Assembly: GCA_000002445.1 (NCBI GenBank)
Contig: CM000208.1
Coordinates: 192,001 to 256,000 of the forward strand
Direction of reading: 5' to 3'
Length of the DNA stretch: 64,000 nucleotides
Origin: Trypanosoma brucei
Lineage: Eukaryota
This document shows, piece by piece, positions 1 through 64,000 of this stretch. A program made the position numbers and the translations under genes. The notes beneath the pieces were generated by a model. The model saw only the letters and a list, made by a program, of their open reading frames with translations. It did not search any database and had not been told where the DNA came from. The first letter of the stretch is position 1, and every line of letters starts with the position of its first letter.

Positions 1-1700
1 AGCTTGGTGCCGCAGAGAAGTCTCATATCAAGCACCGTAGTGCACTGGAAGAACTCGAAAACAAAATTGACAACGTTGGTGGACTTGAATACAAGGCGCT
101 ATGCCAGAACCTGAAGACCCAACAGGAACGGGTGGAGGCAGAAGACAAGGCCCTGCGGGAATGTCGGCGATTATCACAGCGTCTCCGTGCGACGCAAGAA
201 CGCAAAGAGCGAGATATTGCGCAATACAACGAAGATCTTAATCGCATTCTTGCTGAGTCTTCTGGTGAGTTGGAGGCGGCGCTTGTGACGGCGAAGGAAA
301 TAGCGGAGGAGGTTACGCGGGCATTCAAAGGGGCAGAGATGAGGTTTAACGACGCCCAGTTGGCTCTGGAAGGTGCAAAGGCAGCTGTACCAGTGGCACA
401 TAAGGCTTTGGTTGAGGCTCAGAGACGGTTAGACGATGAGGACCGATTTCGACAGATAGAAGTGGCTAAAATGGCTGATGCTTTGCAAGAGTTGGCGAAG
501 TTTGAGCAGAAGATTGATGGTTGTGAAGAAAAAATTAGGGAAAACGTAGATTTTTATGGCATAGAAACTCTAGACCTCAAAGATAATGAAGAAGAAAGAA
601 GAGACGAGGACGAAGAGAATGACGCAGTAAATGCAAACGATGAGTCTGCTTCTCAGGACGCGGAGGGGGATGGTCGTAGTGATAACGGCGCAGACGATGT
701 TCTCTCTCAGGACCGCGAAGAGGAGAAGGTGGATGTGAGGAACATGACTTTTCGACTTTCGGCAGAGCAACTGTTGAACTACAATTACGACGAATGTGTG
801 CATAAAGCAAAACTACTGAGTGAAGAAGCCAAGAGGTTGAATAATATGATCGACTTCCGTGCGGTTCGGCTGTGGCGTGAGCGCGATGCTGAGCACCGCA
901 AGGGGAAGGCTGAATATCTTCGAATAAGGGAAATATCAGATGCGGCCGACCAGCGGTTGCAAAAGTTGAAGGATGAACGCAGGGACTGTTTCATGGCGTG
1001 TTTTGTTCGTGTTCAAAATCGTTTGCGTGAAGTTTACCAACTGCTTACACACGGTGGTGACGCGGACTTGGAACTTGTTGATGCAAATGATCCCTTTGAA
1101 GGAATTCAGTTTGTTGTTCGACCCCCGAAAAAGTCATGGAAGCAGATTTCCAACCTCTCTGGTGGTGAAAAGACTCTGTCGAGCTTAGCACTTATTTTCG
1201 CGCTGCACGACATTAAACCGACACCGATTTATGTCATGGATGAAATAGACGCCGCACTGGACTTCCGCAACGTTTCCATTGTTGCAAACTACATCCTTCG
1301 TCAAGCCAGTGGTGCGCAGTTTATCATCATTTCTCTCCGAAACAACATGTTTGAAATGGCTCATCAGCTCGTTGGTGTTTTCAAACGGTCAGATGTGGCT
1401 CGTACGGTGGGTATAAATCCAGTCGTTTTTCAGCAAAAGGTGTTGAGTGTTCTTCAGGAACGCAAACGCAAAAGGACGGGTTCAACAGGAGATGTGCAAA
1501 TTAAAGTAGAAGATAAAGTTGCATGTAACAACGAAGCCGCTGACATCCTCGTAAGCAGCAGAAGTGCCAGCAGGTGCAGGTCTTCAGTGCCGAGAGCCAA
1601 AACAACACCAAAGTCTTCTCAAAAGGGTAGTGGAAAAACTCCGAGGAATTGTGGGGTTGCCGCAAATGGAGTTCGTTTGAAGGTAGAGGAAGATGCCTAA
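1..1700 (+). CDS. SMC4: Structural maintenance of chromosomes protein (SMC4-like), C-terminal part; 5' end lies outside the window
   Basis: The frame is open from nt 3 and ends at TAA 1698-1700. It has a coiled-coil arm followed by the ABC signature motif LSGGEKTLSSLALIFALH and the Walker B/D-loop IYVMDEIDAALDFRNVSIVANYI. The FRNVSIVANYI...SLRNNMF region matches the SMC4 C-terminal head rather than SMC2. Confidence 0.8.
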   Translation, partial: LGAAEKSHIKHRSALEELENKIDNVGGLEYKALCQNLKTQQERVEAEDKALRECRRLSQRLRATQERKERDIAQYNEDLNRILAESSGELEAALVTAKEIAEEVTRAFKGAEMRFNDAQLALEGAKAAVPVAHKALVEAQRRLDDEDRFRQIEVAKMADALQELAKFEQKIDGCEEKIRENVDFYGIETLDLKDNEEERRDEDEENDAVNANDESASQDAEGDGRSDNGADDVLSQDREEEKVDVRNMTFRLSAEQLLNYNYDECVHKAKLLSEEAKRLNNMIDFRAVRLWRERDAEHRKGKAEYLRIREISDAADQRLQKLKDERRDCFMACFVRVQNRLREVYQLLTHGGDADLELVDANDPFEGIQFVVRPPKKSWKQISNLSGGEKTLSSLALIFALHDIKPTPIYVMDEIDAALDFRNVSIVANYILRQASGAQFIIISLRNNMFEMAHQLVGVFKRSDVARTVGINPVVFQQKVLSVLQERKRKRTGSTGDVQIKVEDKVACNNEAADILVSSRSASRCRSSVPRAKTTPKSSQKGSGKTPRNCGVAANGVRLKVEEDA

Positions 1701-3020
1701 TACCCACTTCTACAGTTTCCTTTCCTTTTTTTTTCGTTGTGTCACACGTTAACAAATGTTCATTTACAAATGCAGCAGGGTCTCCTCATTTTTCTTTTCT
1801 TTAACTCTCTTTCTCTCTCTCTCTCTCTTGCAACACTGGGACTCATCTTGATAATTTGTTTGGGATTCCCTTTACACATCGTTAATAACTCGACTGTTGG
1901 CGAGATACTGATGGGAAAAAGAAAATGCAAGTGCGTCGCTGCATAATTTATAGAGCTTCCTTTAGTTGCTTCTTTTCTTTTTTGTATGTTTATTCCCTCT
2001 TTATTGCATGCCTGAGTACTGCATTGGTGTTTTTTTTGTTGGTTGAAAAATAATTTTCTGTGGTGAGCAAATACTTATTAATATATGTCGTCCGAATTGT
2101 CCTTACCCTCCCCGGGATTTGTTGGTGAGAGTTTTTTATTTGTGTCCAACCTCTTTTGTTCCCTTTTCTCTTAACACTTATGGTACCCGCACGCGCATGC
2201 AATGTTTGTAGCTGTCGTGTCCATGTTTTTAAAAAAGAAAAGGGAAAAGGAAGAAATGGTTAGTAAATCATAGGGAGTAGTGATCCAGTGGCTCGTAGCT
2301 TCTTCTACATGACATTGTTTATATACTCACACACAATTTCTTCAACCCTTCTCCGTCTTTTACTTTTTTTTGTTGTTCTCTTTGTTTTTTTTCTTCTCTT
2401 CTTAATTTTTAGCGTGGTTTCACTTTGTTTCCTTTACTGTAGTGTTCCGCCATTTTTCCCCCTGCTTTCATGTACTTAATGTTGCGTTTTTATCATCAAT
2501 GCATTTTACTTGGTTGCGGTGCCAACTTGCTCTTCTTCTTTTTCTCCCTTTTTTCTCCTTCTTCTTCATAATTTACTGTTCCTGATCATACAGTATATCA
2601 AAGATTATATATATATATATATATATTTTTTTTAAAAAAATCATTAGTGCATGGTTTATTTGGAGATAGCTTTATAAGCAATCTCGTATTTTTGTACGTA
2701 GAAGTCAAGTTGAAGCTATAATAAATCCGTTCGGTTTCTTCCCTTTTATTTTTATTTTTGTCTGGTTTCTTCCAGTCCGCAGCACCTTACTGCTTTGAGT
2801 TTGTTTGCGCGTGTATTTTGCACCTGCTTCCGTTAAGGGTACGCAGGGCCTTTACACGTGTATAAGGGACTTGAAGAAGCGGAGAAAAAAAATAAAAATA
2901 AAAAAAGAAGAAGCTTCCAAAATAATTTCTATTTAATAACAAAAAGGAAAAAAAACGGACAGATTGCAGAAGCGAAGAGAATAGGGAGGTGTAGAGCGGA
3001 AGGATCAGGATAATTTCAAG

Positions 3021-3401
3021 ATGTTAAATAGCTGTTTGTGCAAAATCTTCATGTTTGTCCGGTTTCTGGTACTCATTGTTTTCGCATTATGTACCAACAT
3101 CTTGAGTGCTGGCGCGAAGGAATGCAAACTGATGGGAGAAATGGAAGCGTGGAAACATGATGGTGGCTCTTTTATTCATGACGAGAAGTCCGGAACGTGG
3201 CATGAATTAAACAGCGACGGGGAAAGTGTTGCATCTTTCGTAGAATTCACTCGTAAAGATGATACCGTTGTCTTACGCGATGAGAGCCGGCACCTGTTTT
3301 TACTTCTGCGACCCGATCTTGCTGCAATTATGAATAATGGGGACGATAACTTCCAACCGCTTTTTCAGGGACGCTTCGTCAGCTCAGTGAGTTGTGCATG
3401 A
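3021..3401 (+). CDS. Hypothetical small protein (126 aa) with an N-terminal hydrophobic signal/anchor
   Basis: ATG at 3021. The N-terminus FMFVRFLVLIVFALCTNILSAGA is hydrophobic and followed by a non-low-complexity sequence. A pyrimidine-rich tract plus AG lies about 250 nt upstream. No recognisable family. Confidence 0.3.
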   Translation: MLNSCLCKIFMFVRFLVLIVFALCTNILSAGAKECKLMGEMEAWKHDGGSFIHDEKSGTWHELNSDGESVASFVEFTRKDDTVVLRDESRHLFLLLRPDLAAIMNNGDDNFQPLFQGRFVSSVSCA

Positions 3402-4400
3402 GGCAAAGCGAAGGAAGTGATGTGGTAGTGAATTTTATATTTTCCTGCATGGTTGGCTCCTCCTTAACTGAACTTCTTCTTCTTCATATTTTTACACATT
3501 ATGCAGTCATGTCTTATGTGTAGTTCTTTCAGCTGCTTTTATATGGACTCAAATTCACAACCGCATCGCTTTGTTTCTCGCTTTCCCCGTGCGTTTTGGT
3601 GGTCGCTGCTTGTAACTTATTTGATGTGTTTTGTTCCCTTCAATCCGTTGCTCTGTTTTGCTTTTTTGTTTTGTTTTGTTTTAACTGAGTGTCAACCTTT
3701 CTTTTCGTACTTCTGATCCCCTTCGAACGATCTGCCTCCTTTTTTTTCTCCCGTCTTTCGTCCTCTGCCCGTTTTTTTAAAAAATGCCTCCATTATTTTT
3801 CGGTCGAAATATTTCAAATCATTGAATAAAGAAAGGAAGGACGAGCCCAAAGGAAAAGAAAAAAGAAAAAAAGGCGCGCAAAGGCAAGACTAAGTGAGTT
3901 TCAGATACTTTTATATATGAGTTACCGCAGCGAAAATTTATTCAAAGAGTCGCAGCCAATATTTTTTTGCGTGTGAAGAACCCATTGCGGTTGCACTTAT
4001 TTGTATTGCAGCAACATTTTACACTTTACCGAAAGTATCTGATCTGATCTGATCGTTTTATTTTTTCTGTTGTTTTGTGAAGTCGGTATTTATTATTATT
4101 ATTATTTTAGTCTGTAACATAACGCACTGCCGGTGAAGGTGATACAGGGGTAACACATTTCTTTTTTTTTTAGTTGTGGGAGCACTGCAGTCAATAAAGG
4201 AGAGAATCGGCAGGAAATTCAATTGCACAAAAGTAAATAAATAAATAATCTTAAATACAAGGTGGCCGTACGTGTTGATCGTTGAGACATTTAAACAAAA
4301 TATCACAAACAGTTGACGAAAGAGTGAGCAACACGGACGTGACACCTTTCGTCACAAAAAAGAAAAAAACAAGCAAACGACAAACAAAGGACGTGTATAA

Positions 4401-5459
4401 ATGCAGAAATGTTTAGTCATACGTCATGGCAGGCTTAGGTTTCCACTGGGAAATGGGAGTACTAGCCGTTACCTCACAGTTGGCCGCGATTTGCTTCCCC
4501 TCATCCCCAGTAACGAAATTTATCATGATCCACCGAAACTCCGTCATCGTCTTGACAGGGACGGGTATCTTTATTTTAAAAGTATTGTCCCACGAGTGAC
4601 AGTAAGTGCAGCTCTCGATAATCTTAGGCTGCAAATGACCGCATGTGGTTGGACTTGTGAGGAGGACCATAAGCGCATGTTGGAGCGTAGTGGCGGTGTG
4701 GCATTAGGTTTGCCATTTCCTTCTACAGGGAAGCTTCCACCACCGCAAATAACATACACGGACTCACTTCGAGCTGCGGTGAGCGGTACGAGTGTCATGG
4801 CGCTTGTGCGACAAGTGTTTGGTGGAGCAGTTCGTGTGTGGGACATACAGTCTGTACATCTTGCGGCTCCTCAGGAATCCTTTGGATTACGTATGCCAAG
4901 TGTATATATGAATAGAGGGACAAAGTTGGCCATCATTGCACTTGTGCCATTACACGACACGCCAATGCACATGGGTACACCAGTCATTGTGAAGGGCAGT
5001 AATAGCAGCGACACATATGCTGCGTTACGGAGTTCCTATGGTCAACACGATGTAGAAGGTGATGATATTTGTGGCGATGGCTGCTACACAGATGACCCTG
5101 ATGAGTTGCTGCCGTTAGGCAAACAGCTCGGCATAGATGAGGTGACTGGCCGCCGCATAACAGTGGACGTTAACCCATTTCTTTCAGTGGCTGTTGAACC
5201 GGGAGATGTTATTCTTTTAACAGTTTATACGATGCATTCCTTTCTCACCAATACAACCGACTGCTGGCGTATCATGACGGAGGCGGTGTGGACTATGGAA
5301 GGCGATGATGTTGGTCCTGATCCCCGTTACGTTGGTAGCAATGCACCGGGGCTTAATAAGTGGTGTAGCGAGCGTGACAACAGGAAGAAATACCCGCGAA
5401 CCATGAACGAGGCGAAAAAGGCTTGGGGGTTAGTACCAGATGCCCCATCCACCATATGA
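4401..5459 (+). CDS. Hypothetical protein, possible PhyH-like (phytanoyl-CoA dioxygenase family) 2OG-Fe(II) oxygenase
   Basis: 352-aa ORF starting at ATG 4401. It has an HxD-like motif (PLHDTPMH) and a distal MHSFLTNTTDCWR motif. These resemble the His...HgSgpN...R iron and 2-oxoglutarate binding pattern of the PhyH family. Codon usage is non-repetitive. Confidence 0.45.
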   Translation: MQKCLVIRHGRLRFPLGNGSTSRYLTVGRDLLPLIPSNEIYHDPPKLRHRLDRDGYLYFKSIVPRVTVSAALDNLRLQMTACGWTCEEDHKRMLERSGGVALGLPFPSTGKLPPPQITYTDSLRAAVSGTSVMALVRQVFGGAVRVWDIQSVHLAAPQESFGLRMPSVYMNRGTKLAIIALVPLHDTPMHMGTPVIVKGSNSSDTYAALRSSYGQHDVEGDDICGDGCYTDDPDELLPLGKQLGIDEVTGRRITVDVNPFLSVAVEPGDVILLTVYTMHSFLTNTTDCWRIMTEAVWTMEGDDVGPDPRYVGSNAPGLNKWCSERDNRKKYPRTMNEAKKAWGLVPDAPSTI

Positions 5460-6314
5460 ATCATGTTTTTTTATTTTATTTTTTATTTTATTTTTATTTT
5501 GGGGGGGGGACTCTATGGAGTGGGAATGGATGGGTTTTCTTCACCATGTAGTTTAAACGCGATGCAACTTTGGCTTGCGTTACTCAAGGAGACGTCTCGT
5601 ATGTTTTACAGGCAATATATGCGTGACTGCCTCGTCTAGATTGTTTTTGGTGTTTCTTTATATATATATATATATATATTTTGGTGGAAGGTGGGGGAGG
5701 AAATCATTGTTGGGAAGAAGGGAGGTTAATGGAAGTTCCACCACGTCTCGTCATTTTTGGAAATTTTTTTTTCTTATCGATGCGAAATACCACCGCACTA
5801 TTTGCCTACGGTGATGGTGTAGTTGTATATTTTCCCCTACTTCCAGATATGCTTGTTTTATTTTACATTTGTGTAGGTAGATAATGATGAGGCTGCTGGA
5901 CGCAGCAGTGATGTGAAGCAGAGTAAGCGTAAGATAAGGTTAATACGAATTATAATGGTGTTTCGTTGATTTGTGGTTATCAGCAATAAGTTTCTGACGA
6001 GTACGAAATTTTGAGAGGTTCCATTGCACTTTTCCTTTTTTTCTTTTGTCTTTTGCATGCTAGTTTTATTTAACCGGTGTAGGTAACGCAACACATTGCA
6101 GTGACGAGATTCGTGCATTGTGCTGCCAGTGCACGCGGTGGTTTACATAAGCAAAATAATAACATTAGCGGAAGAAGAACCAAGAGCGTTTGGAGGCCAA
6201 CTGACTTTACCAAGTGTGGTGAAAAGGAATAGGCTCAAAGGATATCGTTGTAGTTAACGTAAAAGTGAACATAAGCTTACGTGTATAGTTCAAAGCGCCA
6301 CTTATCGTTGCGAC

Positions 6315-8213
6315 ATGCATCGCCAGCGCCGCCTTGTGCGTGGCCTTCTTTCAAATTCTTCTTCTCAAATGTTGGGATGCCGACCTTTTTTTGGAATGAG
6401 TGGAAGGGGCAGCGGTGGTGCCGGGGGTCGTGGGGATTCGGGAAAAGAAGGGGAAGTTGGAGGGAAAGGATGGTCAGGGCTGTTTAGCGGTGCAGGTGGA
6501 TTGCCACCGGGATTTGACGAACAGAGGTTGAAGGCAGTTCAAGAAATATTTAATAAACAGTCCCCTGAGAAGCAAGCGGAGCTGATGAAAAAGGCACTCG
6601 AGTTCCAAAAGGTTTTTGGGAAGGTCCCGGGGATTGGTAAAATGGCGCAGAAAAATATTGAAATGTTGGAGAAGGTGGTGATTAACAACTCCAGCCAGCA
6701 GCAACAACAAACACCTCCAAAGGCGAATGGAATCCGCAGCATGTCTGGGGCTGCTGAAAGGGAAAATAAGGCAAAAATAAAGTCGTCTAATGAATCGACA
6801 GCAGCCGGCTCCGCGAGAATCTCGGGGGGTGCTGCCGGACCCACCATTGACGAACTGAAGAAAATTAACTTGGGACCCGAGATTGAGGAGCTTTTCGCCG
6901 AGCTCTCCTCGATAAGGGCAAAGAAAAATTCTTATCGTAGTAAATTCCTCGCTGCTGAAACAGATCTTGAGAAGTTGAGGAAAGAGGTTGAACAGTTGCG
7001 TGAGACAGACGCTAGTCTCCGGTCAAAGCTGCGTCGAGTGGAACAAGATGTTATGCTTCTCAATTCTGAAAACATGGAATTGAAAGAACATGAAAAAGAA
7101 TGGAGACAGGTAAGGCACAAAAATGAGAAACTGACAGACGCAGTGCAGCGACTTCAACATGATAATGCGGCGCAAGACCGTCAGCTCAGCGAGGCCCTGC
7201 AAGTGCAGCTAAAGGAGAAGGATGATATGTTACGGTCGCTGCAACGAAAACTTGACAGACTCAGGAAGCGGGATCCACTTCTTCAATTTTCACTTCTCTG
7301 TAGTGACGTGGCACGGCTGTGTGATACTGAACAAAATGCCGCTAAGGATGCAGCTGAGGATGCCTTTAACATGCTGCAGGGAATTCACCAACAGAAGCAA
7401 GACGCTGCTTGGAAGTCAGCTATGTTACAGGATGGTGCAGCAGCGAAAGCATTCATGGCAGTGGTCCGCCGTTTTTACTTGAGTCGTGTTCCACATGCAA
7501 ACTATGATGCGCTTGTTGCGGTGGATGATGCGGAAGCGCTCCGACCTCTTGTGAGTGAAATGGGTTTCACTTTAGAGCATGTGGCTGCCGGTCGTTATGT
7601 CATCGTCGCTCCCTCTGTTGAGGTGCCCAAAACTTTTATTGGTCCGTACGGGCTGTGTGCTGCTTTATATCTTGCAGGGAAATCTGTAGAAGGAGAGAAA
7701 ATGTTTTCCTTTAAACTTACTGTTGTGTATCCACACGTAAGCTCAACTCTGTTTGGAAACACGTGCAGGACGGGGGTGCAGTATGACACGGCGAGGTCTA
7801 GCGGACCTGGTGGACAGGCCGTTAACGTTTCGGAGACCCAAATTATCGCAAAGTTGTCTATTGATGGCGATGCGGCTTATACCGCAGAGGCACAAGATTC
7901 TCGCAGTGCACTCAACAATCGGGAGGCTGCCACCGAGAAGTTGGCTAAAACAAGGCGTCAGCATTACAACGAACAACTCGCGAAGCAGCACAAGCCGGAA
8001 GGGTTAGAACGCGAATTAGTTGCTGTCGTACAGTCCACTCTTAATGGAAACGGTAGTAGTGGAAGTGATGGGATGGTGGGCCCCGTCCCCAAAGAGATTG
8101 TTGAGTTGGTAAATGACACTGTTGCCAAGAAATTGCTGCCTGGCGCAGAACTGGGGTTGCTGTACGGTATGTTGTATTTGTTTCGTGAGGCGGCGGCCGC
8201 TGCCTCCTCATAG
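6315..8213 (+). CDS. Coiled-coil protein with a C-terminal peptidyl-tRNA hydrolase / class-I release-factor (RF-1, ICT1-like) GGQ domain
   Basis: 632 aa. The N-terminus is Gly-rich, followed by a long heptad coiled coil (about 6900-7300). The C-terminus carries YDTARSSGPGGQAVNVSETQI, a GGQ motif in the typical RF-1 domain context, followed by a basic tail (REAATEKLAKTRRQ). Confidence 0.6.
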   Translation: MHRQRRLVRGLLSNSSSQMLGCRPFFGMSGRGSGGAGGRGDSGKEGEVGGKGWSGLFSGAGGLPPGFDEQRLKAVQEIFNKQSPEKQAELMKKALEFQKVFGKVPGIGKMAQKNIEMLEKVVINNSSQQQQQTPPKANGIRSMSGAAERENKAKIKSSNESTAAGSARISGGAAGPTIDELKKINLGPEIEELFAELSSIRAKKNSYRSKFLAAETDLEKLRKEVEQLRETDASLRSKLRRVEQDVMLLNSENMELKEHEKEWRQVRHKNEKLTDAVQRLQHDNAAQDRQLSEALQVQLKEKDDMLRSLQRKLDRLRKRDPLLQFSLLCSDVARLCDTEQNAAKDAAEDAFNMLQGIHQQKQDAAWKSAMLQDGAAAKAFMAVVRRFYLSRVPHANYDALVAVDDAEALRPLVSEMGFTLEHVAAGRYVIVAPSVEVPKTFIGPYGLCAALYLAGKSVEGEKMFSFKLTVVYPHVSSTLFGNTCRTGVQYDTARSSGPGGQAVNVSETQIIAKLSIDGDAAYTAEAQDSRSALNNREAATEKLAKTRRQHYNEQLAKQHKPEGLERELVAVVQSTLNGNGSSGSDGMVGPVPKEIVELVNDTVAKKLLPGAELGLLYGMLYLFREAAAAASS

Positions 8214-8685
8214 ATGGTATCGAATTACTAATATACATTGCGGTGCACACCTGGTCTACGAGGCTTTATTTCAGTTAGCTAACTTTGCAGAGACAGTGAT
8301 ACACTTGTGTGCATGTGCAGAGCTAGTATGAAGTCCTGATGGTCAGTCGAAATGAGATCTGCGCGGGCATATGTGCTCATGCACCGAGCAGATGAGGGAA
8401 TGGTGCAAGGGGGAAATGCGTTCTGCAACCCAATGTGTATCTGTTTGCATGCGCTTACGGGTCAGTGTTGGCACCGTTAGTACTGGGTGTTGTAACAACT
8501 GTTATCATCCTTCAACCGCCTGGTGTTATGTACATCCCTCTCTTTTTCGTTTCGCTTCAGTCGTTGTTTTGCGCCGCGCTTCAAAATTATGCCTGTACCC
8601 ACCCTCATCCCCTCTGCCGTTACGGAGGAGTGAGGAGCAGGAGGGGATCCTGTTGCTGTTCTATTCGTTTGTTCCACCATTCCCT

Positions 8686-8770
8686 AATTAATTTTTTTTA
8701 TTTTTACCTTTTCTTTCTTTCCTTCCGTGTATTTACTCTCTGTCTTTTTTTCTTTTTTTTTGCATGACAA
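8686..8770 (+). promoter_or_regulatory. Polypyrimidine tract upstream of the RING-H2 gene (candidate splice-acceptor signal)
   Basis: C/T-rich run ending about 25 nt before ATG 8793. Confidence 0.35.
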
Positions 8771-8792
8771 GAAAAATTTAGAGCCCTAACTA

Positions 8793-9314
8793 ATGTATTT
8801 TTGCCACGGCTGCCAAAACTTCCACACTGGTATTGGAGCTTCCGAGCAACTGACTCAGTGCCAAGCGTGTCAGTCCCCTTTAATTGAGAGAGTATACAGC
8901 CATGGACAAATGAATGAACTCTGTGCTTTATACGGACTGAGACACATAACGATTCATGAGGACAGTGAAGTGGATGAAATTTTGCATCTCCTTCAGTTTT
9001 TGCAGTCAGCTGAAGAAAGGGCCGCACGTCACTCGAGTGCCACAAATAACGCCATTGTTGAAGAGCTCATGCGCACATTTGTTAGTGCTGCCGAGGAATC
9101 GCGATCCGAACCACCAGAAGCAATGGGCCCTTTTTCATGCCGCATTTGCCTCGATTCGGACGATTTGGATGATATTCAAGTGGCACAACTGCCGTGTCAG
9201 CACCGTTATCACGCAAACTGCATTCGGTCATGGCTGCAGAAAAGTTTAGTTTGTCCCTTATGTCGTGCCTCAGTCCTCCCTGCATCCACAGCAGACACGA
9301 ACACCACAGCATAG
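8793..9314 (+). CDS. RING-H2 zinc-finger protein (putative E3 ubiquitin ligase)
   Basis: The C-terminus CRICLDSD...LPCQHRYHANCIRSWLQKSLVCPLCR is a canonical C3H2C3 RING-H2. An N-terminal CHGCQ...CQAC cysteine pair cluster is also present. ATG at 8793 is preceded by the pyrimidine tract 8686-8770. Confidence 0.75.
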   Translation: MYFCHGCQNFHTGIGASEQLTQCQACQSPLIERVYSHGQMNELCALYGLRHITIHEDSEVDEILHLLQFLQSAEERAARHSSATNNAIVEELMRTFVSAAEESRSEPPEAMGPFSCRICLDSDDLDDIQVAQLPCQHRYHANCIRSWLQKSLVCPLCRASVLPASTADTNTTA

Positions 9315-9416
9315 CAGAAGAAACAAACAGATATTACAAGCATTCAGTGCGTGCGTATATGCATATACATATATTTACTTGATATTTACTTATTCATATC
9401 AATGCTGGTATGTGTT

Positions 9417-9454
<38 letters not shown>

Positions 9455-10544
9455 CATTACTGTCTTTTTGTTTTTGTCTTTCCACAGTCCGCATCTAGAA
9501 TTACAGACATGCCTGTGCCCACAAGTGCTATTATTTGCGTCCGCGAAACAAAGGGGAGGGGAACTCTTTTTTTTTTTTTTCCCGCCGTTCGGTGACGTTT
9601 TCAATGGTAAATTTTCGTGGGAACATATATTTGCGTATTGATGCACGTGTTTGTTTGTGCAAACAAAATATATTTATTTTTACATATTTCTATTCGTATG
9701 TCTGTTTGAGTGAAGGGGTTCTTGGCTACATTAATTTAACCTTCTGCTATTTATTATTAATTTTATTATTGTAATTTCAATGTTGAACCTGAAACGATAA
9801 TAAATTAATATGCAGGGGTGGAAGACAAAGTAATGGTAAGGAAAAAAAAAAACAAAAACGGAGGAAAGACATGAAAGAAGGAAACTCCCGGGAACGGTTA
9901 TATTAGGGTTTTTTTTTCCAACACAGTGGAGTGACTCCCTCTTCCTGAATATGTTGCGACTGTTGTAAATAATTTTTTTCTTTCTTTTTTTGTTGTTTTT
10001 TCTACTGTTTTGTTACGTGTTTTACCACTTCGACTTGTTTTGTGTCTGTTTGTCCACGTTATGTTGAGGTTTTTCCATGCCTCGTCTCCCACATGTTTTG
10101 TGCTCTACATCAATCTTAAAAAAAAAAAAAAGAAAGTTTATTTATCTTTGTTCACTACTATTTGAGGGTTGTTGCTTTCTTTCTTTTCTTTTTTTTCTCC
10201 CCCTTTCGCGCGCCCTTTTTTCCCCTCGTGAGCACATCTTTTGACTCTCTTGCGGGCACACTTGAAGGAATAACTGCATGAAAACGCTGACATTAATGTT
10301 AAAATAATTTCAATATTAATGTTGATCACAATGCTAACATTGTGGTGTTATTGTCAAGGGTATTTTTGTATCAAATTTCCCATTAGTTTATTGACAATGT
10401 CCAGAAATTTCTTTTATTTGTCATTTTCCCGCTTTCCTTCCTTCTTTCTTTTCTTTTTTTTTTTACACCCCCTCCCCCTGATGTTTGCTTGTGAGGTTTA
10501 TCCGTTAGCTGTGCTATAAACGATCGGAAGAGGTGGAGGTTACG

Positions 10545-10650
10545 ATTATTGTTATTGCTACTATTATTATTATTATTTCCGTTATTATTATTATTTCCAT
10601 CATTATTATTATTATTGTTATTGTCACTGCTGATGTTACTGTTATTGTTT
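10545..10650. repeat. Intergenic trinucleotide microsatellite (ATT)n, imperfect
   Basis: attattattatt... is interrupted by tcc/gtt. It creates spurious poly-Ile and poly-Leu ORFs on both strands. Confidence 0.9.
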
Positions 10651-10994
10651 TTTTTTCTTTTTTGGTTCTTGATACAACCGCGGACACTCCTCTGCAGTTG
10701 TTTGCCAAAAAAAAAAAAAACAACAACAACGAAGAAAAGCATTCTGAAATCCAACTCAATCTTGCTTACACCGTGTTTCCTCTTCCTTTCTTAAAAAATA
10801 TTTTGAGGTGTTTCGGTGTTTGTGCATCGTATCATTAAAAGGAAAACAACCATATTTCTAAGATAAGGAGAAAAACATTAATTTAGTGTATTTAGTTTAC
10901 TTTCCCATTATCTTTATTACATTTTGCTTTTAGGCGGGGGTGGGAAAAGAAATTGTGCAGTCCATTTCTTTCTTTTTCTGTTTACCGTTCAGTT

Positions 10995-11027
<33 letters not shown>

Positions 11028-11045
11028 CCCCTCCCCTCCCCCATC

Positions 11046-11765
11046 ATGCAGGGAGGAACAAAAATATATGGCGGGGTCGTGGTCCGACTGACGGATCGGT
11101 TACTGCTCTGTAAAGCTCCGGGTTTTACCACCAGCGACTTTTCCATTCCGGAACTCATGTGGGCGGAACTTGTCAGTAAATGTGCCGCACCTAATATGCG
11201 TACTAGTTCTACTATGATGGCTAATAATGCCACTTCTAGTGGTTCTGCAGCTCCACAACTTTCTTACCATATTTGTACTGATAATGAACTTGCCTTCGCT
11301 ATTTTATCAGATATGGGGCTTACACGCCATAAGGCGCATGCCACATTGGATGAGGCATCCAAAACATTTCGGAAGATGTTCGTTGAGAGCGTGGCGTCGT
11401 TTACTCCCAAAGCAGTGGAGGTGTTTGTAAAACCCTACCGTGATTTATTGCTCCGCTCCAGTGATGGGGGTTCATCAGATGATAAGGTAAATAAAGTTAA
11501 AAAAGCTGTGGATGAGGTTAAGGAAATTGCTCTCGATAATGTAGAACGTGTCATGCAACGTGGACAACGGATTGATGATATTGTTCGCTCTACAGAGGAT
11601 TTGCAGCTTCAGGCGCAAGGTTTCCAGCGAAGTAGTCGTGATCTCCGCCAACAAATGTGGTGGAGTTCAGTCAAGGGGAAGTTATTGATTGCAGGTGTGG
11701 CTCTTTTTTTTATTTTAATTGTGGTATTCGTTTTTGTAGGTGGTAAAAAAGAGGAAAAGAAGTAA
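11046..11765 (+). CDS. R-SNARE (VAMP/Sec22-like vesicle SNARE with a putative longin-type N-terminus and a C-terminal TM anchor)
   Basis: The SNARE heptad segment NVERVMQRGQRIDDIVRSTEDLQLQAQGFQRSSRDLRQQMWW has Arg at the zero layer. It is followed by the single TM helix LLIAGVALFFILIVVFVFVGG and a short Lys-rich tail. The first ATG is at 11046, directly after (TA)n and a polyC/T tract. The ORF-track start at 10953 lies inside the repeat. Confidence 0.7.
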   Translation: MQGGTKIYGGVVVRLTDRLLLCKAPGFTTSDFSIPELMWAELVSKCAAPNMRTSSTMMANNATSSGSAAPQLSYHICTDNELAFAILSDMGLTRHKAHATLDEASKTFRKMFVESVASFTPKAVEVFVKPYRDLLLRSSDGGSSDDKVNKVKKAVDEVKEIALDNVERVMQRGQRIDDIVRSTEDLQLQAQGFQRSSRDLRQQMWWSSVKGKLLIAGVALFFILIVVFVFVGGKKEEKK

Positions 11766-13306
11766 TTTTCTTTTTGTTTACCCCTCCTCTTTTTTTTTTA
11801 TTTTTAAACCTTCATTCCTACAAGTACCAACATACACCCCAACGGGAATGTGCGCTTCATACAAACATGAAAAAAAAAAAGGAGAACAAACAAACAAACA
11901 AAAGAGATATTTTCTCTACTGAAAAGCAAAAAAAAAAAAGAAATAAGAAATAAGAAGTGATGATAGCGGCTGTGGAAGGTTGGTAAAAATGAACTGCAGG
12001 TGGTTTGGCCTTTTTTTTTTTCTCCTCCTTTTGGTGTTGTTTTTCTTTCTTTGATTATTTGCTTGAAATAATATTGTGAATATGTGCCTACGAAGCACTG
12101 AGGGTGGGGAGCAAAAAAAAAAAAGAGAGAGAGAGAGAGGGAGAGAGAAAGGCGGGAAGAGAAGAAAGTGACAGTAAAGGATGAGGAAACAAAAAAAAAT
12201 GAGGTTAAAAAGAAAAATAAAAAATAAAATAGAATAATAACATGGTGGATGGGTTTTATAACCAATTGGAAAGGGTCTCATACAAAAATGAAAAAAAAAG
12301 GAGGTAGAAGAAGAAAGAAGAAGAAAGAGGAGGAGGAGGAGGGAAAAACAAAACAAAGAAAAAGTGTTGAAGTAGTGGTATATAAACTGCTGTGGAATTA
12401 TACCCGTATGTGACAAAAACTGTTCATGCTTTCCCTTCATTTTCCCTCAGTTTCCGTTTGTTTGTTTTTGTTTGTTTGTTTTTGTTATTCACTGCGGCCG
12501 TTTAGTTATGTCTGGGAGTTTCCATGCTTAGGTTTGCATCAACGTATGACTAAAAGAAAGAAAAAAAAAGAAAATGAGTTGCAGAGGGAGAGAGAAAGAG
12601 AAGAGTGTGTGTGTGTGAGAGAGAAAGAGAAAAAAAAAAAGAAGGACTTCACGTGCACACACACACAAAAAAAAAAGAATTGAAAAATTATTCACCGAGG
12701 CACTTTATTTATTATCTCAGATCTCGACTGTCGTTCGGTCGTTGGACATTTCCTTTTCCCTCTCAATTTTTATTACGTTACTAAATTAATTTTTTTTTTC
12801 CCCCATCCCCTCCCCTCTTTTTCGTTGAACGATGTTGTTAGTGCTCTTTTGTCGTCGTTGTTGCTAATCTTCCTTCCGCAACCCGAATACCTCCCGTGTG
12901 CCTCAGGCATTTGCTTTTGTCTGCCACATATCTATTTTCCCATAGGGAGGAAGAGGGGGAAAAAAAAAAGAAAAAAAAAAGATGGGCTGCTTCTGAACCT
13001 GCGTGAAATGTTCTGATTGTCTCCACCTAAGTGATCGCTGCGAGTCTTTCTTTATTTATGGTCTTCCTCACTCTCCCGCGCTTGTTTAGGTATCTGCTTG
13101 ACCTATTGCTGTCTTGACTCTCACCTCATCCTCTCCTTCTTTACTTATATATTTTTTTTGTTTCGTTTTGCTCCGTTAACATTTACTGTTATTATTATTA
13201 TTACTATTGTCATCTTCATCATCATCAATCTTGTTTTATCTTTTACACCATTAGAAGGAAACCGTGTACCCTCCGTGCAACCCCCCGTTGCAACCGCCAG
13301 TATTTA

Positions 13307-14527
13307 ATGCATCCGGAAATTGAAGCACTCAAGCGACGTAATCGCGCCGCGGGAAAACGGCTGGTGCCTATTGAACCTGATCATACCAACAGGCAATCGC
13401 GTTCCACTTCCTGCAGTGTGAGGCGTAATGGTTCCATTTCTTCACTTACCGCTCGAACCCCTCAAAGTCTCGAACAATCTGCTGAGCGAGTTCATGAGGA
13501 ACGCAGACAAGTTAGCAGTTTAACATCGCGGTTTACAGCAACAGCACCCATTTCCGTCAACAAATCGTATAACAATAGGAATGATGGAATGTACACGGTG
13601 GCTAATGGCCGTATGGGGCAGAAACCTCAGTTATCCATTCCAAGAGTACCAGCAAGGCCACCTGTGGGTGTTCGTGGTAAAACTCGCAATAATTTAGGAA
13701 GTTTTGTTAGAACCCCGACCAATGGAGAAGATCCCGTTGCGTGTGTGAGTGGCCCCGCTGTGGCAAATGTGTCGAAGGTTGGAAATAAAATATCTCCGGA
13801 AATGTGTCACATGCCATCTAGTGGGGGCCTCTCCAGTACTTCTGTGCACCCAGCGGAAAAAGACGTAATTGAAGAAGAGTACCGACAACACGTGGAAGAA
13901 AGCTTAAATGACGGAGATGAGGTATCTTCTCTTGGGGGCCATCTCGCCAAGCATGAGTTTAAGTCTGTACCAGATCATATTCGTAGGATGCTGGAAGGAG
14001 ATAGAATAGAAGAACCGTATACAACAAAGCTTTGGGAACAGATAAATACGGACGAGGGGCGACGAACTAATGGCTATTACGAATGCATCCGCTGCGGTAT
14101 GCCTTTGGTGTCACCTAAGCACCAAATACGTTTTTTCACGCGCGGTATTGCAGCGTTTTCGCTTATGCATTGGGACGGCGTGGAGGTGCGTGTTGGAGGC
14201 GTTGCTTCTTCAAACAACAAATCGAAGAGTCGCGGCACCTCAGAGGCACTTCAGTTGCAGGTGCGTTGTAAATGTTGCTCAGGTTTTGTTGGCATTCTTG
14301 TGCCCGATCCAGAAGGGGAACCCCGCAATATATTTGTTGTGAACAGTTGCTGTTTGAGTTACGTGAAGGATAAAACAACACGGTGTAAACTCAGTAAACC
14401 GTGTGGTGCTCACGGAGATGACGGTGATGGAAGCGGAATGAAGCGATTAAATAGCCGAAACAGCAGGGCCTCTGAAGGTGACGTAGAGATAGATTTCAAT
14501 GACCCAGATATATTCGAGATTGATTAA
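13307..14527 (+). CDS. Hypothetical protein with a C-terminal Yippee/Mis18-like zinc-binding domain
   Basis: 406 aa. The N-terminal ~250 aa is Ser/Arg/Pro-rich and likely disordered. The C-terminus YYECIRCGMPLVS...FTRGIAAF...VRCKCCSGFVGILVP has two CxxC pairs about 55 aa apart with the Yippee-like spacing. Confidence 0.45.
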   Translation: MHPEIEALKRRNRAAGKRLVPIEPDHTNRQSRSTSCSVRRNGSISSLTARTPQSLEQSAERVHEERRQVSSLTSRFTATAPISVNKSYNNRNDGMYTVANGRMGQKPQLSIPRVPARPPVGVRGKTRNNLGSFVRTPTNGEDPVACVSGPAVANVSKVGNKISPEMCHMPSSGGLSSTSVHPAEKDVIEEEYRQHVEESLNDGDEVSSLGGHLAKHEFKSVPDHIRRMLEGDRIEEPYTTKLWEQINTDEGRRTNGYYECIRCGMPLVSPKHQIRFFTRGIAAFSLMHWDGVEVRVGGVASSNNKSKSRGTSEALQLQVRCKCCSGFVGILVPDPEGEPRNIFVVNSCCLSYVKDKTTRCKLSKPCGAHGDDGDGSGMKRLNSRNSRASEGDVEIDFNDPDIFEID

Positions 14528-15161
14528 TTGTGAAAGAATGAAGGCGCGAGCGTCCAACTGTTTGATGCGCGTGTTCACTATGGTAGCGAACGGTACAGAT
14601 TAAAAATGAGCAGGAAAGAGGAGGGAGGGGAGGAAAAAAAAACAAAAAGGGAACGTGAGGAACCGGGGGGGGGCAGAAGGCGAAGGTTGTGGCACTTCAC
14701 TCCCGTTCCACTTCCTTCTCTACGGGCGCGTTATTTTAAATGTCTCTTCCCATCGCTTCTTTTCCCTTCCTTCATTTTTCCTTTTAAGGATTTCTCTCAG
14801 CTATGACCTTCATTGGACAGAGGAGGGAAAGAAAATAAAGAAAATGGAGTGGCAAGTATTATGCTGCGCTTTCTCTCACTATTATCACTGCCCTTTTATT
14901 TATATATTTTATTTATATAAATACTTTTACGAGTTTTTACTTCATAGATGAAAATGCACTTCACCCGTTAACACGTAAAAACCAAGTATTGGAGGAATAG
15001 AAGGAAGAAATGAAGTTACTTCCGTATGGGTTTGTTAGGTTTTCTCTGTTACTTGTCCTCCTCTTGTTTTTCTCCCCTATCTTTTGCATTTGCAGGAGAG
15101 AGAAAGAGAAATAAAAGGCAGGAAACCAATGAAGGAGAAAAACAAGGGCATGCATACCTCG

Positions 15162-15162
15162 G

Positions 15163-15193
<31 letters not shown>

Positions 15194-15211
15194 GTGTGTG
15201 TGTGTGTCTGT
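15162..15211. repeat. Microsatellite (GTT)n followed by (GT)n
   Basis: ggttgttgttgttgttgttgttgttgttgttgtgtgtgtgtgtgtgtctgtg. Confidence 0.9.
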
Positions 15212-15990
15212 GATTTTAAATCGTGACTTAATGAATTTTTGTTTAGGGTATATAAATAAAATAAATAAATATATATATATATATGTCTGTGTGTGTCTTC
15301 CGTATTTTCATTATTATTGCTTCATGCCTTTTCTTTTTTTGTTTGCTTTTTCCCCTACCGGAAAAACGCGGATACGATGACGTTGCGAAATGATCGCCGA
15401 GAGGGAGTAAATGGAAGGGAACGTAATGAGGAGAATGAGGGCCCGAAGAGAAAAAATGAAAGAAAAAGAAAAAAAAACGTGAGGTTAAGCCCTCAGTGAG
15501 GTGATTTGTTTAAGGAGAGGAAAGGTCTGTCATGCTGTTTTTCTCTCTTTTTTTTTTTTTTCTCCTGCCTCCTTTCAGTTTTTTGCTTTCTTTTTTTCTT
15601 TTTCATTGTCCGTGTACGGTAAGCGGCAGGGAACACAACTCATCTGCGTTTGCTCGTTTCGTTGCGAGGCATGCGGTCACTCACTCCTCTTTTCTTTCGT
15701 TATGTGTATCTCTCCTCTCTCGGGGTGGGTGCGCACCCTCTCACTTTGTCTTCTCTTTTACTGCAGAAATTACACCCTTCCGTCATTCAGTTATTTTATC
15801 TGATATGTTCTTTCATATTACAGTGCAATTGAGTTTTATAAGTTTACCTCAGGGGGGATCGTTGGAAGGACCTCCCCCTTGTTTTTTTTTATTCTTTTTG
15901 CCTGTCTTAACTCTCCTGTCGAAAATACTTTATATACTTCTGTCTGCACCAGTTGTGTCAGTGTTCTGTTCTTTAGTCTGAAGGTCATGA

Positions 15991-17802
15991 ATGGGGGCGG
16001 AAAAAAAAATAAATCGTCCCACCAACTCTGGTGAGGTTGCAGAGAATGTTGGCGCATTTACAGAGGTGATGGTACCGGTATGGAGTCGACTTTGTGACAA
16101 AGTTATCGCAGCCTACAAGGCAGGTGAAGATATTGTAGTATTACAGCATTTTGAGGAACTGCGGGCAACACCCGAGCTTGATGTTATTGCGCATGATTCG
16201 CTCATATCTGCTGCTCCCGACCTCACAGTTGGGGCGGTTGAGAAGAAAGAAGATGATAGAGCTGCTAAGAAAGAAAGGTTGGAATATTGTTGGGGGCGCG
16301 CACTTCTCTCTGCTAGGCACTTGGCAGGAGACGATGATGAACACATTAACAGCATCGTGGAAAGTTTTGAGCAACAGTTTGGATGCGTCTCCGGGTACCT
16401 TCGCGCTCTAGCTATAAACGCTGAGAGCGCACTGGAGGTGCTTCAGTTATACCAAATGATGGAGGGTCCGGTAACCACGAGGGTTGCCACTGCTGCTCTG
16501 CACCGGTTTTTAACAAATGACGCCAGTGAAGTTTCTGGACTGTTGCAGTTCCTGAAGTTGAATAATGTTCCACTGACACGTGAGTTTCATGATCAACTGG
16601 AAAAAAATTTTGTCATGCGTATGAAAACGGAGGATGCTGAGGAAGTCTTTAAGGACATGCGTAACGCTGGCGTGGAGCCAGTTAGTACACATCCGTATAA
16701 CTTTATTTTCATGAAAACACCCCCGTTTAAGTACATGGATCTTCTTGATTACTACGAGGACATGCTGGATCGCGGTATCGTGCCTATGAACTCCACCTTC
16801 CGCATTCTCAGCAGACAGACACAAAACGGGGGTTTGGTGAACCAACATTTTAGTGCTCTTGCGAGGGGGACGACTACGGGATCCGATCGTCGGCATGAAA
16901 CTGAAGGGCACGGCGGGACGCAGGCTTTTTTTGCCACACGCCTTGAGGAACTCGCTCGTTTGAAATCCAGTACAACTTTAGATGATGCTCTGCGCGTGCT
17001 CCGGCGTATGGACGTTGAGGGTACGCCATTAATTAGTGGCTCCGTTGTACTCAACGTCTTATTGTCCGTATTCTGCCGTGCAGGGCACATCGAAGACACG
17101 GAGCGTGTGCTTCAATTAGCAAAGGAGCGCGGATGTACTCCCAATGGTGCAACGTTGTCTAGGGTTTTAAAGAAGAGTAATGCAGACCGCTTTCTTCAAG
17201 CTGAGCTTATCCTACCAGACGCACTAGAAGCAGGTGACGTACGGTTAAGCGACATCACTGATGTTATGTGTCACTTCTTCAATAATGGCATGCGTAGTCA
17301 AGTAGTGCGTATACTCCGTGCATATGTTGTCCGTTGTTATCGCAACCCCACCGAGTCGATTCCCCACACCGTTGCCTTATGGGCGTTGCGACTGGGTCCG
17401 TTTGATTGGGCACTGGGTTTTTTAGCAATATTGCTTGCATCCAATGATGAGCCACTTAGCGATCGAATTCAACGGCGCATGCACGAAGTTGTGAAGGAGA
17501 ATCGAAGTCGTGAGATTCTTAAGGTTCTGGAGGGACACAAATGGGACCGCCGCAGTATTTTGCTCGCACCGCAGCTTCAAGAGCCAACAAACAGCAGCGA
17601 TGGCGCTGGTGAAGTTAATGGGCGCAGCAGTGAAGGAGGTAACAGCGGGGGTGGACATCATCGTCGCGACATGGGCCCGTCATGGATGAGTGCCATGCAT
17701 TTGGTACTAAAGGAAATGGGTGTGGAGAAGGAAGTACTGATGGGATATAAGGCGAAACTTTCGGCTCTCATTAATGATGCGAAAAAGAAGCGTGATAATT
17801 AA
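15991..17802 (+). CDS. Pentatricopeptide-repeat (PPR) protein, probable mitochondrial RNA-binding factor
   Basis: 603 aa. It contains several degenerate 35-aa helical repeats with the PPR consensus, for example AEEVFKDMRNAGVEPVSTHPYNFIFM, YYEDMLDRGIVPMNSTF, DDALRVLRRMDVEGTPLISGSVVLNVLLSVFCRAGHIEDTERVLQLAKERGCTPNGATLSRVL. Confidence 0.6.
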   Translation: MGAEKKINRPTNSGEVAENVGAFTEVMVPVWSRLCDKVIAAYKAGEDIVVLQHFEELRATPELDVIAHDSLISAAPDLTVGAVEKKEDDRAAKKERLEYCWGRALLSARHLAGDDDEHINSIVESFEQQFGCVSGYLRALAINAESALEVLQLYQMMEGPVTTRVATAALHRFLTNDASEVSGLLQFLKLNNVPLTREFHDQLEKNFVMRMKTEDAEEVFKDMRNAGVEPVSTHPYNFIFMKTPPFKYMDLLDYYEDMLDRGIVPMNSTFRILSRQTQNGGLVNQHFSALARGTTTGSDRRHETEGHGGTQAFFATRLEELARLKSSTTLDDALRVLRRMDVEGTPLISGSVVLNVLLSVFCRAGHIEDTERVLQLAKERGCTPNGATLSRVLKKSNADRFLQAELILPDALEAGDVRLSDITDVMCHFFNNGMRSQVVRILRAYVVRCYRNPTESIPHTVALWALRLGPFDWALGFLAILLASNDEPLSDRIQRRMHEVVKENRSREILKVLEGHKWDRRSILLAPQLQEPTNSSDGAGEVNGRSSEGGNSGGGHHRRDMGPSWMSAMHLVLKEMGVEKEVLMGYKAKLSALINDAKKKRDN

Positions 17803-19314
17803 ACTGTGTAAAAATGTCCCCAGAGGGAATAAAGTGAAGGTGGAAGTGTGAAGGGAAAGGAAGGGAATGGGGCCGTGGACATAGGAAAAGTATAAACAAA
17901 TTGGAGAAGGAAAGAGAAAGAGAGAGAGAGAGAGAAGGCACCAGAACAACGAAGTTGTTATGTCGGAGGCGAAATTGACGGCAGAATTGCTCGAGTTTTT
18001 TTTTTGTATGGATTGAGCAAAGAAAAGGGGGACCATGAGGGAAAGGGTGTGTGTGGGGCAAGGGTTCCTGTATTTGCGTATGTGCGACTGAACTGCGAGC
18101 CGAGACACCCGGTAGTGAATTACATTTGGTATTTTTTACATTATTATTATTATTATTGTTTTTTTTTAATAGTCTCGTTTCCTTTTCCCCGTGCCTCCCC
18201 ACCCTCTCCTTTGATCTCTATGTTGTAGTGTCTTTCATGCACTTTAACTTCACTTCTCCAGGACTTTATTAACGTCACTTAATGTGTGCAGTGAGAAATA
18301 TTGAAAGAGAAAGAGAGAGAGAGAAGGATACCCACGTGTATGTGATATCCACATTTATTTCCCATCAGCAGAGAGAGAGATGTGCTTGAAGACCCGTACT
18401 TAGATGTAGAACGCAAAAACCTCTGCGCCGAATAATTGTTTCTAAAAGAAAGAAGGAAAAACAGAGCAAATTGTGGACGGTACCGGTGTGGTTTTAATAT
18501 CGTGCCAAACCGTCACCTCCGCAAGCCGTTGTGTTGTACGGAATCATCATTTGTAAAGCCGTTGGATGGGTGAGCCAAAAAAAAAGGAAAATGATAACAG
18601 AAGTAAAGGGGACGGAAACTGGGAGGGTGAAGCGAGAAAAGAGAAGACAGTTTTGAAGGAATTGGAATGATTTTCGAAGGAAAAAGACGAGGGGGTGCGT
18701 GAGTAAACGCTTTTTTTTTTGTTTCCACCACTTGACACTTTTGTTTCGCCCCGCCTTGTTTCGTTGTCCCCCTCTCAAGTTTTTTCATTGTTATTATCAT
18801 CATCATCATCACTATAATTACTCTCCTTTTAAAAAGAAATGGATTGTCACTTTGTTCGTCCTTTTTTACCTATTCCTAAATTCCCCATCATCCATTTTCC
18901 TCGAGTCACACACCTCGGGTACTACTTAAATATATTCGATGTTATTGTTTTTTTTTGTTTCTGTGTCCCGCGGAAATAGAGTTTATTATTCTAAACAGGA
19001 GAAGAACCAACGGAGAATACAAATCAAGAAGGTGAAAAAGAAAGGATCTGGGGGGAAAGTTGGGCTGTCATGTGACAGCAAGTGTCAGCCACCACCTTTC
19101 CATTAAACCTCGTTGTTTCTGTTTCCCTTGTTTAATTCCACACCTCTGTTTGGTTTCTGTGTCTTCACCTGTTTTCACATTGATTGCACCCCTTACTTTT
19201 AGTTTTAGGTTATGTGTTTGGGCCCATTGTGAGCGAACCACCGACTATTTTATCAGGCTTTGCACATACGCAAACACAGCTACTTTATCTACTTATACGC
19301 GCCACATAATTAAA

Positions 19315-19318
<4 letters not shown>

Positions 19319-19349
<31 letters not shown>
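19319..19349. repeat. (TA)n microsatellite
   Basis: Perfect TA dinucleotide run. Similar runs occur at 2606-2626, 5651-5678, 9417-9454 ((TA)n(TG)n), 11004-11030, 24098-24126, 25340-25360 and 37009-37044. Confidence 0.9.
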
Positions 19350-19351
<2 letters not shown>

Positions 19352-19623
19352 GTATTCGCACGAGCACTTGTTATTGACGCGATATCGGTGAGTTACCGAC
19401 CGACGGACAGCAGTAGTGGTAACATAAGCAAATTAAAGATAGAAAGTAGCGTAGAGCAGACCAGTGTGGTAGCGTGCGGCTTTCACCATTTCGGTTGAAA
19501 AATTTTTTTGCCGTCAGTTAAGGAGGAAGGGGAGAGTGCGAGACATCGGAATCTTTGGGGTGTGTTTTCGGACACAATAGAAAATCAGCAAATAAATCAC
19601 GAGTAGGTAATAGGCAACAAAAA

Positions 19624-20661
19624 ATGGAGTCCCCTGTGGAAATGTACCGATCCCACTGCCAAGCTGTTGGGGTGGCAATGAACAGTGCGTTGCTAAGGGG
19701 GCTGCCGGAAACCACTGAGAAATTGAGGAACATGAAAGTAATGCATTTTGGGCGAAATTTTCTCGGTGACCGGGGTATCCTCCCGTTACTTCCTGTAATA
19801 AAGCAGGCCAAATCTTTGCACACTCTTGATTTGCGTAATAATGGGATAGGGAACGAGGGGGTGAAGGCACTTTGTCGCCAACTCCGTGATCATCCCTCAC
19901 TGAGGGTTCTGGAATTGGGTGGGAATCCCTTTACGTACCTGGCGGCGCGGCAACTCACATATTTGTGTGAATACAACGACAGAATTACTTTTATTGGCGT
20001 TGACGACACCCTCATGACGGAACCACTTCGCCAGAGCATAGTTCACCGCATGCAAGCAACAATGAAGCGTCGGGAGAATCGGAGGCAGAGGAAGCAGGCT
20101 TCACCTAATGTAATAGACAATGAGGAAAATACCACTGAAGAAGTCACCGCTACTGGAGACACCGAATATATCGACGACGCTGCAGTAGCTATGGGGGTTT
20201 TTGTTTCAGAGGATCCACTGGCAACACCTCTGCAACCGGTTGAAGTGGTAACGGAGGCTTGTGTGCAACTCATTAGTCCACCAGCCAACACCCCATCGGT
20301 CAAATCAGAAAAAGTTGCTGAGATGACGGGAGATGAAATGATATCCGGTCCCTCACCATCATCCTCTTCAGTTACTCCCCCATCCACAGGAGCCGCCGCT
20401 TCTTCAACCTCCGACTCTCGGGAGACAACACAAGCCAATGAAGACGAAGTGGGAGAACCTGCTGAGGTTTTCTCCGATGAGGAACAAAATAAAGTGGCGG
20501 CAGTAGAGGAAACCGACGAGACGAGTGACGTGTCGGTGCATAGTGCAGGGGAGGAGTTAAGCGGAAGTATGGTAGATGATGATGTGCAGAGCGAAAGCAG
20601 TGTGACGAGGAGTGACGCAACGGAGCCGCAAGAAGATAGCATTGTGGAAGACGAAGATTAA
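19624..20661 (+). CDS. Leucine-rich repeat protein (ribonuclease-inhibitor-like LRR) with an acidic Ser-rich C-terminal tail
   Basis: RNI-type LRRs: LRNMKVMHFGRNFLGDRGILPLLPVIKQAKSLHTLDLRNNGIGNEGVKALCRQLRDHPSLRVLELGGNPF. The first ATG (MESPVEMYR) is at 19624. The upstream extension in the ORF track starts with TTG. The tail is rich in D, E, S and T. Confidence 0.65.
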   Translation: MESPVEMYRSHCQAVGVAMNSALLRGLPETTEKLRNMKVMHFGRNFLGDRGILPLLPVIKQAKSLHTLDLRNNGIGNEGVKALCRQLRDHPSLRVLELGGNPFTYLAARQLTYLCEYNDRITFIGVDDTLMTEPLRQSIVHRMQATMKRRENRRQRKQASPNVIDNEENTTEEVTATGDTEYIDDAAVAMGVFVSEDPLATPLQPVEVVTEACVQLISPPANTPSVKSEKVAEMTGDEMISGPSPSSSSVTPPSTGAAASSTSDSRETTQANEDEVGEPAEVFSDEEQNKVAAVEETDETSDVSVHSAGEELSGSMVDDDVQSESSVTRSDATEPQEDSIVEDED

Positions 20662-21819
20662 TATTATTCAAGCGAATATCTTTGCATGTGGTACGAAATG
20701 AGAAGTAAAGAGAAGAGAAAAAGAGGGGAGAAAGAGAGAGAAACTCAGGAAATGCGGAATGTGGGGTATCTGTCGTGTAAATATTGTTTTTGCGCCCACC
20801 GCAAACAAAAGTGTTCTTTTTTTTTTTCATTCGAGGTCCGACAAAGCGTTCAAAGATAGTTGAGGCTATGAACATCAGCAACTATGTGGCTGTACTTGAC
20901 CGTATGAAGTAAAACCTACACCTTGGGAATACGTCCATTTGTGTTACATATAATTGCTTGGCACCGTCAGTGCAATCGTATGTGATGCGTGGGGTTAATC
21001 GTTTCGTTCCAGGCACTCTTTCTTTTCGTCATTTGATGTTGTTTTTTTTTTTGTGTGTGTTTTTTGTGTTGTTCCTTGTTTCATATTTCTTTATTGCATG
21101 ACTGCATGGGCGTAAGGAAAAGGTGAGGGAGAGGCAACCCTTGTTATTTTAATTTTCTTCCGTCCTCGTTACCCGCCCCTCCAAATAAAACAGTTGAGCG
21201 CAAATTCACACAAACTCACATACACATACACGTGCATATGCATATATGTATCATTACACTATTCATCTCTTTTCCCTTCTATTTCTCTCTTAAACTTTTT
21301 TTTTTCCTTTTTCGATTGTATTCGGCTTCTCATTTACTCCATTGTGTGCCTTCCTCTCTCTCTCTCTCTGTTTTTTTTTCATTTTTATGTTCTGTGGTGT
21401 CCTTCATTTTCCCCCACAGTGAGGAGTGTTTGTTGTTGTTGTTGTTTCCCTTTTTTTGTTCCATCTTATTATTTCCTGTCCCCTTCTGCCACTTCTCATA
21501 TCATTTTTTTTTGTCCACAACCACATGCCACTATTGTGTGTAATGAACTGAAGAATAAAAGAAATGGGATGAAAACGGGGGGAAAAACCTTTTAAAAAAA
21601 GGAGAAGAGGAGAAAAAGAGAAGAAGAAAAGAAAAGATAAGATAAGAGAAGAGAAGAGAGAAGGTAAAAAGAAAGAATGGGAAGGGAAAAGGGAAGGAAA
21701 TGTGGACAAAAAAAACGGGTTGGGTGTGGAGTGAGTGAAAGCGTCAGATGTACTAAATAAATGGTATTTATTTTAGTGATGCCTTTACTGTTCTATTTAT
21801 TAGATTTGACGAAGCTTTC

Positions 21820-21955
21820 GCGATTATTATTATTATTGTTGTTGTTGCTACTGTTCTCAATTTTTTTTTTCTTACTTTCCTCTCTTCTTCTTTTCTTTTC
21901 ATATCCTATTTGGTGCCGTCACTGCCTTTTCTCTTTTTTTTTTTCTGAGCTGTGA
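21820..21955 (+). promoter_or_regulatory. Long polypyrimidine tract, candidate trans-splicing and polyadenylation guide upstream of the adenylate kinase gene
   Basis: About 135 nt almost exclusively C/T (ttattattattgttgttgttgctactgttctc...ttctcttttttttttt). AG dinucleotides follow, about 400 nt upstream of ATG 22354. In trypanosomatids such tracts specify the spliced-leader acceptor site. Confidence 0.4.
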
Positions 21956-22353
21956 ATTTTTTGCTCAACCTCGAAAGAAATAGATTGAAAAGAAGAAATA
22001 CTGGTTGCAGTTCCTGTATTCCATTGGTTATTTTCATAATCTTGTTTGGGTACGTGTACAAATAAATAAAAAGTAAAGCCACTTAAAAACAAAAATATTG
22101 TTTTGTTGAGGTGGTTCACCCAAGTGTCAACACCTTTTAGGAAGAAGTAGCAAAAGAGGAAACAAATTAAAACAGCGAGAAGGGAAATCAAACAAGCCAA
22201 AGGAGAAATTAAAAGGCATTTATCAACTTGCGACTGCACATCTACTCGTGTTTATAAGAGTTGTAGTAGCAGGAACAAGAACAAGCAAAGAGGAAACCTA
22301 TTTATTTAATTTCATTTTTGTTACCTTCTTTCATTAAAAAAGAGTTTCAAGCC

Positions 22354-23136
22354 ATGGCGGACCTTTCCGATAATAAGTTTGCCTACCTCAAAGACAAAAA
22401 TATACCACAACTCATGGAGTATATTCTACAGAAACTCGTCACGGACCTTCCTGAAAATCCAATGCATTATATTGGGGAACTGATGGAAGAACCCGTTCCA
22501 CCGAGGATTATTGTCGCCGGCCCACCCGGCAGCGGCAAAGGGACGCAATGCGAAGCCATTGCAGAGAAGTTTGGTGTTGTACATATTTCTACTGGAGATT
22601 TAATTCGGGAAGAAGCAACAGCGGATACGGAGGAAGGCAGAGAGTTGGCGCAGTTGATGGAAGAAGGCGATTTAGTCCCTGACGAATTCATCTCTCAGTT
22701 GGTTTACCGCCGCCTTCAAAAAGACGACGCGAAGCGGTTTGGTTGGCTGCTTGATGGTTTCCCCCGCTCCAAACAACAGGCGATGGAATTGGATACATGG
22801 ATGTGCCCTCCACATCTCTTCATTTTGTTGGATGTAGCGGATGAAGAAGTTTTCAAACGCATTGAACACCGTCGTGCCGATCCCGTGACGGGGAATGTGT
22901 ATCATTTAATATTTAACCCACCCCCAAAGTCTGATAAAGAATTATGGAATCGCCTCGTGCAGCGGACAGATGACCATCGCGACACGGTGGCGAAACGGTT
23001 GGAAGTATATCGCGAGGAAATAAGTTGGTTGATGGGACACTACGGTGGTATAACCGAAGTTGTGGATGGGAATCAGGGCATCAGAGCCGTTACAGCGGAT
23101 GTACTGAAAACAGTGGAGAGCCGGCTGTTGCGTTGA
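22354..23136 (+). CDS. ADK: Adenylate kinase with an N-terminal ~45-aa extension (flagellar-type ADK of trypanosomatids)
   Basis: The P-loop IIVAGPPGSGKGTQCEAIAEKFG and the NMP-binding and LID regions (LLDGFPR, RxDD) are diagnostic of adenylate kinase. The extra N-terminal segment MADLSDNKFAYLKDKNIPQLMEYILQKLVTDLPENPMHYIGELMEE precedes the core. The long pyrimidine tract 21820-21955 lies upstream. Confidence 0.85.
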   Translation: MADLSDNKFAYLKDKNIPQLMEYILQKLVTDLPENPMHYIGELMEEPVPPRIIVAGPPGSGKGTQCEAIAEKFGVVHISTGDLIREEATADTEEGRELAQLMEEGDLVPDEFISQLVYRRLQKDDAKRFGWLLDGFPRSKQQAMELDTWMCPPHLFILLDVADEEVFKRIEHRRADPVTGNVYHLIFNPPPKSDKELWNRLVQRTDDHRDTVAKRLEVYREEISWLMGHYGGITEVVDGNQGIRAVTADVLKTVESRLLR

Positions 23137-24093
23137 AGACAAGAGGAAACATTTTTTTTTTTTCTTGTTCCACTTCTTGTTTTCTTTTCCTTTCTTTTCT
23201 GTTCGTTTTTTTCTTTGTTTTTGAAGACGCCGGTGTTTCATGTTCTGAGTCCGCTGTTTGTCTCGTTCATTGCCATTCCATTCTCCCTCCCTTCGTCCCT
23301 TAGCGTTGCGTATCGTGATTGGAAGAACAGCGAAATGTAGTTTTATGCGCTATTCTCAAATGATGGCAATATATTGAGCTGTAAACTCATTCCATTTTTT
23401 ATTGGTGTTTCTGTTTCCCTCCACCTTTTGCCTCCTAACACAAACTATCACGCAAACACAAATATCCGCCAGTTTATACATGGATGTGTATCTTCTTTCC
23501 GCTCTAGGACATGGAAGTGCGAGTTGGGTTTCGTGACTATGAAATATATATATATATGAATTGGGTTTGTGATTGTTTTCATTCTTCTTCTTCTGTTTTT
23601 TGAGGAGTGAAAGAGGTGGGGAAGAGAGACCTGTAAAAATAAGGAGTTGCAGCTCGTATTTTTGTGTAATTTACCCTCTTGGGCGCGTATTTCTATCATT
23701 ATGAATCAATGTATATTTGCGTGAAAACATGTATGAAGAAAGTTATTTGTGCGTGTAGAACTATGTTAGACTCTCCCTTCCATATCCACACTTCACGACG
23801 AACGCACACGCACCCACTCATATTTATATCAACACATATATTTCATGCGCGTGCACATATGCACTCGCTTAAAGCAGGTATGTGATGAAAGACAGGGGAA
23901 GAGTGAGAAAAAAAAATTATGTCAATGTGCTGCACACCAGACTTTTTTCCCCCTCTTTTTTAACAAAAAAAATTGAAAAATGAAGGGAGAGAGACTGAGC
24001 CAATACCAAACCCCCGATGCATATGCAACTTCATATCTCTTTACCTCTTTTCTTGTTTCTTTCCCGTTGATTTCCCTCCATTTTTCACATTTT

Positions 24094-24130
<37 letters not shown>

Positions 24131-25111
24131 TCGAACCTTCGTGTTGATCGGTGCTGTTCTTTTGTGTGCGTCCATGTGTGTCTGAAGTTGTTGATAGTGT
24201 GTTGGATCTCTGTAGTGACGAGAGTCCGTTATGTAATTACCGTTATTGTTTTTCGCTTTGTAGGATTTTTCTACCTGACAGTTGCGGTTGGAGGTAGATT
24301 AAACACAAATTTATGCAACCAACCCCATTTCAAAACATTTCCTGCATTACTTTGTTCTCTTTTTCTGGTCGTTTTGTTATGCTTTGTTTTAGTGGTTATG
24401 GTCCTACGGTTTGTTTGGTTCGCATTTAGTGTCTCCGACGGACTATCTTGGTGTTTATTGCAGGTAACTTTATGTATTTATGTATAATTGGCTTCCAGCA
24501 TTTTTTTCTTTTCTTCTTCCCCCCCCCTTCATCTTTCTCTCTCTTTTTGGTGCGTTTGACTTATTCTGCGCTTTCAGTTTCCCATGTTGTGAATGTATGA
24601 CATAATATATATTTCATGCCGGCCTTTCCCTCCATTTTTCTTCTTTGCTTTCCCCTTCTTTGATTTGCTTTGTGACCAAAACAATGTTGCCCCGGTGAGT
24701 TTCTGTTTTGTTTCGCTTTAGGCATCTAATATTCACTGAATTTTTCTTCAGTCTCCGCGGCATTTAACTCGATAACACACTGCTTCTAAGCGGTCCACCT
24801 GAAGTGTAGGGGAGAGGGGATAATTTTTTCCTTGAAAGAAAAGGACGCAAATACGTTTGTACGCATCTAAGTATATAAATATAAACACTTATTTATACAG
24901 CAAAAGGAAGAAGTCACCACGTGCATTATTATCTGTAGAAGTGAATAGTAGAGTTCAACATTTTGGACACATTTTTTTTTTTGTGACACTTTGTCACTTA
25001 AACCCATCGACACTTAGTCGTTGATAATAGTGAATTTCGGTGTCTGTTGTGGCTCCGGTTCCCTTCACCGCCATATTTTCTCCACTCAGGTGAATCATTA
25101 AAAAAAAAATC

Positions 25112-25112
25112 G

Positions 25113-25148
<36 letters not shown>
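25112..25148. repeat. (GT)n microsatellite
   Basis: cgtgtgtgcgtgtgtgtgtgtgtgtgtgtgtgtgtgct. Further (GA)n runs lie at 12124-12150, 12585-12640 and 17920-17940. A (CCT)n run lies at 31860-31880. Confidence 0.9.
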
Positions 25149-25150
<2 letters not shown>

Positions 25151-25407
25151 CAAACGCGCGTGAAGAATCCACACAGAACACCACAGGAGGGGGAAGGGGC
25201 TGAACGCATTTCTCCTTTCTTTACCAGGGAAATAAAACGGCGAGGATAGAAACACGCGGGCATACTTTTTCCTTGAACGGTGGCTTTTGAGTGTTTGAGA
25301 ACTGGGCACTGCACCCCGTTGAAAGTATTTTAACCTTGGTGTATATATATATATATATATTTTAGTGCCGGTGCTGCGAGCGACTCACATCAAAAGTTGT
25401 TTGAAAA

Positions 25408-28400
25408 ATGATTGGCACTCGGCGAAGTACTAAAAGCACCTCCTTTCAGCACCTGTACGGGTCACAAAACCGCACGCTGCGAGGTGCAAATGGTCAAAAG
25501 GGATTTTCCCATCAGCGGAATGGCACGGCTCGTGAGGAGCAGCAGTCAACCAAACCTCCAGGGCCACGTAACTCCGTTTTGATCAATCGTGTGGTTGATG
25601 TGTTGCCGCTGTTTAGCATCAACGGCACCGTTAGGTATATTGAGGCCGTAGGGGGACGTAGTGCGTGGACTGCAGAGGCGGATGGGTGCATTCGCGTGAG
25701 GAGTGTACCAAAGGGAACGGAAGTGCGAACACTGGAAGGAAGGGAAGGATGTTTCTGCACGTGCATATTATATGTAGAGTCAACGAATGCCATGTGGACA
25801 ACCTTCAGCGATGGCTTCATTCGCGTTTTCGACTTCAATACCCATGCGCTGCTCTCTGAGTTCATTAAACATGACAAAGCTATTGAATGTATATGGGAGG
25901 TGGAGGGATATGTATTTACGGGTGGTCGTGACTGGCAAATATATCAATGGAAGCCGGACACTTACGTCTGCGAACGACGACTCTCCGGTCACAATAATAC
26001 TGTTCGGTGCCTCTGCCAGTACGCTGGGGATACCGGAGCTGTCCTCTTCTCTGGAAGCGATGATGGCACTGTACGGGCGTGGGATCCATACCTTCCCGCG
26101 CGGAAAGGTAAGGACGGGGGCCCTATGATGCATATTTTTACTGGACACACACAGGGCGTGCTTTCTCTAGAACTTGTAACAGTCAGCAATCAGTTATGGT
26201 CTGGGGGCGAGGACACCACCATACGTGTTTACGACCTTCAAACGCTTGGGTGTGTTAGTGTGCTAAAGCACCACAGAGCACCCGTGAGTTCCATCAAGTT
26301 GATAGGAATTCGTGTGTGGAGTGCTGACAAGTATGGAAAGACGCTCTTGTGGGACCCCAAGACGTTAACACCACTGAAAGACCTCACCACTCATATGGCT
26401 ACCGACCCCGGTTCGATGCTCAGCATTTGTAAGGTGAAGCAACTGGTGTCATGGAAAGTATGGACTGCCTGTTCTGGGGGGAAGATTTATTGTTGGAATG
26501 CAGATTCTATTCCTATAGCGTTTGATGGTCCCACAGCCGGCAAGGACGCTGTTGATGTTAGCGATGCGGTGCAGCTGCTTACAGAAAATAAAGGCTTGCG
26601 AGGCGAAATAGAAAAGTTGAGGAGGCAGCTGATGGGTGAGGCCGAGGATGGGGGGTCTTCGGCAAACAGAGGGTCTGCGAGTGTGTCACCATCAAGAGCC
26701 AAAAGTGTTCCTTCTCATCCGCGGCACCATGAGTCCAAAATGGGACGAGGAACCTCCCCGTCGGCAACTCCACCGGGGAAAAGGCGGTCTCCCCCTGCGT
26801 TTTCTGCTGAATACGCCAACGATACTCCTATTCACGAGAGAGCAAACACGGCCTCCAGGGAGGGTGATGATGCACGAGGTTGCACGACATGTCATGAGAG
26901 ATTTTTCTATGGTGATGCATGGGAATTTATCTTCAGGCAAGACACGGAAGAGCTGTGCGCAGTGATCCGTCATGAAGTTGCTACTGTCCTCGGCATTCCG
27001 GCCGATCAGGTGCAAATCACCCAAATGGAACTTGGCAGTGCTGGCCAGGGGTGTGTTGTGAAGCTGAATATACAGCACAGTGCGAGTTTGCCTCCTTCAG
27101 AAATTGATACTATGCTAAGCAATTATCCATTTATTGATGTCTATGAGTTGTATGGTCGTTACCTCGCGAAGAAGTACGGGGACCCTAACGAAGTGCATGT
27201 TTCAGAGAGTGGAAGTGGGACGTTGGGTGGGCAGGTGCACCGGTCCCTGTGCGTTGACGACAGCAGAGGGGAGGAGGAGATGGCAAATGGTTACGACGAC
27301 CCTACGCCACTCCAAAATATGATCAACACGTTATTGAAGGAGAACGAAGAACTGCGGGGCCAGTTAATGCCAAAGGCGGAGACACCACCAGACGAAAACA
27401 ATGCTGAGGTTCGGACAGCGTTAACTAACTACGAAGAAGAGAGGATGAAGCCCCGGATTGCACAACTTGAGAAGGCTCTTGCCGAGAGAGATGAAACGCT
27501 TCACAGAAAGGATGAACGGATAAGGCAATTGGAGAGGGAACTTGAGGCAACCAAGTCCGATACCGGTATGAAGGAAGTCATGAAAGACCTGCGCAAAAGA
27601 GAGAAGAAACTGTTGACTGAAGTTGAAGCACTCACATCTCAGGTGGAGGCAATGGAAGAAGATAAGAGGAGAGCGGAAGACGATGCCAGCTTCTACCGAA
27701 GGGAAAATGAGTTGTTACGCAATCGTATCTCTGCAATGAATGAACAAATGGCAAAGGCATCAGGTTCTGAAGCAGAGGAAATGCAAAAGGTATTGACGAG
27801 TTATGAGGAAGAAAATGTAAAACCGAGGATAGCGCGACTTGAGGAGGTCATCGCAGAGAAGGATGAAAACCTTCAGTCACGGGACGAGAAGATAAAGAAG
27901 CTCGAAGATGAACTTGAGGCGGCAAAACAGGAAGCGAAATTTGCATCGGGGGAAAGTGTGAAGAGTAACGGCAAAGCAGGGAGTGAAACGGAAACATCGC
28001 TCTTAACGGAGGTGCAGGTGCTTAGAGACCAGGTGGAGGCAATGGAAGAAGATAAGAGGAGAGTGGAAGACGATGCCAGCTTCTACCGAAGGGAAAATGA
28101 GTTGTTACGCAATCGTATCTCTGCAATGAATGAACAAATGGCAAAGGCATCAGGTTCTGAAGCAGAGGAAATGCAAAAGGTATTGACGAGTTATGAGGAA
28201 GAAAATGTAAAACCGAGGATAGCGCGACTTGAGGAAGCGGTTTCTCAGAGGGACGAGGTTCTTCGTTCACAAGATGAACGGATAAAGGAGCTGACGAGAG
28301 AAATTGAAGAAAATCGGAGAGAAGACAAGAAGGGTTCCTACCACGTTACAGACGAGGCTGTTGTAGCGTCCAAGGAGGAAGTTCAGGCACTGAAGAATCA

Positions 28401-30567
28401 AATGAAAGCAATGAAAAAGGAAAAAGAAAAACTGGAAAATGAGTCTAAGCTCTATAGGAAGGAGAATGAGTCGCTGAAGGAACGGCTTTCTGAGACGAAT
28501 GATCAGCTGAAGAAGTCATCACCTCTTCACGAAGAGGAGAAACAAAAGGTGCTGTCAAGATACGAGGAAGAAAATATGAAAGCGAGAGTCGCGCGACTTG
28601 AGGAAGCCGTTACTCAGAGGGATGAGGCTCTTCGTGCAAAGAGCGAGCGGATACGCCAACTGGAGAAGGAACTGAGGGCAGCGCACCGAGAAGTGAAGGC
28701 TGCTCTCGAGGAGAGCAAGAAAAGCAGCAGTCGGCTTCACAGCGACTCCACGCAGACATCGGCAGAGGAACTGAGGTCTCTCATGACAAAAGCAAGGGAA
28801 AGAGAAAAAGAAAAATTAAAGAATGAGTCTAAGCTCTATAGGAAGGAGAATGAGTCGCTGAAGGAACGGCTTTCTGAGACGGATGATCAGCTGAAGAAGT
28901 CGTCGTCTCTCGACGAAGAGGAGAAACAAAAGGTGCTGTCAAGATACGAGGAAGAAGACGTGAAGCCGAGAGTGGCACGACTTGAGGAAGCCGTTACTCA
29001 GAGGGATGAGGCTCTTCGTGCAAAGGATGAGCGGATACGCCAACTGGAGAAGGAACTGAGGGCAGCGCACCGAGAAGCGAAGTCTGCTCTCGAGGATGGC
29101 AGGAGAAACAGCAGTCGGCTTCACAGCGACTCCACGCAGACATCGGCAGAGGAACTGAGGTCATTGAAAACAAAGATGGATGAAATGGAGAATGACAAAC
29201 GAAGGCTGAATGAAGAAATCGTCCTGTTAAGAAAGGAAAACGAGACACTAAAGCGAAATTTGGGTGACGTAATGAGGAGGTTAAAGAATCCATCAAGTTT
29301 CATTGCAAGCGAGAAACAGAAATTGCTGTCGAGCTACGAGGAAGAACACGTGAAACCGAGAATTACACGACTTGAGCATGCGGTTACTCTGAGGGACGAG
29401 AGACTTCAAGCAAAGGAGGATCGGATACGTCAACTGGAGAGGGAACTCGATGCCCTGCGGTATGGTGGTAAAAATGATGTGGATAACAATGCAGTGGAAG
29501 ATGGTAAGACCTTCCGCCAGCTGGAAGAGGCACTCTTAGTTGAAATTCAAGGAGTAAAGGATCAAATGAGGGCAATGGCAAAGAGCAATCAAAAAATGCA
29601 AGAAGAAGCTGTTTGTCTAATGAGGGAGAATCAGATGCTGAGAGATCGTCTTGCGGAGGCGTGTGAACAGCTCGGAAAGACACCATCTATCGAGGCGAGG
29701 GAGACTAGTCGAGAACTAGTGAAGTGTGAGGATGTAAGTCCTAACCCTAGAATAGCACAGCTTGAGCAAGCCGTAACTGAGAGGGATGAAATACTCCACA
29801 CAAAGGATGAACGGATAAGGCAACTGGAGAGGGAACTCGAGATGTTTCAGCACGAAAACAGGGCGATATGTGGCAACAGAGATTGTCGGGACGCAGGAAG
29901 GAAGTTGGCGGCTGAAAACCAAGAACTGAGGAATCTGGTGAAGTATATTGAGAATGACAAGCAGAAGCTGGAGCACGAGGCCAGTTTTTTCAAGCATGAA
30001 AACGATGCTCTGATCGGCCGTATCGCGGAGCTGGAAAGTACTCCAAGAGCGCCGTCCTTGTCACCAACTAAGACTCATACCCTTTCGGGTGATAGGGAGG
30101 CTCTTATGTCGCGGCTGGGCACTGCAATCGAGCAGGTTCACAATGTTCAGAAAGAAAGAGAGGCTGCAGAACGCAAGATTGCTGTATTGCAGGAGGATTG
30201 TAGGGACCTCCGTATGAGGCTTCAGCACGCTTCTGATACTCCTGTACGTAATGAAGCGTTGTTTCCGTCTTCCACTAACTGTGACGGCACATACCAAACA
30301 GGTCTTCACAGTGGAGAGGATGCTCATTTAATTGAAAGTGCGAGGGGAGCGCCTCACAGTAGTAGTGACGCCATTGTTGAGTTATTGCCCGACAGATTAA
30401 CCGCATTGGAGGATACGATGGCGTCTTTAAATACAGGACTTCATGACGCTATACGTCGTTTGAGCTCCGTAAGCGACAACAGCGCGCTGCTACGCACACA
30501 AATTGCGGATATGCTCTCGCAGCGTTCGTCTCACAATCTGATTACTGATCCTCATGAGAGGTCGTAG
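25408..30567 (+). CDS. WD40-repeat N-terminal domain plus giant repetitive coiled-coil protein (1719 aa)
   Basis: N-terminal WD repeats (GHNNTVRCLCQY...FSGSDDGTVRAWD, FTGHTQGVLSLE...WSGGEDTTIRVYD). A charged heptad coiled coil follows, built from a recurring module about 130 aa long (YEEENVKPRIARLEEAV.QRDE.L..KDERI.QLE.EL) present roughly 9 times, including near-identical recent copies. Confidence 0.75.
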   Translation: MIGTRRSTKSTSFQHLYGSQNRTLRGANGQKGFSHQRNGTAREEQQSTKPPGPRNSVLINRVVDVLPLFSINGTVRYIEAVGGRSAWTAEADGCIRVRSVPKGTEVRTLEGREGCFCTCILYVESTNAMWTTFSDGFIRVFDFNTHALLSEFIKHDKAIECIWEVEGYVFTGGRDWQIYQWKPDTYVCERRLSGHNNTVRCLCQYAGDTGAVLFSGSDDGTVRAWDPYLPARKGKDGGPMMHIFTGHTQGVLSLELVTVSNQLWSGGEDTTIRVYDLQTLGCVSVLKHHRAPVSSIKLIGIRVWSADKYGKTLLWDPKTLTPLKDLTTHMATDPGSMLSICKVKQLVSWKVWTACSGGKIYCWNADSIPIAFDGPTAGKDAVDVSDAVQLLTENKGLRGEIEKLRRQLMGEAEDGGSSANRGSASVSPSRAKSVPSHPRHHESKMGRGTSPSATPPGKRRSPPAFSAEYANDTPIHERANTASREGDDARGCTTCHERFFYGDAWEFIFRQDTEELCAVIRHEVATVLGIPADQVQITQMELGSAGQGCVVKLNIQHSASLPPSEIDTMLSNYPFIDVYELYGRYLAKKYGDPNEVHVSESGSGTLGGQVHRSLCVDDSRGEEEMANGYDDPTPLQNMINTLLKENEELRGQLMPKAETPPDENNAEVRTALTNYEEERMKPRIAQLEKALAERDETLHRKDERIRQLERELEATKSDTGMKEVMKDLRKREKKLLTEVEALTSQVEAMEEDKRRAEDDASFYRRENELLRNRISAMNEQMAKASGSEAEEMQKVLTSYEEENVKPRIARLEEVIAEKDENLQSRDEKIKKLEDELEAAKQEAKFASGESVKSNGKAGSETETSLLTEVQVLRDQVEAMEEDKRRVEDDASFYRRENELLRNRISAMNEQMAKASGSEAEEMQKVLTSYEEENVKPRIARLEEAVSQRDEVLRSQDERIKELTREIEENRREDKKGSYHVTDEAVVASKEEVQALKNQMKAMKKEKEKLENESKLYRKENESLKERLSETNDQLKKSSPLHEEEKQKVLSRYEEENMKARVARLEEAVTQRDEALRAKSERIRQLEKELRAAHREVKAALEESKKSSSRLHSDSTQTSAEELRSLMTKAREREKEKLKNESKLYRKENESLKERLSETDDQLKKSSSLDEEEKQKVLSRYEEEDVKPRVARLEEAVTQRDEALRAKDERIRQLEKELRAAHREAKSALEDGRRNSSRLHSDSTQTSAEELRSLKTKMDEMENDKRRLNEEIVLLRKENETLKRNLGDVMRRLKNPSSFIASEKQKLLSSYEEEHVKPRITRLEHAVTLRDERLQAKEDRIRQLERELDALRYGGKNDVDNNAVEDGKTFRQLEEALLVEIQGVKDQMRAMAKSNQKMQEEAVCLMRENQMLRDRLAEACEQLGKTPSIEARETSRELVKCEDVSPNPRIAQLEQAVTERDEILHTKDERIRQLERELEMFQHENRAICGNRDCRDAGRKLAAENQELRNLVKYIENDKQKLEHEASFFKHENDALIGRIAELESTPRAPSLSPTKTHTLSGDREALMSRLGTAIEQVHNVQKEREAAERKIAVLQEDCRDLRMRLQHASDTPVRNEALFPSSTNCDGTYQTGLHSGEDAHLIESARGAPHSSSDAIVELLPDRLTALEDTMASLNTGLHDAIRRLSSVSDNSALLRTQIADMLSQRSSHNLITDPHERS
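27641..28240 (+). repeat. Two near-identical ~210-nt copies (27641-27850 and 28031-28240) within the WD40 coiled-coil gene
   Basis: Both copies encode QVEAMEEDKRR(A/V)EDDASFYRRENELLRNRISAMNEQMAKASGSEAEEMQKVLTSYEEENVKPRIARLEE. Confidence 0.85.
28420..29170 (+). repeat. Two ~370-nt near-identical tandem copies (28420-28790 and 28805-29170) within the same gene
   Basis: Both copies encode NESKLYRKENESLKERLSET(N/D)DQLKKSS...RLHSDSTQTSAEELRSL. Confidence 0.85.
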
Positions 30568-32263
30568 AGTTATGTAACTGTATCATTTTATGTACAAAAG
30601 GAAGAAAATAAACAAATAAATGAAAAGGTGGGCGATTGTAAACGACTTAAATGCTGTCTGCCCGTTTGTCGGACAACTAACTCCGCAACGCAGCACCTGA
30701 AGTACTGTATGTGCTTAAGCTTATGAACTCCTCATATGAGGTGATATGTGGTGAGTTTAACCCTTGGTACAATGTAGACAATTATTATTTATGGACATTG
30801 TCGATGTAATATTGTGGGGGCGCTCCCTTTTTGTATGGAGGTTGCTTTGTATCTATTGCTTTACTGGCGCCACCCGAGTTTGTTGTTGTTGTTGTTTTCA
30901 CTCTTCTTGCTATCACTACACCCACACGTGTACGTCAAGTTCTTGGGATGTTCAATCACTCATTTTTTTTTAAAAGCAATGAGACATCATATGTGAAGAA
31001 ATATTATTCCTTTACTTTTAGGTATCTCCTTGTGTACGATGCCTCGCTGGCTCACATACCTTTTTGTTTACGCCCGCCTTTATCTTCCGTTTTGTGTTTA
31101 AATAGTGCTCTTTTTGCTTCATGTTAGTTTGATTGATCCTGTTGGATAAGTTAACGGCGGCGTTTTACTTTTCATGGGGAAAGTAGACGTGCCACCGACC
31201 GGTTTTTCTTTTTTTTTTTCACACAGTACTCACGTCGAAACATTTTTTTTTTTGAGTGTGAATGCTGTGTGAAAAGTTTCCACTTCCCTCCTTTTTTTTT
31301 TGTGTGTGTGTGTGCGTTTGTGTGTAGTTCTGGGTATATCAGGGGATGGAGTAGGTTTTCCATTTGTGGTCACGAAGAGAGGGGAGAGAGAGAGAGAGAG
31401 GAAACAAAAAAAAATGGAACTGTTCAATAGGCTGCGCAAGTGGGCAAATATCTGTAGTAGTGGAAGTCGTCGCAGGCTGACGTGGGGCAACGAGTGTTTT
31501 TTTTTTTTTTTGAAGAGAAGAAATAGAGGAACAGAAGCCCCGTGTTTAAGTGGTTGTACGACGTTTTGTGCGTGCCAAAAAAAAAAATTGTGAACAAAAA
31601 AAAGGGAGTAACCCCTTTCGTTTGCCTCCTTTGTTTTTTTTTTCGTGGCCTCGAGAGGATTTTGCTTCTTTCCTCTCTTTGCATCTGATTGAAATGACTG
31701 TAGTCGGAGTGATTGTACCGCTAACGCACAGACAATAACCCTGTTTTTATTTGGAGGGAAGCAAACGTTTTCACTATCACCTTCTTTTGTACTTCTAACT
31801 GCGTATGTATGTATGTACATGTGTCTGTTTGTTTTAATGTATACTAACTACTCCCCTTCCTCCTCCTCCTCCTCCTTCTCTGTTGCGTAACCAAGTGGAC
31901 GGTAAACATTGCAGAAGGTATGTGCCCAAGTGGCTTGTAATCGCTGTATTTGCTCTGTTTTACCGTCAACAATACATCCCCCATTTTTTTTTTAAAAAAA
32001 TGCCACATTAGTGTTGTACTTCCTTCACTGATTTGTTCTACCTTACTTTTTTTTTTGCGTTTTTTTTTTAAAAAACCAAGTGCTGTACGGTGTAGTCGCG
32101 CAGTTTATTATACTCTTCTCCGGGTAAGACCCGGGGCGCATCCAAGTCAATCAGTAGGAACAATTGGTTTCTGCCTAGGAGTAAGGGTCGAACAAGGACG
32201 CGTACCGGCATACGTATCGTCCAGGTTCGTTGGTTACATCTCTTACATTTTGTGTAGTAAACG

Positions 32264-35200
32264 ATGGCCATGCGGCGGTCATCACCTTCGCCACGACCCC
32301 GCGTGAGGTCGGCGTCTGTGGCTTCCATTCCGGATACGCAACGATGTGAAGGAATTCTTTCATCCCGTTCCATTGCAGGTACGGCGCGCTCCATAGAATA
32401 TGTGGGCGACCGATGTGTATGGGCTGCAGCAGTTGATGGTCGCGTCTTAGTTTATTCGCTCTCCGATGGTGAAGTAGTTGCAGAGGCGGCCGTACGTGAA
32501 AATACCTTTTGTACAGTACTACGCCTCGTGTCAAGAAGACGCATTTGGGCTGGGTTCGCGGACGGTTTTATTTGTTGCTACGACAGTTCGACGGCGAATT
32601 TGTTGAATGAGTTTGTTCAGCATGATGGCGCAGTGAACTGCCTGGCCACAACCCCTTATAGTGAGTTTGTTTATAGTGGCGGGGAAGATTGGAAAGTGTA
32701 CCAATGGTTGAAGGAAAGTTGCACGTACGTACGGCTCTTCTCTGGTCATTCTAATGCTGTGCGATGTGTTGTTGCGCATATAGTGGAGAGTGCGTCAACC
32801 CGTTCTGTATCGGAAGGGGTGCGCTCCCTTGGTGATGACATGTACAATAACGAGGAGGACGAAGGGGGAGAGGGGTGTAATGCTCGGGTTAATGAATCAA
32901 TGGAGGAGTACATCATTTCGGGAAGCGACGACATGACCATTAAAATATGGGACCCCCGGGCACCCTTGCAGATTGAACTAAACCTAGCTTGTCTCACTAC
33001 GCTTCGTGGTCACAATGGTGGTGTCCACTCCATGGAGGTTTTCCGTCGGAAGCAGGAGCTTTGGTCCGGTGACGGTGAAGGTGCTCTGCGTGTGTGGGAC
33101 CTCCATGATGTTAGGAAGCCTTCTTGCGTTGCCGTACTGGAGGGCCAACATAGCGCATCCATCTCATCCATAGTGCGTATTGATTCCTGCATGTGGAGCA
33201 GTGGCAAGGACAGCTTCGTTGTTTTATGGGACGCGTACGAAAAGGTAGCCTTACGTCGTTTTGTTCCCGGCGGACGTGCGGCTTCTAGGCCTATCTTCGT
33301 GATGCGACGGCTTTACCGGGCAGCTCATTGGGTTATATGGCTTGGAGGGCTCGATAGGAACATTCATTCTCTCAGTTTTGCAGCGGACGGTGATATAGAT
33401 GGAAAGTTGCTTCGTTCAGAGAAGCGGTGTGCGGCTAACAAACTGCGTTACATGCGCCTACAGGAAAGAACTATGGAACTATGCACTCTCGTAGAGGAAT
33501 TGGAAGAGAAAAACAAGGCATTGGAGACTCAGGTGCAGCAGCTCAACGCACTATTACATAGATCGTTGGAGGCAAGTCAGCCCTTAGACCACGGAAGTGG
33601 CAGAAGCAGATCAGCAGGTAAGGGAGGAGTTACATTTCGCCGCCTAAAAAGTGACGCAGAAGGTGACAAGGCACCATCAAGGCTTGCCGTGGACACAACG
33701 TTGAAGCTACCGAGTGGGATTGCCTCACGGTGCTCGACAGCAGATCCGTCACCGGAAAAATCCTTTAAGAAAGATGTACGGGCGTGGGAAAAGCAGGAAA
33801 AACAGACCATAACGGGTGATATTTCGGACGGGCAAAAACTTATCGATCAGATGGAACTCATCACGTCGGCTGAGTTTACATTGCAGGACGTCAGTGGTGT
33901 TGATGGCACAAGTCGCCTTGCCTTCGAGGCGTACAAGAAAGAGGTAGAACTGAAGTTGGCTGAGGAAGAATTGTCGCGACAAGCGCTGCAGCGTGAGCTG
34001 GCGGAGGCGACAAAGTACAAGACGATGTGGGAAACGAAAAACGACGCGTTACGGGACGCCTACGAACAAATTGAAAACCTACAGCGAAATCTCGAAGGCG
34101 AGCAACGGTACGTCAACGATCTACTGCAAGAGATGGCTCAGTTATCCAACAAGAAAGTGCGTGGGGAGGGTGAGGAAGATTTACCGTGTGCAGATAATCG
34201 CACTCCTACAGAACCTAGAGACCCTAGCACTGGTTACTCACTATACAAGAGCATCCCAGGCAACTACTGGGACAACATCTGCACGAACTATCCGGACGTT
34301 CTTAGGGATACCCTTTTTTCCGAACTCAGTGAATTAGTTAGTAGTTTGGGGGCAGTCGTAACAAATATCGCTTATGCTTCAACGGGAGAATGTCTTTTGG
34401 TCGAGGCGGTTGTAGGACCTACCACAGTTGGGCGAGAGAAAATGCAGAGCTGTCTGGAGCTACATGCATTTCCTCAGACACGTACCCTTCACGAGAGTAT
34501 GTCCACCCCATTTCGTAAGGACGCTTCGGTAAAAAAATCGGAGAAGGATAATGGATGGAAGCTGTTGGTGGAAGCGAAGGAGAGGGCAGAAATGGAGCGT
34601 GATGAGGCCTTGGCAGTGCTTCAGGAGGCTACTGATGAGTTGGAAGCCATGTATGAATATCAGCGTCAAGTTGAGGAGCGCCGTGCGAAAACCCCTGGTT
34701 TATGCGACATCACCGCGTTACGAGACCAGAAAAATAGCAGTGTAACTTCCTCAACTTCTCAGGCGTGTACTAAAGTTCCCATATATGTGGCCACAGCAGA
34801 AGAATATGAAGAGGTTCTTGCAGTTATGGGTAAGTTAGAGAGGGAGCGAGATGAGGTACTTCAGCTGCTTCAAAAGAGTCAGGCCAACTCAGTTTCGACA
34901 ACGAATAAGGCTACATCAACCAGCTTCATTGATTCACAACACCGGCAGCACAGGGAAGACACTGCCGCCTCCCAAACCGTGAGTGTCAACGAATACTCCA
35001 GGGTCGTCGCCGAGAAGGAGGGAGCGGAGGCTGAATGTCGGGAAGCTCGGAGGAAACTTCAGAAGGCCCTTCACGAGTTGGAATCTCTTCAAAAGCTTCA
35101 TCTTCAAGCTGAGGAACAGCGTTCTAGAACGCGAGGGTTGGCGGGGTCCACTAGGTTACACGGTCGAAAGAGTACCAACGAATCTTTATTGGAATCACGA

Positions 35201-36772
35201 GAGGGTACTAAAGTTCCCATATATGTGGCTACAGCAGAAGAATATGAAGAGGTTCTTGCAGTTATGGGTAAGTTAGAGAGGGAGCGAGATGAGGTACTTC
35301 AGCTGCTTCAAAAGAGTCAGGCCAACTCAGTTTCGACAACGAATAAGGCTACATCAACCAGTTTCATTGATTCACAACACCGGCAGCACAGGGAAGACAC
35401 TGCCGCCTCCCAAACCGTGAGTGTCAACGAATACTCCAGGGTCGTCGCCGAGAAGGAGGGAGCGGAGGCTGAATGTCGGGAAGCTCGGAGGAAACTTCAG
35501 AAGGCCCTTCACGAGTTGGAATCTCTTCAAAAGCTTCATCTTCAAGCTGAGGAAGAGTGGCGTAAAAAATTGAACTCGTCTGGGTATTCAGAGAGCTCAT
35601 GGAGAGGTGGGAAGAAGCCCCTCTTGTCCTTCTATCCTGATGGTGACCCAACACTGCGTGGGTTGGGCAGTGGAGAGCATGTGAAAACCGATGATACGGA
35701 CGCACTGTTGTCGGGTGAGGAGGTTGCAGACCACAGGTTGCGGGGGGGGAGGCGAAATCCCAGTAAAGGTTCCACCACATTCGGAAGCAGCGACCGCACT
35801 GCAAGTGCAGATCAACGCCGCAGCAGGCTGTTGCCCACGGCATCGGATATCGACATCGCTACAGGGCACGTCACTCCTGGTTTAGGGAGTTATTTTCACA
35901 ATCTCGCTGCGAAGGAAGAATATGCTAGTGCTGCCACACAGAATCTGACGCGTCCTGTTGATGTCGGCGCACTAGATTTGAAAACAAGCAAGTTTTCACG
36001 TTACCGATGCATGCTTGGAGAAATGTGGGGTCCGCTGGTAAAACGGTATAGAGCGTTGGTGGAAGACGTCTTTCTCATGGAGGTTTTCCGCGCTACGTCA
36101 ATACCACCTAACTACGTTAAGGGTTTGGAGTTTGGCCGTGGTGGATTGTTCGTAGAGGTTGACATCTATGACGTTCACTCCTGCGAAAATGTTAACCTTT
36201 GCCTGCAGCGCCACAAGTTTAGTGTGTTGGATAAGTTGATTCGTCTCAGTCAAAGCTGCAGTGCAACTGCACATGACCCACATCAATTAGGTGAAGAAAC
36301 GTCGGCCTCACAGCGGGGTCCTGGCTGCGTTGCAGAGAGGAACCTAGGTTTAAATGGCGAAAGTCGCAAATTTTTTCAGCAAACGTCACATTGCATTGAC
36401 GAAGCACAGGCGAAGGAACTTGACGCATTCCGCTGCCGGCGGGCTTTCGCCAACAGTTTACGTCGAGGAGAGGAAACGTTGCGTTCGTTACTTATATCGC
36501 AATCGGAAATCGACCCGAAGGTACCCGTGGATTCGTTAGCATTGCAGCGGGAACCAATTTACTGTGTGACCCTTGACGAGTATCGCTGTGTTTTGAGGCA
36601 ACTTGGTGCTGCAAGTCGACGTGTCACTCAACGCCAACGCGACATCAGCGGTGATGAGCAAACGCGGCTGTGGAACGAACATGTGGTGAAGCAAGCAGAG
36701 AAGGAGCGCCGGTTCGCGCGGAGATTGAGCCATCCCTATCCGCAGTTTGCAAAGGGTAGTCACACTGAATGA
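32264..36772 (+). CDS. WD40-repeat N-terminal domain plus coiled-coil protein (1502 aa), paralog of the preceding gene
   Basis: The N-terminal WD domain has the same order of motifs as the 25408 gene (YSGGEDWKVYQW vs FTGGRDWQIYQW; SGSDDMTIKIWDP vs SGSDDGTVRAWDP). It is followed by a coiled coil with an internal near-perfect ~345-nt duplication. Confidence 0.7.
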   Translation: MAMRRSSPSPRPRVRSASVASIPDTQRCEGILSSRSIAGTARSIEYVGDRCVWAAAVDGRVLVYSLSDGEVVAEAAVRENTFCTVLRLVSRRRIWAGFADGFICCYDSSTANLLNEFVQHDGAVNCLATTPYSEFVYSGGEDWKVYQWLKESCTYVRLFSGHSNAVRCVVAHIVESASTRSVSEGVRSLGDDMYNNEEDEGGEGCNARVNESMEEYIISGSDDMTIKIWDPRAPLQIELNLACLTTLRGHNGGVHSMEVFRRKQELWSGDGEGALRVWDLHDVRKPSCVAVLEGQHSASISSIVRIDSCMWSSGKDSFVVLWDAYEKVALRRFVPGGRAASRPIFVMRRLYRAAHWVIWLGGLDRNIHSLSFAADGDIDGKLLRSEKRCAANKLRYMRLQERTMELCTLVEELEEKNKALETQVQQLNALLHRSLEASQPLDHGSGRSRSAGKGGVTFRRLKSDAEGDKAPSRLAVDTTLKLPSGIASRCSTADPSPEKSFKKDVRAWEKQEKQTITGDISDGQKLIDQMELITSAEFTLQDVSGVDGTSRLAFEAYKKEVELKLAEEELSRQALQRELAEATKYKTMWETKNDALRDAYEQIENLQRNLEGEQRYVNDLLQEMAQLSNKKVRGEGEEDLPCADNRTPTEPRDPSTGYSLYKSIPGNYWDNICTNYPDVLRDTLFSELSELVSSLGAVVTNIAYASTGECLLVEAVVGPTTVGREKMQSCLELHAFPQTRTLHESMSTPFRKDASVKKSEKDNGWKLLVEAKERAEMERDEALAVLQEATDELEAMYEYQRQVEERRAKTPGLCDITALRDQKNSSVTSSTSQACTKVPIYVATAEEYEEVLAVMGKLERERDEVLQLLQKSQANSVSTTNKATSTSFIDSQHRQHREDTAASQTVSVNEYSRVVAEKEGAEAECREARRKLQKALHELESLQKLHLQAEEQRSRTRGLAGSTRLHGRKSTNESLLESREGTKVPIYVATAEEYEEVLAVMGKLERERDEVLQLLQKSQANSVSTTNKATSTSFIDSQHRQHREDTAASQTVSVNEYSRVVAEKEGAEAECREARRKLQKALHELESLQKLHLQAEEEWRKKLNSSGYSESSWRGGKKPLLSFYPDGDPTLRGLGSGEHVKTDDTDALLSGEEVADHRLRGGRRNPSKGSTTFGSSDRTASADQRRSRLLPTASDIDIATGHVTPGLGSYFHNLAAKEEYASAATQNLTRPVDVGALDLKTSKFSRYRCMLGEMWGPLVKRYRALVEDVFLMEVFRATSIPPNYVKGLEFGRGGLFVEVDIYDVHSCENVNLCLQRHKFSVLDKLIRLSQSCSATAHDPHQLGEETSASQRGPGCVAERNLGLNGESRKFFQQTSHCIDEAQAKELDAFRCRRAFANSLRRGEETLRSLLISQSEIDPKVPVDSLALQREPIYCVTLDEYRCVLRQLGAASRRVTQRQRDISGDEQTRLWNEHVVKQAEKERRFARRLSHPYPQFAKGSHTE
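34770..35552 (+). repeat. Near-perfect ~345-nt duplication (34770-35115 and 35207-35552) within the second WD40 coiled-coil gene
   Basis: GTKVPIYVATAEEYEEVLAVMGKLERERDEVLQLLQKSQANSVSTTNKATSTSFIDSQHRQHREDTAASQTVSVNEYSRVVAEKEGAEAECREARRKLQKALHELESLQKLHLQAEE is repeated. Confidence 0.9.
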
Positions 36773-37007
36773 GACGTCCTACTTATGCGGCGGAAGAGAA
36801 GAAAGGAAAGTTACCTCGCGTGGGGGGAGAGGGAAATCTTAGTGAGGAAACTAAGGTGTTCAACATAGTACCAGGTGTTTTCAATACCCGCTAAATACGG
36901 TGAGCCATCACGACCTGGAAAGTGGGAGAAAACTGCATTTCTTCGTTTGATGTCGTTCACGCCTTAAGTGGTTCCCCTGTTGCCACGTGTCAATGTTTAC
37001 CTCCCAA

Positions 37008-37047
<40 letters not shown>

Positions 37048-37802
37048 CGTATCTTATCTTTTTTTGTTTTCAAACTGTTACAACAGCCTTCTATTCATGG
37101 CATCGCGATATCATTGTTGTTACTACTATTGCATCAAATGTCGGTAGCGTCGGTTTGGATAACTCTGTGTTACCAACTCACTCGAGTCCCTCGCAGTGCA
37201 CCTCTTGTTTTTGTGGAGGACACCAGTGGGGGGGGGGGTGAAATTGAGAGACGAAAAATGCACTCTCCATTTGCTGCCCTCTCCGCCTCCAACTGCCGCC
37301 GATGTTTCTGCGTGGTGCGTGGAAAAGAGAGGGGATTAGCGAGAAGGTGGGGAGGGGAACGGGGAAATAACGAACGGTCAACGATCACTTGTAAAAAGGA
37401 AAAGAAAACGATTGCTTCCGGGCGTGTGTCCGTGTGTGGGAGAGAGAAGGGGAAGGCGAAGCAAAGGAAGTTATTTTCCCCTGTTAGATAACGATCTGGG
37501 AGAAGTGTCTGCATACTCCTTTCTTCCACTATTCCCACTCACTCCGTTCGTTTTGTGTGCGTACTTTTTGGTGGTGATTAGCTAGCGCGTAAATCAAAAG
37601 CTTGAACTTGCGTGTAACACTACTTTTTACACCTCACCCTACTCAGTACAGTTATAATCGTTTATTTATTGTCTTCTTTTTTTAAAAAAAATATTATTAT
37701 TTTAACTTTCCTTTGAACACCCACATTTTATGTCGTTCTGTAGTGGTATTCGCGGTTGTCCAGCAGCGAACGGAAAGAGGAGAGGCAAAGAAAAGGGTGC
37801 TT

Positions 37803-40800
37803 ATGAGCGAGCCCAGGGAAGTGGGCTACCGGCACATTTTAAGATCGGCATCGGCCACCAGCAAAGTGAACGCCAAGAACCGGAGCCCAACCGTAACAAA
37901 GAGTCCCAGCACACCTACCGACAGCCGTGGCGTTAGCGCGGCACGTATGCGTTCCTTCTCAGGATCTAGTGTCGCGAGAGCAAACCCTCGGATCCCACAA
38001 AAAGATGACAGTTCGCGGGAGGAGGTGAGGGCTCTTCGCCTGCTGCTCCGCGAGAGGGAAGAGCAGGTGGAACTACTTCATGCGCTCTTGAGTGAAAAAC
38101 AGTTGTTATTAAATCATAACAAAGCGGCCGAGGAGCGCCTCCGGCAATGTGATGAGCAACTTGGGACTCTTGCGGCCGTGCTCGGACTTGAAATGGAGTC
38201 GCAGGAAAAGGACAATTTGCCCCATACCACGAGGCAGGCGAAAGGGAGTGAACTGGGCACTGTGAAAAAAATGCCGAGCGTTCGTTGCATCTTAGACCGT
38301 GTTCAACAGCTAGTGTACGACAAAACGCACCTGGAAAGCGAACTTGATGTGAAACTCCAGGAACTGGAGTGGGCTCAGACAGAGTTAGAAATGCTGCGTG
38401 GAGGCACCCTTTCACAAAAAGTGTCACTGAAGAACGACGCGGGAAAGTGTGGTTCTTTGGCACAAGAGTTGGAATCACAACTTCGTGTTAACGCTGAACT
38501 TGAAAGAACGCTGGCCGATCTGAAGGAAAAATATATTATGTCGGAGAGGATACTGGAGACTTTGGAGAAGGACCACCATCAGGTAAGTCAGGTGCTACAC
38601 GGAAAGGAAAAGGAAGTTCTGGAATTACAACGTAAGGAACGAAGCGTCGCTGCGGAGTCTAGTAAAAGGCGTGAGTACGAAATCTACCACATGCAGTGGA
38701 AAGAACCGAATAATCTCATCACAACGCATCACCGCTGTCATTTTCGTGGAGATAGCTGGGTAGGCTTGTTACGGGAGAAACCACAGGCAATGCAGGCTGC
38801 TCTTTTGAAGGATATCTCGCTGGAACTCCGTGCCCCGTACGGCTTCATAACCATTGCAACCATGGAATCGGTGTCGGAGCTCGTTGTTTTCGATGTTATC
38901 ATTCGTCATCCCGTTTCACTATCTGAAGATGATGTGGAGTTACGGCTTATTGGATGCTCCTTCGATGAGATGTCACTTCTTCTGAAACAAGCGGAGAATC
39001 CGAAGGAAGGTCATGACCTTGTCCTCCACCAGTTGAAGCTCCTGCAAGGGACTATTGTAAGGAAAGAAGAAGAGATAGCCGCGCTGACAAAGCAATTACG
39101 AACAACTAAATTGTCCCTCGAGGAGAGACAACGGCAGTACGATGAAGAGAGTAAGCTGGTTCATATGGCGCTAGACGAAACGGAGGAGACTGTTAAGGTA
39201 ACGTACAGCGAACTGAAGATGCGTGAGTTGAGGGAAGAAGAGCTGAAACTGCAACTTCAGCAGTGCTCAGAAACAATTTTATCGCGGGACCAACGAATTA
39301 TGGAACTTACAGCGCAGCTGCGTGAGCTTAATAGTACTGTGGCAGAGGAAAGTGAAGAAAATGCAAGGATACGCGATGCTACATGCTCCAACGGCCCCGG
39401 AGACAAACACGATGGAAGATCCGCAGAGGGGAGGAAAAAATGTGTTGAAAATGAAAGCGATGGCCTCTGCGATACTCTAGTGAAGATACCTTCCGTAAAA
39501 ATGCACGTTGTCGAGGCGTCATGGAAAGGATTGGATCCCCTGGCATCGACTGAGGCAGTTATGACGCTTGACTCAAGGGCCCAAAGCATTGTGCGCACTA
39601 TTCTTATCGGTGAGATGGCGACTGTTGCTCACGTCCTTCCCTTGAAAGTTCTTTCACTTCAGTGCACTTGTTGCTCGTTGCGCGCGGAGGTACAAGTACA
39701 CATCAGTTCTCAAGTTGAAGACGCAGACCGTTCAACCGAGGGTCTTGATAAATTCCGCCCAAGAACTACCATCGCTTTCCTGGAGGAGTGGTTCAACATG
39801 CGGGAGCTCATTGAAAGTCGGGGACGGAGGGTGCAATCACTCGCAGATGAGCTCACCAGTTTAAACTTGTCAGTTGCCGCATTTAAAGAAAGCGGTAAGA
39901 AAAATGAAGAGGTAGAAAAGGCAGCTACGACTGGAACCCCTTCATGTGCGGGAGAAACCTCGCAGGGTGATGAAGAGAAAAGGGAAGAAAAAAGGCTGTG
40001 TGAATCACTCGACCAACAACTACGACTGGAGCGTACCCAAGTTCGCACACTACAAGCGGAGAAGCGAGCGAAGGAACTTGCGCTACAACGGGCAAACGAT
40101 AAGTTAAACGAAGTTACTGCTGCATTTGAGGCGTTGCAGTCAAATTTCGCTGGGAGAGATCACCGCCCCACTCGTGACGAAGATGCAAATGCCTGTCGTC
40201 TCGCAGACGTTCAGGCAAAAAGGCGCCACGGGAGGAACCAAAAGGACAACAATATGAAGGGCGTGTGTGACGCAGAGTTGGCGGGAGGAAATGAGTCGTT
40301 GAGGGCAGAAAGGGGGGACGTTTGGTCTGCTCTCGCTGACGCTTATGAGGAGTACGATACCTTATACGAAAGGTACGAAAATGCAATGAAGCAACTTCAG
40401 GACCTGGAGAGCTCGCTCCGGGAAAAACTGTTACTGACGAAGCGGTCTCACGTGTACGAGAAACAAGTCGAGGAGTTGACCCAACAGAAGGAAGCACTCA
40501 TAGCAGAGCAGGAGAAGCAACGCGAGAAGGAGGCTCTATTGCGGGAAACTGTTACTTCACATCAGCGCGATATTGACCGACTACAGAAGGAACTTGATCG
40601 TAAGACAGAGTGGGCAGAGGAGGTTATGCGTCGTCTTGTAGAAGAGGAGGATGAATGCTCCAGATTGGAAGGAGCTGTCAGATCCCTTAAGCAACACTCC
40701 ACGGCGGAGGTAGCGACAAAGGAAAAGGTCGTATCGAATGATTTGAAAACTAAAGACATCCAGCGGGTGCTTTACACCTTTTGTACCACTACCTTGGGAA

Positions 40801-41858
40801 TTGACGTACCAGAGCAAGAGCAGTCCGTGGATGGTGTTCTGGCACTTATTGCTCGCGCCTACGCGAACAAAGCCAGTGGTGCCAGCATGCAAGTGGCGTT
40901 TGCCGATAGGGAAGAGGTGTCAACCGCAATTCAGTCGCTCAATACAGCAGTGCAACTGCTCCAACAGTCTTTACCAACAGTAAGGCGCAGAGCATGCTCC
41001 GATGTAAGAAGTAGAGGACGCGCTGCTGTCGATAACTCACCGCGTAGCTCCCCAACTGGTGTAAGGAAAGTGCCTTCGAGGGGGCGGCCCATGACATTCA
41101 GTGGTAGGGGTGCAACAACATCGCCACCAGTGCGGGCACCACAGATATCTGGAAGGAGGTTGTTGGGGCAAGCAACGCCAATGAGGTCAGCACCAACCAA
41201 CACACCGAAGAGACACAAAACACCACAGCAAGAAAAGGTCAATACCGTAGGTCCTTGTCATCCATTGATATCGAGTGCCACGCGCGTCGTGCAACTTGTG
41301 CAGCAACTGACCGGAACTCCCGTACAGCCGAAGGTAAAGCCTACCAAAACGGCAACCAAACCACTTTCGAATACAGCAGGGGAGGAACTTGCTGAAGAGT
41401 TTGTACGTTGGAGCCGTGAACAAACAATTTCTCTTGCGCTGATTGTTAAGGACTACCTCCACGACGCACTGAGGGCAATGAGTCAAGTAGCGTTAGCTCA
41501 TGATGCAGTAACCACAACATATCAAGGACTACCGGTGGATCACACGCTCAATCTGAACACGGCAAAGAGCTGTGTAACACACGCACTGAAAAGCATCGTG
41601 CAGACCATATCTTCCCTACTCTCACATCGGGAAATAAGTGAGATTGAGGGAAAATTCGGAAAAGATTACCTTTCTATGACTCCTGCGCCACGTGGCAAGA
41701 CAACCAAACAAGAGGATCCGCGCCGTCAGTGTTCTGCTCCCGCCTTGGGTCTCGCCCCGCGTCCCGCTAATATAACGTTGTCATCTGGTGATCATTGCCG
41801 AAGTGTGTCACGGGATGTTGACGGGCTTTCGGTGCGCCCGCAACGAGAGGCCCTCTAA
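37803..41858 (+). CDS. Large coiled-coil protein (about 1351 aa) with a basic Ser/Pro/Arg-rich C-terminal region
   Basis: Continuous ORF with trypanosome-like codon usage. Heptad-rich segments run through most of its length. Around 40980-41350 there is a basic, S/T/P/R-rich low-complexity stretch (SRGRAAVDNSPRSSPTGVRKVPSRGRP...). The first ATG is at 37803; the ORF-track start is TTG. Confidence 0.6.
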   Translation: MSEPREVGYRHILRSASATSKVNAKNRSPTVTKSPSTPTDSRGVSAARMRSFSGSSVARANPRIPQKDDSSREEVRALRLLLREREEQVELLHALLSEKQLLLNHNKAAEERLRQCDEQLGTLAAVLGLEMESQEKDNLPHTTRQAKGSELGTVKKMPSVRCILDRVQQLVYDKTHLESELDVKLQELEWAQTELEMLRGGTLSQKVSLKNDAGKCGSLAQELESQLRVNAELERTLADLKEKYIMSERILETLEKDHHQVSQVLHGKEKEVLELQRKERSVAAESSKRREYEIYHMQWKEPNNLITTHHRCHFRGDSWVGLLREKPQAMQAALLKDISLELRAPYGFITIATMESVSELVVFDVIIRHPVSLSEDDVELRLIGCSFDEMSLLLKQAENPKEGHDLVLHQLKLLQGTIVRKEEEIAALTKQLRTTKLSLEERQRQYDEESKLVHMALDETEETVKVTYSELKMRELREEELKLQLQQCSETILSRDQRIMELTAQLRELNSTVAEESEENARIRDATCSNGPGDKHDGRSAEGRKKCVENESDGLCDTLVKIPSVKMHVVEASWKGLDPLASTEAVMTLDSRAQSIVRTILIGEMATVAHVLPLKVLSLQCTCCSLRAEVQVHISSQVEDADRSTEGLDKFRPRTTIAFLEEWFNMRELIESRGRRVQSLADELTSLNLSVAAFKESGKKNEEVEKAATTGTPSCAGETSQGDEEKREEKRLCESLDQQLRLERTQVRTLQAEKRAKELALQRANDKLNEVTAAFEALQSNFAGRDHRPTRDEDANACRLADVQAKRRHGRNQKDNNMKGVCDAELAGGNESLRAERGDVWSALADAYEEYDTLYERYENAMKQLQDLESSLREKLLLTKRSHVYEKQVEELTQQKEALIAEQEKQREKEALLRETVTSHQRDIDRLQKELDRKTEWAEEVMRRLVEEEDECSRLEGAVRSLKQHSTAEVATKEKVVSNDLKTKDIQRVLYTFCTTTLGIDVPEQEQSVDGVLALIARAYANKASGASMQVAFADREEVSTAIQSLNTAVQLLQQSLPTVRRRACSDVRSRGRAAVDNSPRSSPTGVRKVPSRGRPMTFSGRGATTSPPVRAPQISGRRLLGQATPMRSAPTNTPKRHKTPQQEKVNTVGPCHPLISSATRVVQLVQQLTGTPVQPKVKPTKTATKPLSNTAGEELAEEFVRWSREQTISLALIVKDYLHDALRAMSQVALAHDAVTTTYQGLPVDHTLNLNTAKSCVTHALKSIVQTISSLLSHREISEIEGKFGKDYLSMTPAPRGKTTKQEDPRRQCSAPALGLAPRPANITLSSGDHCRSVSRDVDGLSVRPQREAL

Positions 41859-42989
41859 CCTAATTGGGTATACCCGAGAGCAAACGTGTAGGCTCGTCAA
41901 ACATTAGCGACGGTTCTGTCACCGAGCTAACCGTCGATACACCACCTGTACACCACGTATATGCTTGCGTGTCCTATTACAACAAATAACTTAAATGCCA
42001 AAAAAAAAAAAAGTATTTAAGGTGCCACACACTCTGCGATTGTACCTTCTCCAGCAGTGTGCCGAGCCTACCTTTAGCACTGTACCTTCTTGATTTGTTG
42101 TTACTTTTGACTACTGTGTTGATGAATAAGCTGAGGCACGCTCAAAGTGTAAAATAATAGTTTCATCTGAAGGGTCACCTTTTTACTGTACATTCTTTCT
42201 TTCCTTTTTTTTAAAAAAAGAAGGGGTTCACAACGTTCAGCGCACACCTGTTCATAACGCCCACGAATGAATAACTTCCCCGAATGGGAATAGTAAAAGA
42301 GAGAAGAAGATATGGCATGACACTACGGAAAACAGCACCACGTTTTTTTTTTGCTTTTCGCTTTGTATTGCTTTCGTGTGTAACTTATGGGTCATTTGTC
42401 TACACCTTTGTTTACCTCTCAACTGTATAAATATAACATAAATATGCGATTGCCTGTATTTATTTGTTCATGTACACTTCACGGAAGAGTTCTTTGTGCT
42501 TTGTAGCTAACTGAGAAGCTCATCCTTTCTCTTGTACCTTAAACTTACTCCCTATAAATGTTGGTCAATTTCTGCCGTTTTGTACTGTGATGGCTGCTTG
42601 CACGTGGATTTTTTTTTTGTGTTTCCACTTTGTGTACGTGACCGGCGTTACGAAAGCATTGTGTATCCTTGCTGTTGGGCGGTATTTTGCCTCTCACTTT
42701 GTACCAATGAAGGGCTATCCACTTGCCTGTAAAAGTTTTTTCTTGTTCTTATTACGGTGAGTCAACATGTCTGTACCTTGACAACTCTGTCCCCTTCGCT
42801 GCGATCTAGCTCCTTTTTTTTTAATTTTGTGACATTATTAAGTGCAATACATTTAGACTGTGATACGACAAACATAAACGCATCACTGTAGTCACAAGTA
42901 ACCGTTACGGCGCACGTCTTTGAGTAATTGATCCGCACGACAGAAGGCGGCACATACCGACAGGAATCACCAACATCTCAACATTGCAA

Positions 42990-44357
42990 ATGCACGACGG
43001 AGATGGCAATATTGAACTCATCATTGGCCCCATGTTCGCTGGTAAAACAACAGAACTGATGAGACGTGTCCAGCGACACAAACACGCCCAAAGATCATGT
43101 TATATCATCAACTATTCACGAAACAGTTACCAAAATCAGCGACTGTCAACTCACGACCAGCTTTCACTGACTGCCAATGTGTCCATCGCAAAACTTAGTG
43201 AAGTGTGTGATGAATGGCGTGACTACGACGTCATTGCTGTTGACAATGGCCAATTCTTCCCTGATGTTGTGGGTTTCTGTGCACGCGCAGCCAATGAGGG
43301 GAAGACTGTCATTGTGTCAGCACTCGATGTAGACTGCCGAGAAACTCCTTTTGATGAGGTTTGCCGTCTTGTTCCCCGTGCAGAATCAGTGTTGAAACTC
43401 AGTGCCGTATGCATGGAATGTCATGAGCACGATGCTTTCTTAACGTATCGCACCATCGAGAGCAACGAGCGTGAACTATATGGTGGAGCCGACATGTACT
43501 TGGCTGTGTGCAGGTGGTGTTACAAACAACTTACCATGAGCCACGTTGATGCGCAGAAGACATCTGCTTCCACAGCTGCAGTTGTGCCAAATGGTGCACA
43601 CGGTCGCATTGAACTCATCATTGGCCCCATGTTCGCTGGTAAAACAACAGAACTGATGAGACGTGTCCAGCGACACAAGCACGCTCAAAGATCATGTTAT
43701 ATCATCAAGTACACTGGGGACACACGCTACAGTGAAGGTGCTATAACTTCTCACGACCAGCGTGCACTGACTGCCAATGTGTCGGTCTCTAATTTACATG
43801 ACGTGGGTGATGAGTGGCGTAAATACGATGTGATCGCGGTGGATGAGGGCCAATTTTTTCCTGGTGTGGCCGCGTTCTGTTCCAAGGCTGCCGATTCGGG
43901 GAAGGTTGTAATTGTGTCAGCACTTGATGCCGATTACCTACAAGAGCCATTTGAAGAAATTTGCCTTCTTGTTTCCCGTGCTGATTCTGTTGTGAAACTT
44001 AGTGCCGTGTGTATGGAGTGTCACAATCGCAAAGCATCTTTTACATATCGTACTGTGAAGAGTGATGAGCGCAAACTTGTCGGTGGCAGTGATATGTACA
44101 TGTCAGTTTGCAGATCATGTTACGAAACTAAAAGGAATATGGTGCAAACTGAAAAGTACATTTACAGTTGTGTTGGGATCAATGAAGGGAGTTACTCGGA
44201 ATGTTCCCCCGGGCCAAGCGAGCGCAGTTCAGCAGGAACCTCCGGCGTCCAAACTTCCGTCAAGGTGGATGAGCAGAACTGCACTGAACCGAACACAGAA
44301 GCTAAAAAAATGCCTCTGAAGAGAAAAAGAAATCAAATGGCCGTTGATACTACTTAG
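42990..44357 (+). CDS. TK: Thymidine kinase, tandem two-domain (pseudo-dimer) form
   Basis: Two consecutive TK1-type domains. Each has the P-loop IIGPMFAGKTTEL, a VD(N/E)GQFF motif and the Zn-ribbon lasso CMECH...VCRxCY. Domain 1 is about 42990-43560 and domain 2 about 43590-44170. A ~60-aa C-terminal tail follows. Confidence 0.9.
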   Translation: MHDGDGNIELIIGPMFAGKTTELMRRVQRHKHAQRSCYIINYSRNSYQNQRLSTHDQLSLTANVSIAKLSEVCDEWRDYDVIAVDNGQFFPDVVGFCARAANEGKTVIVSALDVDCRETPFDEVCRLVPRAESVLKLSAVCMECHEHDAFLTYRTIESNERELYGGADMYLAVCRWCYKQLTMSHVDAQKTSASTAAVVPNGAHGRIELIIGPMFAGKTTELMRRVQRHKHAQRSCYIIKYTGDTRYSEGAITSHDQRALTANVSVSNLHDVGDEWRKYDVIAVDEGQFFPGVAAFCSKAADSGKVVIVSALDADYLQEPFEEICLLVSRADSVVKLSAVCMECHNRKASFTYRTVKSDERKLVGGSDMYMSVCRSCYETKRNMVQTEKYIYSCVGINEGSYSECSPGPSERSSAGTSGVQTSVKVDEQNCTEPNTEAKKMPLKRKRNQMAVDTT

Positions 44358-45443
44358 TGCCAGGTGTACTATTGCGCAACGTATTGTGCCATTTTTCTGA
44401 TCTTCAAATTATTAGAGTTGTTGGTAAAACAGCGTTGCTGACCACTTAAAAAAAAAAAAGTATACATAAATAGTGGTTCTTTCCACTGTTTCCCGGGATC
44501 CTCCTCTATTTTTGAAAAAAAAAAATTTGGTTCGTTACTTTTCCCGAGGTAGACGTGTAAAATGTTTTAATGCGGCGCATACACAAGGAGAAAAGATGCT
44601 TATGTGGTCACGTTTACTGTGCTGTGCTCGCCAAGGCTTGTAGTACGCAAGGCACAATTTTCGAAACGCGGTATGTTTTCCTTATGTGCACCATCTTAAG
44701 TTGCTGCTGCCGCTGTTTCCTTAAACTTTCAGGGCATGCATCCGCCACCATTAAGCATGTTTAAACCATTGCCTGTTAGTTGGGTTTTTTTTTCCACATA
44801 ACAAACATTAACCTTATCGTAGCCGTACACCTTTGGGGATGCGGCGAGCAACAGCCATCGACGTGGCAGAAGCTGTCGCCGCTTAGAAGAACATTCACAC
44901 GAACCTGAAGGAAAACATAATACGCGTTTAGGTTTCAACTCGTGAGACGCAGTTCGCCACAGGGAAACGCTCGTACGAGCATAGAATTGCTTTTATAGAA
45001 ATCGGGAAATTAGGAGGGGAGAATTAAGAGATTAGACGTGTTTGAGGGACTATGGTGTTTTCTTGTTAAAGTGGTGAAACGCTTGTCAAGGTGGACCTTG
45101 TGTTTCCTTACCTCTGTTTGTTATTGACTTTTTTTTCCTTTTTCGTCGACCCAACTGCCTGCTAACCTGTGATCTTTGGTCCACCGCCTGTTTGTGCACT
45201 ATAGATTACCGTTGTGGTATTCCTCTCTGTGCTTCGGACTGCTTCCTCTCTTTAACCTGTTTCTTTTTTCCCTTTATAATAACGACGACAATAGTCCTTT
45301 AAGTAGAGGTCCAACCACTGCCATACTGGCACCAGCGGTTACGGTGTAGGTGTGCAATTAATTTTTCGCATAGAAGCTTCGCTACGGCAGGCAATTCCCT
45401 CCGTGCCAACTGTTATTAAAGAGTAGAATCACAGGAGGAAGAA

Positions 45444-48400
45444 ATGTTGCACAAACCATGTGTACAGGTGGTTATGCGGTTCCGCCCAAACCCTGGGGTT
45501 GCTTCTCCTTTTTACTCCACAGATGACACGGGTGCACCATGGCTTACGTACGATGAGCGTACCGTTCGTGTCGTGGAACGCGATCCGCCGATGGACCGGA
45601 AACGCGTGGAACCCAATGGGGGCCCTTGCGGTGACAGCAATGACCCCCCAGTTTCAAAAGCGCTCGTTCCAGCGCCTGTAACGAGCTACACGTTTGATGC
45701 AGTGCTCTCCGATACATCAACCCAGCGCGACGTGCACAAATGTGTTGGGGAACCTGTGATCGGTAATGTGCTGAAGGGTTACAATGCTACAATATTTTCC
45801 TATGGGCAAACAGGGAGTGGGAAGACGTATACGATGTTGGGCCCCTACGGGGGGTTGGCTGATGCTTTCTTCGAAGATAGTCCGTTCTATGGCGAGCGAG
45901 GGCTCGTACCGCGAGTAGTGGAAGAGTTGTTTAATCGTTTGAATACCATGAAATCGGAGGAGTACACGTGGCGGGTCAAGACACAAATGTTTGAGATATA
46001 CAGGGAAAATATTGTCGACTTGCTTATCGAAGGAGACCAACAACCTCAGACAGAGTATCGCATAAGGGAAGGCAAAAACAGTCAAGGTAGTTTTTGTATG
46101 TACGTTGACTCTCTAAAGGAGGTTGAATGCCGTACCGCCGCTGATTTCATGGATATACTGCAGAGGGGTGTGGCGAGCAGGCACACACGTGAAACGGGAA
46201 CAAATGACCGCTCTAGTAGAAGTCATTGCCTGCTCTGCTTATTTGTGGAGCTGAAGCACAATGAAGATTACAGTATGTGGACAGAAAGCAGGCTTAACTT
46301 CGTCGATCTTGCAGGCAGTGAACGAGTTGCGACCTCTCAAGCGGAGGGAGAGACCTTAAAAGAAACTCAATACATTAATCTCTCTCTTTCACTTCTAGGA
46401 AATGTTATCCACCGCCTTGCCGGCGGTAACACTGGACACATTCCCTACCGCGATACGAAACTGACACGAGTGTTGAAGGATTCACTCGGTGGTAATTCAC
46501 TGACCACTCTGCTATGTCACGGCACAACCGAAGCTGCAACAAAGAGTCAAACAATTAATACACTTCGATTTGCTCAAAAGGCACTTCGAATAAAAACACG
46601 TGCTGTCGTCAACAAACCATCGAAAACAACGATCAAACAACAACAGCAGGAGTTCTACAAGGAACACACAAAACAGTTGGAAAAACAAATAAGAGTTTTG
46701 CAAGAAATTATTAGAAGCCGGGAAAACACGGAAGGTGAAAATTCTATGTGCGCAAAATGTGAGAGCATGAGTGCTACGATCGCGTCATTAACAAAAGAAA
46801 TTGAAAGACTTCAGAAAGAACTTATAGCAAGAGAAGAACAGCTACAGCAAACGCAGGAAACAGGAGACTACTACAAAAAGAACTGCGAAACCCTCGAAAA
46901 CGAACTAGCAAAACTGACAGAGGAGCAAGAAGCAAACGACGCAAGGCACATCGAAGCATACACAATTCTTGAAGAAGAAAGTGAGAACCTCAGGGCTGAA
47001 ATTGAAGCGCTACAAAAGCAATTAGCAGAGAAGCCACACAAGGACGCATCCAACTCCGAAGCTCTTTCCAACAAAAATAATACGCGGAAAAATAATTATA
47101 ATGATTATAAAAACCGCGCTACTATGACAGATCGTCGAACACACTCAAATTGTTGCACAATGACTGACCCTGTTACAATTGTTATGCCTGATGTCATGGA
47201 GGATATGCAACGCCGTCTAACAAAGGAACTTATCAACTGTGGTACGATGACAGATATCCGTTCACACTCAAATTGTTGCACAATGACTGACCCTGTTGCA
47301 ATTGTTATGCCTGATGTTATGGAGGATATGCAACGCCGTCTAACAAAGGAACTTATCAATTGTGGAACAATGACGGATATCCGTTCACACTCAAATTGTT
47401 GCACAATGACTGACCCTGTTGCAATTGTCATGCCTGATGTTATGGAGGATATGCAACGCCGTCTAACAAAGGAACTTATCAATTGTGGTACGATGACAGA
47501 TGGCACCATCTCCACTAACCGCGCTACTATGACAGATTGTCGAACACACTCAAATTGTTGCACAATGACTGACCCTGTTGCAATTGTCATGCCTGATGTT
47601 ATGGAGGATATGCAACGCCGTCTAACAAAGGAACTTATCAACTGTGGCACAATGACGGATATCCGTTCACACTCAAATTGTTGCACAATGACTGACCCTG
47701 TTGCAATTGTTATGCCTGATGTTATGGAGGATATGCAACGCCGTCTAACAAAGGAACTTATCAACTGTGGCACAATGACGGATATCCGTTCACACTCAAA
47801 TTGTTGCACAATGACTGACCCTGTTGCAATTGTCATGCCTGATGTTATGGAGGATATGCAACGCCGTCTAACAAAGGAACTTATCAACTGTGGTACGATG
47901 ACAGATGGCACCATCTCCACTAACCGCGCTACTATGACAGATCGTCGAACACACTCAAATTGTTGCACAATGACTGACCCTGTTGCAATTGTTATGCCTG
48001 ATGTTATGGAGGATATGCAACGCCGTCTAACAAAGGAACTTATCAACTGTGGCACAATGACGGATATCCGTTCACACTCAAATTGTTGCACAATGACTGA
48101 TCCTGTTGCAATTGTCATGCCTGATGTCATGGAGGATATGCAACGCCGTCTAACAAAGGAACTTATCAATTGTGGTACGATGACAGATGGCACCGTCTCC
48201 ACTAACTGCGCTACTATGACAGATCTTCGTTCACACTCAAATTGTTGCACAATGACTGACCCTGTTGCAATTGTCATGCCTGATGTCATGGAGGATATGC
48301 AACGCCGTCTAACAAAGGAACTTATCAACTGTGGCACAATGACAGATGGCACCATCTCCACTAACCGCGCTACTATGACAGATCTTCGTTCACACTCAAA

Positions 48401-51400
48401 TTGTTGCACAATGACTGACCCTGTTGCAATTGTCATGCCTGATGTTATGGAGGATATGCAACGCCGTCTAACAAAGGAACTTATCAATTGTGGTACGATG
48501 ACAGATGGCACCGTCTCCACTAACTGCGCTACTATGACAGATCTTCGTTCACACTCAAATTGTTGCACAATGACTGACCCTGTTGCAATTGTTATGCCTG
48601 ATGTTATGGAGGATATGCAACGCCGTCTAACAAAGGAACTTATCAATTGTGGCACAATGACAGATCTTCGTTCACACTCAAATTGTTGCACAATGACTGA
48701 CCCTGTTGCAATTGTTATGCCTGATGTTATGGAGGATATGCAACGCCGTCTAACAAAGGAACTTATCAATTGTGGTACGATGACAGATGGCACCGTCTCC
48801 ACTAACTGCGCTACGATGACGGATATCCGTTCACACTCAAATTGTTGCACAATGACTGACCCTGTTGCAATTGTCATGCCTGATGTTATGGAGGATATGC
48901 AACGCCGTCTAACAAAGGAACTTATCAATTGTGGTACGATGACAGATGGCACCGTCTCCACTAACTGCGCTACTATGACAGAGGTTTGCCGTCAATCTAA
49001 TTCGCTTGATCGGCGTGTGTCTTGTGTATCGGGTACCGCTGAAAATGTGTCGTTGAGTGGGGAAACGTTTTGTAGGAATACATCTGTGAATACCCGTGAG
49101 TGTTCATATATTGCACGAAACACCATATTTGCTTCGAGTGTTGTTTCTTCATTTGTCCCCGTAATTGGGGAAGGACAGTTTGAGTGGTGGTGTTTGGACG
49201 ATGTGTATGCTCATGCTCTTTTGTTTTCTTACTGCAATCCACGCGATGTGGGTATCAATATTGGCTTGTTCGATGACTGTGATGATAAGGTGCTTTTGCA
49301 ATCTCTTGGAGTTGTTCATAGAACACTTGGCTCCATTCGTGCTGATTATGATGGCAGCGTCGTCTCGGTTATTCGTAGGTTTTTGGTTCAGCAACGCGGT
49401 GCCCTTGCAGGAGACGGCGCTCTTGAAGGTTGTGTGCCGTGCGAGGCTCTATTCGAGGTTCTTATATCTGCCAAAAATGCACTCTTGGTGGAGCCAATGG
49501 TCAGCGACTCCTCTACTGTGAAGGGGGAAGATAGGGTTTGTCACGGTGATGGAGAAGGTGCACTTGACAGCTGCGTATATGCTCACTTGCAAGTGGCGAT
49601 GACCGCCGTCTTCAGCATTGCACGTGAGCGCGGTGGATATTTGTCGGATATTTTCGCATCTGTGAAGGTTCAGAAAGCACTCGAAGCAATGCGTCAGTTC
49701 TTCACTTCCAGCAATTTATTTTCGAGTGGAAGTAGCAGCGTTTCTAGTACCTCCGAGGCCAACGGAGATAGTAGCAGCTTCCTCGAAGACATGCTGAGGG
49801 AAACAGAGGTCCCGCGTTTTGTACTAGGAGGTGCATTGCAACGGGCAGCCGCGCTGCTCAAGGATGATGTGGTGACCAAATTGCAGAGGCGGAGATTGTG
49901 TGGCGGACTCTCGTTGGAGGAGGCCCTTCTTGCGTGTTATTTGGCTGAAGAAAGAATCACCGCCCTCACTGAAATCGAAAATTTGAGAGAAGAAATGGTA
50001 CAGCCTGTTACACGCGAAGCGCTGGATTTAATTGACGGTGCGGTGAGGGCTTTTCTCAAGAGTGAAGAGTCCGAGGATTTCTCCGCTGAAGCCACAAACC
50101 ACATGAAAAGCAGCTCCTTCACTACCGCACTGGCATTTCTCTTCACGTACGTCGCTGCTCAAACAGCGACTGAAACCGTCGGGCTTCCTCAAGATAGCAC
50201 AGAACATGTTAGAGATGCGCTAAATGTAGTTGCGCAGACACTACTAAGGCGTTCAGTGTCACAAACTTCAAGATTTGATGTAGCACAGAGTAATACAGCG
50301 ATAGACCCAGAAAGCATGCAACAATCGTTGAGGATTATAATGGATTATGCGGAAAGTCAAGGTTACTACCCAGTCACATGCGATACGTCAGAAGCAGGCA
50401 GCCGGTCCAATCATCACTGCCAGTACTCCCAGCAAACCCGTAGAAAGGACACGCCCGACATCGACGTCACGAAAAGGGAGGCACTTATGGAAAAAATGGA
50501 TTCGCCTCGTACCACTCCAAGAAGTTCACCGCACCCTCGGTTATCCTCGCCACAAGAGCAACGACCTCAAACGAGCGTGGTTGTAGTATCGCAACCAAAT
50601 GTAACAAGCCACCACATCAACAACCTCGTTCACAGAGGAAGGATGACTAACCCTGTTGCAATTGTTATGCCTGATGTCATGGAGGATATGCAACGCCGTC
50701 TAACAAAGGAACTTATCAATTGTGGTACGATGACAGATGGCACCATCTCCACTAACCGTGCTACTATGACAGATCTTCGTTCACACTCAAATTGTTGCAC
50801 AATGACTGACCCTGTTGCGATTGTTATGCCTGATGTCATGGAGGATATGCAACGCCGTCTAACAAAGGAACTTATCAATTGTGGAACAATGACGGATATC
50901 CGTTCACACTCAAATTGTTGCACAATGACTGACCCTGTTGCAATTGTCATGCCTGATGTTATGGAGGATATGCAACGCCGTCTAACAAAGGAACTTATCA
51001 ATTGTGGTACGATGACAGATGGCACCATCTCCACTAACCGTGCTACTATGACAGATCTTCGTTCACACTCAAATTGTTGCACAATGACTGACCCTGTTGC
51101 AATTGTTATGCCTGATGTTATGGAGGATATGCAACGCCGTCTAACAAAGGAACTTATCAATTGTGGAACAATGACGGATATCCGTTCACACTCAAATTGT
51201 TGCACAATGACTGACCCTGTTGCAATTGTTATGCCTGATGTCATGGAGGATATGCAACGCCGTCTAACAAAGGAACTTATCAATTGTGGAACAATGACGG
51301 ATATCCGTTCACACTCAAATTGTTGCACAATGACTGACCCTGTTGCAATTGTCATGCCTGATGTTATGGAGGATATGCAACGCCGTCTAACAAAGGAACT

Positions 51401-54113
51401 TATCAATTGTGGAACAATGACGGATATCCGTTCACACTCAAATTGTTGCACAATGACTGACCCTGTTGCAATTGTTATGCCTGATGTCATGGAGGATATG
51501 CAACGCCGTCTAACAAAGGAACTTATCAATTGTGGAACAATGACGGATATCCGTTCACACTCAAATTGTTGCACAATGACTGACCCTGTTGCAATTGTTA
51601 TGCCTGATGTCATGGAGGATATGCAACGCCGTCTAACAAAGGAACTTATCAATTGTGGAACAATGACGGATATCCGTTCACACTCAAATTGTTGCACAAT
51701 GACTGACCCTGTTGCAATTGTTATGCCTGATGTTATGGAGGATGTGCAACGGCGGCCATCAAACAGACTTGATGCTTCCACCTCATTAAAGGTGAGCAAA
51801 AACAATGGCGACGTGGCTGTGTACGAAGCTGTTCGCTTTGGTGACGAAAAAGTAGTGGTGGATAGTTGTTCTGTGGCGTCAGTGAGTGATAGTTTCCCGC
51901 GGGATTTGTCAAGTGAGGTGGGTAAACTTCAGTTAAGGGTACTAGATCTCGGGAAAGAGGTTTACATGCTTCAGAAAGAACTTATGGCAAGAGAAGAACA
52001 GCTACAGAAAACGCAGGAAAGGGCAGACTACTACAAAAAGAACTGCGAAACCCTCGAAAACGAACTAGCAAAACTGACAGAGGAGCAAGAAAGAAACGAC
52101 GCAAGGCGTACCGAAGCATACACCATTCTTGAAGAAGAAAGTGAGAACCTCAGGGCTGAAATTGAAGCGCTACAAAAGCAATTAGCAGAGAAGCCACACA
52201 AGGACGCATCCAACTCCGAAGCTCTTTCCAACAAAAATAATACGCGGAAAACGGATAGCGACCACGCTGTTGACGGGAAGGAAAATTTGGGTCTTCATCA
52301 TGTGTCCTCTGTGAGATCACTAGTTCACTTGAGGGAAAATAAAGCAAGGGAACATCTTCGAAGTCGTTCGTTGTCCAATGGCAGGGAGCCCCCTGGTGGT
52401 GTTCTACCTACCGAGCTGAGGACATGGCCGCAGACGGCGCAGCAAAGTGCCCCCGCTGCTTGCACCCATGAAAAAGGTGTGGAACGAAAACTTTCAGAGG
52501 AACTCGATGAGAGCGACGTCGTGAACCACCTCACCGCTCAGGCAACTCCTGAAATGCTGAATCTGAAACCCGAACTATTTGTAAAAAACCCTGCTTCGTT
52601 CGATCGTTTGGTGTCATATCTTACGCGACTCGTAGAAAGGGCTGAAAGGGAACCCGGAGCGCTGAGTTGTGAGGAAAGACACCTTTCTGAGGTATTGAAG
52701 GTGTTCTCCACTTTTTACTGTGGTTATCGTTCCATTGAAAGTGGTACCGGCACTTGTCCCATTGTTGATGGGAATCTGCGTTCACGCGGTGGGAGTTCAC
52801 ATTCACTGCGTCCTAGGGCAAAAGGAATGTGGTCTCCAGAATCCTTGCGGGTTTCCCCTGATGTTGGAAGGAACGTTGACGCTGTGAAGGAAGACCAAAA
52901 TGGTAAGCATCTCGGCCCAGTGCCTTCCGCAAGTACGACATTTCGAACCGGGCGTTCTGAGAGGTGTACTTCCTCCGTTCGTGGCGTGGCGTTGGTGGGT
53001 GGGCTTTTGGCGTCGAGGAGACGCTCGTCAACTGCTCCTTCACCGACAGAGGGGCCGCGGGTCCCTCTGCAGAGGGAAGAAATAGAAGACCTGGAGGGAA
53101 TGTCAGAGTTGGTGTCTTCCATCGAGGACATGCAGTCGCAGTTAGCCTACTTCAATTTTAGCAATGAGCCAGAGCTGAGGGAGTCCATCAAGCAACTGCA
53201 ACAGCACCTCGAGGAACTCAGAGCAGTCCTGGAGAGCCAAATGTCAACGACAAAAATGTCACGATCACCCTCCTATATATCTAGTTTCAGGGGAAGCTGC
53301 TTCTCACAGGGTAACCAACAGGGTCAAGGTGTGCAAGAGGGGAAGCCACCACTAAAAGCAGAAAGCAACGGATGTCAACCTGCGACCGACAGCGCGTGTG
53401 ATACAAATTATTCAAACGGTGGCCAGACAGGCTATTTAGCTGTATGTAATGCTGTAAACACTTGCTGTGGAGGGAGAGGTGCGTTCCATCGTGGTTCGAA
53501 TAGATGCTCCCACTGGGTACCACTGAGAATGCACAGGGCAAATCACGATGAGAACGTCGGGTTGGCGATGAATGAGCCTGGTGGCTCTATTCCTCAAGGA
53601 CGGTCAAATGCTTTTGACGACGGCTCGCAACGCAAGTGTATGGCGCCGAATCGACGCAACCAGAGTGCAGTGATGAGGCGGTTGCTGGACTCTATGCGAT
53701 TTGACCTTGACTCGTATGTGTACACGGCTGCCGAACAGAATGCCGCTAGCGCTGCTTTGCTAGAGGAATCGTCTTCTCTCAAGGAAAGAGAAGCAGATAT
53801 GTGGTTACGTCTCAACCAAACAGAGTTCTGCGAGATGGCAAGGATAGAAATGAGGCTGAAAAGGGATGACTTACGGGAGCTTCAGCATGAAATCCACCGC
53901 ATGCACTTGTTGCACGATAAAGAACTCGTAGAGCGGAAACGGAGGTTGTTGATTTATTCCTATAGAAAATTGCTGGATTTTGCAAAGCGAATGTCCGATA
54001 TTCTTAAGGCACGCGAGTTCTGTACGGGCACGCTGGAAAGCCAGCGGCTGCTGCTATTAGACGAAACGTCAGATTTCACAAAAGATGTAGAAAAGTACAT
54101 TGAGGTTCTGTAG
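45444..54113 (+). CDS. Kinesin-like motor protein (2889 aa) with two internal arrays of Cys-rich 41/53-aa tandem repeats
   Basis: N-terminal motor domain with SYGQTGSGKTYTM (P-loop), NxxSSRSH (switch I) and DLAGSE (switch II). Neck coiled coil from about 46600 to 47090. Repeat arrays at about 47110-48990 and 50640-51745. Long unique C-terminal region. One ORF is uninterrupted from ATG 45444 to TAG 54113. Confidence 0.8.
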   Translation: MLHKPCVQVVMRFRPNPGVASPFYSTDDTGAPWLTYDERTVRVVERDPPMDRKRVEPNGGPCGDSNDPPVSKALVPAPVTSYTFDAVLSDTSTQRDVHKCVGEPVIGNVLKGYNATIFSYGQTGSGKTYTMLGPYGGLADAFFEDSPFYGERGLVPRVVEELFNRLNTMKSEEYTWRVKTQMFEIYRENIVDLLIEGDQQPQTEYRIREGKNSQGSFCMYVDSLKEVECRTAADFMDILQRGVASRHTRETGTNDRSSRSHCLLCLFVELKHNEDYSMWTESRLNFVDLAGSERVATSQAEGETLKETQYINLSLSLLGNVIHRLAGGNTGHIPYRDTKLTRVLKDSLGGNSLTTLLCHGTTEAATKSQTINTLRFAQKALRIKTRAVVNKPSKTTIKQQQQEFYKEHTKQLEKQIRVLQEIIRSRENTEGENSMCAKCESMSATIASLTKEIERLQKELIAREEQLQQTQETGDYYKKNCETLENELAKLTEEQEANDARHIEAYTILEEESENLRAEIEALQKQLAEKPHKDASNSEALSNKNNTRKNNYNDYKNRATMTDRRTHSNCCTMTDPVTIVMPDVMEDMQRRLTKELINCGTMTDIRSHSNCCTMTDPVAIVMPDVMEDMQRRLTKELINCGTMTDIRSHSNCCTMTDPVAIVMPDVMEDMQRRLTKELINCGTMTDGTISTNRATMTDCRTHSNCCTMTDPVAIVMPDVMEDMQRRLTKELINCGTMTDIRSHSNCCTMTDPVAIVMPDVMEDMQRRLTKELINCGTMTDIRSHSNCCTMTDPVAIVMPDVMEDMQRRLTKELINCGTMTDGTISTNRATMTDRRTHSNCCTMTDPVAIVMPDVMEDMQRRLTKELINCGTMTDIRSHSNCCTMTDPVAIVMPDVMEDMQRRLTKELINCGTMTDGTVSTNCATMTDLRSHSNCCTMTDPVAIVMPDVMEDMQRRLTKELINCGTMTDGTISTNRATMTDLRSHSNCCTMTDPVAIVMPDVMEDMQRRLTKELINCGTMTDGTVSTNCATMTDLRSHSNCCTMTDPVAIVMPDVMEDMQRRLTKELINCGTMTDLRSHSNCCTMTDPVAIVMPDVMEDMQRRLTKELINCGTMTDGTVSTNCATMTDIRSHSNCCTMTDPVAIVMPDVMEDMQRRLTKELINCGTMTDGTVSTNCATMTEVCRQSNSLDRRVSCVSGTAENVSLSGETFCRNTSVNTRECSYIARNTIFASSVVSSFVPVIGEGQFEWWCLDDVYAHALLFSYCNPRDVGINIGLFDDCDDKVLLQSLGVVHRTLGSIRADYDGSVVSVIRRFLVQQRGALAGDGALEGCVPCEALFEVLISAKNALLVEPMVSDSSTVKGEDRVCHGDGEGALDSCVYAHLQVAMTAVFSIARERGGYLSDIFASVKVQKALEAMRQFFTSSNLFSSGSSSVSSTSEANGDSSSFLEDMLRETEVPRFVLGGALQRAAALLKDDVVTKLQRRRLCGGLSLEEALLACYLAEERITALTEIENLREEMVQPVTREALDLIDGAVRAFLKSEESEDFSAEATNHMKSSSFTTALAFLFTYVAAQTATETVGLPQDSTEHVRDALNVVAQTLLRRSVSQTSRFDVAQSNTAIDPESMQQSLRIIMDYAESQGYYPVTCDTSEAGSRSNHHCQYSQQTRRKDTPDIDVTKREALMEKMDSPRTTPRSSPHPRLSSPQEQRPQTSVVVVSQPNVTSHHINNLVHRGRMTNPVAIVMPDVMEDMQRRLTKELINCGTMTDGTISTNRATMTDLRSHSNCCTMTDPVAIVMPDVMEDMQRRLTKELINCGTMTDIRSHSNCCTMTDPVAIVMPDVMEDMQRRLTKELINCGTMTDGTISTNRATMTDLRSHSNCCTMTDPVAIVMPDVMEDMQRRLTKELINCGTMTDIRSHSNCCTMTDPVAIVMPDVMEDMQRRLTKELINCGTMTDIRSHSNCCTMTDPVAIVMPDVMEDMQRRLTKELINCGTMTDIRSHSNCCTMTDPVAIVMPDVMEDMQRRLTKELINCGTMTDIRSHSNCCTMTDPVAIVMPDVMEDMQRRLTKELINCGTMTDIRSHSNCCTMTDPVAIVMPDVMEDVQRRPSNRLDASTSLKVSKNNGDVAVYEAVRFGDEKVVVDSCSVASVSDSFPRDLSSEVGKLQLRVLDLGKEVYMLQKELMAREEQLQKTQERADYYKKNCETLENELAKLTEEQERNDARRTEAYTILEEESENLRAEIEALQKQLAEKPHKDASNSEALSNKNNTRKTDSDHAVDGKENLGLHHVSSVRSLVHLRENKAREHLRSRSLSNGREPPGGVLPTELRTWPQTAQQSAPAACTHEKGVERKLSEELDESDVVNHLTAQATPEMLNLKPELFVKNPASFDRLVSYLTRLVERAEREPGALSCEERHLSEVLKVFSTFYCGYRSIESGTGTCPIVDGNLRSRGGSSHSLRPRAKGMWSPESLRVSPDVGRNVDAVKEDQNGKHLGPVPSASTTFRTGRSERCTSSVRGVALVGGLLASRRRSSTAPSPTEGPRVPLQREEIEDLEGMSELVSSIEDMQSQLAYFNFSNEPELRESIKQLQQHLEELRAVLESQMSTTKMSRSPSYISSFRGSCFSQGNQQGQGVQEGKPPLKAESNGCQPATDSACDTNYSNGGQTGYLAVCNAVNTCCGGRGAFHRGSNRCSHWVPLRMHRANHDENVGLAMNEPGGSIPQGRSNAFDDGSQRKCMAPNRRNQSAVMRRLLDSMRFDLDSYVYTAAEQNAASAALLEESSSLKEREADMWLRLNQTEFCEMARIEMRLKRDDLRELQHEIHRMHLLHDKELVERKRRLLIYSYRKLLDFAKRMSDILKAREFCTGTLESQRLLLLDETSDFTKDVEKYIEVL
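46790..47095 (+). repeat. About 300-nt segment duplicated at 51965-52260 (coiled-coil module flanking the kinesin repeat arrays)
   Basis: KEIERLQKELIAREEQLQQTQETGDYYKKNCETLENELAKLTEEQEANDARHIEAYTILEEESENLRAEIEALQKQLAEKPHKDASNSEALSNKNNTRK recurs near-identically at 51965-52260. Confidence 0.85.
47110..48990 (+). repeat. In-frame tandem repeat array 1 inside the kinesin gene (13 units; 123-nt and 159-nt variants)
   Basis: The unit encodes MTDIRSHSNCCTMTDPVAIVMPDVMEDMQRRLTKELINCGT (41 aa). The long variant inserts MTDGT(I/V)STN(R/C)AT (12 aa). Units are more than 95% identical at the nucleotide level. Confidence 0.9.
50640..51745 (+). repeat. In-frame tandem repeat array 2 inside the kinesin gene (about 9 units of the same 123/159-nt family)
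   Basis: Same repeat family as 47110-48990. It is separated from array 1 by a ~1.65-kb unique segment. Confidence 0.9.
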
Positions 54114-55600
54114 CAGAAAAGGATGCACTTGTCGTAATATGACGTGAGGAACCAGCAGTGGGGCTTCTACCTTCGTGTCAGCGTCTCTTTCGGTTGCGGT
54201 TCGCGACAAAACAAAGCAGAATATTCATCATCAGTGTTTTTATTTGTGCATAATCCAACGATGTTGGATTAACTAACTAACGAGTGGCTTTGCTCTCTCC
54301 TTTTGTTACTGAAGGCATTGTACTTGCGATTCTCAGAATATCAACCGGAAGTGAGAGGTTGAATTTGTCCTTGCATAGAGAAAAAGCAAAAAAAAATTGT
54401 TGGTTTACATAGACACCATTAGACGCACGGTAAATTAGAAAGTAAGCAGTGAGAGCTCTGAAGAAAGATATTGATATCGATATATTAACGGATAGAAGTA
54501 ATGATAACTAAGTGCTATCCCATCGGCGACGAGTGAGGGGAATCGGGGGTGATAATGACAAACATTCTTTGCGCGATGGCGGTGTTGGGTTGGTATCTAA
54601 AGTGCAAAGAGGTGACAAAGATTTTTGTGCACATGTATTTATATATCTACACATACATAACAAGCCATCACCAATCCGAAACAACAAACAAGGGAAGGGG
54701 GAGAAGTGGTGGAATAGATGAGGAAATATGAACCCATCTTGCCAACGGCTAAATGCGTATAAATAAATGTATAGACACGTGAAAGGAAGTAAGGAATGAG
54801 GTCAGGGATGGTACCCTTTTTTGGCAATCGGTGTCCTGGTTCTCTTTATTAGTATCTCCTCTTTCAGTGTGACTTAAGTTGTTGAACGCGCCGCCTACAC
54901 CACGATTTTACGTACTTTCCATGTTTTAGGTTTATCCTTTCTCACCCTTCCGGTGTTGTGGTGTAGTTGAGTTGGATAAAGGATCGGTAGCGACAAAAAT
55001 ATCAACGAAAGAAGCATAAACAAAACAGTAAATATACCACTGTTTCTAATATAATTATTACCACTACTCTCTTTGGCTCACTTTATATTAATTACATTGC
55101 GTCGCCCTCTTTTCTGGATTCTTCCATGAGTTGCGTCGCCTGGGGATACAAATAAACAGTTTCCCTCCACCCACTTTTTTTTCGAGTGAGGGGGAGAAGC
55201 AGTGAAGGGAAGGAGGGAGTATTTGCAGAGGCGCAGCTGCGTGCGATTGCCGTTCTTTTTGTTAGAGATGTGGGTAACATGTTCGCTCTTTGACTTCTTT
55301 GTTATGGTTGTTTGGTGTTTTTTTTCTACCTATATTGTTGAAGAAATCACTCCACTGCCCTTCTGGGGTCCGATGGTGTGTTTACATACTGTCTTGGGGT
55401 ACAGGCTGTGAACTACCACGGAGCACAGTCCACCGTATAGACGGTGGCGGTGTTGGTGTTTTGGCGATACCTCGGGTCTACTTACCCGCAGTAAGGAACG
55501 CACACCCATTGATCCATTTATTTATTCTGCTCCTGCCTTCTTTTTCGTACGTTTCCAACACAGAAACGTTGCAATATACAGGGAAGTGGTAATAGTGGCA

Positions 55601-56116
55601 ATGCGTCGAGGGCACCACCGACTGCGTGTAAATGTGTCTGGGGAATATGCGGGGAGGGCGCTGAATTTGTTGCTGGTGAGCGGGCGCCACGTAGCAACAC
55701 GGAAACTCTCCAACTTTGAAGAAGTTGCTACGTTGCGCCGGGAGCTTGCGGCCGCCCAACAACGCATAGCGGAGCTACAGTTGAGTCAAGTTGCCGTTCA
55801 CGAGGCCCTGCTGAAGCGACTGGAGGAGTCTCACCAGGCTGTGCATAAGGCGGCAATTCATGCACGGCACGCCGCATTGGCATTGCAGTGCAGCCACGAT
55901 TTGATGGAGAGAGAGTTGCGTCGCGTGCTGTCCATCACGCCAACCAGCAGTAATATGAGCGGAGTTGAAGTGGATCGTCTGCGACGGGCTGCTGTGGAGG
56001 CGGGCGCGAGGGAAATTGTAAGAAGGAACATAGGCTTCCGAGTAGAAAAGCAATTGGAAGATCAGTTGCAAGTCGAGAAGGATAGTGGGGAGAGCAACAC
56101 GATCAAAGGTGGATGA
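55601..56116 (+). CDS. Hypothetical small coiled-coil protein (about 171 aa)
   Basis: First ATG at 55601; the ORF-track start is GTG. The predicted protein is Leu/Ala/Glu-rich and helical (LRRELAAAQQRIAELQLSQVAVHEALLKRLEE). No recognisable family. Confidence 0.35.
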   Translation: MRRGHHRLRVNVSGEYAGRALNLLLVSGRHVATRKLSNFEEVATLRRELAAAQQRIAELQLSQVAVHEALLKRLEESHQAVHKAAIHARHAALALQCSHDLMERELRRVLSITPTSSNMSGVEVDRLRRAAVEAGAREIVRRNIGFRVEKQLEDQLQVEKDSGESNTIKGG

Positions 56117-56474
56117 CTATCCTTTTTTCTTCCTATTTCAAGTTGGATGTGCGTTCGGCACAGCGCGAGTAACATCCGTCAAATTTAGTCGGAGCAACCT
56201 CTCTCACCTTGTCTTTGTTGTGGTGGCGGTTGTGTTTGTGTGCCGCTTTTGCGAGCATTTCCACTTATTCCTTAACTCGTGAAAATGTTGTGTCTGGCAT
56301 CAAGCTGCTCCTCCTCGTGCCACTTCCCCCCTGTAGAGGTAATACACATTTCACCCCGCACAGCCACACAAACACAAAATATACATTAGCAGAAAAGGGG
56401 GACTCCAAGTGTTTTGTATATTTGCCTATATACACACATTGAACAAATACGCTGTTTTACATGAAAATTGGATT

Positions 56475-58865
56475 ATGGTAGTACTGCGGCCAAAGATAAC
56501 TTTAACATCCGTGCGAGGTCGCATACAGGTAACTGCCGAAGACGGTGAGCGAGTAGGACCATGGGGTGGCACTGAGTGTTTTCTCTCGCGACAGACAGGA
56601 CAAGGGCCGTGTCTCGTCGTTCGTTCAAGCCGACATAAGCGCCATCAGGGAACTTTTTTCCGACTAGAAGGTGTGCGGCAAGTGCTTTCCCTATACGCGA
56701 TGGAGGGAAAACTGACAGTTGTTGTGCCGCATCAAAAACGCCTCTGCAGCGTGTTCATCGAGACATTTGCAGACGTTGACGCGCTACAGATGATGGCGGC
56801 CACTTTGCAGGATCGCAGTCGGTGGAAGGATATAGAAAAGAACGTCGCATGCCGAGTGCAGCGCATTACCCGCACGAACGTAGTGGATACAAAAAGGATC
56901 ACAAATATGGACGGTGGTACTGATACCCATTTGGACTACAAACAGTTTGAATGGGGTGGGGGTGAAGACGACAGTTGTGCAGTGGGAGGAGTTAGTTGCA
57001 ACCCCCTGGAGGGTGCGCGTGGGGAAAGGAACGGAGACGGCGTTGAGTCGATTCTGCAGGAGCGCCCAACGGGTCTCCCTTCTGCACATAGTGGGGGCAA
57101 GCTGCCGAAACATATGGGGGGAGACGAGTTGAATCCACAGTTGGAGGGGTCAACAACACCCGGTAGGATGCAATGGACAACGGATCAAATAGTTGCGACG
57201 CGGCTTGTCTGCACTGGGAGCAATGTTTTTATAACAGGCTCCGCTGGCACGGGCAAGACAGAGTGGCTACTCCATCTGGTAAGAAATGTCCTACCTCGTG
57301 ACGATAGAACAGTCGTAACCGCCTCTACGGGTATGTCCGCCCGCTTACTAGGTGGGTGTACGATCCATTCTTTTGCGGGTATTGGGCGAGGAGAGGGAGG
57401 TTTTAACAGAGTATACAACCGTGTGAAAAGCAAACCGGAGGTGGTGCGCGCATGGCGGCAATGCCAAACGCTGATTATCGATGAGATTGGGAACATCTCC
57501 CCCGATACATTTTCCATGATTGACGAAATTGCTAGAAGTCTGCGTGGGGCACCGGAAAAACCATTTGGTGGCATTCAGGTTATTCTCCTTGGCGACTTCC
57601 TGCAGCTCCCACCTGTAGATTCACCCAAGGCTCGTAACGAGTGGACAAACGGGAATGACACTGACACGGACAGCAATCCCATCCCGGGCAAGTTGAAGTG
57701 GTGTTTTGAAACTGCCACGTGGGAGAGTCTGAAGCTTGCTCTCGTTGGGTTCAGGAAGAGCTACAGGCAGATGAACGACCCCGACTTTGCACTGTGTTTA
57801 GAGGACATACGCTTTGGTCGCTATACGAGACGTGTTGAGAGGATTTTGAACGAGTGCAGTACCCGTCAGATAAAGGAGCGGCATGGTATCGAACCGACAC
57901 TGATCGTCGCCCGACGTGACGAGGCGACAGAGTACAATGCGGAACGGCTCAAGATGCTTGAGGATGTACATTTTCACCGCTATGAATCAGAGGATTATGC
58001 GGCTATTCCAGGGATGAACTTGGAAAAGGAGGTTTCTCTTCAACAATTACTGGAGTTGCGCATAGGTGCACAAGTCGTTCTCCTAGCGTCACTACCTGAT
58101 GCTCCTCATCTTTCTAACGGTGATCAAGGTGTCGTTGTTTCCTTTGCCGAGCAAACCCGAGGTCCAGCTCTTCCAGTGGTTTGCTTCGCCACTAGTGGTG
58201 GTGAGGAGGTGCTGGTCCCCCGTGTTTCCATGGAGGTGTTGGGTCCTGAGGGAAGAGTAATTGCAACCCGCACCCAAATTCCCTTACAGTTATCATGGGC
58301 CATAACGGTACATCGCGCGCAAGGGATGACACTTCCCCTGGTGAGTGTGCGATTGAACAAATGTTTTTTTGACTGTGGCCAGGCGTACGTAGCATTGTCA
58401 AGGGTGCGGTCCCGGGAGGATCTGATGCTTACAGCGTTCGATCCGTCAGCTATATTTGCTGACGCCCGGGCTGTTGCCTTCTATGAGAAGAACTTCCCCG
58501 CTCAGCGGCAGAGTGTCGAAGATACCGAGTGCGAGCTAGTACCTATCAAGGGGAAAACAAGGGCAAAACACCCGCGTTCTCAGGGAGAGAAAAACAGTGT
58601 TGATGAGGGGGGAAATGCCCCTGAGGAGCACCCACTGAGAACAGATGCCGCCTTCACGGCTTACCACGACCTTGATAGCCAGGTCAGCACTGACATGCCA
58701 CTAGTGCCGCAACCACCGAGAAAAAAGAGAATGTTGGTGGAAGAGCTGCCTCAAGTAACGTCTAGCGCCATTCCGAACTTCACGCAAGAGAGCAACAACG
58801 GTGACGCAAATTCACAACTTCAGCACCCCTTTTCTCAGAACAATCTAATGGTGGACGATGATTGA
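56475..58865 (+). CDS. PIF1-family 5'-3' DNA helicase
   Basis: Motif I VFITGSAGTGKTEWL, motif II LIIDEIGNISPDTFSMIDEIA, motif III GGIQVILLGDFLQLPPV and a C-terminal 2B/SH3-like region (ITVHRAQGMTLP...CGQAYVALSRVRS). There is an N-terminal ~200-aa extension before the helicase core. The first ATG is at 56475; the ORF-track start is GTG. Confidence 0.8.
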   Translation: MVVLRPKITLTSVRGRIQVTAEDGERVGPWGGTECFLSRQTGQGPCLVVRSSRHKRHQGTFFRLEGVRQVLSLYAMEGKLTVVVPHQKRLCSVFIETFADVDALQMMAATLQDRSRWKDIEKNVACRVQRITRTNVVDTKRITNMDGGTDTHLDYKQFEWGGGEDDSCAVGGVSCNPLEGARGERNGDGVESILQERPTGLPSAHSGGKLPKHMGGDELNPQLEGSTTPGRMQWTTDQIVATRLVCTGSNVFITGSAGTGKTEWLLHLVRNVLPRDDRTVVTASTGMSARLLGGCTIHSFAGIGRGEGGFNRVYNRVKSKPEVVRAWRQCQTLIIDEIGNISPDTFSMIDEIARSLRGAPEKPFGGIQVILLGDFLQLPPVDSPKARNEWTNGNDTDTDSNPIPGKLKWCFETATWESLKLALVGFRKSYRQMNDPDFALCLEDIRFGRYTRRVERILNECSTRQIKERHGIEPTLIVARRDEATEYNAERLKMLEDVHFHRYESEDYAAIPGMNLEKEVSLQQLLELRIGAQVVLLASLPDAPHLSNGDQGVVVSFAEQTRGPALPVVCFATSGGEEVLVPRVSMEVLGPEGRVIATRTQIPLQLSWAITVHRAQGMTLPLVSVRLNKCFFDCGQAYVALSRVRSREDLMLTAFDPSAIFADARAVAFYEKNFPAQRQSVEDTECELVPIKGKTRAKHPRSQGEKNSVDEGGNAPEEHPLRTDAAFTAYHDLDSQVSTDMPLVPQPPRKKRMLVEELPQVTSSAIPNFTQESNNGDANSQLQHPFSQNNLMVDDD

Positions 58866-59408
58866 GGAAAGAAACTAAGAGATCACACAGTAGCGCGTTA
58901 GTTGTGATAACCTAAAGGGTAGGGACACTGTTAGATGTTGTGTTTCAACGGATTCCTGTCTGCCCCAACCTGCATCCTTTACCTGCGCTTCTACTTCATA
59001 GATTTATCTGCTTGTTCATTTCACCCGGAGATACACTCCTTTGAGCACAAGCTGGTTAAACAAATAAATAATATATATGTATATGTATATGTACTTATTA
59101 AGGGTGTGATTGCGAGCTGCCGTCGATGCCACCGGAGATTCATCACTGTTGCCTTCACATCTTTCCCCGTATTTCTCCCATCGTTTTCCTTTAAAACATA
59201 ACATGGGTACCCACGAAGGACTTGATAGGTAAGACGGATTTACCTCCTAAAATTCCCTGGTCGATATTACTCCGCCATTGGAACACAGTCGTGCTGTTTC
59301 CCAGCGGAAGACGGTCAAGAGTTGGTAGAAAATAGATAATAAGGAACCAACAGCAGCGAGGAAGTCCTGTTTGTTTTAAGTAATTTACAGTAAGTACATA
59401 TATACCAC

Positions 59409-60302
59409 ATGCCGCAGGATAAACGATTAATTATAACTCGGGCGGTTCTCCACAAAGTGCAGCGTGTTTGCGGTAGCGCGGATGCCGCGTCGGCGGAGGG
59501 TATCTTTATTGAATTTGTTGTACCCGCGGTGGTAGTAACACAGTGCCCAGAACTAACGGGAAAGTACGTCTTCCAGCTCCCCAACCGCACGTATGTGATG
59601 AATGGCCGCACGACATGTCTTATTGTTCCACGCCTCCTATCAGGTGGCGCGTTTAAAGTAAACAAGAGACACGGCTATTACGACGCTGTGGTTACGGCTG
59701 AGGCCATATGCAAGCGAGGGGATACAGAGGCTGCACGGCGGGCAGCGCAAGTCGCCAAAACGTTTGCCCACTTTGTTGTAGACTCGCGTATTGTATCAAA
59801 GCTACCGTCGTGCATTACCGATGGGGCGGTAGTGACGAAGGTGGCAACAATGAAGGTCCCATCTACTGTAGCCGACGAAAAATCTGATAGGAAGAATGAG
59901 CAGGGGCGAAAAGGTTCGCAGAAGCCCCCAGATGGGGCGATTGTTAAAGGTAGCCAGCAATACGTTGAAACGGAAAAAGCGCCAGTGGGGATGCCCCCGC
60001 TGGTGAAACTTTCAAGGAAGTGCATTACCCCCCTGCACAACCTTGATGAGCAAGGTAATCTAACCCTCCGCCTTGCGCAGGGAGCATCGGGCTCTGTTGT
60101 CCGCGTTCGCCAAGCCGGGCAGCTTGTGGTGCGTGTCGGGCACGGTGGGATGGTTCCTGGCGAAGTGTGTGACAACGCAAAGAGTTTCGTCTACACTTTG
60201 AAGCGGGAGTTCCCAACAGTGTGGAAATACATCCACGAGTTTCAGATGACGTCCGCGGTAACGGAGCCCATTCGCTTCATGGAGGTTCACATACAGAAGT
60301 AA
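59409..60302 (+). CDS. Hypothetical protein (297 aa); weak resemblance to a ribosomal L1-like fold
   Basis: ATG at 59409, non-repetitive ORF. The segment GQLVVRVGHGGMVPGEVCDNAKSF loosely resembles the L1 family glycine-rich signature. Not diagnostic. Confidence 0.3.
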   Translation: MPQDKRLIITRAVLHKVQRVCGSADAASAEGIFIEFVVPAVVVTQCPELTGKYVFQLPNRTYVMNGRTTCLIVPRLLSGGAFKVNKRHGYYDAVVTAEAICKRGDTEAARRAAQVAKTFAHFVVDSRIVSKLPSCITDGAVVTKVATMKVPSTVADEKSDRKNEQGRKGSQKPPDGAIVKGSQQYVETEKAPVGMPPLVKLSRKCITPLHNLDEQGNLTLRLAQGASGSVVRVRQAGQLVVRVGHGGMVPGEVCDNAKSFVYTLKREFPTVWKYIHEFQMTSAVTEPIRFMEVHIQK

Positions 60303-60690
60303 CTGGATACGTGTATGTTTTAAAACCTGAGCTTATTGAGTCTCTTCCCCCCTGCACAGTTCCTTTTCACTCGGTTTGTGTGCTGTTCTATTTTTTAGTT
60401 CTACCCGCGTCTGCCTTTCCCCATCCCCATTATGTTTTCTTTTTTGCAACCAGCATCTTGGTGTGTTATTCGTATCAAGACTAAATTGTAAGGCGAGGGA
60501 GAAGGGGGAACAAACTTCGTAGGAGTGTAGCCGGTATCACAAAGAAACACCCCACCAGAGTTGGGACTCTAGTTTTGTAAGGTATCAACGAGGCGTAGGA
60601 GTACGTGTACTTTCGAGCTTCTGGCTCCGCCGTTGACGATTGTTGTGGCTTTTGTTTATTCATTGCAGTTCGTTATCCCGTGAGCATCTG

Positions 60691-62628
60691 ATGCAGAACG
60701 TTATCCTTGCCCATGACGGTTCGGTTGTTGCCCCACGTCGGTATTCCACAACGCAACAGCAGACGGCCCAGCAGCCTAGCTCATCCACACACTCAACGCG
60801 TAATCAGAAGCACCACCATCAACAGCTGCAGCAGCAATCGGATGCAGATGATAATTGCGCCTATCTGCAACGCCATTGTATTCCATCAAAGGTAGAGGGT
60901 TTATTCAGCAATGTGTTGAATGATCTCCCGAATGACCCTTTGCTCCACATTGTCGAGCAACTACGTGCCAGTAACAACAGCAACAACCTTAGCAATGGCG
61001 GCAATCCCCCTAACCATAGTAAACAGGCAACGAATGAGTCCATACGGGAGGGTGCCACCGGTAGCGGCACTACTGAAGGTAAGGAGCCAGTCCCACCAAC
61101 TACACCATGTGCGCCCTTCACCCGAACTGCATTGGTGAGTGAGGGCTTGAATCCTGAGCCACCGACACGCGGCAACAACCCCGTCAGCGGTGCTGAAGAC
61201 CCTTTTGTGCATTCTATGAATGTGGCCACAGAGTCTGGTTGCCGCCCTGTCGGTGAAAATTTGAATACCCCACCAGCGAGCGTAGATGCGGCGGGATTAT
61301 CACTAGCTAACGCGACACCAACGACGACACCTCTAACGACATCTGCCACGCCTTCAGTAACGACGTGCGAGTCCATGAATGCCTTCACGCTTGCATCTGG
61401 GCGAGCAAGGACTCCAACGCCGCCGGCATTTTCCGAATTAAGTTGCACCAACTATCGTGGGAGTGTCAACGGTGCGCGACCCGCTACCCACGCAATGCGG
61501 CCGTCGTCAAGAGGGAGCAGCAGGAATGAGGTGGTTCAGGGGGTATGTGGTGTCCGTTTTGGGGCAACCAACGACATATTCTATGGGGGGCCAATGCCAC
61601 CCACACTGGATCGCGACGAAAGCACACGTAGCGACCTTTCGGCCTTCAGCGTGGCGTCCATGGACTTGCAAGACTTTCTACAGGAGTTCCGCAGCGCCAA
61701 GGTCGAGAGCGTAGGGGCAGAAGCGAAGATGGTGGATATCAACGCCCTCTCCGACATCATTCAGAATGTAAATATTCCACTTCCAGATACTCCAATCATT
61801 GCGGACTTGTTTGATGAAGTTAGGAATATCGCCGCACTGCGCTACGACACTGAAGCATCACCCGATCAAGCGAATGACATGGAATGTCAGAAGCGCATAT
61901 CGGCGACAACGACAGTGGTGACGGGGTCTGAGTCGAATTTAATTGACTGTATATATTTCGAAGCCTTTCTAGCGCGAATGGCGTTCATGATCCAAGGCCG
62001 TTACCCGATGGAAGTCTTGCGCGGGACTTTCTATTCTATAGGTGAGTCGGCTCGGCAGAAGCCATCGGCGGATGGCGCAGCACAGCCCTCATCAGTGACA
62101 CCACCACAGACAACGCAGCAGCAGCAGCAACAGAAGGTGTGTGCAGAAGATATCCGCGGCCCCAGCACAAGCTCCTTTGGTGTTGCGAGCAGGCCGTACC
62201 GTGTGGCTGCAAAGTCGGGTTGTAGAAACAGCAACAGCGGTGCACTCTCCGCCGACAGCAGTAGCAATACACACACCTCTCCAACTGTCATTCCCACCAC
62301 CGCCGCCTGCCCAATAAACTGCAGTGCAGCAGAACAAGCAGCCGAGCCCTCGGCACTCCTTAACGGTGTGCCACTCGCCATATGCGTGGAGGAGGGTCTC
62401 TGGCGTGGGCTCGGCTTGCCTGCAACTCGTGAAGAAGTGGAGCGCGCCCTGCATACTCTTGGAATACCGGTGGACGGCAACTACAAGTGTCACGTCAATG
62501 ACTTTGTGCGTCTGGTCACCGTTCTGACAAGTGGAGGGATGTCAGGGCTCTCGTGTGAGAAAACGTCACCTTGGGGCCCTGTGGGGATTGGGCGTGAGAG
62601 TTCATTTCTGCAGCAGCCGCAGGAATAA
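60691..62628 (+). CDS. Hypothetical protein, largely low-complexity (Q/S/T/P-rich)
   Basis: First ATG at 60691; the ORF-track start is TTG. Gln, Ser and Thr runs occur throughout. The C-terminal 120 aa is more globular and ends with an EF-hand-like stretch GIPVDGNYKCHVNDFVRL. No family assignment. Confidence 0.4.
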   Translation: MQNVILAHDGSVVAPRRYSTTQQQTAQQPSSSTHSTRNQKHHHQQLQQQSDADDNCAYLQRHCIPSKVEGLFSNVLNDLPNDPLLHIVEQLRASNNSNNLSNGGNPPNHSKQATNESIREGATGSGTTEGKEPVPPTTPCAPFTRTALVSEGLNPEPPTRGNNPVSGAEDPFVHSMNVATESGCRPVGENLNTPPASVDAAGLSLANATPTTTPLTTSATPSVTTCESMNAFTLASGRARTPTPPAFSELSCTNYRGSVNGARPATHAMRPSSRGSSRNEVVQGVCGVRFGATNDIFYGGPMPPTLDRDESTRSDLSAFSVASMDLQDFLQEFRSAKVESVGAEAKMVDINALSDIIQNVNIPLPDTPIIADLFDEVRNIAALRYDTEASPDQANDMECQKRISATTTVVTGSESNLIDCIYFEAFLARMAFMIQGRYPMEVLRGTFYSIGESARQKPSADGAAQPSSVTPPQTTQQQQQQKVCAEDIRGPSTSSFGVASRPYRVAAKSGCRNSNSGALSADSSSNTHTSPTVIPTTAACPINCSAAEQAAEPSALLNGVPLAICVEEGLWRGLGLPATREEVERALHTLGIPVDGNYKCHVNDFVRLVTVLTSGGMSGLSCEKTSPWGPVGIGRESSFLQQPQE

Positions 62629-64000
62629 GTGGGCCACATCGTTGAGGGTAATGTGACGTGGCTTAACCATGCGTCCCCACCTGCTTATTCATATGATGTG
62701 CTGATGTTTTGAGCAGTAGAGGCGGTCGCGGCAGGCTGATGAGGTACAGATCACATTAAGTGGGAAGAAGGAGAGTCCATGAAACAAGTGGAGTGGGGAG
62801 GGGAAAGTAAAGGAAATTGTATGATTGCTATCAATTAATATAATGCTCTGCGGTCTACCAAAAATAAGAGGTGTGCCGTCCCTACCCCTCCTGTGCTTCA
62901 TGCGTGCAAAGTGGAAAAACTCCACGCGCGCACCTTTGTGTCTATATATCTATATATTGTTATATATGAATGCATATGATTGTTCATCATTAGTTTGAAA
63001 GTGTTTTTTTTCTTAGTTTGGTTTGTGTGTAAACGTTTCCTTTGGTTAAAGTTTGTGTTCACGAACCCGATATGCGCGTTTCTGCTTTCTTTCCCTCCGT
63101 GCGCATGTGCATGTGTATGATTGCTTTTGTCGCTTTAAACATTCAACGTATGAAAAAAAGGACTCGGCCCCCTCTTTTGTCTTGTTAATTTTTGTATCTC
63201 CTGTGCATGACCTTCCTTCATTCTTCTTTTAGAGAGGGGGGAAACTACTAAATAAAAACTTTCATCATTTGATGTTTCTGTTGTTATTAAGCGTCTGCTA
63301 CGTCTTCTTTTTCTTTTCTTTTTTTTGCTGGGGATTTTTTGACTGTCACTCACTTCACTCCCCCTCTCTCCCTCCGGTGCATGGAACGAAGGCGGTGACG
63401 ATATTCCGCCAAACACAAGGGGGGGAAGGGGAGGTTTGTTTTTCTTTTCCTGGTTTGTTCGCTTGCGTGTAGGTGCGAGTTCCCCAATGTTTTGTGCGGT
63501 GTTTCCTTTCCAAAGTACGGGGAGGGGAAGGAGGAAAAAGGAAGGGTATCACATATGTTGTATAACTAAATGGAGGAGGGAAGGAAAGTCAGGAGGAGAA
63601 ATAGAATAGAAAGTGAGTATGAGCGAACAAAAGGACGGAAGATTCGTGTGAGTGAAAGTTGCGGAGCAGTTCACTGTCGTGTCATCGTTATTAGTGTCTA
63701 TACTACAACCTTTTTCTTTTTTTTCGGTGGGCCTCTTCCTTTTCTTTTTTTCTCTCACTCACCATTTCAGCGCGGTTCCCTCTTAACCCCGACCCGGTAC
63801 ATCCACAAACTCACCCTTTGCTAAGGTTACATGCGGAAAGGAGGGAAAGGGAGAGTGTGTGCATGAGTATATAAAGATGCGTTTTTGGTGCTGCTTCTGG
63901 AACGGTTGTAAATGTGATGGAGTGCCATGAATGAAGCGGAGCATTCTTTTTTTTAAAAAAAGAGAGAGAACGTTGAGGATATGACGTAAACGGTGCAAAT

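What the first reader, a model, noticed from the sequence alone, without database searches (positions are those of the whole stretch)
6315..8213. GGQ (RF-1/ICT1-type peptidyl-tRNA hydrolase) domain fused to a long coiled-coil N-terminal region
The C-terminal 90 aa carries SSGPGGQAVNVSETQ followed by a basic tail. This is the hallmark of class-I release-factor and ICT1/PTH4-type ribosome-rescue hydrolases. Known ICT1-like and C12orf65-like proteins are small, about 150-200 aa. Here the domain sits at the end of a 632-aa protein. Upstream there is a Gly-rich N-terminus, a heptad coiled coil of about 150 aa and a middle domain. This is an atypical architecture. The protein may be a lineage-specific mitochondrial ribosome rescue or quality-control factor.
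Basis: partly seen in the sequence, partly recalled or inferred. Interest (0 to 1): 0.5.

Follow-up and report, generated by a model that had tools for sequence, protein, structure and literature searches.

The report
Kinetoplastid mitochondrial release-factor-like protein, uncharacterised
This Trypanosoma brucei gene (Tb927.10.770) encodes a mitochondrial protein found only in kinetoplastids, in which an intact release-factor "GGQ" peptide-releasing domain sits behind a long coiled coil; it is probably a third, still unstudied factor that frees stalled mitochondrial ribosomes.

Summary
The ORF at 6315-8213 (+) is real. It is T. brucei TREU927 chromosome 10 gene Tb927.10.770 (Q38CG3), 632 aa, annotated "hypothetical protein, conserved". 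Pfam RF-1 matches aa 488-560 above its curated cut-off. The GGQ loop aligns with the catalytic loop of RF1/RF2 and is kept in every full-length orthologue.

- There is no alpha-i insertion.
- The last 72 aa are acidic (pI 4.5), not a basic tail.
- The ArfB model scores 15 bits against a cut-off of 100.
- By profile, the domain lies about equally far from RF1/2, PrfH and ArfB, and farther from animal mtRF-R.

Stop-codon reading motifs are absent. The family is small (37 clusters among 1.84 billion representatives) and spans Kinetoplastea, including Perkinsela and Papus.

Upstream lie a presequence, a family-specific helical module and a heptad coiled coil of about 131 residues. The coil length is nearly fixed and its two ends are the best conserved parts of the protein.

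Published proteomics places the protein in mitochondria. It is absent from all solved structures, and I found no paper on it.

Most likely it is a codon-independent peptidyl-tRNA hydrolase of kinetoplastid mitoribosomes. This is inferred, not shown. I rate it a new variant of a known kind, of moderate interest.

The parts
6315..8213 (+). Complete coding sequence of Tb927.10.770 (632 aa plus stop)
   Evidence: ORF list. 100% identity to XP_822335.1/Q38CG3. Gene id from the Peikert 2017 supplement. Met1 with the MxRR start is conserved in the orthologues.
6030..6062 (+). Polypyrimidine tract followed by AG: a candidate trans-splice acceptor about 250 nt upstream of the ATG
   Evidence: Read directly from the sequence. 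There is no ATG between 6062 and 6315. This is inference only; no RNA data were available.
6315..6395 (+). N-terminal mitochondrial presequence (aa 1-27, MHRQRRLVRGLL...RPFFG)
   Evidence: 5 K/R and no D/E. The MxRR...RxFF pattern is conserved. TargetP and MitoFates are positive in Peikert 2017 Suppl. Data 2a.
6396..6512 (+). Gly-rich low-complexity linker (aa 28-66)
   Evidence: 44% Gly, mean conservation 0.30, pLDDT below 50.
6513..6695 (+). Family-specific helical module rich in Met/Gln/Lys (aa 67-127; three helices)
   Evidence: AF2 helices 69-81, 84-101 and 108-127. Conserved in the family. No relatives outside the family in PDB or in the 5.8-billion-protein search.
6696..6830 (+). Disordered, variable linker (aa 128-172)
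   Evidence: pLDDT 31-43, conservation 0.24.
6831..6944 (+). Coil-start motif GPT(I/L)DELKK(I/V)NLGPEIExLFxEL (aa 173-210), among the best conserved segments
   Evidence: Invariant P176, L181, L186, G187, E189, I190, E191, L193, F194, E196, L197, R201, N205, R208. Conservation 0.78, peaking at 0.9.
6876..7268 (+). Long heptad coiled-coil helix (aa 188-318)
   Evidence: AF2 predicts a single helix, pLDDT 73-90. Heptad signal: 0 of 500 shuffles reach the observed value. The a/d register is continuous over 186-263, with a hinge at 281-294. Length is 131 or 134 aa in all 17 orthologues, and the motif spacing is 122 or 125 aa.
7215..7304 (+). Coil-end basic motif SLQRKLDRxRRRDPLLQFS (aa 301-330)
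   Evidence: Invariant R311, K312, R315, R317, D320. Conservation 0.78-0.85.
7305..7490 (+). Helical region packing on the catalytic half (aa 331-392)
   Evidence: AF2 model of the C-terminal half: pLDDT 88, pTM 0.82; helix at model residues 2-47.
7491..7700 (+). Small alpha/beta middle domain (aa 393-462) with invariant YDA, GF and GPYG; possibly a remnant of RF domain 2 without a codon-reading loop
   Evidence: Secondary-structure order beta-alpha-beta-beta-alpha. In hhalign it falls collinear with RF domain 2 only when domain 3 is included. On its own it is not significant: Prob 0.1, E 0.47. No PDB sequence hit.
7701..7994 (+). RF-1 / GGQ peptidyl-tRNA hydrolase domain (aa 463-560); GGQ codons at 7809-7817
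   Evidence: Pfam PF00472, 37.5 bits, E 2.6e-9. Family profile against PDB: mtRF1a 6e-9, PrfH 4e-8, RF1/RF2 about 1e-7 to 1e-6. hhalign against RF1/RF2: Prob 98.9, E 2.8e-17. P498, G499, G500, Q501, A502, N504, E507, T508 are invariant.
7995..8210 (+). Acidic C-terminal helices (aa 561-632); not a basic ArfB/ICT1-like tail
   Evidence: pI 4.5, 5 K/R against 9 D/E. AF2 helices 561-581, 593-604 and 612-631. Low conservation, 0.37.

Best explanation
Tb927.10.770 is a nuclear gene for a mitochondrially imported, kinetoplastid-specific and very divergent member of the bacterial-type class-I release-factor (RF-1/GGQ) superfamily.

Shown:
- The GGQ domain is intact and resembles domain 3 of canonical release factors.
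- No conserved stop-codon-reading element (PxT or SPF) is present.
- There is no basic tail of the ArfB/ICT1 kind that probes the mRNA channel.
- The protein is expressed, and published proteomics finds it in mitochondria.

Inferred:
- The GGQ loop enters the peptidyl-transferase centre of the kinetoplastid mitochondrial large subunit and hydrolyses peptidyl-tRNA without reading a codon. This would release nascent chains from ribosomes, or split large subunits, that canonical TbMrf1 cannot terminate. Examples are ribosomes stalled on non-stop, truncated or incompletely edited mRNAs.
- Target choice would come from the other parts: the compact body formed by the helices, the middle alpha/beta domain and the C-terminal helices; and the coiled coil of about 131 residues. 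The near-fixed length of the coil and its highly conserved ends suggest a dimerisation element, spacer or tether to a ribosomal or membrane partner.
For: Identity and expression:
- 100% match to Q38CG3.
- 33 peptides and 43.7% coverage in organelle-enriched fractions. Abundance falls to 0.80 on ATOM40 knock-down (p 0.007) and is unchanged on SAM50 knock-down. Listed in the mitochondrial proteome; TargetP and MitoFates positive.

Catalytic domain:
- Pfam RF-1 is above its cut-off.
- Profile hits to mtRF1a, PrfH, RF1 and RF2.
- hhalign Prob 98.9, with TaRSSGPGGQAaNVtETQ aligned on TxRSSGaGGQHVNKTeSA.
- GGQ is kept in every full-length family member, from Trypanosoma to Perkinsela and Papus.
- A large share of the invariant columns cluster at aa 485-552.

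No codon reading:
- No PCRF hit in Pfam.
- In the hhalign alignment the RF 'GVHR...SPF' segment falls on gaps.
- T. brucei 'PKT' at 438-440 is not conserved, even in T. congolense.

Not a stoichiometric ribosomal protein:
- Absent from every PDB chain.
- Not marked in the 2008 mitoribosome set.

Ancestry from a full-length RF:
- Foldseek top hits for both models are full-length RF1/RF2, with 201-375 aligned columns.

Established knowledge: every characterised GGQ protein of this fold acts at the peptidyl-transferase centre.
Against: - No functional experiment on this protein was found; nothing for Tb927.10.770 in 8 million full texts.
- Ribosome association is not shown, and the protein is not in the 2008 mitoribosome purification list.
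- No element that senses an empty A site or mRNA channel could be identified, so target recognition is unexplained.
- The role of the coiled coil is guesswork.
- The middle domain alone shows no significant similarity to RF domain 2.
- The drop on ATOM40 knock-down is mild (20%).
Confidence: 0.55

Rival explanations
1. It is the kinetoplastid version of C12orf65/mtRF-R. It would act on split mitochondrial large subunits that still carry peptidyl-tRNA (mitochondrial ribosome-associated quality control). The lineage-specific N-terminal half would replace or recruit a partner such as MTRES1.
For: - Like C12orf65, the GGQ domain lacks the alpha-i insertion.
- It carries 'GGQA.N', as does the insect mtRF-R sequence P0139, and a similar 'RSAL.NKE' stretch.
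- Burroughs & Aravind 2019 state that C12orf65 homologues are detectable in kinetoplastids, without naming the gene (PMC6514570).
- Absence from monosome structures is compatible with action on free large subunits.
Against: - Profile-profile score to an animal mtRF-R alignment is the lowest of five subfamilies: 65, against 100-118 for RF1/2, PrfH and ArfB.
- Human C12orf65 scores 19.7 bits against 39 for mtRF1a.
- The basic C-terminal helical extension that defines C12orf65 is absent.
- I could not check whether kinetoplastids also have a separate small C12orf65.
Confidence: 0.15
2. It is not a hydrolase in vivo. It would be a structural or checkpoint factor, for example one that occupies the peptidyl-transferase centre of immature large subunits during the elaborate kinetoplastid mitoribosome assembly, or a coiled-coil scaffold with a retained RF fold.
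For: - The two ends of the coiled coil are better conserved (0.78) than the GGQ domain (0.67).
- Kinetoplastid mitoribosome biogenesis uses many lineage-specific factors (own knowledge).
- RF-fold proteins with structural roles exist: MRPS35, and ICT1 as mL62 (PMC6514570).
Against: - Inactive RF-fold proteins such as MRPS35 have lost the catalytic Gln (PMC6514570). Here P-G-G-Q-A-x-N-x-x-E-T is invariant across the alignment, and GGQ is kept in every full-length member of the wider family.
- The protein is in none of the solved structures, among which I expect the trypanosomatid assembly intermediates to be (own knowledge).
Confidence: 0.15
3. It is an ICT1/Pth4/ArfB-type rescue factor. A GGQ domain plus a basic tail would probe the empty mRNA channel, possibly as an integral ribosomal protein.
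For: - A GGQ domain without codon-reading motifs.
- ArfB-like sequences are among the nearest non-family hits.
- The ArfB class-1 profile score is comparable to that of RF1/2.
Against: - NCBIfam ArfB scores 15.4 bits against a cut-off of 100, over 24 residues only.
- ICT1 chains score E 0.1-0.2.
- No alpha-i segment.
- The C-terminus is acidic and helical.
- TbPth4 is a different gene (PMC5865105).
- The protein is not in mitoribosome structures.
Confidence: 0.05
4. It is a codon-dependent termination factor with an unconventional recognition surface, as vertebrate mtRF1 is, dedicated to particular kinetoplastid mitochondrial mRNAs.
For: - Overall collinearity with full-length RF1/RF2 in Foldseek and hhalign.
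- An invariant GPYG loop lies in the middle domain, at the position of the RF 'G..AYG' motif.
Against: - No conserved tripeptide motif.
- The segment that carries PxT/SPF in RFs is deleted.
- The middle domain has no significant similarity to RF domain 2.
- TbMrf1 already serves UAA/UAG (PMC5865105).
Confidence: 0.07

Closest known systems
Canonical bacterial/mitochondrial class-I release factors (RF1, RF2, mtRF1a/TbMrf1), domain 3
   Same: - Same Pfam domain (PF00472).
- The GGQ loop and the flanking strands and helix align over 84-178 columns.
- No alpha-i insertion.
- Foldseek top hits for both models.
- The order of secondary-structure elements upstream resembles domain 2.
   Different: - Full-length RF models score 20-31 bits against cut-offs of 370-423.
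- No PCRF domain and no PxT/SPF motif.
- Domain 4 is replaced by acidic helices.
- The N-terminal part is replaced or expanded into a coiled coil of about 131 residues plus a novel helical module.
- Nearly twice the size.
C12orf65 / mtRF-R (with MTRES1), mitochondrial rescue of split large subunits
   Same: - Mitochondrial, codon-independent GGQ protein.
- No alpha-i insertion.
- 'GGQA.N' context.
- Not an integral ribosomal protein.
- The most similar known way of working, if the target is a split large subunit.
   Different: - mtRF-R has about 160 aa and a basic C-terminal helix.
- It gives the lowest profile similarity of the subfamilies tested.
- It has no coiled coil.
ArfB / ICT1 (mL62) / Pth4 (TbPth4 = Tb927.6.2500)
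   Same: GGQ domain without codon recognition; rescue function in mitochondria.
   Different: - The ArfB model is far below its cut-off.
- No alpha-i segment and no basic tail.
- It is a distinct gene from TbPth4.
- It is not part of the solved mitoribosomes.
Derived organellar RF paralogues that lost decoding motifs (plant mtRF2c/mtRF2b, vertebrate mtRF1; Duarte et al. 2012, PMC3472500)
   Same: The same evolutionary pattern: a lineage-specific duplicate of a release factor that keeps GGQ, loses stop-codon motifs and stays in the organelle.
   Different: - A different lineage with no detectable orthology.
- None of those paralogues carries a long coiled coil or the N-terminal module.
Vms1/ANKZF1 (cytosolic ribosome quality control)
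   Same: An analogy of design only: a release-factor-type catalytic domain embedded in a large multidomain protein with a coiled coil and targeting modules, acting on large subunits that carry peptidyl-tRNA.
   Different: - An unrelated catalytic fold (eRF1-like).
- Acts in the cytosol and at the mitochondrial surface.
- No sequence relationship.

Membership tests
RF-1 / bacterial-type release-factor peptidyl-hydrolase superfamily (Pfam PF00472) | Significant match to the RF-1 domain profile | tested here: met
   37.5 bits against a gathering score of 35, E 2.6e-9. All 17 orthologues match. hhalign Prob 98.9 against RF1/RF2.
RF-1 / bacterial-type release-factor peptidyl-hydrolase superfamily (Pfam PF00472) | Catalytic GGQ tripeptide in the loop between the first two core strands | tested here: met
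   GGQ at 499-501 aligns with the RF GGQ. It is invariant in the family. In the model it sits in the loop between strands 486-494 and 508-516.
Canonical RF1 / mtRF1a (prfA) | Full-length equivalog score | tested here: not met
   NF001859 27 bits against 400; TIGR00019 20.5 bits against 423.
Canonical RF1 / mtRF1a (prfA) | Conserved PxT codon-recognition tripeptide and PCRF domain | tested here: not met
   No PCRF hit. 'PKT' at 438-440 occurs in T. brucei only (PKP, PPA, SPT and others in relatives). The RF motif region aligns to gaps.
Canonical RF2 (prfB) | Full-length model score and SPF motif | tested here: not met
   TIGR00020 31.2 bits against 370, covering only aa 462-556. No SPF.
ArfB / ICT1 (mL62) / Pth4 | ArfB equivalog score | tested here: not met
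   NF006718 15.4 bits against 100, over aa 488-511 only. ICT1 PDB chains E 0.1-0.2.
ArfB / ICT1 (mL62) / Pth4 | Basic, unstructured or helical C-terminal tail that binds the empty mRNA channel | tested here: not met
   The last 72 aa have pI 4.5, with 5 K/R against 9 D/E, and are predicted as packed helices.
ArfB / ICT1 (mL62) / Pth4 | Alpha-i helical insertion between the last two strands (ICT1 / ArfB class 1; Burroughs & Aravind 2019) | tested here: not met
   Strands 508-516 and 519-527 are joined by two residues.
ArfB / ICT1 (mL62) / Pth4 | Integral component of the mitochondrial large subunit (mammalian ICT1) | tested here: not met
   No PDB chain carries this sequence; the best hit has E 0.0016 and is mammalian mtRF1a. 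Not marked in the 2008 mitoribosome set. Transient binding is not excluded.
C12orf65 / mtRF-R | GGQ domain without alpha-i | tested here: met
C12orf65 / mtRF-R | Positively charged C-terminal helical extension; small size (about 160 aa) | tested here: not met
   632 aa with an acidic C-terminus.
C12orf65 / mtRF-R | Closest profile similarity or orthology | tested here: inconclusive
   hhalign score 65 against 100-118 for the other subfamilies, but the mtRF-R alignment held animals only. Whether kinetoplastids have a separate small C12orf65 gene could not be checked.
PrfH (RF-H) | Equivalog score; association with RtcB | tested here: not met
   TIGR03072 29.1 bits against 166.65. Gene neighbourhood has no meaning in a trypanosome polycistron.
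Mitochondrial matrix protein of T. brucei | Presequence and experimental detection in mitochondria | tested here: met
   A basic N-terminus free of acidic residues. TargetP and MitoFates positive, in the mitochondrial proteome, and dependent on ATOM40 (PMC5436138 supplement). The sub-mitochondrial compartment was not determined.
Ribosome-dependent peptidyl-tRNA hydrolase (activity) | GGQ-dependent release of peptide from peptidyl-tRNA on ribosomes | not testable with these tools
   Needs biochemistry or genetics.

The most novel reading that the evidence does not exclude
The protein is a new class of mitochondrial quality-control release factor, held at a fixed distance from its target. A dimeric or partner-bound coiled coil of conserved length would act as a ruler. 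It would be anchored through its invariant end motifs and the N-terminal module to a kinetoplastid-specific ribosomal protein or the inner-membrane insertion machinery. From there it would deliver a GGQ domain derived from a canonical RF to the peptidyl-transferase centre of stalled or split mitoribosomes. This would be a functional counterpart of Vms1 or mtRF-R, evolved to cope with translation of non-stop or incompletely edited mRNAs.
Probability: 0.15. Interest if true: 0.75.

Novelty: new variant of a known kind. Interest (0 to 1): 0.45.

Why it matters
Kinetoplastid mitochondria translate mRNAs that must first be heavily edited, on ribosomes with drastically reduced rRNA. How these ribosomes are rescued when translation fails is almost unknown.
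- So far only TbMrf1 and TbPth4 have been studied, and bloodstream cells survive without TbMrf1 (PMC5865105).
- A third GGQ protein is conserved from Perkinsela to Leishmania, is abundant enough to give 33 peptides, and has an architecture seen nowhere else. It is therefore a concrete, testable candidate for the missing release or rescue activity.
- It would also be a further example of release-factor duplicates being rebuilt for quality control.
- Because it is absent from the host, it would be parasite-specific.

Tried and rejected
1. **Middle domain as a remnant of RF domain 2.** It is collinear in hhalign only when the GGQ domain is included. Alone it gives Prob 0.1, E 0.47 and has no PDB sequence hit. 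I kept it only as a weak structural hint.
2. **Coiled coil as an antiparallel hairpin with a conserved tip at about aa 250.** The conservation peak sits midway between the two end motifs. However, the heptad register runs unbroken from 186 to 263 and AF2 predicts one helix. Dropped.
3. **N-terminal Met/Gln-rich module as an STI1/ubiquilin-like client-binding domain.** Only two orthologues gave E 0.35 to a ubiquilin family, and profile searches found nothing. Unsupported.
4. **'PKT' at 438-440 as an RF1-type tripeptide.** Not conserved, so it is chance.
5. **Special affinity to C12orf65.** Not found.
6. **Literature.**
   - There were no hits for the gene id, the old id, or the UniProt and NCBI accessions. 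The three hits were word-start matches to longer gene ids of the form Tb927.10.770x, such as the ABC transporter Tb927.10.7700.
   - The gene does not occur in the held supplements of the TrypTag paper or the kDNA-screen paper.
   - The supplements of Duarte 2012, Burroughs 2019 and the kinetoplast preprint are not held.
   - The Cell Reports sub-mitochondrial map and the RIT-seq paper are not held either.
7. **Fold search against the AlphaFold database.** Not available.
9. **Gene neighbourhood.** It carries no functional information, because the window is a trypanosome polycistron.
Full report
**1.

The window is Trypanosoma brucei brucei TREU927 chromosome 10.
- The ORF at 6315..8213 (+), 632 aa, is 100% identical to XP_822335.1 / EAN77507.1 / UniProt Q38CG3, 'hypothetical protein, conserved', on a 4.05-Mb contig.
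- The supplement of Peikert et al. 2017 (PMC5436138) ties Q38CG3 to gene Tb927.10.770, formerly Tb10.70.7440.
- All long ORFs in the window are on the + strand and cumulative GC skew rises throughout, as expected for one polycistronic unit. Neighbouring genes therefore say nothing about function.

The motif SSGPGGQAVNVSETQ lies at aa 495-509.
- Pfam RF-1 (PF00472) matches aa 488-560 with 37.5 bits against a gathering score of 35, E 2.6e-9.
- All 17 aligned orthologues match it.

So the core observation is real and not chance. Three details need correcting:
- The motif is 138 aa from the C-terminus, not within the last 90.
- The 'basic tail' is the mildly basic last helix of the RF-1 domain (aa 532-560; 7 K/R, 3 D/E). 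The true C-terminal 72 aa are acidic (pI 4.5) and predicted helical.
- The coiled coil is about 131 residues.

**2. Anatomy**

AlphaFold2 models were built from an alignment of 17 orthologues for the full length (pLDDT 73). For aa 345-632, 13 of those orthologues were used (pLDDT 88, pTM 0.82). Together with per-segment conservation they give the following parts:

| aa | Feature | Notes |
|---|---|---|
| 1-27 | Basic presequence without acidic residues | MxRR...RxFF conserved |
| 28-66 | Gly-rich linker | variable, 44% Gly |
| 67-127 | Three-helix module rich in Met/Gln/Lys | conserved in the family; no relatives elsewhere |
| 128-172 | Disordered linker | |
| 173-210 | Motif GPT(I/L)DELKK(I/V)NLGPEIExLFxEL | near-invariant |
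| 188-318 | One long helix | see below |
| 301-330 | Basic motif SLQRKLDRxRRRDPLLQFS | near-invariant |
| 331-392 | Helices | |
| 393-462 | Small alpha/beta domain | invariant YDA, GF and GPYG |
| 463-560 | GGQ domain | |
| 561-632 | Acidic helices | |

Details of the long helix:
- The heptad signal is significant; 0 of 500 shuffles reach the observed value.
- The a/d register is unbroken from 186 to 263. A break follows at 281-294, where the Leishmania clade has Pro/Gly.
- The helix is 131 or 134 residues long in all 17 orthologues. The distance between the two end motifs is 122 or 125 residues in most family members where both motifs are found, and 118-126 in the few others.
- The two coil ends are the best conserved parts of the protein (0.78), ahead of the GGQ domain (0.67).

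**3. Which kind of GGQ domain**

Sequence and profile comparisons:
- A family profile searched against PDB finds mtRF1a (6e-9), PrfH (4e-8) and RF1/RF2 (about 1e-7 to 1e-6). ArfB (2e-3), C12orf65 (4e-3) and ICT1 (0.1-0.2) score far weaker.
- No NCBIfam equivalog comes near its cut-off: RF2 31 bits against 370, PrfH 29 against 167, RF1 27 against 400, and ArfB 15 against 100 over only 24 residues.
- hhalign against an RF1/RF2 alignment gives Prob 98.9, E 2.8e-17 over 178 columns, with the GGQ loops in register.
- With the GGQ domain alone, the scores are RF1/2 115 (84 columns), PrfH 118, ArfB class 1 113, classical ArfB-like 100 and animal mtRF-R 65.

Structural features:
- The last two strands (508-516 and 519-527) are joined by two residues. 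The alpha-i insertion that marks ICT1 and ArfB class 1 (Burroughs & Aravind 2019, PMC6514570) is therefore absent.

Conclusion: the domain is an orphan branch of the superfamily, shaped like domain 3 of canonical release factors. The ICT1/Pth4 label is not supported. T. brucei has its own Pth4 (Tb927.6.2500) and Mrf1 (Tb927.3.1070) (PMC5865105).

**4. Is the rest a degenerate release factor?**

Evidence in favour:
- Foldseek places full-length RF1/RF2 at the top for both models. The C-terminal half gives E 5e-4 to 1e-2 over 201-322 columns. The full length gives E 1.4e-4 to 5e-2 over 283-375 columns.
- TM-scores are only 0.1-0.25, however.
- hhalign extends collinearly into RF domain 2. There the RF 'GG.EA' and 'GVHR...SPF' segments fall on gaps, and 'GPYG' falls on the RF 'G..AYG' motif.

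Evidence against:
- The middle region alone is not significant (Prob 0.1, E 0.47).
- It has no PDB sequence hit.

Descent from a full-length release factor is therefore plausible but not established. What is firm is that no stop-codon-reading motif is conserved. There is no PCRF hit, and the T. brucei 'PKT' at 438-440 is already PKP in T. congolense.

**5. Distribution**

- Among 1.84 billion cluster representatives, only 37 score below E 1e-10. Scores then fall abruptly from at least 64 bits to at most 51 bits, where the hits are ordinary ArfB and RF1/RF2 proteins.
- Members include Trypanosoma, Leishmania, Leptomonas, Strigomonas and Porcisia. They also include the early-branching Perkinsela and Papus, both Prokinetoplastina by my own knowledge of their taxonomy.
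- None of the sequences that carried a source name came from outside Kinetoplastea.
- The GGQ motif, the coiled coil and the end motifs are kept throughout.

**6. Location and expression (from the literature)**

In Peikert 2017:
- Tb927.10.770 is in the mitochondrial reference set. It is marked for the mitochondrial proteome (Panigrahi 2009 / Mach 2013), TargetP and MitoFates. It is not marked for the 2008 mitoribosome purification.
- It was identified with 33 peptides (43.7% coverage) in organelle-enriched fractions.
- It fell to 0.80 on ATOM40 knock-down (p 0.007) and was unchanged on SAM50 knock-down.

No PDB chain carries this sequence. I expect the solved trypanosomatid mitoribosomes and assembly intermediates to be in that copy (own knowledge). 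No paper in the library mentions the gene. Burroughs & Aravind mention C12orf65 homologues in kinetoplastids without naming them.

**7. How it most likely works**

Shown:
- A mitochondrial, expressed protein.
- A GGQ hydrolase domain under strict conservation.
- No decoding motifs and no ArfB-type tail.

Inferred:
- It hydrolyses peptidyl-tRNA at the peptidyl-transferase centre of kinetoplastid mitoribosomes in a codon-independent way.
- It would serve ribosomes, or split large subunits, that TbMrf1 cannot terminate.
- The fixed-length coiled coil, with its invariant ends and the N-terminal module, would provide dimerisation, spacing or tethering to a partner.

I put this at 0.55. The rivals are:
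- a divergent mtRF-R-like factor for split large subunits (0.15);
- a non-catalytic assembly or checkpoint or scaffold role (0.15), which is argued against by the invariant catalytic loop;
- an unconventional codon-dependent factor (0.07);
- the ICT1/ArfB type (0.05).

**8. Novelty and score**

The RF-1 domain is already recorded in database annotation (UniRef, 'Prokaryotic-type class I peptide chain release factors domain-containing protein'). The bare observation is therefore not new.

I found the following described nowhere:
- the family as a distinct branch spanning Kinetoplastea;
- its architecture;
- the fixed coil length;
- the exclusion of the ICT1 type.

No functional study was found either.

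I rate it a new variant of a known kind, interest 0.45. It is a good, testable candidate for a missing mitochondrial release or rescue activity in trypanosomatids, but its mechanism is so far only inferred.

Noticed in passing
window 25408-30567, 32264-36772, 37713-41858 (+): Three consecutive large genes each carry the Pfam FAZ1_cons domain; the first two also have N-terminal WD40 propellers. This looks like a tandem family of flagellum-attachment-zone-type proteins.
   Followed up: no
window 45444-54113 (+): A 2889-aa kinesin. Its motor domain is clear, but the long tail gives high-scoring yet fragmentary Pfam matches (Ribosomal_L19e N-terminal, CheY-binding, PEPCK_N). These are probably artefacts of internal repeats or biased composition.
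   Followed up: no
window 15991-17802 (+): A 603-aa pentatricopeptide-repeat protein. In trypanosomes such proteins are usually mitochondrial RNA or ribosome factors (own knowledge). It lies 8 kb downstream of the GGQ gene, but position has no functional meaning in a polycistron.
   Followed up: no
window 56409-58865 and 59409-60302 (+): A PIF1-like helicase (818 aa), followed by a 297-aa protein of the Ribosomal_L1 family that scores just above the Pfam cut-off (34.6 bits against 32.2).
   Followed up: no
window 42984-44357 (+): A thymidine kinase whose Pfam TK domain matches in two stretches of one 457-aa protein, that is, a tandem-domain TK.
   Followed up: no
orthologues P0003 (T. grayi), P0004 (T. 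conorhini), P0023 (Strigomonas culicis): NCBI names these orthologues 'type 11 methyltransferase'. The only domain on record for them other than a generic coiled-coil (GAS) hit is PF00472, and no methyltransferase family appeared in the scan. This is probably a propagated annotation error.
   Followed up: partly
window 7017-7082 (aa 235-256 of the target): A third conservation peak (consensus LRSKLxKxEQxVMLLNSENMEL) sits in the middle of the coiled coil, almost exactly midway between the two conserved end motifs. The heptad register runs through it, so it is not a hairpin tip. Its meaning is unexplained.
   Followed up: partly
window about 9380-9470 (+): The intergenic region downstream of the RING-finger gene contains TA and TG dinucleotide microsatellites. 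They show up as YIYIYI / CVCVCV runs in the ORF translations.
   Followed up: no
proteins P0025 and P0054 (unnamed Logan assemblies) and P0051 (ENA): Some family members reach 840-900 aa. They have long low-complexity insertions inside the middle domain and extended C-termini, while keeping the coil spacing and GGQ. P0051 also has a second, degenerate 'GTGGQ' upstream of the real motif.
   Followed up: no

What the first reader, a model, noticed from the sequence alone, without database searches (positions are those of the whole stretch)
25408..36772. Adjacent paralogous pair of WD40 plus giant coiled-coil proteins
Two neighbouring genes (25408-30567 and 32264-36772) share the same architecture. 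Each has a ~400-aa N-terminal WD40 propeller with matching motif order, followed by more than 1000 aa of charged coiled coil. This points to a tandem gene duplication followed by divergence of the coiled-coil arms. WD40 propeller plus long coiled coil is the architecture of cytoskeletal, flagellar and basal-body scaffold proteins. A tandem paralog pair suggests a heteromeric filament or sub-functionalisation.
Basis: seen in the sequence. Interest (0 to 1): 0.55.

Follow-up and report, generated by a model that had tools for sequence, protein, structure and literature searches.

The report
FAZ6 and its hook-complex paralogue
The two neighbouring genes are real, ancient tandem duplicates, but both are already-known Trypanosoma brucei cytoskeleton proteins (FAZ6 and the hook-complex protein Tb927.10.850) that sit at different places along the flagellum attachment apparatus, so the finding is correct but largely ordinary.

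Summary
The window is T. brucei TREU927 chromosome 10. Gene A (25408-30567) is FAZ6/Tb927.10.840. Gene B (32264-36772) is the hook-complex protein Tb927.10.850. Their N-terminal WD40 propellers align colinearly at 31% identity (E 7e-48, 176 bits). The best of 160 generic WD40 proteins from an exhaustive search of 1.84 billion proteins gives at most 101 bits. So does the next gene, FRW1/Tb927.10.870. The order ADK, FAZ6, second WD40 gene, FRW1, TK is conserved in T. cruzi, Porcisia, a Lotmaria-like contig and Angomonas, so the duplication predates the trypanosomatid radiation. Outside Trypanosoma the second copy is a short, propeller-only protein of 473-615 aa. The claim of more than 1000 aa of coiled coil roughly fits A (about 870 aa, seven 128-aa repeats) but not B (about 460 aa in nine patches). 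The tails show no detectable homology. Published localisations (distal FAZ versus hook complex) support sub-functionalisation and argue against a heteromeric filament. The genes are already known; the new details are modest.

The parts
25408..30567 (+). Gene A = FAZ6 / Tb927.10.840, 1719 aa, 195.48 kDa
   Evidence: The ORF is. It matches XP_822342.1 exactly. The computed mass of 195.48 kDa equals the published value for Tb927.10.840. The published domain content 'WD domain/PFAMB506' matches.
25591..26514 (+). FAZ6 seven-bladed WD40 propeller (about aa 62-369)
   Evidence: The AlphaFold model has 28 strands and pLDDT above 90. Pfam WD40 scores 48.9 bits against a cut-off of 27. Foldseek hits in the PDB are generic WD40 propellers at about 20% identity.
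26869..27168 (+). FAZ6 FAZ1_cons domain (aa 488-587), beta-alpha-beta-beta-alpha-alpha fold
   Evidence: Pfam PF23398 scores 80 bits against a cut-off of 27.5. The local HMM also finds it. It is modelled at pLDDT above 90.
27295..30075 (+). FAZ6 coiled-coil repeat array, about 7 copies of a 125-130 aa unit (aa 630-1556)
   Evidence: Fragment self-BLAST maps the copies. TRF reports a 384-nt period, two copies, 91% matches, at 28405-29162. The heptad heuristic marks it as coiled-coil-like.
32264..36772 (+). Gene B = Tb927.10.850, hook-complex protein, 1502 aa, 168.3 kDa
   Evidence: The ORF is. It matches XP_822343.1 exactly. The computed 168 kDa equals the published value. Its position follows from primer-confirmed neighbours .870 and .890 and from TK as .880.
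32342..33406 (+). Gene B WD40 propeller (aa 27-381), paralogous to FAZ6's
   Evidence: BLASTP gives 31% identity and E 7e-48. Pfam WD40 scores 55.4 bits.
32792..32905 (+). Acidic low-complexity insertion in a blade-4 loop (aa 177-214), specific to Trypanosoma .850 orthologues
   Evidence: The alignment slice shows it in all six Trypanosoma B orthologues and in none of the other groups shown.
34235..34504 (+). Gene B FAZ1_cons domain #1 (aa 658-747), divergent
   Evidence: The local HMM scores it 38 bits, i-Evalue 2.6e-12. Pfam reports two stretches in B. It is conserved in all six Trypanosoma orthologues.
34400..35557 (+). Gene B 146-aa repeats, about 2.6 copies (aa 713-1098), last two 99% identical
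   Evidence: Fragment self-BLAST.
35981..36256 (+). Gene B FAZ1_cons domain #2 (aa 1240-1331)
   Evidence: Pfam PF23398 scores 51.2 bits against a cut-off of 27.5. The AlphaFold model has pLDDT 89 and the same topology as A's domain.
37803..41858 (+). Gene C = FRW1 / Tb927.10.870, 1351 aa, coiled coil plus FAZ1_cons (aa 302-399), no propeller; third member of the local FAZ1_cons cluster
   Evidence: Published FRW1 RNAi primers match at 41186 and 41688, which are gene nucleotides 3384 and 3886. The computed mass of 151.85 kDa equals the published value. Pfam PF23398 scores 67.3 bits.
22318..23136 (+). Adenylate kinase, upstream synteny anchor
   Evidence: Pfam ADK. It is conserved upstream of the FAZ6 orthologue in Porcisia, Angomonas, the Lotmaria-like contig and the environmental contigs.
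42984..44357 (+). Thymidine kinase, downstream synteny anchor
   Evidence: Pfam TK. It is conserved downstream of the FRW1 orthologue.

Best explanation
The two genes are FAZ6 (Tb927.10.840) and the hook-complex protein Tb927.10.850 of Trypanosoma brucei. They descend from one tandem duplication that predates the split of Trypanosoma from Leishmaniinae and Strigomonadinae. The duplicated gene encoded a kinetoplastid-specific cytoskeletal scaffold with this layout: a 7-bladed WD40 propeller, a short helix, a linker, a FAZ1_cons alpha/beta domain, and a long repetitive tail. The copies then specialised in space along one cytoskeletal axis. Tb927.10.850 sits at the hook complex around the flagellar-pocket neck, and FAZ6 sits on the distal FAZ filament and anterior tip. 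In each lineage the tails expanded independently through private repeats. What is shown here is the paralogy, the shared two-domain core, the folds, and the conserved synteny. The localisations, detergent resistance, and proximity to TbMORN1 and TbPLK come from published work. The following mechanism is inferred. The coiled-coil tail dimerises and sets length or spacing. FAZ1_cons, which is shared with FAZ1, FAZ4, FAZ8, FAZ10, FRW1, FLAM8 and others, docks the protein onto the insoluble FAZ/microtubule-quartet-associated lattice. The divergent propeller binds site-specific partners and so decides which station each paralogue occupies.
For: Identity: the proteins match the TREU927 chromosome 10 proteins exactly. 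Masses of 195.48, 168 and 151.85 kDa equal the published values for .840.850 and .870. Published primers for .870 and .890 match at the expected positions. Paralogy: 31% identity over the whole propeller, E 7e-48. Cross-family single-HSP scores are 98-204 bits (medians 163-167), against at most 101 bits (versus A) and 81 bits (versus B) for generic WD40 proteins. Every full-length single-propeller match in the exhaustive search that could be named or placed by synteny is from a kinetoplastid. FAZ1_cons is above the Pfam cut-off in A, B and C, with the same beta-alpha-beta-beta-alpha-alpha fold in A and in B's domain #2. Age: the order ADK, FAZ6, second WD40 gene, FRW1, TK is found in Porcisia, T. 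cruzi, Angomonas and a Lotmaria-like contig. The short Porcisia copy is no closer to Porcisia FAZ6 (150 bits) than to T. brucei FAZ6 (157 bits), while the two FAZ6 orthologues score 340 bits. Whole-gene rather than propeller-only duplication: B's FAZ1_cons domains resemble FAZ6's more than FRW1's (hhalign 63.6 versus 35.0 and 53.1 versus 42.8). Sub-functionalisation: FAZ6-eYFP is at the distal FAZ and anterior tip and resists detergent. L. mexicana FAZ6 forms a ring at the flagellum exit point. Tb927.10.850 is listed as a hook-complex/bilobe component. Both were TbPLK BioID hits.
Against: The roles assigned to each domain are inference. The literature says the function of FAZ1_cons 'remains unknown'. 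The deep propeller phylogeny is unresolved, with bootstraps of 1-35%, so linking the short non-Trypanosoma proteins to Tb927.10.850 rests on gene position only. By sequence they are slightly closer to FAZ6 than to .850. Whether the tail was lost outside Trypanosoma or gained within it is one evolutionary step either way, and only the weak FAZ1_cons comparison favours loss. Some kinetoplastid contigs carry a pure coiled-coil gene, or nothing, at B's position, and their placement is unresolved. The primary paper on .850 localisation could not be read. B's propeller was not modelled directly.
Confidence: 0.8

Rival explanations
1. Heteromeric filament: the two paralogues co-assemble through their coiled-coil arms into one mixed filament.
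For: Both proteins are detergent-insoluble cytoskeletal components and both were TbPLK BioID hits. The hook-complex shank lies next to the start of the FAZ filament and the microtubule quartet, so physical contact at one end is conceivable.
Against: The published localisations differ: distal FAZ and anterior tip versus hook complex. The tails show no significant similarity and have different repeat units. B's tail is only about 30% coiled-coil-like. In Porcisia, the Lotmaria-like contig and Angomonas the B copy has no long tail, while FAZ6 keeps its own. FAZ6 was recovered by FAZ4 immunoprecipitation, and .850 is not mentioned among the proteins that study reports.
Confidence: 0.06
2. Partial duplication plus later fusion: only the 5' propeller-coding part of FAZ6 was duplicated, which is the short form still seen outside Trypanosoma. 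The Trypanosoma lineage then acquired the long tail with its FAZ1_cons domains secondarily, for example from an FRW1-like neighbour.
For: Three non-Trypanosoma lineages have a propeller-only second gene of 473-615 aa with no FAZ1_cons. Gain in Trypanosoma and loss elsewhere are equally parsimonious. An FRW1-type donor lies immediately downstream.
Against: B's FAZ1_cons #1 sits in the same relative position as FAZ6's and is closer to FAZ6's domain than to FRW1's. All six sequences score higher on a depth-matched FAZ6 HMM, and hhalign gives 63.6 versus 35.0. Domain #2 also leans towards FAZ6 (53.1 versus 42.8). Both A and B have a helix or coiled coil directly after the propeller.
Confidence: 0.12
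3. No specific relationship: two unrelated WD40 proteins that happen to be neighbours, with the similarity reflecting only the generic WD40 repeat consensus.
For: WD40 repeats give many spurious-looking cross-hits. 68,907 proteins match A's propeller at E of 0.001 or better, and multi-propeller proteins reach high summed scores.
Against: As single HSPs, generic WD40 proteins reach at most 101 bits over 255 aa, against 176 bits over 362 columns for A versus B. The pair also shares a second, rare, kinetoplastid-specific domain. Their adjacency is conserved in five trypanosomatid lineages (and the window).
Confidence: 0.02

Closest known systems
FAZ6 (Tb927.10.840) and Tb927.10.850 'hook complex protein, conserved', as already described in T. 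brucei
   Same: They are the very genes in the finding: identical sequence, mass and domain content.
   Different: No paper in the searchable library discusses the two together. The 2015 list of nine PFAMB506 proteins names .840 and .870 but not .850. A review lists .850 as present in 'Tb, Tc' only, whereas short positional orthologues exist in Porcisia, a Lotmaria-like contig and Angomonas.
Other FAZ1_cons (PF23398, formerly PFAMB506) cytoskeletal proteins: FAZ1, FAZ4, FAZ8, FAZ10, FRW1, FLAM8, GB4, PFC20
   Same: [quoted passage not shown]
   Different: In the published FAZ-protein domain table only FAZ6 combines FAZ1_cons with a WD domain.850, shown here, is the second such protein. FRW1 next door has no propeller. 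The sequences of the other family members could not be fetched, so the relationships among the domains remain untested.
Substrate-receptor WD40 propellers beta-TrCP / FBXW11 and Fbw7 (best natural Foldseek matches in the PDB)
   Same: Seven- or eight-bladed WD40 propeller fold, TM-score 0.5-0.7 on the target, about 20% identity.
   Different: Pfam finds no F-box in A or B. The sequence identity is at the generic WD40 level. There is no evidence of phosphodegron binding. This is a fold resemblance only.
SEA-type and other ferredoxin-like alpha+beta sandwich domains (SorCS2 membrane-proximal domain, IA-2 ectodomain, mucin-type SEA, RRM)
Coronins (named from my own knowledge, not tested here)
   Same: An N-terminal 7-bladed WD40 propeller followed by a coiled coil that oligomerises a cytoskeleton-binding protein.
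   Different: The coronin coiled coil is short and coronin binds actin. It has no FAZ1_cons domain. No coronin appeared among the listed matches in any search here.

Membership tests
WD40 repeat beta-propeller | Pfam PF00400 WD40 repeats above the gathering threshold | tested here: met
   A scores 48.9 bits and B 55.4 bits, against a cut-off of 27.
WD40 repeat beta-propeller | Closed propeller of four-stranded blades (usually seven) | tested here: met
   The model of A has 28 strands, meaning 7 blades, with pLDDT above 90, and it matches solved WD40 propellers. For B this is inferred from the colinear alignment spanning all of A's blades; B was not modelled.
FAZ1_cons (PF23398) domain family | Score above the Pfam gathering cut-off of 27.5 bits | tested here: met
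   A scores 80.0 bits, B 51.2 bits (two stretches) and FRW1 67.3 bits. The local HMM places B's copies at residues 658-747 and 1240-1331.
FAZ1_cons (PF23398) domain family | A common compact fold across members | tested here: met
   The topology is beta-alpha-beta-beta-alpha-alpha in A (pLDDT above 90) and in B's domain #2 (pLDDT 89). B's domain #1 was not modelled.
Flagellum attachment zone (FAZ) proteins | Localisation to the FAZ and stable association with the detergent-extracted cytoskeleton | not testable with these tools
   This is published for FAZ6 (eYFP tagging) and for L. mexicana FAZ6. Tb927.10.850 is not in the TrypTag-derived FAZ protein list in which .840 and .870 appear.
Hook complex (bilobe) components | Proximity to or co-localisation with TbMORN1 at the flagellar-pocket neck | not testable with these tools
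   This is published for Tb927.10.850 (review table; 'BILOBE' in the TbPLK BioID table). The primary paper is not held. The T. cruzi orthologue is annotated 'hook complex protein, conserved'.
FAZ6 orthogroup (is gene B simply a second FAZ6?) | Groups with FAZ6 orthologues and shares their propeller, one FAZ1_cons, coiled-coil layout | tested here: not met
   B's orthologues form their own clade (98% bootstrap), separate from Trypanosoma FAZ6 (94%). They carry a private blade-4 insertion and two FAZ1_cons domains. B is 48-53% identical to its own orthologues and 25-35% identical to FAZ6-family members.
F-box/WD40 substrate receptors (beta-TrCP, Fbw7) | An F-box N-terminal to the propeller | tested here: not met
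   No F-box family appears among the Pfam hits for A or B at E up to 0.1.

The most novel reading that the evidence does not exclude
FAZ6, Tb927.10.850 and FRW1 are three products of serial tandem duplication and domain loss from one ancestral propeller-FAZ1_cons-coiled-coil gene lying between adenylate kinase and thymidine kinase. In this reading the locus is still occupied by a single giant WD40 gene in some kinetoplastid lineages. The three paralogues now mark three successive stations on one microtubule-quartet/FAZ axis: the hook complex, the distal FAZ, and the new-FAZ tip and cleavage furrow. The propeller would act as the address label and FAZ1_cons as the common anchor. The trimming of the .850 tail outside Trypanosoma would track the reduced attachment apparatus of those cells.
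Probability: 0.3. Interest if true: 0.4.

Novelty: already known. Interest (0 to 1): 0.25.

Why it matters
The practical value is modest. The analysis links two proteins that have been studied separately, one by groups working on the FAZ and one by groups working on the hook complex, as ancient tandem paralogues sharing a propeller plus FAZ1_cons core. It adds Tb927.10.850 to the FAZ1_cons family with two copies of the domain. It corrects the view that .850 is absent from Leishmania-like organisms, since a short propeller-only orthologue sits in the same gene slot. It also offers a natural experiment for asking which domain targets a protein to which station of the flagellum attachment apparatus: two paralogues with a similar core and different addresses, plus lineages in which the tail is missing. 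The function of FAZ1_cons is still described as unknown, and the confident beta-alpha-beta-beta-alpha-alpha models give a starting point for testing it. None of this would surprise a trypanosome cell biologist.

Tried and rejected
1. Whole-protein self-BLAST for internal repeats returned nothing, because off-diagonal HSPs are culled inside the self-match. Fragment queries replaced it.

2. The word-indexed homologue search with B's N-terminus returned a single hit. The same search with a FAZ1_cons alignment returned none. Short divergent domains cannot reach significance against 5.8 billion sequences, so other FAZ1_cons proteins (FAZ1, FAZ4 and so on) could not be fetched, and the monophyly of the A, B and FRW1 domains is untested.

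3. A Biopython bootstrap run timed out. It was redone with numpy distances. The deep nodes stayed unresolved (bootstraps of 1-35%).

4. The first grouping of 'generic' WD40 scores was contaminated by FAZ6 cluster members. It was corrected.

5. The afdb50 fold library was unavailable, so structural relatives of FAZ1_cons outside the PDB were not surveyed.

6. The primary paper on Tb927.10.850 localisation (Morriswood et al. 2013) is not held. The review and the TbPLK BioID table were used instead.

7. I tried to decide whether a single copy at the ADK-TK locus is ancestral by placing the environmental contigs L003, L004, L008 and L010 with ADK, TK and PIF1 identities. The result was inconclusive.

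8. The coiled-coil-only middle gene of L007 and L008 shows no detectable similarity to Tb927.10.850, so it cannot be called an orthologue.

9. I considered a beta-TrCP/Fbw7-like phosphodegron reader, given the Foldseek top hits and the proximity to TbPLK. I rejected it as a membership claim because there is no F-box and identity is only generic.

Full report
**What is there.** The two ORFs exist exactly as described, both on the + strand: 25408-30567 (1719 aa, 'A') and 32264-36772 (1502 aa, 'B'). Every ORF of 200 aa or more that is likely to be real lies on the + strand, as expected for a kinetoplastid polycistronic unit. Exact-sequence look-up shows that the window is Trypanosoma brucei brucei TREU927 chromosome 10. 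A is XP_822342.1/Q38CF6 and B is XP_822343.1/Q38CF5, both deposited as 'hypothetical protein, conserved'.

**Identity.** A's computed mass is 195.48 kDa. That equals the published figure for Tb927.10.840, which is FAZ6, described as 'WD domain/PFAMB506'. B's computed mass is 168.3 kDa. That equals the 168 kDa listed for Tb927.10.850, '5 x WD40, 7 x CC', a hook-complex (formerly bilobe) component found by TbMORN1 BioID. The gene numbering is anchored by sequence in three ways:
- The next gene (ATG at 37803, 151.85 kDa) is FRW1/Tb927.10.870. The published FRW1 RNAi primers match at 41186 and 41688, which are gene nucleotides 3384 and 3886 as stated in the paper.
- 42984-44357 is thymidine kinase.
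- The 2889-aa kinesin at 45444-54113 is Tb927.10.890, FCP4/TbKin15. The published knockout targeting primers abut the ORF at 45422-45443 and 54114-54134.

**Is the pair really paralogous?** Yes.
- BLASTP aligns A61-379 with B27-381 colinearly at 31% identity, 176 bits, E 7e-48.
- An exhaustive phmmer search of 1.84 billion representative proteins with A's propeller gave 68,907 hits. The high-scoring non-family hits are multi-propeller proteins whose scores are summed over 5-17 stretches.
- Scored as single HSPs, the 160 generic WD40 proteins retrieved reach at most 101 bits against A and 81 bits against B (medians 69 and 58). FAZ6-family versus .850-family comparisons give 98-204 bits, with medians of 163-167.
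- Every full-length single-propeller match that could be named or placed by synteny is from a kinetoplastid.
- An AlphaFold model of A residues 40-600 gives a confident 7-bladed propeller (28 strands, pLDDT above 90). Its best PDB matches are ordinary WD40 propellers (beta-TrCP, Fbw7, COPB2, Tup1) at about 20% identity.

B's blade count is inferred from the alignment, not modelled.

**The tails.** A's tail is a nearly continuous coiled-coil-like block. My crude heptad heuristic marks about 870 residues between 683 and 1712. It is built from about seven copies of a 125-130 aa unit. B's tail is different. It has about 460 coiled-coil-like residues in nine patches, two globular FAZ1_cons domains, Ser/Thr/Pro/Gly-rich linkers, and 2.6 copies of a 146-aa unit, the last two 99% identical. 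The tails show no significant similarity to each other. So 'more than 1000 aa of charged coiled coil' is roughly right for A and wrong for B. 'Divergence of the arms' cannot be demonstrated, because independent repeat expansion fits equally well.

**Age and synteny.** The order ADK, FAZ6, second WD40 gene, FAZ1_cons gene (FRW1), TK is conserved in four other lineages:
- Porcisia hertigi
- T. cruzi, with a few genes inserted between the pair
- Angomonas deanei, where almost the whole window's gene order recurs
- a Lotmaria-like contig

Outside Trypanosoma the second gene is short (473-615 aa), propeller-only and without FAZ1_cons. The short proteins form their own clade with 94% bootstrap. The Angomonas and Porcisia copies are clear orthologues of each other (341 bits). 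The Porcisia short copy is no closer to Porcisia FAZ6 (150 bits) than to T. brucei FAZ6 (157 bits), whereas the two FAZ6 orthologues score 340 bits against each other. It is therefore an old lineage, not a recent copy. The Trypanosoma .850 orthologues form a 98% clade and share a private acidic insertion in a blade-4 loop. The deep nodes are unresolved, so equating the short proteins with .850 rests on position only. That still amends the 'Tb, Tc only' entry in the review table.

**Was the tail lost or gained?** Profile comparisons put both of B's FAZ1_cons domains closer to FAZ6's domain than to FRW1's (hhalign 63.6 versus 35.0 and 53.1 versus 42.8). All six #1 sequences score higher on a depth-matched FAZ6 HMM. 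This mildly favours a whole-gene duplication followed by tail loss outside Trypanosoma. The alternative, a propeller-only duplication followed by tail capture in Trypanosoma, remains open. The FAZ6 and FRW1 domains are the most similar pair (86.4), which is compatible with FRW1 belonging to the same local family. This could not be tested against the other FAZ1_cons proteins.

**Other locus states.** Unnamed kinetoplastid contigs show two further arrangements. In one, a single giant WD40 gene (2277 or 3054 aa, with no FAZ1_cons detected) lies between ADK and TK (L003 and L010). In the other, a FAZ6-like gene is followed by a pure coiled-coil gene of 766-885 aa and then an FRW1-like gene (L007 and L008). 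Housekeeping-gene identities do not place these lineages clearly inside or outside the trypanosomatids, so they do not yet polarise the history.

**How it most likely works.** Published work shows the following:
- FAZ6-eYFP is on the distal FAZ filament with a strong anterior-tip signal. It resists detergent and was found by FAZ4 immunoprecipitation.
- Tb927.10.850 is a hook-complex component.
[quoted passage not shown] It is needed for cytokinesis initiation in bloodstream forms.
- Both .840 and .850 were TbPLK-proximal in BioID.

I infer that the paralogues are structural scaffolds that have divided one cytoskeletal axis between them. In this model the tail provides dimerisation and length, FAZ1_cons provides a common anchor to the insoluble lattice, and the diverged propeller provides site-specific partner binding. 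Sub-functionalisation is therefore supported. A mixed FAZ6/.850 filament is unlikely, given the different locations, the non-homologous tails, and the absence of the tail in other lineages.

**Verdict.** However, the genes are already named and localised, and the architecture belongs to a known kinetoplastid family. The new elements are incremental:
- the explicit FAZ6/.850 paralogy
- two FAZ1_cons domains in .850
- short orthologues of .850 outside Trypanosoma
- a conserved cluster of four flagellum-axis genes
- a confident fold for FAZ1_cons

Novelty: already known. Interest: about 0.25.

Noticed in passing
window 37803-41858: The gene immediately downstream of the pair is FRW1/Tb927.10.870, a cleavage-furrow protein. 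It also carries a FAZ1_cons domain (aa 302-399) but has no propeller. Its domain is the closest match to FAZ6's domain (hhalign 86.4), so the 'pair' may be part of a three-gene local family.
   Followed up: yes
window 45444-54113: The 2889-aa kinesin is Tb927.10.890, FCP4/TbKin15, a flagella-connector protein; published targeting primers abut the ORF. Four flagellum- or FAZ-associated cytoskeletal genes therefore lie within 29 kb, interrupted only by thymidine kinase. Kinesin adjacency also recurs in Angomonas (L005) and in contig L004.
   Followed up: partly
window 27295-30075 and 34400-35557; proteins P0077, P0181, P0004: Public T. brucei variants differ by exactly one repeat unit. FAZ6 is 1591 versus 1719 aa (a difference of 128 aa) and Tb927.10.850 is 1356 versus 1502 aa (a difference of 146 aa). 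The T. b. gambiense .850 is a 1417-aa 'fragment'. These could be real copy-number alleles or assembly collapse.
   Followed up: partly
window 32792-32905: An acidic low-complexity insertion of about 38 aa lies in a blade-4 loop of the .850 propeller. It is present in all six Trypanosoma orthologues and absent from the FAZ6 family, the short non-Trypanosoma proteins and the prokinetoplastid homologues.
   Followed up: partly
L001 10001-11422; L005 15363-17201; L006 10001-11848: Porcisia, Angomonas and a Lotmaria-like organism have a short (473-615 aa) propeller-only gene in the Tb927.10.850 slot. A published table lists .850 as present in T. brucei and T. cruzi only.
   Followed up: yes
L003 4716-13880; L010 1215-8048: Two environmental kinetoplastid contigs have a single giant WD40 gene (3054 and 2277 aa, with no FAZ1_cons detected) filling the whole interval between adenylate kinase and thymidine kinase. 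This may be the ancestral single-copy state, but the lineage could not be placed.
   Followed up: partly
L007 6894-9551; L008 6285-8585: In another unnamed lineage the middle slot is occupied by a pure acidic coiled-coil protein of 766-885 aa. It has no propeller, no FAZ1_cons and no detectable similarity to Tb927.10.850.
   Followed up: partly
protein P0081 (3560 aa, EukProt, organism not named): This protein has a FAZ6-like propeller and two FAZ1_cons domains (722-839 and 2507-2603), an architecture resembling Tb927.10.850 on a FAZ6-like sequence.
   Followed up: no
proteins P0109, P0148, P0173/P0235, P0102: The prokinetoplastids Papus and Apiculatamorpha encode giant proteins (up to 3947 aa) with the same propeller type but no detectable FAZ1_cons. 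The propeller family is therefore older than the trypanosomatids.
   Followed up: no
L002 4789-9609: In T. cruzi the pair is separated by inserted genes (LSM, a GP63-type peptidase M8, and two small ORFs). The FRW1 gene call there appears truncated, because FAZ1_cons starts at residue 1 and a 313-aa ORF lies just upstream.
   Followed up: no
window 42984-44357: T. brucei thymidine kinase is a 457-aa protein with two TK stretches, whereas the syntenic TK genes in the other kinetoplastid loci are 212-276 aa.
   Followed up: no
window 25112-25148 and 37011-37044: There are perfect or near-perfect dinucleotide microsatellites, (GT)18 upstream of FAZ6 and (AT)17 between .850 and FRW1.
   Followed up: no
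window 45444-54113 (protein residues about 588-1086): The kinesin gives high whole-protein Pfam scores to Ribosomal_L19e, CheY-binding and PEPCK_N with no individually significant stretch. These are almost certainly artefacts of an internal repeat array.
   Followed up: no

What the first reader, a model, noticed from the sequence alone, without database searches (positions are those of the whole stretch)
42990..44357. Tandem pseudo-dimeric thymidine kinase whose N-terminal domain lacks the catalytic glutamate
Two complete TK1-type domains are fused in one ORF. Both keep the P-loop and the Zn-binding CxxC...CxxC lasso. Domain 1 reads AVDNGQFF (43233-43256) where domain 2 reads AVDEGQFF (43836-43859). 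The Glu in this motif is the catalytic base of TK1-family enzymes. Domain 1 is therefore predicted to be inactive and domain 2 active. This fits published work on the T. brucei tandem TK, and it supports assigning this window to a T. brucei-like genome. Nucleoside-analogue activation makes it of drug-target relevance.
Basis: partly seen in the sequence, partly recalled or inferred. Interest (0 to 1): 0.5.

Follow-up and report, generated by a model that had tools for sequence, protein, structure and literature searches.

The report
Known Trypanosoma brucei tandem thymidine kinase

Summary
The ORF at 42990-44357 (+) encodes a 455-aa protein with two complete TK1-type domains. Both have a P-loop and four zinc cysteines. 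Domain 1 reads AVDNGQFF and domain 2 reads AVDEGQFF. The only slip is that the domain 1 motif lies at 43236-43259, not 43233-43256.

N86 aligns with the catalytic-base glutamate: human TK1 E98, Leishmania TK E85 and TbTK E286. The protein is 100% identical to T. brucei brucei TREU927 thymidine kinase (XP_822346.1). Domain 2 equals PDB 5FUV/5FUY, deposited as the "catalytic domain", except for one residue (G292 here, D in the PDB chains).

Published work already states that the N-terminal domain is inactive, that the C-terminal domain is the kinase, that the protein is a pseudodimer, and that E286A abolishes function.

Domain 1 has lost more than the Glu. The hTK1 D58 equivalent is Asn45. The R60 equivalent is deleted. 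The thymine-stacking F128/Tyr316 position is Cys116. A single N-to-E swap is therefore unlikely to revive it.

One small extra: a 104-nt tract covering the P-loop and helix 1 is 97% identical between the two domains, against 73% elsewhere. This suggests intragenic gene conversion.

Verdict: already known, low interest.

The parts
42990..44357 (+). Complete CDS of T. brucei thymidine kinase (Tb927.10.880), 455 aa plus stop
   Evidence: ORF; 100% identity and coverage to XP_822346.1 / Q38CF2; gene id from PMC6686228
43005..43526 (+). Domain 1 (aa 6-179): TK1-type pseudokinase domain, catalytically dead
   Evidence: inactivity from the literature
43026..43049 (+). Domain 1 P-loop GPMFAGKT (aa 13-20), intact
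43122..43127 (+). Domain 1 N45-S46, in place of the D-T-R of active TK1s. The hTK1 D58 equivalent is Asn and the R60 equivalent is removed by a one-residue deletion
43245..43247 (+). Codon AAT = Asn86 at the catalytic-base position (hTK1 E98 / TbTK E286)
43335..43337 (+). Cys116 of domain 1, at the position of hTK1 F128 and TbTK Tyr316 (thymine-stacking residue by my own knowledge of hTK1 structures)
43410..43520 (+). Domain 1 zinc/lasso region from C141xxC144 to C174xxC177, intact
43527..43601 (+). Inter-domain linker (aa 180-204). It has the lowest-confidence residues of the AlphaFold2 model: the 10-residue block aa 191-200 has mean pLDDT 58
43602..44126 (+). Domain 2 (aa 205-379): the active TK1 catalytic domain. 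It equals PDB 5FUV/5FUW/5FUX/5FUY except that residue 292 is Gly here and Asp in the PDB chains
43623..43646 (+). Domain 2 P-loop GPMFAGKT (aa 212-219)
43719..43727 (+). Domain 2 D244-T245-R246, equivalent to hTK1 D58-T59-R60, intact
43845..43847 (+). Codon GAG = Glu286, the catalytic base / proton acceptor
   Evidence: PMC5098729
44010..44120 (+). Domain 2 zinc/lasso region from C341xxC344 to C374xxC377
44127..44354 (+). C-terminal tail (aa 380-455), a non-TK extension. It ends in the basic stretch KKMPLKRKR (aa 439-447, nt 44304-44330), which I read as NLS-like (inference)
   Evidence: sequence; TbTK reported as nuclear and cytosolic in PMC6686228
43011..43114 (+). Domain 1 copy of a 104-nt near-identical tract (P-loop plus helix 1). 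It is 97% identical to 43608-43711
43608..43711 (+). Domain 2 copy of the same near-identical tract

Best explanation
The locus is the single-copy thymidine kinase gene of Trypanosoma brucei brucei TREU927 (Tb927.10.880). One polypeptide carries two TK1-type domains that pack as an intramolecular pseudodimer. Domain 2 (aa ~205-379) is the kinase. [quoted passage not shown] Domain 1 (aa ~6-179) keeps the fold, the P-loop and the zinc lasso. It has lost the phosphoryl-transfer and sugar-binding residues: Glu to Asn86, Asp to Asn45, and the Arg deleted. It therefore acts as a covalently attached, catalytically dead partner. It takes the place of the second subunit of an ordinary TK1 dimer and raises the substrate affinity of domain 2.

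Shown here: gene identity, domain architecture, residue losses, and a confidently packed two-domain model.

Taken from the literature: inactivity of domain 1, activity of domain 2, the affinity effect, and the essentiality of E286.
For: - The protein is 100% identical over 455 aa to TREU927 TK.
- It has two PF00265 stretches, 371 bits in total.
- Domain 2 is identical to PDB 5FUV/5FUY, deposited as 'catalytic domain of Thymidine kinase from Trypanosoma brucei', at 181 of 182 residues.
- N86, N45 and the deletion are invariant in T. b. gambiense, T. equiperdum and a second T. brucei isolate.
- The AlphaFold2 model of aa 1-384 has pLDDT 92.5 and pTM 0.90. Two equal-sized domains could not reach that pTM without a confident mutual orientation.

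Literature:
[quoted passage not shown] It also names E286 as proton acceptor and shows that E286A fails to rescue.
- PMC10208901: the C-terminal domain holds the activity and the N-terminal domain helps substrate binding.
- PMC9190010: TbTK is a monomeric pseudodimer whose first part is inactive because it lacks important residues.
- PMC4433323: LmTK E85 is the catalytic base.
Against: Nothing found here contradicts it. There are three limits. The primary biochemical paper (Ranjbarian et al. 2012, JBC 287:17628) and the structure paper (Valente et al. 2016) are not held in the library, so their results are cited second-hand. No full-length experimental structure exists in the PDB copy searched; only domain 2 is solved. 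The pseudodimer packing therefore rests on the AlphaFold2 pTM and on published hydrodynamic data, and I could not inspect the predicted interface.
Confidence: 0.93

Rival explanations
1. Domain 1 is not just a scaffold but a ligand-binding regulatory pseudokinase. It would still bind a nucleotide or nucleoside (ATP, or the feedback inhibitor dTTP, or dThd) through its intact P-loop and lasso, and would modulate domain 2 allosterically.
For: The P-loop GPMFAGKT, with its Lys and Thr, is intact. Most base-pocket residues are retained (hTK1 M28, F101, L124, F133, T163, R165, Y181 equivalents), as are all four zinc Cys. The P-loop/helix-1 segment is kept 100% identical in protein to that of the active domain by an apparent gene-conversion tract. 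The AlphaFold2 model of domain 1 is as confident as that of domain 2.
Against: The 3'-OH ligand (D58 equivalent) and the R60 equivalent are gone, and one stacking residue is Cys116. The reviews consulted describe only a stabilising and affinity-enhancing role. A conversion tract can be neutral. No binding data were available to me.
Confidence: 0.05
2. Domain 1 is a functionless relic of a duplication, decaying neutrally, effectively a fused pseudogene.
For: It has lost three or four active-site residues. Outside the conversion tract it is only 59% identical to domain 2.
Against: The reading frame is intact. All fold-determining and zinc-binding residues are kept. The model is high-confidence. 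Only one substitution (E143K) occurs in domain 1 across four T. brucei-group sequences. The literature reports that domain 1 improves substrate affinity.
Confidence: 0.01
3. Domain 1 is still a kinase that uses another residue (for example the neighbouring Asp85) as general base, perhaps on a different substrate.
For: Asp85 and the P-loop are present. TbTK has a broader substrate range than LmTK and phosphorylates purine deoxynucleosides (PMC4433323).
Against: Published single-domain expression found the N-terminal domain catalytically inactive. E286A alone abolishes rescue in vivo. D58 and R60 are also lost.
Confidence: 0.01

Closest known systems
Trypanosoma brucei thymidine kinase TbTK (Tb927.10.880; XP_822346.1 / UniProt Q38CF2; PDB 5FUV, 5FUW, 5FUX, 5FUY for domain 2)
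   Same: It is the same gene: 455 of 455 residues identical. The alleles E143, T242 and G292 match TREU927 specifically.
   Different: Nothing. The PDB constructs carry D292 rather than G292, as in the T. b. gambiense sequence.
Human cytosolic TK1 (PDB 1XBT, 1W4R, 2ORV) and Leishmania major TK (4UXH/I/J)
   Same: Each Tb domain has the same alpha/beta core plus zinc lasso. Identity to hTK1 is about 49-50% and to Leishmania (L. donovani) TK about 57-59%. Domain 2 has every catalytic residue. Foldseek gives TM-scores of 0.89-0.98 normalised to the target.
   Different: These are single-domain enzymes that form dimers and tetramers (PMC9190010 for the mammalian enzyme; PMC4433323 for LmTK). TbTK is a fused two-domain monomer with one dead half.
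Other tandem TK1s: T. congolense multi-domain TK, Trichomonas/Tritrichomonas and Giardia two-domain TKs
   Same: Two or more TK1 modules in one polypeptide, at least one of them degenerate (PMC10208901; PMC9190010).
   Different: In trichomonads and Giardia the degenerate module is the C-terminal one and is far more divergent, with no zinc Cys and an altered P-loop neighbourhood. In T. congolense the variant domains carry E to G, not E to N, and keep D58. T. congolense domains cluster together with 100% bootstrap, apart from the T. brucei pair. The arrays are therefore either independent duplications or homogenised within each species.

Membership tests
TK1-type (type II) thymidine kinase, Pfam PF00265 | Profile match above the curated threshold, for each domain | tested here: met
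   PF00265 scores 371.2 bits against a cut-off of 20.6, in two stretches. A custom HMM gives 292 bits for domain 1 and 321 bits for domain 2.
TK1-type (type II) thymidine kinase, Pfam PF00265 | P-loop GxxxxGK[ST] | tested here: met
   GPMFAGKT is present in both domains.
TK1-type (type II) thymidine kinase, Pfam PF00265 | Structural zinc site with four Cys flanking the lasso (hTK1 C153, C156, C185, C188) | tested here: met
   C141/144/174/177 and C341/344/374/377 fall in those alignment columns.
TK1-type (type II) thymidine kinase, Pfam PF00265 | Catalytic-base Glu (hTK1 E98) - domain 2 | tested here: met
   E286 is in that column. Its function is supported by the E286A result in PMC5098729.
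TK1-type (type II) thymidine kinase, Pfam PF00265 | Catalytic-base Glu (hTK1 E98) - domain 1 | tested here: not met
   N86 is in that column. Domain 1 is a member by homology and fold, but it is not an active enzyme.
TK1-type (type II) thymidine kinase, Pfam PF00265 | hTK1 D58 / R60 hairpin residues (3'-OH and phosphate contacts) | tested here: not met
   Domain 1 has N45 and a one-residue deletion. Domain 2 has D244 and R246. The feature is therefore met for domain 2 only.
TK1-type (type II) thymidine kinase, Pfam PF00265 | TK1 three-dimensional fold | tested here: met
   The AlphaFold2 model has pLDDT 92.5. Foldseek against 5FUY gives TM 0.98 and rmsd 0.8 A, and against hTK1 gives TM 0.93-0.96. 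Foldseek reports one local match per target, and the identity values point to domain 2. Domain 1 has the same order of secondary-structure elements.
TK1-type (type II) thymidine kinase, Pfam PF00265 | dThd/dUrd phosphorylation activity | not testable with these tools
   Taken from the literature: activity lies in the C-terminal domain and the N-terminal domain is inactive.
T. brucei tandem TK pseudodimer (Ranjbarian et al. 2012) | Sequence identity with the characterised protein | tested here: met
   100% identity over 455 aa to the TREU927 entry. The other three T. brucei-group sequences each differ from it at one or two positions, at three variable sites in all.
T. brucei tandem TK pseudodimer (Ranjbarian et al. 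2012) | The two domains pack against each other within one chain | tested here: inconclusive
   A pTM of 0.90 for the 384-aa two-domain model implies a confident relative orientation. I could not inspect the interface or the PAE, and no full-length experimental structure is in the PDB copy.

The most novel reading that the evidence does not exclude
Domain 1 is a ligand-binding regulatory pseudokinase rather than a passive scaffold. Its intact P-loop and lasso would still bind ATP, dTTP or dThd. The 104-nt tract (43011-43114 vs 43608-43711) that keeps the P-loop and helix 1 identical to those of the active domain would reflect selection, through recurrent intragenic gene conversion, to preserve that binding site or the helix-1 interface.
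Probability: 0.15. Interest if true: 0.35.

Novelty: already known. Interest (0 to 1): 0.1.

Why it matters
TbTK is essential for dTMP synthesis in T. brucei because the parasite lacks dCMP deaminase (PMC5098729). It activates nucleoside analogues, so it is a real drug target. All of this, including the dead N-terminal domain and the role of E286, is already published. Re-finding it in a genome scan adds no new biology. Its main value is as a positive control: the first-stage reader identified a real pseudoenzyme fusion and the organism from raw sequence. The two small additions made here would matter only to specialists designing domain 1 revertants or studying how tandem TKs evolved. These are the fuller list of active-site losses in domain 1 and the probable gene-conversion tract.

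Tried and rejected
- I tried to read the primary paper (Ranjbarian et al. 2012) by DOI and by PMC id. It is not held.
- I searched for Valente et al. 2016, the TbTK structure and cell-cycle paper. Only papers citing it are held.
- A search combining 'pseudo-dimer' and 'domain 1' returned only irrelevant papers.
- The look-up of encoding contigs found no record for the exact protein. I established identity through the listing of cluster members instead.
- The bacterial-code ORF caller starts the ORF at TTG 42984. I rejected that start in favour of ATG 42990, which reproduces the annotated 455-aa protein exactly.
- I considered that the Asn might not sit at the catalytic position. Three independent alignments rejected this: phmmer to 5FUV and to LmTK, and a MAFFT alignment of 26 domains.
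- I considered that the high 5' similarity of the two domains could be protein-level constraint only. The excess is at synonymous sites, so I rejected that: 29 of 31 identical codons in the tract against 42 of 80 elsewhere, Fisher p = 2e-5.

Full report
**1. What is in the sequence**

Window 42990-44357 (+) is an uninterrupted ORF of 455 codons plus a stop. An in-frame stop lies upstream at 42921. The bacterial-code ORF lister begins it at TTG 42984. ATG 42990 is the biologically relevant start, because the product from that ATG matches the database protein over 100% of its length.

Pfam PF00265 (thymidine kinase) matches at 371 bits in two stretches. The two halves align with each other over 174 residues at 67% protein identity and 74% DNA identity. 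Both carry the P-loop GPMFAGKT (aa 13-20 and 212-219). Both carry two CxxC pairs: C141/C144 + C174/C177, and C341/C344 + C374/C377.

AVDNGQFF is at 43236-43259. The Asn86 codon is AAT at 43245-47. The Glu286 codon is GAG at 43845-47.

**2. Is the Asn at the catalytic-base position?**

Yes.
- A phmmer alignment of isolated domain 1 to PDB 5FUV/5FUY (T. brucei domain 2) and to 4UXH/4UXJ (L. major TK) places N86 opposite the Glu of DEGQFF.
It matches PDB 2ORV chain A residue for residue, apart from that construct's KEN-to-AAN change.
- A MAFFT alignment of 26 individual TK domains then puts N86 in the hTK1 E98 column and E286 in the same column.
- PMC5098729 calls TbTK E286 the proton acceptor and shows that E286A cannot rescue TK RNAi cells.

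**3. Domain 1 has lost more than the Glu**

The same alignment shows three further changes in domain 1.
- N45 sits at the hTK1 D58 position.
- A one-residue deletion removes the hTK1 R60 equivalent. Domain 1 reads YSRNS-YQ where domain 2 reads YTGDTRYS.
- Cys116 sits where active kinetoplastid TKs have Tyr and hTK1 has F128.

The following are retained: the P-loop; the equivalents of F101/F102, L124, F133, T163, R165, G176 and Y181; and all four zinc cysteines.

[quoted passage not shown] From memory, which I could not check, the 2012 abstract says three conserved active-site residues are missing. That would fit D58, R60 and E98.

These lesions are fixed. They are identical in T. b. gambiense DAL972, T. 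equiperdum and a second T. brucei isolate. The only differences among the four sequences are E143K, T242A and G292D.

**4. Identity of the gene and the organism**

The protein is 100% identical over 455 aa to 'thymidine kinase, putative [Trypanosoma brucei brucei TREU927]'. Its accessions are EAN77518.1, XP_822346.1 and UniProt Q38CF2, and it lies on a 4.05-Mb contig. The three polymorphic positions match TREU927 specifically. The gene id Tb927.10.880 is given in PMC6686228.

Residues 203-384 equal PDB 5FUV/5FUW/5FUX/5FUY at 181 of 182 positions. Those entries are titled 'catalytic domain of Thymidine kinase from Trypanosoma brucei'.

All ORFs of 200 aa or more that look real lie on the + strand. 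This fits a trypanosomatid polycistronic unit.

**5. How it works**

The published account is as follows.
[quoted passage not shown] - The enzyme is monomeric, whereas mammalian TK1 exists in a dimer-tetramer equilibrium (PMC9190010).

As an independent check I modelled aa 1-384 with AlphaFold2 on a 46-sequence alignment. Mean pLDDT was 92.5 and pTM was 0.90. Only the linker was weak: the aa 191-200 block has mean pLDDT 58. Two equal-sized domains can only reach a pTM that high if their mutual orientation is confidently predicted. This agrees with a packed pseudodimer, but I could not inspect the interface. Both domains show the same order of secondary-structure elements.

Shown here: identity, architecture, residue losses, and a compact two-domain prediction. 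Taken from the literature: enzymatic inactivity of domain 1, the affinity effect, and essentiality.

**6. Comparison with other tandem TKs**

Among kinetoplastids, T. cruzi, T. vivax, Leishmania and Bodo have single-domain TKs.

The T. congolense sequences are multi-domain. One 637-aa record has three domains. Some of its domains read DGGQFF (Glu to Gly) but keep D58.

Trichomonad tandem TKs have an active N-terminal domain and a much more degenerate C-terminal one that lacks the zinc cysteines. Giardia is reported to have the same orientation.

I built an NJ tree on the part of the domain outside the conversion tract described in section 7.
- TbD1 and TbD2 pair with 72% bootstrap support.
- All T. 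congolense domains form their own clade at 100%.
- TbD1-TbD2 identity there (59%) is no higher than either domain's identity to T. cruzi TK (58-60%).

The duplication is therefore either old or followed by fast divergence. The T. brucei and T. congolense arrays are either independent duplications or have been homogenised within each species.

**7. A small extra observation**

Nucleotides 43011-43114 and 43608-43711 are 97% identical. The next 300 nt are 73% identical. This tract covers beta-strand 1, the P-loop and helix 1.

The excess is at synonymous sites. Among residues identical in both domains, 29 of 31 use the same codon inside the tract, against 42 of 80 outside it (Fisher p = 2e-5). 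Protein-level constraint alone does not explain that. A recent intragenic gene-conversion event is the simplest reading.

I found no mention of this in the papers consulted, but I did not have the primary paper. It is a minor point.

**8. Verdict**

The feature is already known in detail: genetics, kinetics, and crystal structures of the active domain.

Interest is low. The residual open question is whether domain 1 still binds a nucleotide and has a regulatory role, rather than being a passive partner. I give that about 15%.

Noticed in passing
window 43011-43114 and 43608-43711: A 104-nt tract (P-loop and helix 1) is 97% identical between the two TK domains, against 73% for the rest. The excess is at synonymous sites (Fisher p = 2e-5), which suggests recent intragenic gene conversion.
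   Followed up: partly
P0002, P0016, P0096 (T. congolense TK records; not in the window): T. congolense multi-domain TK has domains reading DGGQFF (catalytic Glu to Gly), and one with KDKGY (R60 equivalent to Gly). This is a different way of inactivating a repeat from the T. brucei Asn. All T. congolense domains cluster together (100% bootstrap), apart from the T. brucei pair.
   Followed up: partly
window 45444-54113 (+): A 2889-aa ORF has an N-terminal kinesin motor domain (PF00225, E = 4e-93). It carries two long blocks of near-perfect 123/159-nt coding repeats (about 47112-48982 and 50643-51751), with the unit ...CCTMTDPVAIVMPDVMEDMQRRLTKELINCGTMTD.... The long minus-strand ORFs at 47105-48961 and 50630-51805 lie within these repeat blocks and are probably repeat artefacts (inference, not tested).
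   Followed up: partly
window 32264-36772 and 37713-41858 (+): Two adjacent large ORFs (1502 and 1381 aa) both carry the Pfam FAZ1_cons domain (PF23398). The first also has N-terminal WD40 beta-propeller matches. They may be paralogous neighbours related to the flagellum attachment zone.
   Followed up: no
window 56409-58865 (+) and 59409-60302 (+): A PIF1-like helicase ORF (PF05970, E = 2e-31), followed by an ORF with a ribosomal L1p/L10e-family domain.
   Followed up: no
window 43416-43418, 43713-43715, 43863-43865 (codons 143, 242, 292): These are the only protein differences among four T. brucei-group TK sequences: E143K, T242A and G292D. The window carries the TREU927 combination. The PDB constructs carry D292.
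   Followed up: yes
window 44304-44330 (aa 439-447): A basic stretch, KKMPLKRKR, lies near the C-terminus of the non-TK tail and looks like a nuclear localisation signal. TbTK is reported to be both nuclear and cytosolic (PMC6686228). I did not test the link.
   Followed up: no
window 1-64000: All substantial non-repeat ORFs lie on the + strand (18 ORFs of 200 aa or more, of which the only two on the minus strand fall inside the kinesin repeats). This is typical of a trypanosomatid polycistronic transcription unit.
   Followed up: no

What the first reader, a model, noticed from the sequence alone, without database searches (positions are those of the whole stretch)
47110..51745. Kinesin with about 22 copies of a Cys-rich 41/53-aa tandem repeat in two arrays
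The kinesin ORF (45444-54113) has an N-terminal motor domain but carries two arrays of a highly conserved repeat, with 13 copies and about 9 copies. The repeat reads ...IRSHSNCCTMTDPVAIVMPDVMEDMQRRLTKELINCGTMTD... Each unit contains an H-S-N-C-C cluster, a further Cys, and an acidic Met-rich segment (MPDVMEDMQ). Copies are more than 95% identical at the DNA level. That implies very recent expansion, concerted evolution, or selection on the nucleotide sequence. Such His/Cys/Met density repeated about 22 times is unusual for a kinesin tail. It could form a metal-binding or disulfide-dependent scaffold. By analogy with trypanosomatid repetitive cytoskeletal antigens, it could also be a repetitive cytoskeleton-associated or immunodominant region. 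I do not recognise the repeat as a described motif.
Basis: seen in the sequence. Interest (0 to 1): 0.7.

Follow-up and report, generated by a model that had tools for sequence, protein, structure and literature searches.

The report
Repeat arrays in flagella-connector kinesin FCP4/TbKin15

Summary
Observation confirmed. ORF 45444-54113 (2889 aa) has 13 + 9 copies of a 41/53-aa unit at 47109-48983 and 50643-51755. Internal copies are about 96% identical in DNA.

The window is T. brucei TREU927 chromosome 10. The ORF is exactly Tb927.10.890, the published flagella-connector kinesin FCP4/TbKin15; the published knockout primers abut it. So the gene is known. No paper I could read mentions its repeats, but Varga 2017 was not readable.

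New here:
- Each unit is made of 2-3 sub-modules that share only [I/S/T]-N-[C/R]-[G/C/A]-T-M-T-D. There are 52 in the protein, spaced 12 or 29 aa apart.
- The protein sequence is under purifying selection: 8 synonymous polymorphic sites against 2 variable codons, both in a linker.
- Copy number differs in T. b. gambiense (22 or 26, plus 6).
- The T. theileri orthologue has a homologous 32-aa repeat in the same place. It keeps KEL...TMTD but has no Cys.
- More distant orthologues carry a single CGTMTD-like site.

TMT-D is a validated anchor of LC8/DYNLL motifs (myosin Va DDKNTMTD, Drosophila ASCIZ QT3), and the flanks score like validated binders. Best reading (about 0.4): a highly multivalent LC8 ladder that zips and stiffens the kinesin tail. 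Metal or disulfide binding is not supported.

The parts
45444..54113 (+). Whole gene Tb927.10.890 = FCP4/TbKin15, 2889 aa.
   Evidence: The sequence is identical to XP_822347.1 / Q38CF1. Published knockout primers hit 44686-44705, 45422-45443, 54114-54134 and 54438-54452, which abut the ORF exactly (primers from PMC6771564).
45678..46589 (+). Kinesin motor domain (aa 79-382 by Pfam; the motor fold starts near aa 5).
   Evidence: PF00225 E=1.2e-91. GQTGSGKT, SSRSH and DLAGSE are present in the translation.
46809..47091 (+). Coiled-coil-like segment CC-A (aa 446-551), immediately upstream of array 1. It is one of two duplicated copies.
   Evidence: Matches 51969-52251 at 96% over 283 nt, and at 85% over 106 aa.
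47109..48983 (+). Array 1: 13 units (6 of 41 aa, 7 of 53 aa), carrying 34 of the 52 ...N-x-x-T-M-T-[DE] octamers.
48984..50642 (+). Non-repeat central domain between the arrays (aa 1181-1733).
   Evidence: No Pfam match. 25% identity over 325 aa to the T. theileri orthologue, E=3e-12. The AF2 model is unusable at pLDDT 36.
50643..51755 (+). Array 2: 9 units (first degenerate at its start, last truncated), carrying 18 octamers.
51969..52251 (+). Coiled-coil-like segment CC-A' (aa about 2166-2271), downstream of array 2. It is the duplicate of CC-A.
   Evidence: In gambiense, CC-A' carries the CC-A residues at positions where TREU927 differs, which indicates gene conversion.
53628..54110 (+). 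Conserved C-terminal about 160 aa (ends ...FCTGTLESQRLLLLD...). This is the part shared with all orthologues.
   Evidence: Query positions 1040-1200 match T. congolense, T. vivax, T. theileri, Bodo saltans-like and four unnamed assemblies.
47105..48961 (-). Antisense 618-aa ORF. It is not a gene; it is a stop-free by-product of the repeat. The same holds for 50630-51805 (-).
   Evidence: Every other ORF of 250 aa or more in the window lies on the + strand.

Best explanation
Shown:
- The arrays are part of the tail of FCP4/TbKin15. [quoted passage not shown]
- Each 41/53-aa unit consists of two or three 12-aa sub-modules plus one 21-residue spacer. The sub-modules end in an invariant octamer [I/S/T]-N-[C/R]-[G/C/A]-T-M-T-D. 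The spacer is PVAIVMPDVMEDMQRRLTKEL.
- That gives 52 octamers per chain in TREU927, with anchor-to-anchor spacing of 12 or 29 residues.
- The amino-acid sequence is under purifying selection. The two arrays exchange sequence. Copy number varies between subspecies.
- The KEL...TMTD core is conserved in a homologous array of the T. theileri orthologue.

Inferred, and my committed mechanism:
- The octamers are recognition motifs for the dimeric hub protein LC8 (dynein light chain DYNLL). LC8 binds 8-residue strands anchored by T-Q-T, or more weakly by T-M-T.
- Two parallel tails of a kinesin dimer are held in register by the duplicated coiled-coil segments at the outer ends of the arrays.
- The tails would be cross-bridged by up to about 50 LC8 dimers into a stiff 'ladder'.
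- Individually weak TMT sites would be made effective by avidity.
- The ladder would set the length and rigidity of the tether between the axoneme tip and the junction. It may correspond to the thin intraflagellar filaments seen by tomography.
- Copy number then tunes tether length.
For: Identity and function:
- fix the gene.

The motif is the conserved core:
- In 179 sub-modules from three Trypanozoon gene models, N(-4), M(0) and T(+1) are invariant. Position +2 is D or E. Position -1 is T or I in 178 of 179. Position -2 is always G, C or A.
- Positions outside -5..+2 differ between the three sub-module types. The shared block therefore has the length and register of an LC8 motif.
- T. theileri has a 32-aa repeat, AQRAQQEKELVHANTMTDLAATELQEQEDFIA, after its first coiled coil and before the homologous central domain. 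It aligns with the T. brucei unit only in QR..KEL[IV]xxxTMTD[IL] (z=9.2).
- More distant orthologues without arrays have one VDCGTMTD, RECGTMTQ or REYGVMTH site upstream of the conserved C-terminal helix. One has TSVGVQTE, which is Q-anchored.

Compatibility with LC8:
- A TMT anchor is experimentally validated in myosin Va DDKNTMTD (PMC6607443) and in Drosophila ASCIZ QT3 (PMC5963919). The QT3 Kd is 36 uM (PMC10046861).
- I built a PSSM from the 79 validated binders in Table S4. Flank-only scores for the T. brucei octamers are 3.2-4.4 bits. The leave-one-out binder median is 3.6 and the non-binder median is -1.3. The scores fall in the top 1-2% of random octamers.
- INCGTMTD resembles the validated Ana2 site ICAGTQTD.
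- Octamers scoring 9 or more number 53 in the protein (52 in the arrays, plus SDTSTQRD in the motor domain). The expectation by chance is 0.5.
- Linkers between octamers are 4 and 21 residues, inside the 3-41 range seen in ASCIZ.
- LC8 exists and acts as a hub in T. brucei, as a subunit of the transcription factor CITFA.

Consistent cell biology:
- Tomography shows thin intraflagellar filaments between the connector plates and the axoneme.
- mAb62 stains the connector in an FCP4-dependent way. It also stains the basal body, flagellum and nucleus in an FCP4-independent way, and the authors could not decide whether FCP4 is the antigen or only recruits it. That is the pattern expected if the antigen were a recruited hub protein.

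Selection:
- There are 8 synonymous polymorphic sites against 2 variable codons, and both variable codons lie in the 4-residue linker.
Against: - No binding data exist, and no paper I could search links LC8 to the flagella connector.
- TMT is a rare and weak anchor; only two cases have been validated.
- With Met at position 0, the full PSSM scores (9.6-11.3) lie between the non-binder mean (8.6) and the binder mean (14.0). The flank scores overlap the top quarter of non-binders. Even LC8Pred, the published predictor built on these tables, is only about 78% accurate.
- Disorder of the arrays is not established. AF2 on a single sequence gave pLDDT 49 with short strands.
- The hydrophobic PVAIVMPDVM spacer could fold or bind something else.
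- Alignments of the single-copy sites in distant orthologues run through poorly conserved sequence. The Bodo site CGVMAV has Ala at +1 and scores poorly.
- Fifty LC8 dimers per kinesin dimer is far beyond any known partner.
- I could not read Varga et al. 2017, which may contain domain-dissection data that bear on this.
Confidence: 0.4

Rival explanations
1. The arrays are a passive spacer or elastic linker with no specific ligand. They would be a tolerated, recombination-prone expansion whose only role is to lengthen the tether. Through epitope multiplicity, they could also make this scarce protein immunodominant, as in other trypanosome repetitive cytoskeletal antigens.
For: - Copy number differs freely: 13 + 9 in TREU927 against 22 or 26, plus 6, in gambiense.
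- The T. theileri unit has a different length and mostly different sequence.
- More distant orthologues reach about 3000-5100 aa without arrays.
- The authors themselves invoke a protein spanning hundreds of nanometres.
- Two independent monoclonals against cytoskeletons depend on FCP4 for the connector signal.
Against: - A pure spacer does not explain why 36 consecutive residues are invariant while synonymous sites vary.
- It does not explain why three otherwise different sub-modules keep the same octamer.
- It does not explain why KEL...TMTD survives between T. brucei and T. theileri.
- The two readings are not exclusive: an LC8 ladder is also a spacer.
Confidence: 0.25
2. The TMTD octamer is a docking or modification site for some other factor. 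Candidates are another flagella-connector protein, or a kinase acting on the Thr residues (T-x-x-D fits an acidophilic kinase site). The arrays would then be a multivalent platform, but not for LC8.
For: - The same conservation evidence as for LC8 applies.
- The connector is known to carry phospho-epitopes recognised by the MPM2 antibody.
- The Thr-rich composition is 13-16% T.
Against: - No candidate reader domain is known to me for N-x-x-T-M-T-D.
- MPM2 needs pS/pT-Pro (my own knowledge), which the motif lacks.
- The 8-residue extent and the preferences at -5, -2, -1, +1 and +2 coincide with LC8 rules position by position. That would be a coincidence under this reading.
Confidence: 0.17
3. 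The Cys/His/Met-rich repeats bind metal ions, form disulfide cross-links, or are S-acylated on the CC pairs so as to fasten the tail to the flagellar membrane junction.
For: - Cys is 6.5-7.1% and Met 11.6-12.1% of the array residues.
- A Cys at -3 also occurs in several distant orthologues' single sites: DCG, ECG.
- The protein ends at a membrane junction.
Against: - The homologous T. theileri repeat has no Cys.
- His and the second Cys of CC are specific to one sub-module type, whereas N, M, T and D are the invariant residues.
- No metal-binding or zinc-finger profile matches, and no PDB relative exists.
- There is no CxxC/HxxH ligand geometry in the unit; the sequence shows this directly.
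- The flagellar matrix is reducing (my own knowledge).
Confidence: 0.08
4. The arrays, or their size, are an assembly artefact.
For: - The gambiense scaffold is broken by a 100-N gap inside this gene, and two overlapping versions of array 1 carry 26 and 22 copies.
- The T. theileri array is interrupted by 490 N.
- The T. congolense and T. vivax models are fragments.
Against: - The TREU927 window has no N.
- Most units carry distinguishable synonymous haplotypes.
- The two-array architecture recurs in an independent assembly.
- Experimentalists tagged, deleted and described a protein of nearly 3000 aa at this locus.
Confidence: 0.03

Closest known systems
LC8-binding domains of ASCIZ/ATMIN (7 sites in Drosophila, 11 or more in human) and the Nup159 DID region (5 sites)
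   Same: These are clusters of 8-residue T-Q-T-type motifs in one chain, separated by short linkers (3-41 residues in ASCIZ). They bind LC8 dimers that bridge two chains into a ladder. Nup159 gives a rigid stacked rod. One ASCIZ site uses a TMT anchor.
   Different: Here every site is TMT-anchored, and the sites are near-identical rather than diverse. There are 52 rather than 5-11. They sit in the tail of a kinesin between duplicated coiled-coil segments. Binding is untested.
Myosin Va exon-B LC8/DYNLL2 site DDKNTMTD
   Same: It is a motor-protein tail with the identical T-M-T-D anchor and +2 residue, located next to coiled coil. Binding there is thought to be helped by the adjacent coiled-coil dimer.
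   Different: Myosin Va has a single site with D-K at -4/-3, whereas here those positions are N-C or N-R. It is a myosin, not a kinesin.
Drosophila Ana2 LC8 site ICAGTQTD
   Same: It resembles T. brucei sub-module B, INCGTMTD: I at -5, small residues at -3/-2, and G-T-x-T-D.
   Different: It has Gln rather than Met at position 0, there are two sites only, and it is a centriole protein.
32-aa repeat of the Trypanosoma theileri orthologue (TM35_000123060 and the adjacent motor gene model)
   Same: The genes are syntenic, next to thymidine kinase. The array sits in the same place, after the first coiled coil and before the homologous central domain. The shared block is QR..KEL[IV]xxxTMTD[IL].
   Different: It has one TMTD per 32 aa instead of 2-3 per 41/53 aa. 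It has no Cys, no Met-rich acidic segment and no second array. Its copy number is unknown because of a 490-N gap.
Trypanosome repetitive cytoskeletal proteins (for example FAZ1 and the microtubule-associated repetitive proteins; named from my own knowledge)
   Same: These are large cytoskeleton-bound proteins with long arrays of near-identical amino-acid repeats and variable copy number. Antibodies raised against cytoskeletons often hit them.
   Different: No sequence relationship was found. Here the repeat is attached to a motor domain and has a recognisable short linear motif as its core.

Membership tests
Kinesin superfamily | Motor domain profile scores above the curated threshold. | tested here: met
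   PF00225: 307.6 bits against a cut-off of 29.3, aa 79-382.
Kinesin superfamily | Nucleotide-binding motifs: P-loop GQTGSGKT, switch I SSRSH, switch II DLAGSE. | tested here: met
   All three are present in the translation: FSYGQTGSGKTYTM, NDRSSRSHCLL, VDLAGSERV.
FCP4/TbKin15 (Tb927.10.890) | Same gene as the one studied under that name. | tested here: met
   The sequence is identical to XP_822347.1 of TREU927. The four published knockout primers for Tb927.10.890 match uniquely and abut the start and stop codons (primers).
FCP4/TbKin15 (Tb927.10.890) | Membership of the kinesin-15 family by phylogeny. | not tested
   Taken from PMC9826329. My motor-domain search returned mostly kinesin-2-like and KIF12-like best hits, and I built no tree.
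Multivalent LC8/DYNLL-binding region | 8-residue motif with a [T/V/I]-[Q, rarely M]-[T/V] anchor and D/E/P at +2. | tested here: met
   52 octamers ...N-x-x-T-M-T-[DE], invariant across 179 instances. The TMT anchor is validated in two proteins.
Multivalent LC8/DYNLL-binding region | Flanking positions compatible with validated binders and unlike non-binders. | tested here: inconclusive
   Flank-only PSSM scores are 3.2-4.4 bits, equal to the binder median and in the top 1-2% of random octamers. They overlap the upper quartile of non-binders, and the full score is lowered by Met at position 0.
Multivalent LC8/DYNLL-binding region | Motifs lie in an intrinsically disordered segment. | tested here: inconclusive
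   The AF2 single-sequence model has pLDDT 49, with no confident fold and no proof of disorder.
Multivalent LC8/DYNLL-binding region | Inter-motif linkers long enough for neighbouring LC8 dimers. | tested here: met
   Linkers are 4 and 21 residues (anchor spacing 12 and 29). The range in ASCIZ is 3-41.
Multivalent LC8/DYNLL-binding region | Physical binding of LC8 with one dimer per pair of sites. | not testable with these tools
No published data were found.
Cys/His metal-binding repeats (zinc-finger-like or metallothionein-like) | Match to a known metal-binding domain, or a regular ligand pattern. | tested here: not met
   No Pfam family passes for the unit. There is no PDB relative. The whole-protein Pfam 'hits' have no significant stretch and are repeat-inflated.
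Cys/His metal-binding repeats (zinc-finger-like or metallothionein-like) | Ligand residues conserved in homologous repeats. | tested here: not met
   The T. theileri homologous unit has no Cys. Within T. brucei, Cys and His are not among the residues shared by all sub-modules.
Trypanosome repetitive cytoskeletal antigens | Long array of near-identical amino-acid repeats in a cytoskeleton-bound protein. | tested here: met
   The arrays are confirmed. The protein is retained in detergent-extracted cytoskeletons according to PMC6771564.
Trypanosome repetitive cytoskeletal antigens | The repeat is the immunodominant epitope. | not testable with these tools
   mAb62 and mAb35C give FCP4-dependent connector signals, but the epitopes are unmapped and mAb62 fails on blots.

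The most novel reading that the evidence does not exclude
FCP4/TbKin15 would be the most highly multivalent LC8 client known. About 50 TMT-anchored sites per chain would recruit tens of LC8 dimers and build the filamentous tether of the flagella connector or groove. The array would have arisen by amplifying a single ancestral LC8 site that orthologues as distant as the Bodo saltans lineage still carry as one copy. A corollary is that the unresolved antigen of mAb62 could be LC8 itself, concentrated at the connector by the arrays. [quoted passage not shown] A Mucoromycota Num1/Mcp5-type cortical dynein anchor carries 41-aa TMT[DE]PVxIV repeats, which hints that the same device evolved elsewhere.
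Probability: 0.35. Interest if true: 0.8.

Novelty: new variant of a known kind. Interest (0 to 1): 0.5.

Why it matters
The flagella connector is a mobile junction that lets a trypanosome copy its cell shape from the old flagellum. FCP4/TbKin15 is one of the few components with a clear loss-of-function phenotype, yet two thirds of the protein has no assigned role.

Recognising that the arrays are 52 copies of one short linear motif turns 'a large repetitive tail' into a concrete hypothesis that can be tested cheaply. The tests are LC8 binding, anchor mutants and LC8 localisation in the existing knockout line.

If correct, the hypothesis would explain:
- how the tether is dimerised and stiffened;
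- what the intraflagellar filaments are made of;
- why copy number can vary;
- possibly what mAb62 recognises.

It would also extend LC8 'ladder' scaffolds to kinesin tails and to a valency several-fold above any known client.

If wrong, the conserved KEL...TMTD core still marks the residues to mutate first.

Tried and rejected
- Pfam on the whole protein gave Ribosomal_L19e (3e-24), CheY-binding (5.5e-20) and PEPCK_N. All had zero significant stretches. They are sums of weak matches over 22 copies, so I rejected them.
- AF2 on five units, single sequence: pLDDT 49 with short strands. Not interpretable, so I ran no fold search.
- AF2 on the central domain, single sequence: pLDDT 36, unusable.
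- A first attempt to align the central domain with gambiense used wrong coordinates and was dropped.
- PDB sequence search with the unit found nothing.
- Word-indexed homology searches were of little use:
  - The tail query found only gambiense and one distant orthologue.
  - The motor query was flooded by general kinesins.
  - The central-domain query returned nothing, not even the query protein itself.
  - The exhaustive HMMER search supplied the orthologues instead.
- No DNA is on record for the T. congolense and T. vivax C-terminal fragments, so I could not see whether those species have arrays.
- Varga et al. 2017 and Kirkham et al. 2016 are not held.
- The flagellum-tip proximity proteome lists the kinesin but nothing useful on LC8.
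- The phmmer hit to a WD40-like repeat protein (P0143, 20% identity) was judged a repeat-versus-repeat chance match.
- The PSSM hits LDAATNTD in P0010 and LSRSVQTI in T. theileri occur at about the chance rate and were not relied on.
Full report
**1. The observation**

The + strand ORF 45444-54113 encodes 2889 aa with an N-terminal kinesin motor (PF00225, aa 79-382, E=1e-91). The P-loop, switch I and switch II motifs are all present.

Tandem Repeats Finder reports overlapping arrays of period 123, 159, 282, 405 and 441 nt between 47112-48982 and 50643-51751, at 91-98% matches for the basic periods. Anchoring on the core MT[DN]PV[AT]IVMPDVMED gives 13 copies in array 1 and 9 in array 2.

Units are 41 aa, or 53 aa when a 12-aa insert GT[IV]STN[RC]ATMTD is present. 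The order is ssLssLsLLLsL in array 1 and LsLsssss in array 2.

Nineteen internal copies are on average 96.1% identical over 114 nt. Identity between the two arrays (96.0%) equals that within them (95.8% and 97.5%).

**2. What the gene is**

The protein is identical to XP_822347.1 / Q38CF1, 'kinesin, putative', of Trypanosoma brucei brucei TREU927, on a 4.05-Mb contig. The upstream gene is the tandem-domain thymidine kinase.

Abeywickrema et al. 2019 (PMC6771564) name Tb927.10.890 as FCP4/TbKin15 and give the primers used to delete it. Those four primers each match the window once, at 44686-44705, 45422-45443, 54114-54134 and 54438-54452. They end at the base before the ATG and start at the base after the stop codon. 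The ORF is therefore exactly the published gene.

According to that paper and Smithson et al. 2022 (PMC9826329):
- It is proposed to link the plus ends of the growing axoneme's microtubules to the membrane junction.

Neither paper contains the word 'repeat'. The founding paper (Varga et al. 2017) is not held, so I cannot exclude that the arrays are mentioned there.

**3. Anatomy of the repeat**

The unit is itself composite. 'TMTD' occurs 51 times in the protein, plus one TMTE. The octamers ending in it fall into three types:
- SNCCTMTD, 21 copies.
- INCGTMTD, 21 copies.
- [TK]N[RC]ATMT[DE], 10 copies.

Anchor-to-anchor spacing is 12 residues (30 times) or 29 residues (20 times). A unit is therefore two or three 12-aa sub-modules followed by a 21-residue spacer, PVAIVMPDVMEDMQRRLTKEL.

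I pooled 179 sub-modules from TREU927 and the two gambiense gene models:
- N at -4, M at 0 and T at +1 are invariant.
- Position +2 is D (176 times) or E (3 times).
- Position -1 is T (169), I (9) or A (1).
- Position -2 is always G, C or A. Position -3 is C or R. Position -5 is I, S, T or K.
- Positions -9 to -6 and +3, +4 differ between the types.

The only thing the sub-modules share is an 8-residue block.

**4. Selection and dynamics**

Among the 19 internal copies there are 8 synonymous polymorphic sites. Only two codons vary at the protein level (I/L/R/C and S/T), and both lie in the 4-residue linker after a TMTD. Thirty-six consecutive residues are invariant. The conservation is therefore at the protein level, not merely a sign of recent expansion.

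Synonymous haplotypes are shared between the arrays.

A 283-nt coiled-coil-like segment just upstream of array 1 (46809-47091) recurs at 96% identity just downstream of array 2 (51969-52251). In gambiense the downstream copy carries the upstream copy's residues at positions where TREU927 differs. The two halves are being homogenised by gene conversion. The protein layout is:
- motor;
- CC-A;
- array 1;
- central domain;
- array 2;
- CC-A';
- C-terminal domain.

**5. Other strains and species**

In T. b. gambiense DAL972 the gene is split by a 100-N gap into two overlapping models. One has the motor plus 26 copies of array 1. The other has 22 copies of array 1, the central domain and 6 copies of array 2. 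The architecture is reproduced and the copy number is not.

An exhaustive HMMER search of 1.84 billion representatives with aa 1690-2889 matched the repeat only in Trypanozoon. It matched the last about 160 aa in orthologues from:
- T. congolense, a 526-aa fragment;
- T. vivax, a 153-aa fragment;
- T. theileri, a partial model;
- a Bodo saltans relative, about 950 aa;
- four unnamed assemblies, 1256-5131 aa.

The T. theileri locus is syntenic: thymidine kinase, then the kinesin. After the first coiled coil it contains a 32-aa tandem repeat, AQRAQQEKELVHANTMTDLAATELQEQEDFIA, seen on both sides of a 490-N gap. This is followed by a central domain homologous to that of T. brucei (25% over 325 aa, E=3e-12).

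The two species' units align only in QR..KEL[IV]xxxTMTD[IL] (z=9.2 against shuffles). The T. theileri unit has no cysteine.

Non-repetitive orthologues carry a single related site upstream of a conserved C-terminal helix:
- VDCGTMTD, RECGTMTQ and REYGVMTH in three of the unnamed assemblies;
- IDCGVMAV in the Bodo lineage;
- TSVGVQTE in one further lineage.

The Bodo element DCGVMAV...EIDDMQSHMKQL resembles the T. brucei unit NCCTMTD...VMEDMQRRLTKEL. This suggests that the unit arose by amplifying an ancestral single-copy module. That step is inference from short alignments.

**6. What the octamer resembles**

LC8 (DYNLL) binds 8-residue strands numbered -5 to +2. The natural consensus is [D/S]-K-x-[T/V/I]-Q-[T/V]-[D/E]. 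The evolved optimum is VSRGTQTE. Positions -1 and +1 are buried, +2 prefers D, E or P, -4 prefers an H-bonding residue, and -2 should be small.

Met at position 0 is rare but validated. Myosin Va DDKNTMTD is a verified binder. Drosophila ASCIZ site QT3 is a TMT motif that raises the stoichiometry from 6 to 7 and has a Kd of 36 uM.

From the 79 validated binders and 32 non-binders of Jespersen et al. 2019, Table S4, I built a log-odds matrix.
- On flanking positions only, the T. brucei octamers score 3.2-4.4 bits. The leave-one-out binder median is 3.6 and the non-binder median is -1.3. The scores are in the top 1-2% of random octamers.
- VDCGTMTD of one distant orthologue scores 7.0 on the flanks.
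- Full scores (9.6-11.3) are pulled down by Met at position 0 and fall between the non-binder mean (8.6) and the binder mean (14.0).
- The protein has 53 octamers scoring 9 or more, against 0.5 expected.

INCGTMTD is close to the validated Ana2 site ICAGTQTD. Linkers of 4 and 21 residues lie within the 3-41 range of ASCIZ. LC8 is present in T. brucei and acts as a hub there, as a subunit of CITFA.

**7. Proposed mechanism**

The steps that are shown:
- The gene's identity.
- The motif structure of the unit.
- The constraint on the protein sequence.
- The conservation of the motif in orthologues.

The steps that are inferred:
- Two parallel tails of a kinesin dimer are kept in register by CC-A and CC-A'.
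- They are cross-bridged by LC8 dimers at the TMTD octamers.
- Weak individual sites become effective through bivalency and multivalency, as argued for myosin Va and ASCIZ.
- The result is a beads-on-a-string rod of the Nup159 kind.
- This rod sets the length and stiffness of the tether between the axoneme tip and the junction.

Tomography shows thin intraflagellar filaments linking the connector plates to the axonemes. [quoted passage not shown]

One published oddity fits. mAb62 stains the connector only if FCP4 is present. [quoted passage not shown] A recruited hub protein would behave this way. This is a pointer, not evidence.

I put this mechanism at about 0.4.

**8. Rivals**

- A ligand-free spacer that is also immunodominant (0.25). 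It is compatible with variable copy number and with the antibodies. It does not explain the conserved octamer.
- A platform for another partner or a kinase (0.17). It cannot be excluded, but it has no candidate reader.
- Metal, disulfide or acylation chemistry on the cysteines (0.08). It is contradicted by the Cys-free T. theileri repeat, by the pattern of invariant residues and by the absence of any metal-binding profile.
- An assembly artefact (0.03). It is contradicted by the independent assembly and by the experimental work on the locus, although copy numbers remain provisional.

**9. Novelty and verdict**

The gene and its cell biology are known. The arrays are visible in public records, but as far as I could read they are neither described nor explained.

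The decomposition into 52 TMTD octamers, their conservation in T. theileri and in single copy elsewhere, and the LC8 reading appear to be new. They are directly testable with reagents that already exist.

The structure is best filed as a new variant of a known kind: a repetitive trypanosome cytoskeletal protein whose repeat core matches a known short linear motif class. Membership of the LC8-client class is not established, because binding was not testable here.

Interest is 0.5. It would be about 0.8 if the LC8 ladder is confirmed.

Noticed in passing
window 45444-54113; also gambiense models in L003: Pfam whole-protein E-values for Ribosomal_L19e (3e-24), CheY-binding (5.5e-20) and PEPCK_N are artefacts of summing weak matches over about 22 repeat copies, with no significant stretch. 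The same spurious families are stored as precomputed 'faint' hits on the gambiense proteins.
   Followed up: yes
window 47105-48961 (-) and 50630-51805 (-): Long antisense ORFs (618 and 391 aa) run through both arrays. They are stop-free by-products of the repeat and could be mis-called as genes.
   Followed up: partly
window 46809-47091 and 51969-52251: A 283-nt coiled-coil-like segment is duplicated at 96% identity, upstream of array 1 and downstream of array 2. In gambiense the second copy carries the first copy's residues at positions where TREU927 differs, which indicates gene conversion between the two halves of the gene.
   Followed up: partly
window 25408-30567, 32264-36772, 37713-41858: Three consecutive large genes upstream all carry the FAZ1 conserved domain (PF23398), two of them with WD40 propellers. 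The first contains a 384-nt x 2 tandem repeat at 28405-29162. Together with the connector kinesin, this makes a cluster of flagellum-attachment-type genes.
   Followed up: no
window 42990-44357: The thymidine kinase has two tandem TK domains in one polypeptide. This is a known T. brucei feature, and PDB entries exist for one domain.
   Followed up: no
window 56409-58865: A PIF1-like helicase gene lies downstream of the kinesin.
   Followed up: no
L001 (T. congolense IL3000 contig CAEQ01001499.1) 208-648 and 4453-4977: The contig reads: kinesin upstream region, a 349-aa motor fragment that stops prematurely, thymidine kinase, then the same kinesin upstream region again. This is either a local tandem duplication with a truncated motor copy or a misassembly. 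The annotated T. congolense and T. vivax orthologues are only C-terminal fragments.
   Followed up: partly
P0148 (Hesseltinella vesiculosa ORX51218.1) aa 1095-1300: A Mucoromycota Num1/Mcp5-family cortical dynein-anchor protein (Mcp5_PH domain) has five 41-aa repeats, SSTMTEPVLIVDD.... These resemble the T. brucei TMTDPVAIVMPD segment (library E=2e-4; z=5.3 for single units). It may be convergent use of a TMT-anchored motif in another motor-anchoring protein, or chance.
   Followed up: partly
L003 15900-15999 (T. b. gambiense DAL972 chromosome 10): A 100-N gap splits the gene, and the sequences on either side overlap: both contain array 1, with 26 and 22 copies. This looks like an unresolved join or two haplotypes placed in series.
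   Followed up: partly
P0010 aa 626 and P0133 (about aa 640): Distant orthologues share a CPxC...T[LF]DAATNT element after the first coiled coil. LDAATNTD scores like a KIBRA-type (T-N-T) LC8 site. T. brucei has no counterpart.
   Followed up: no
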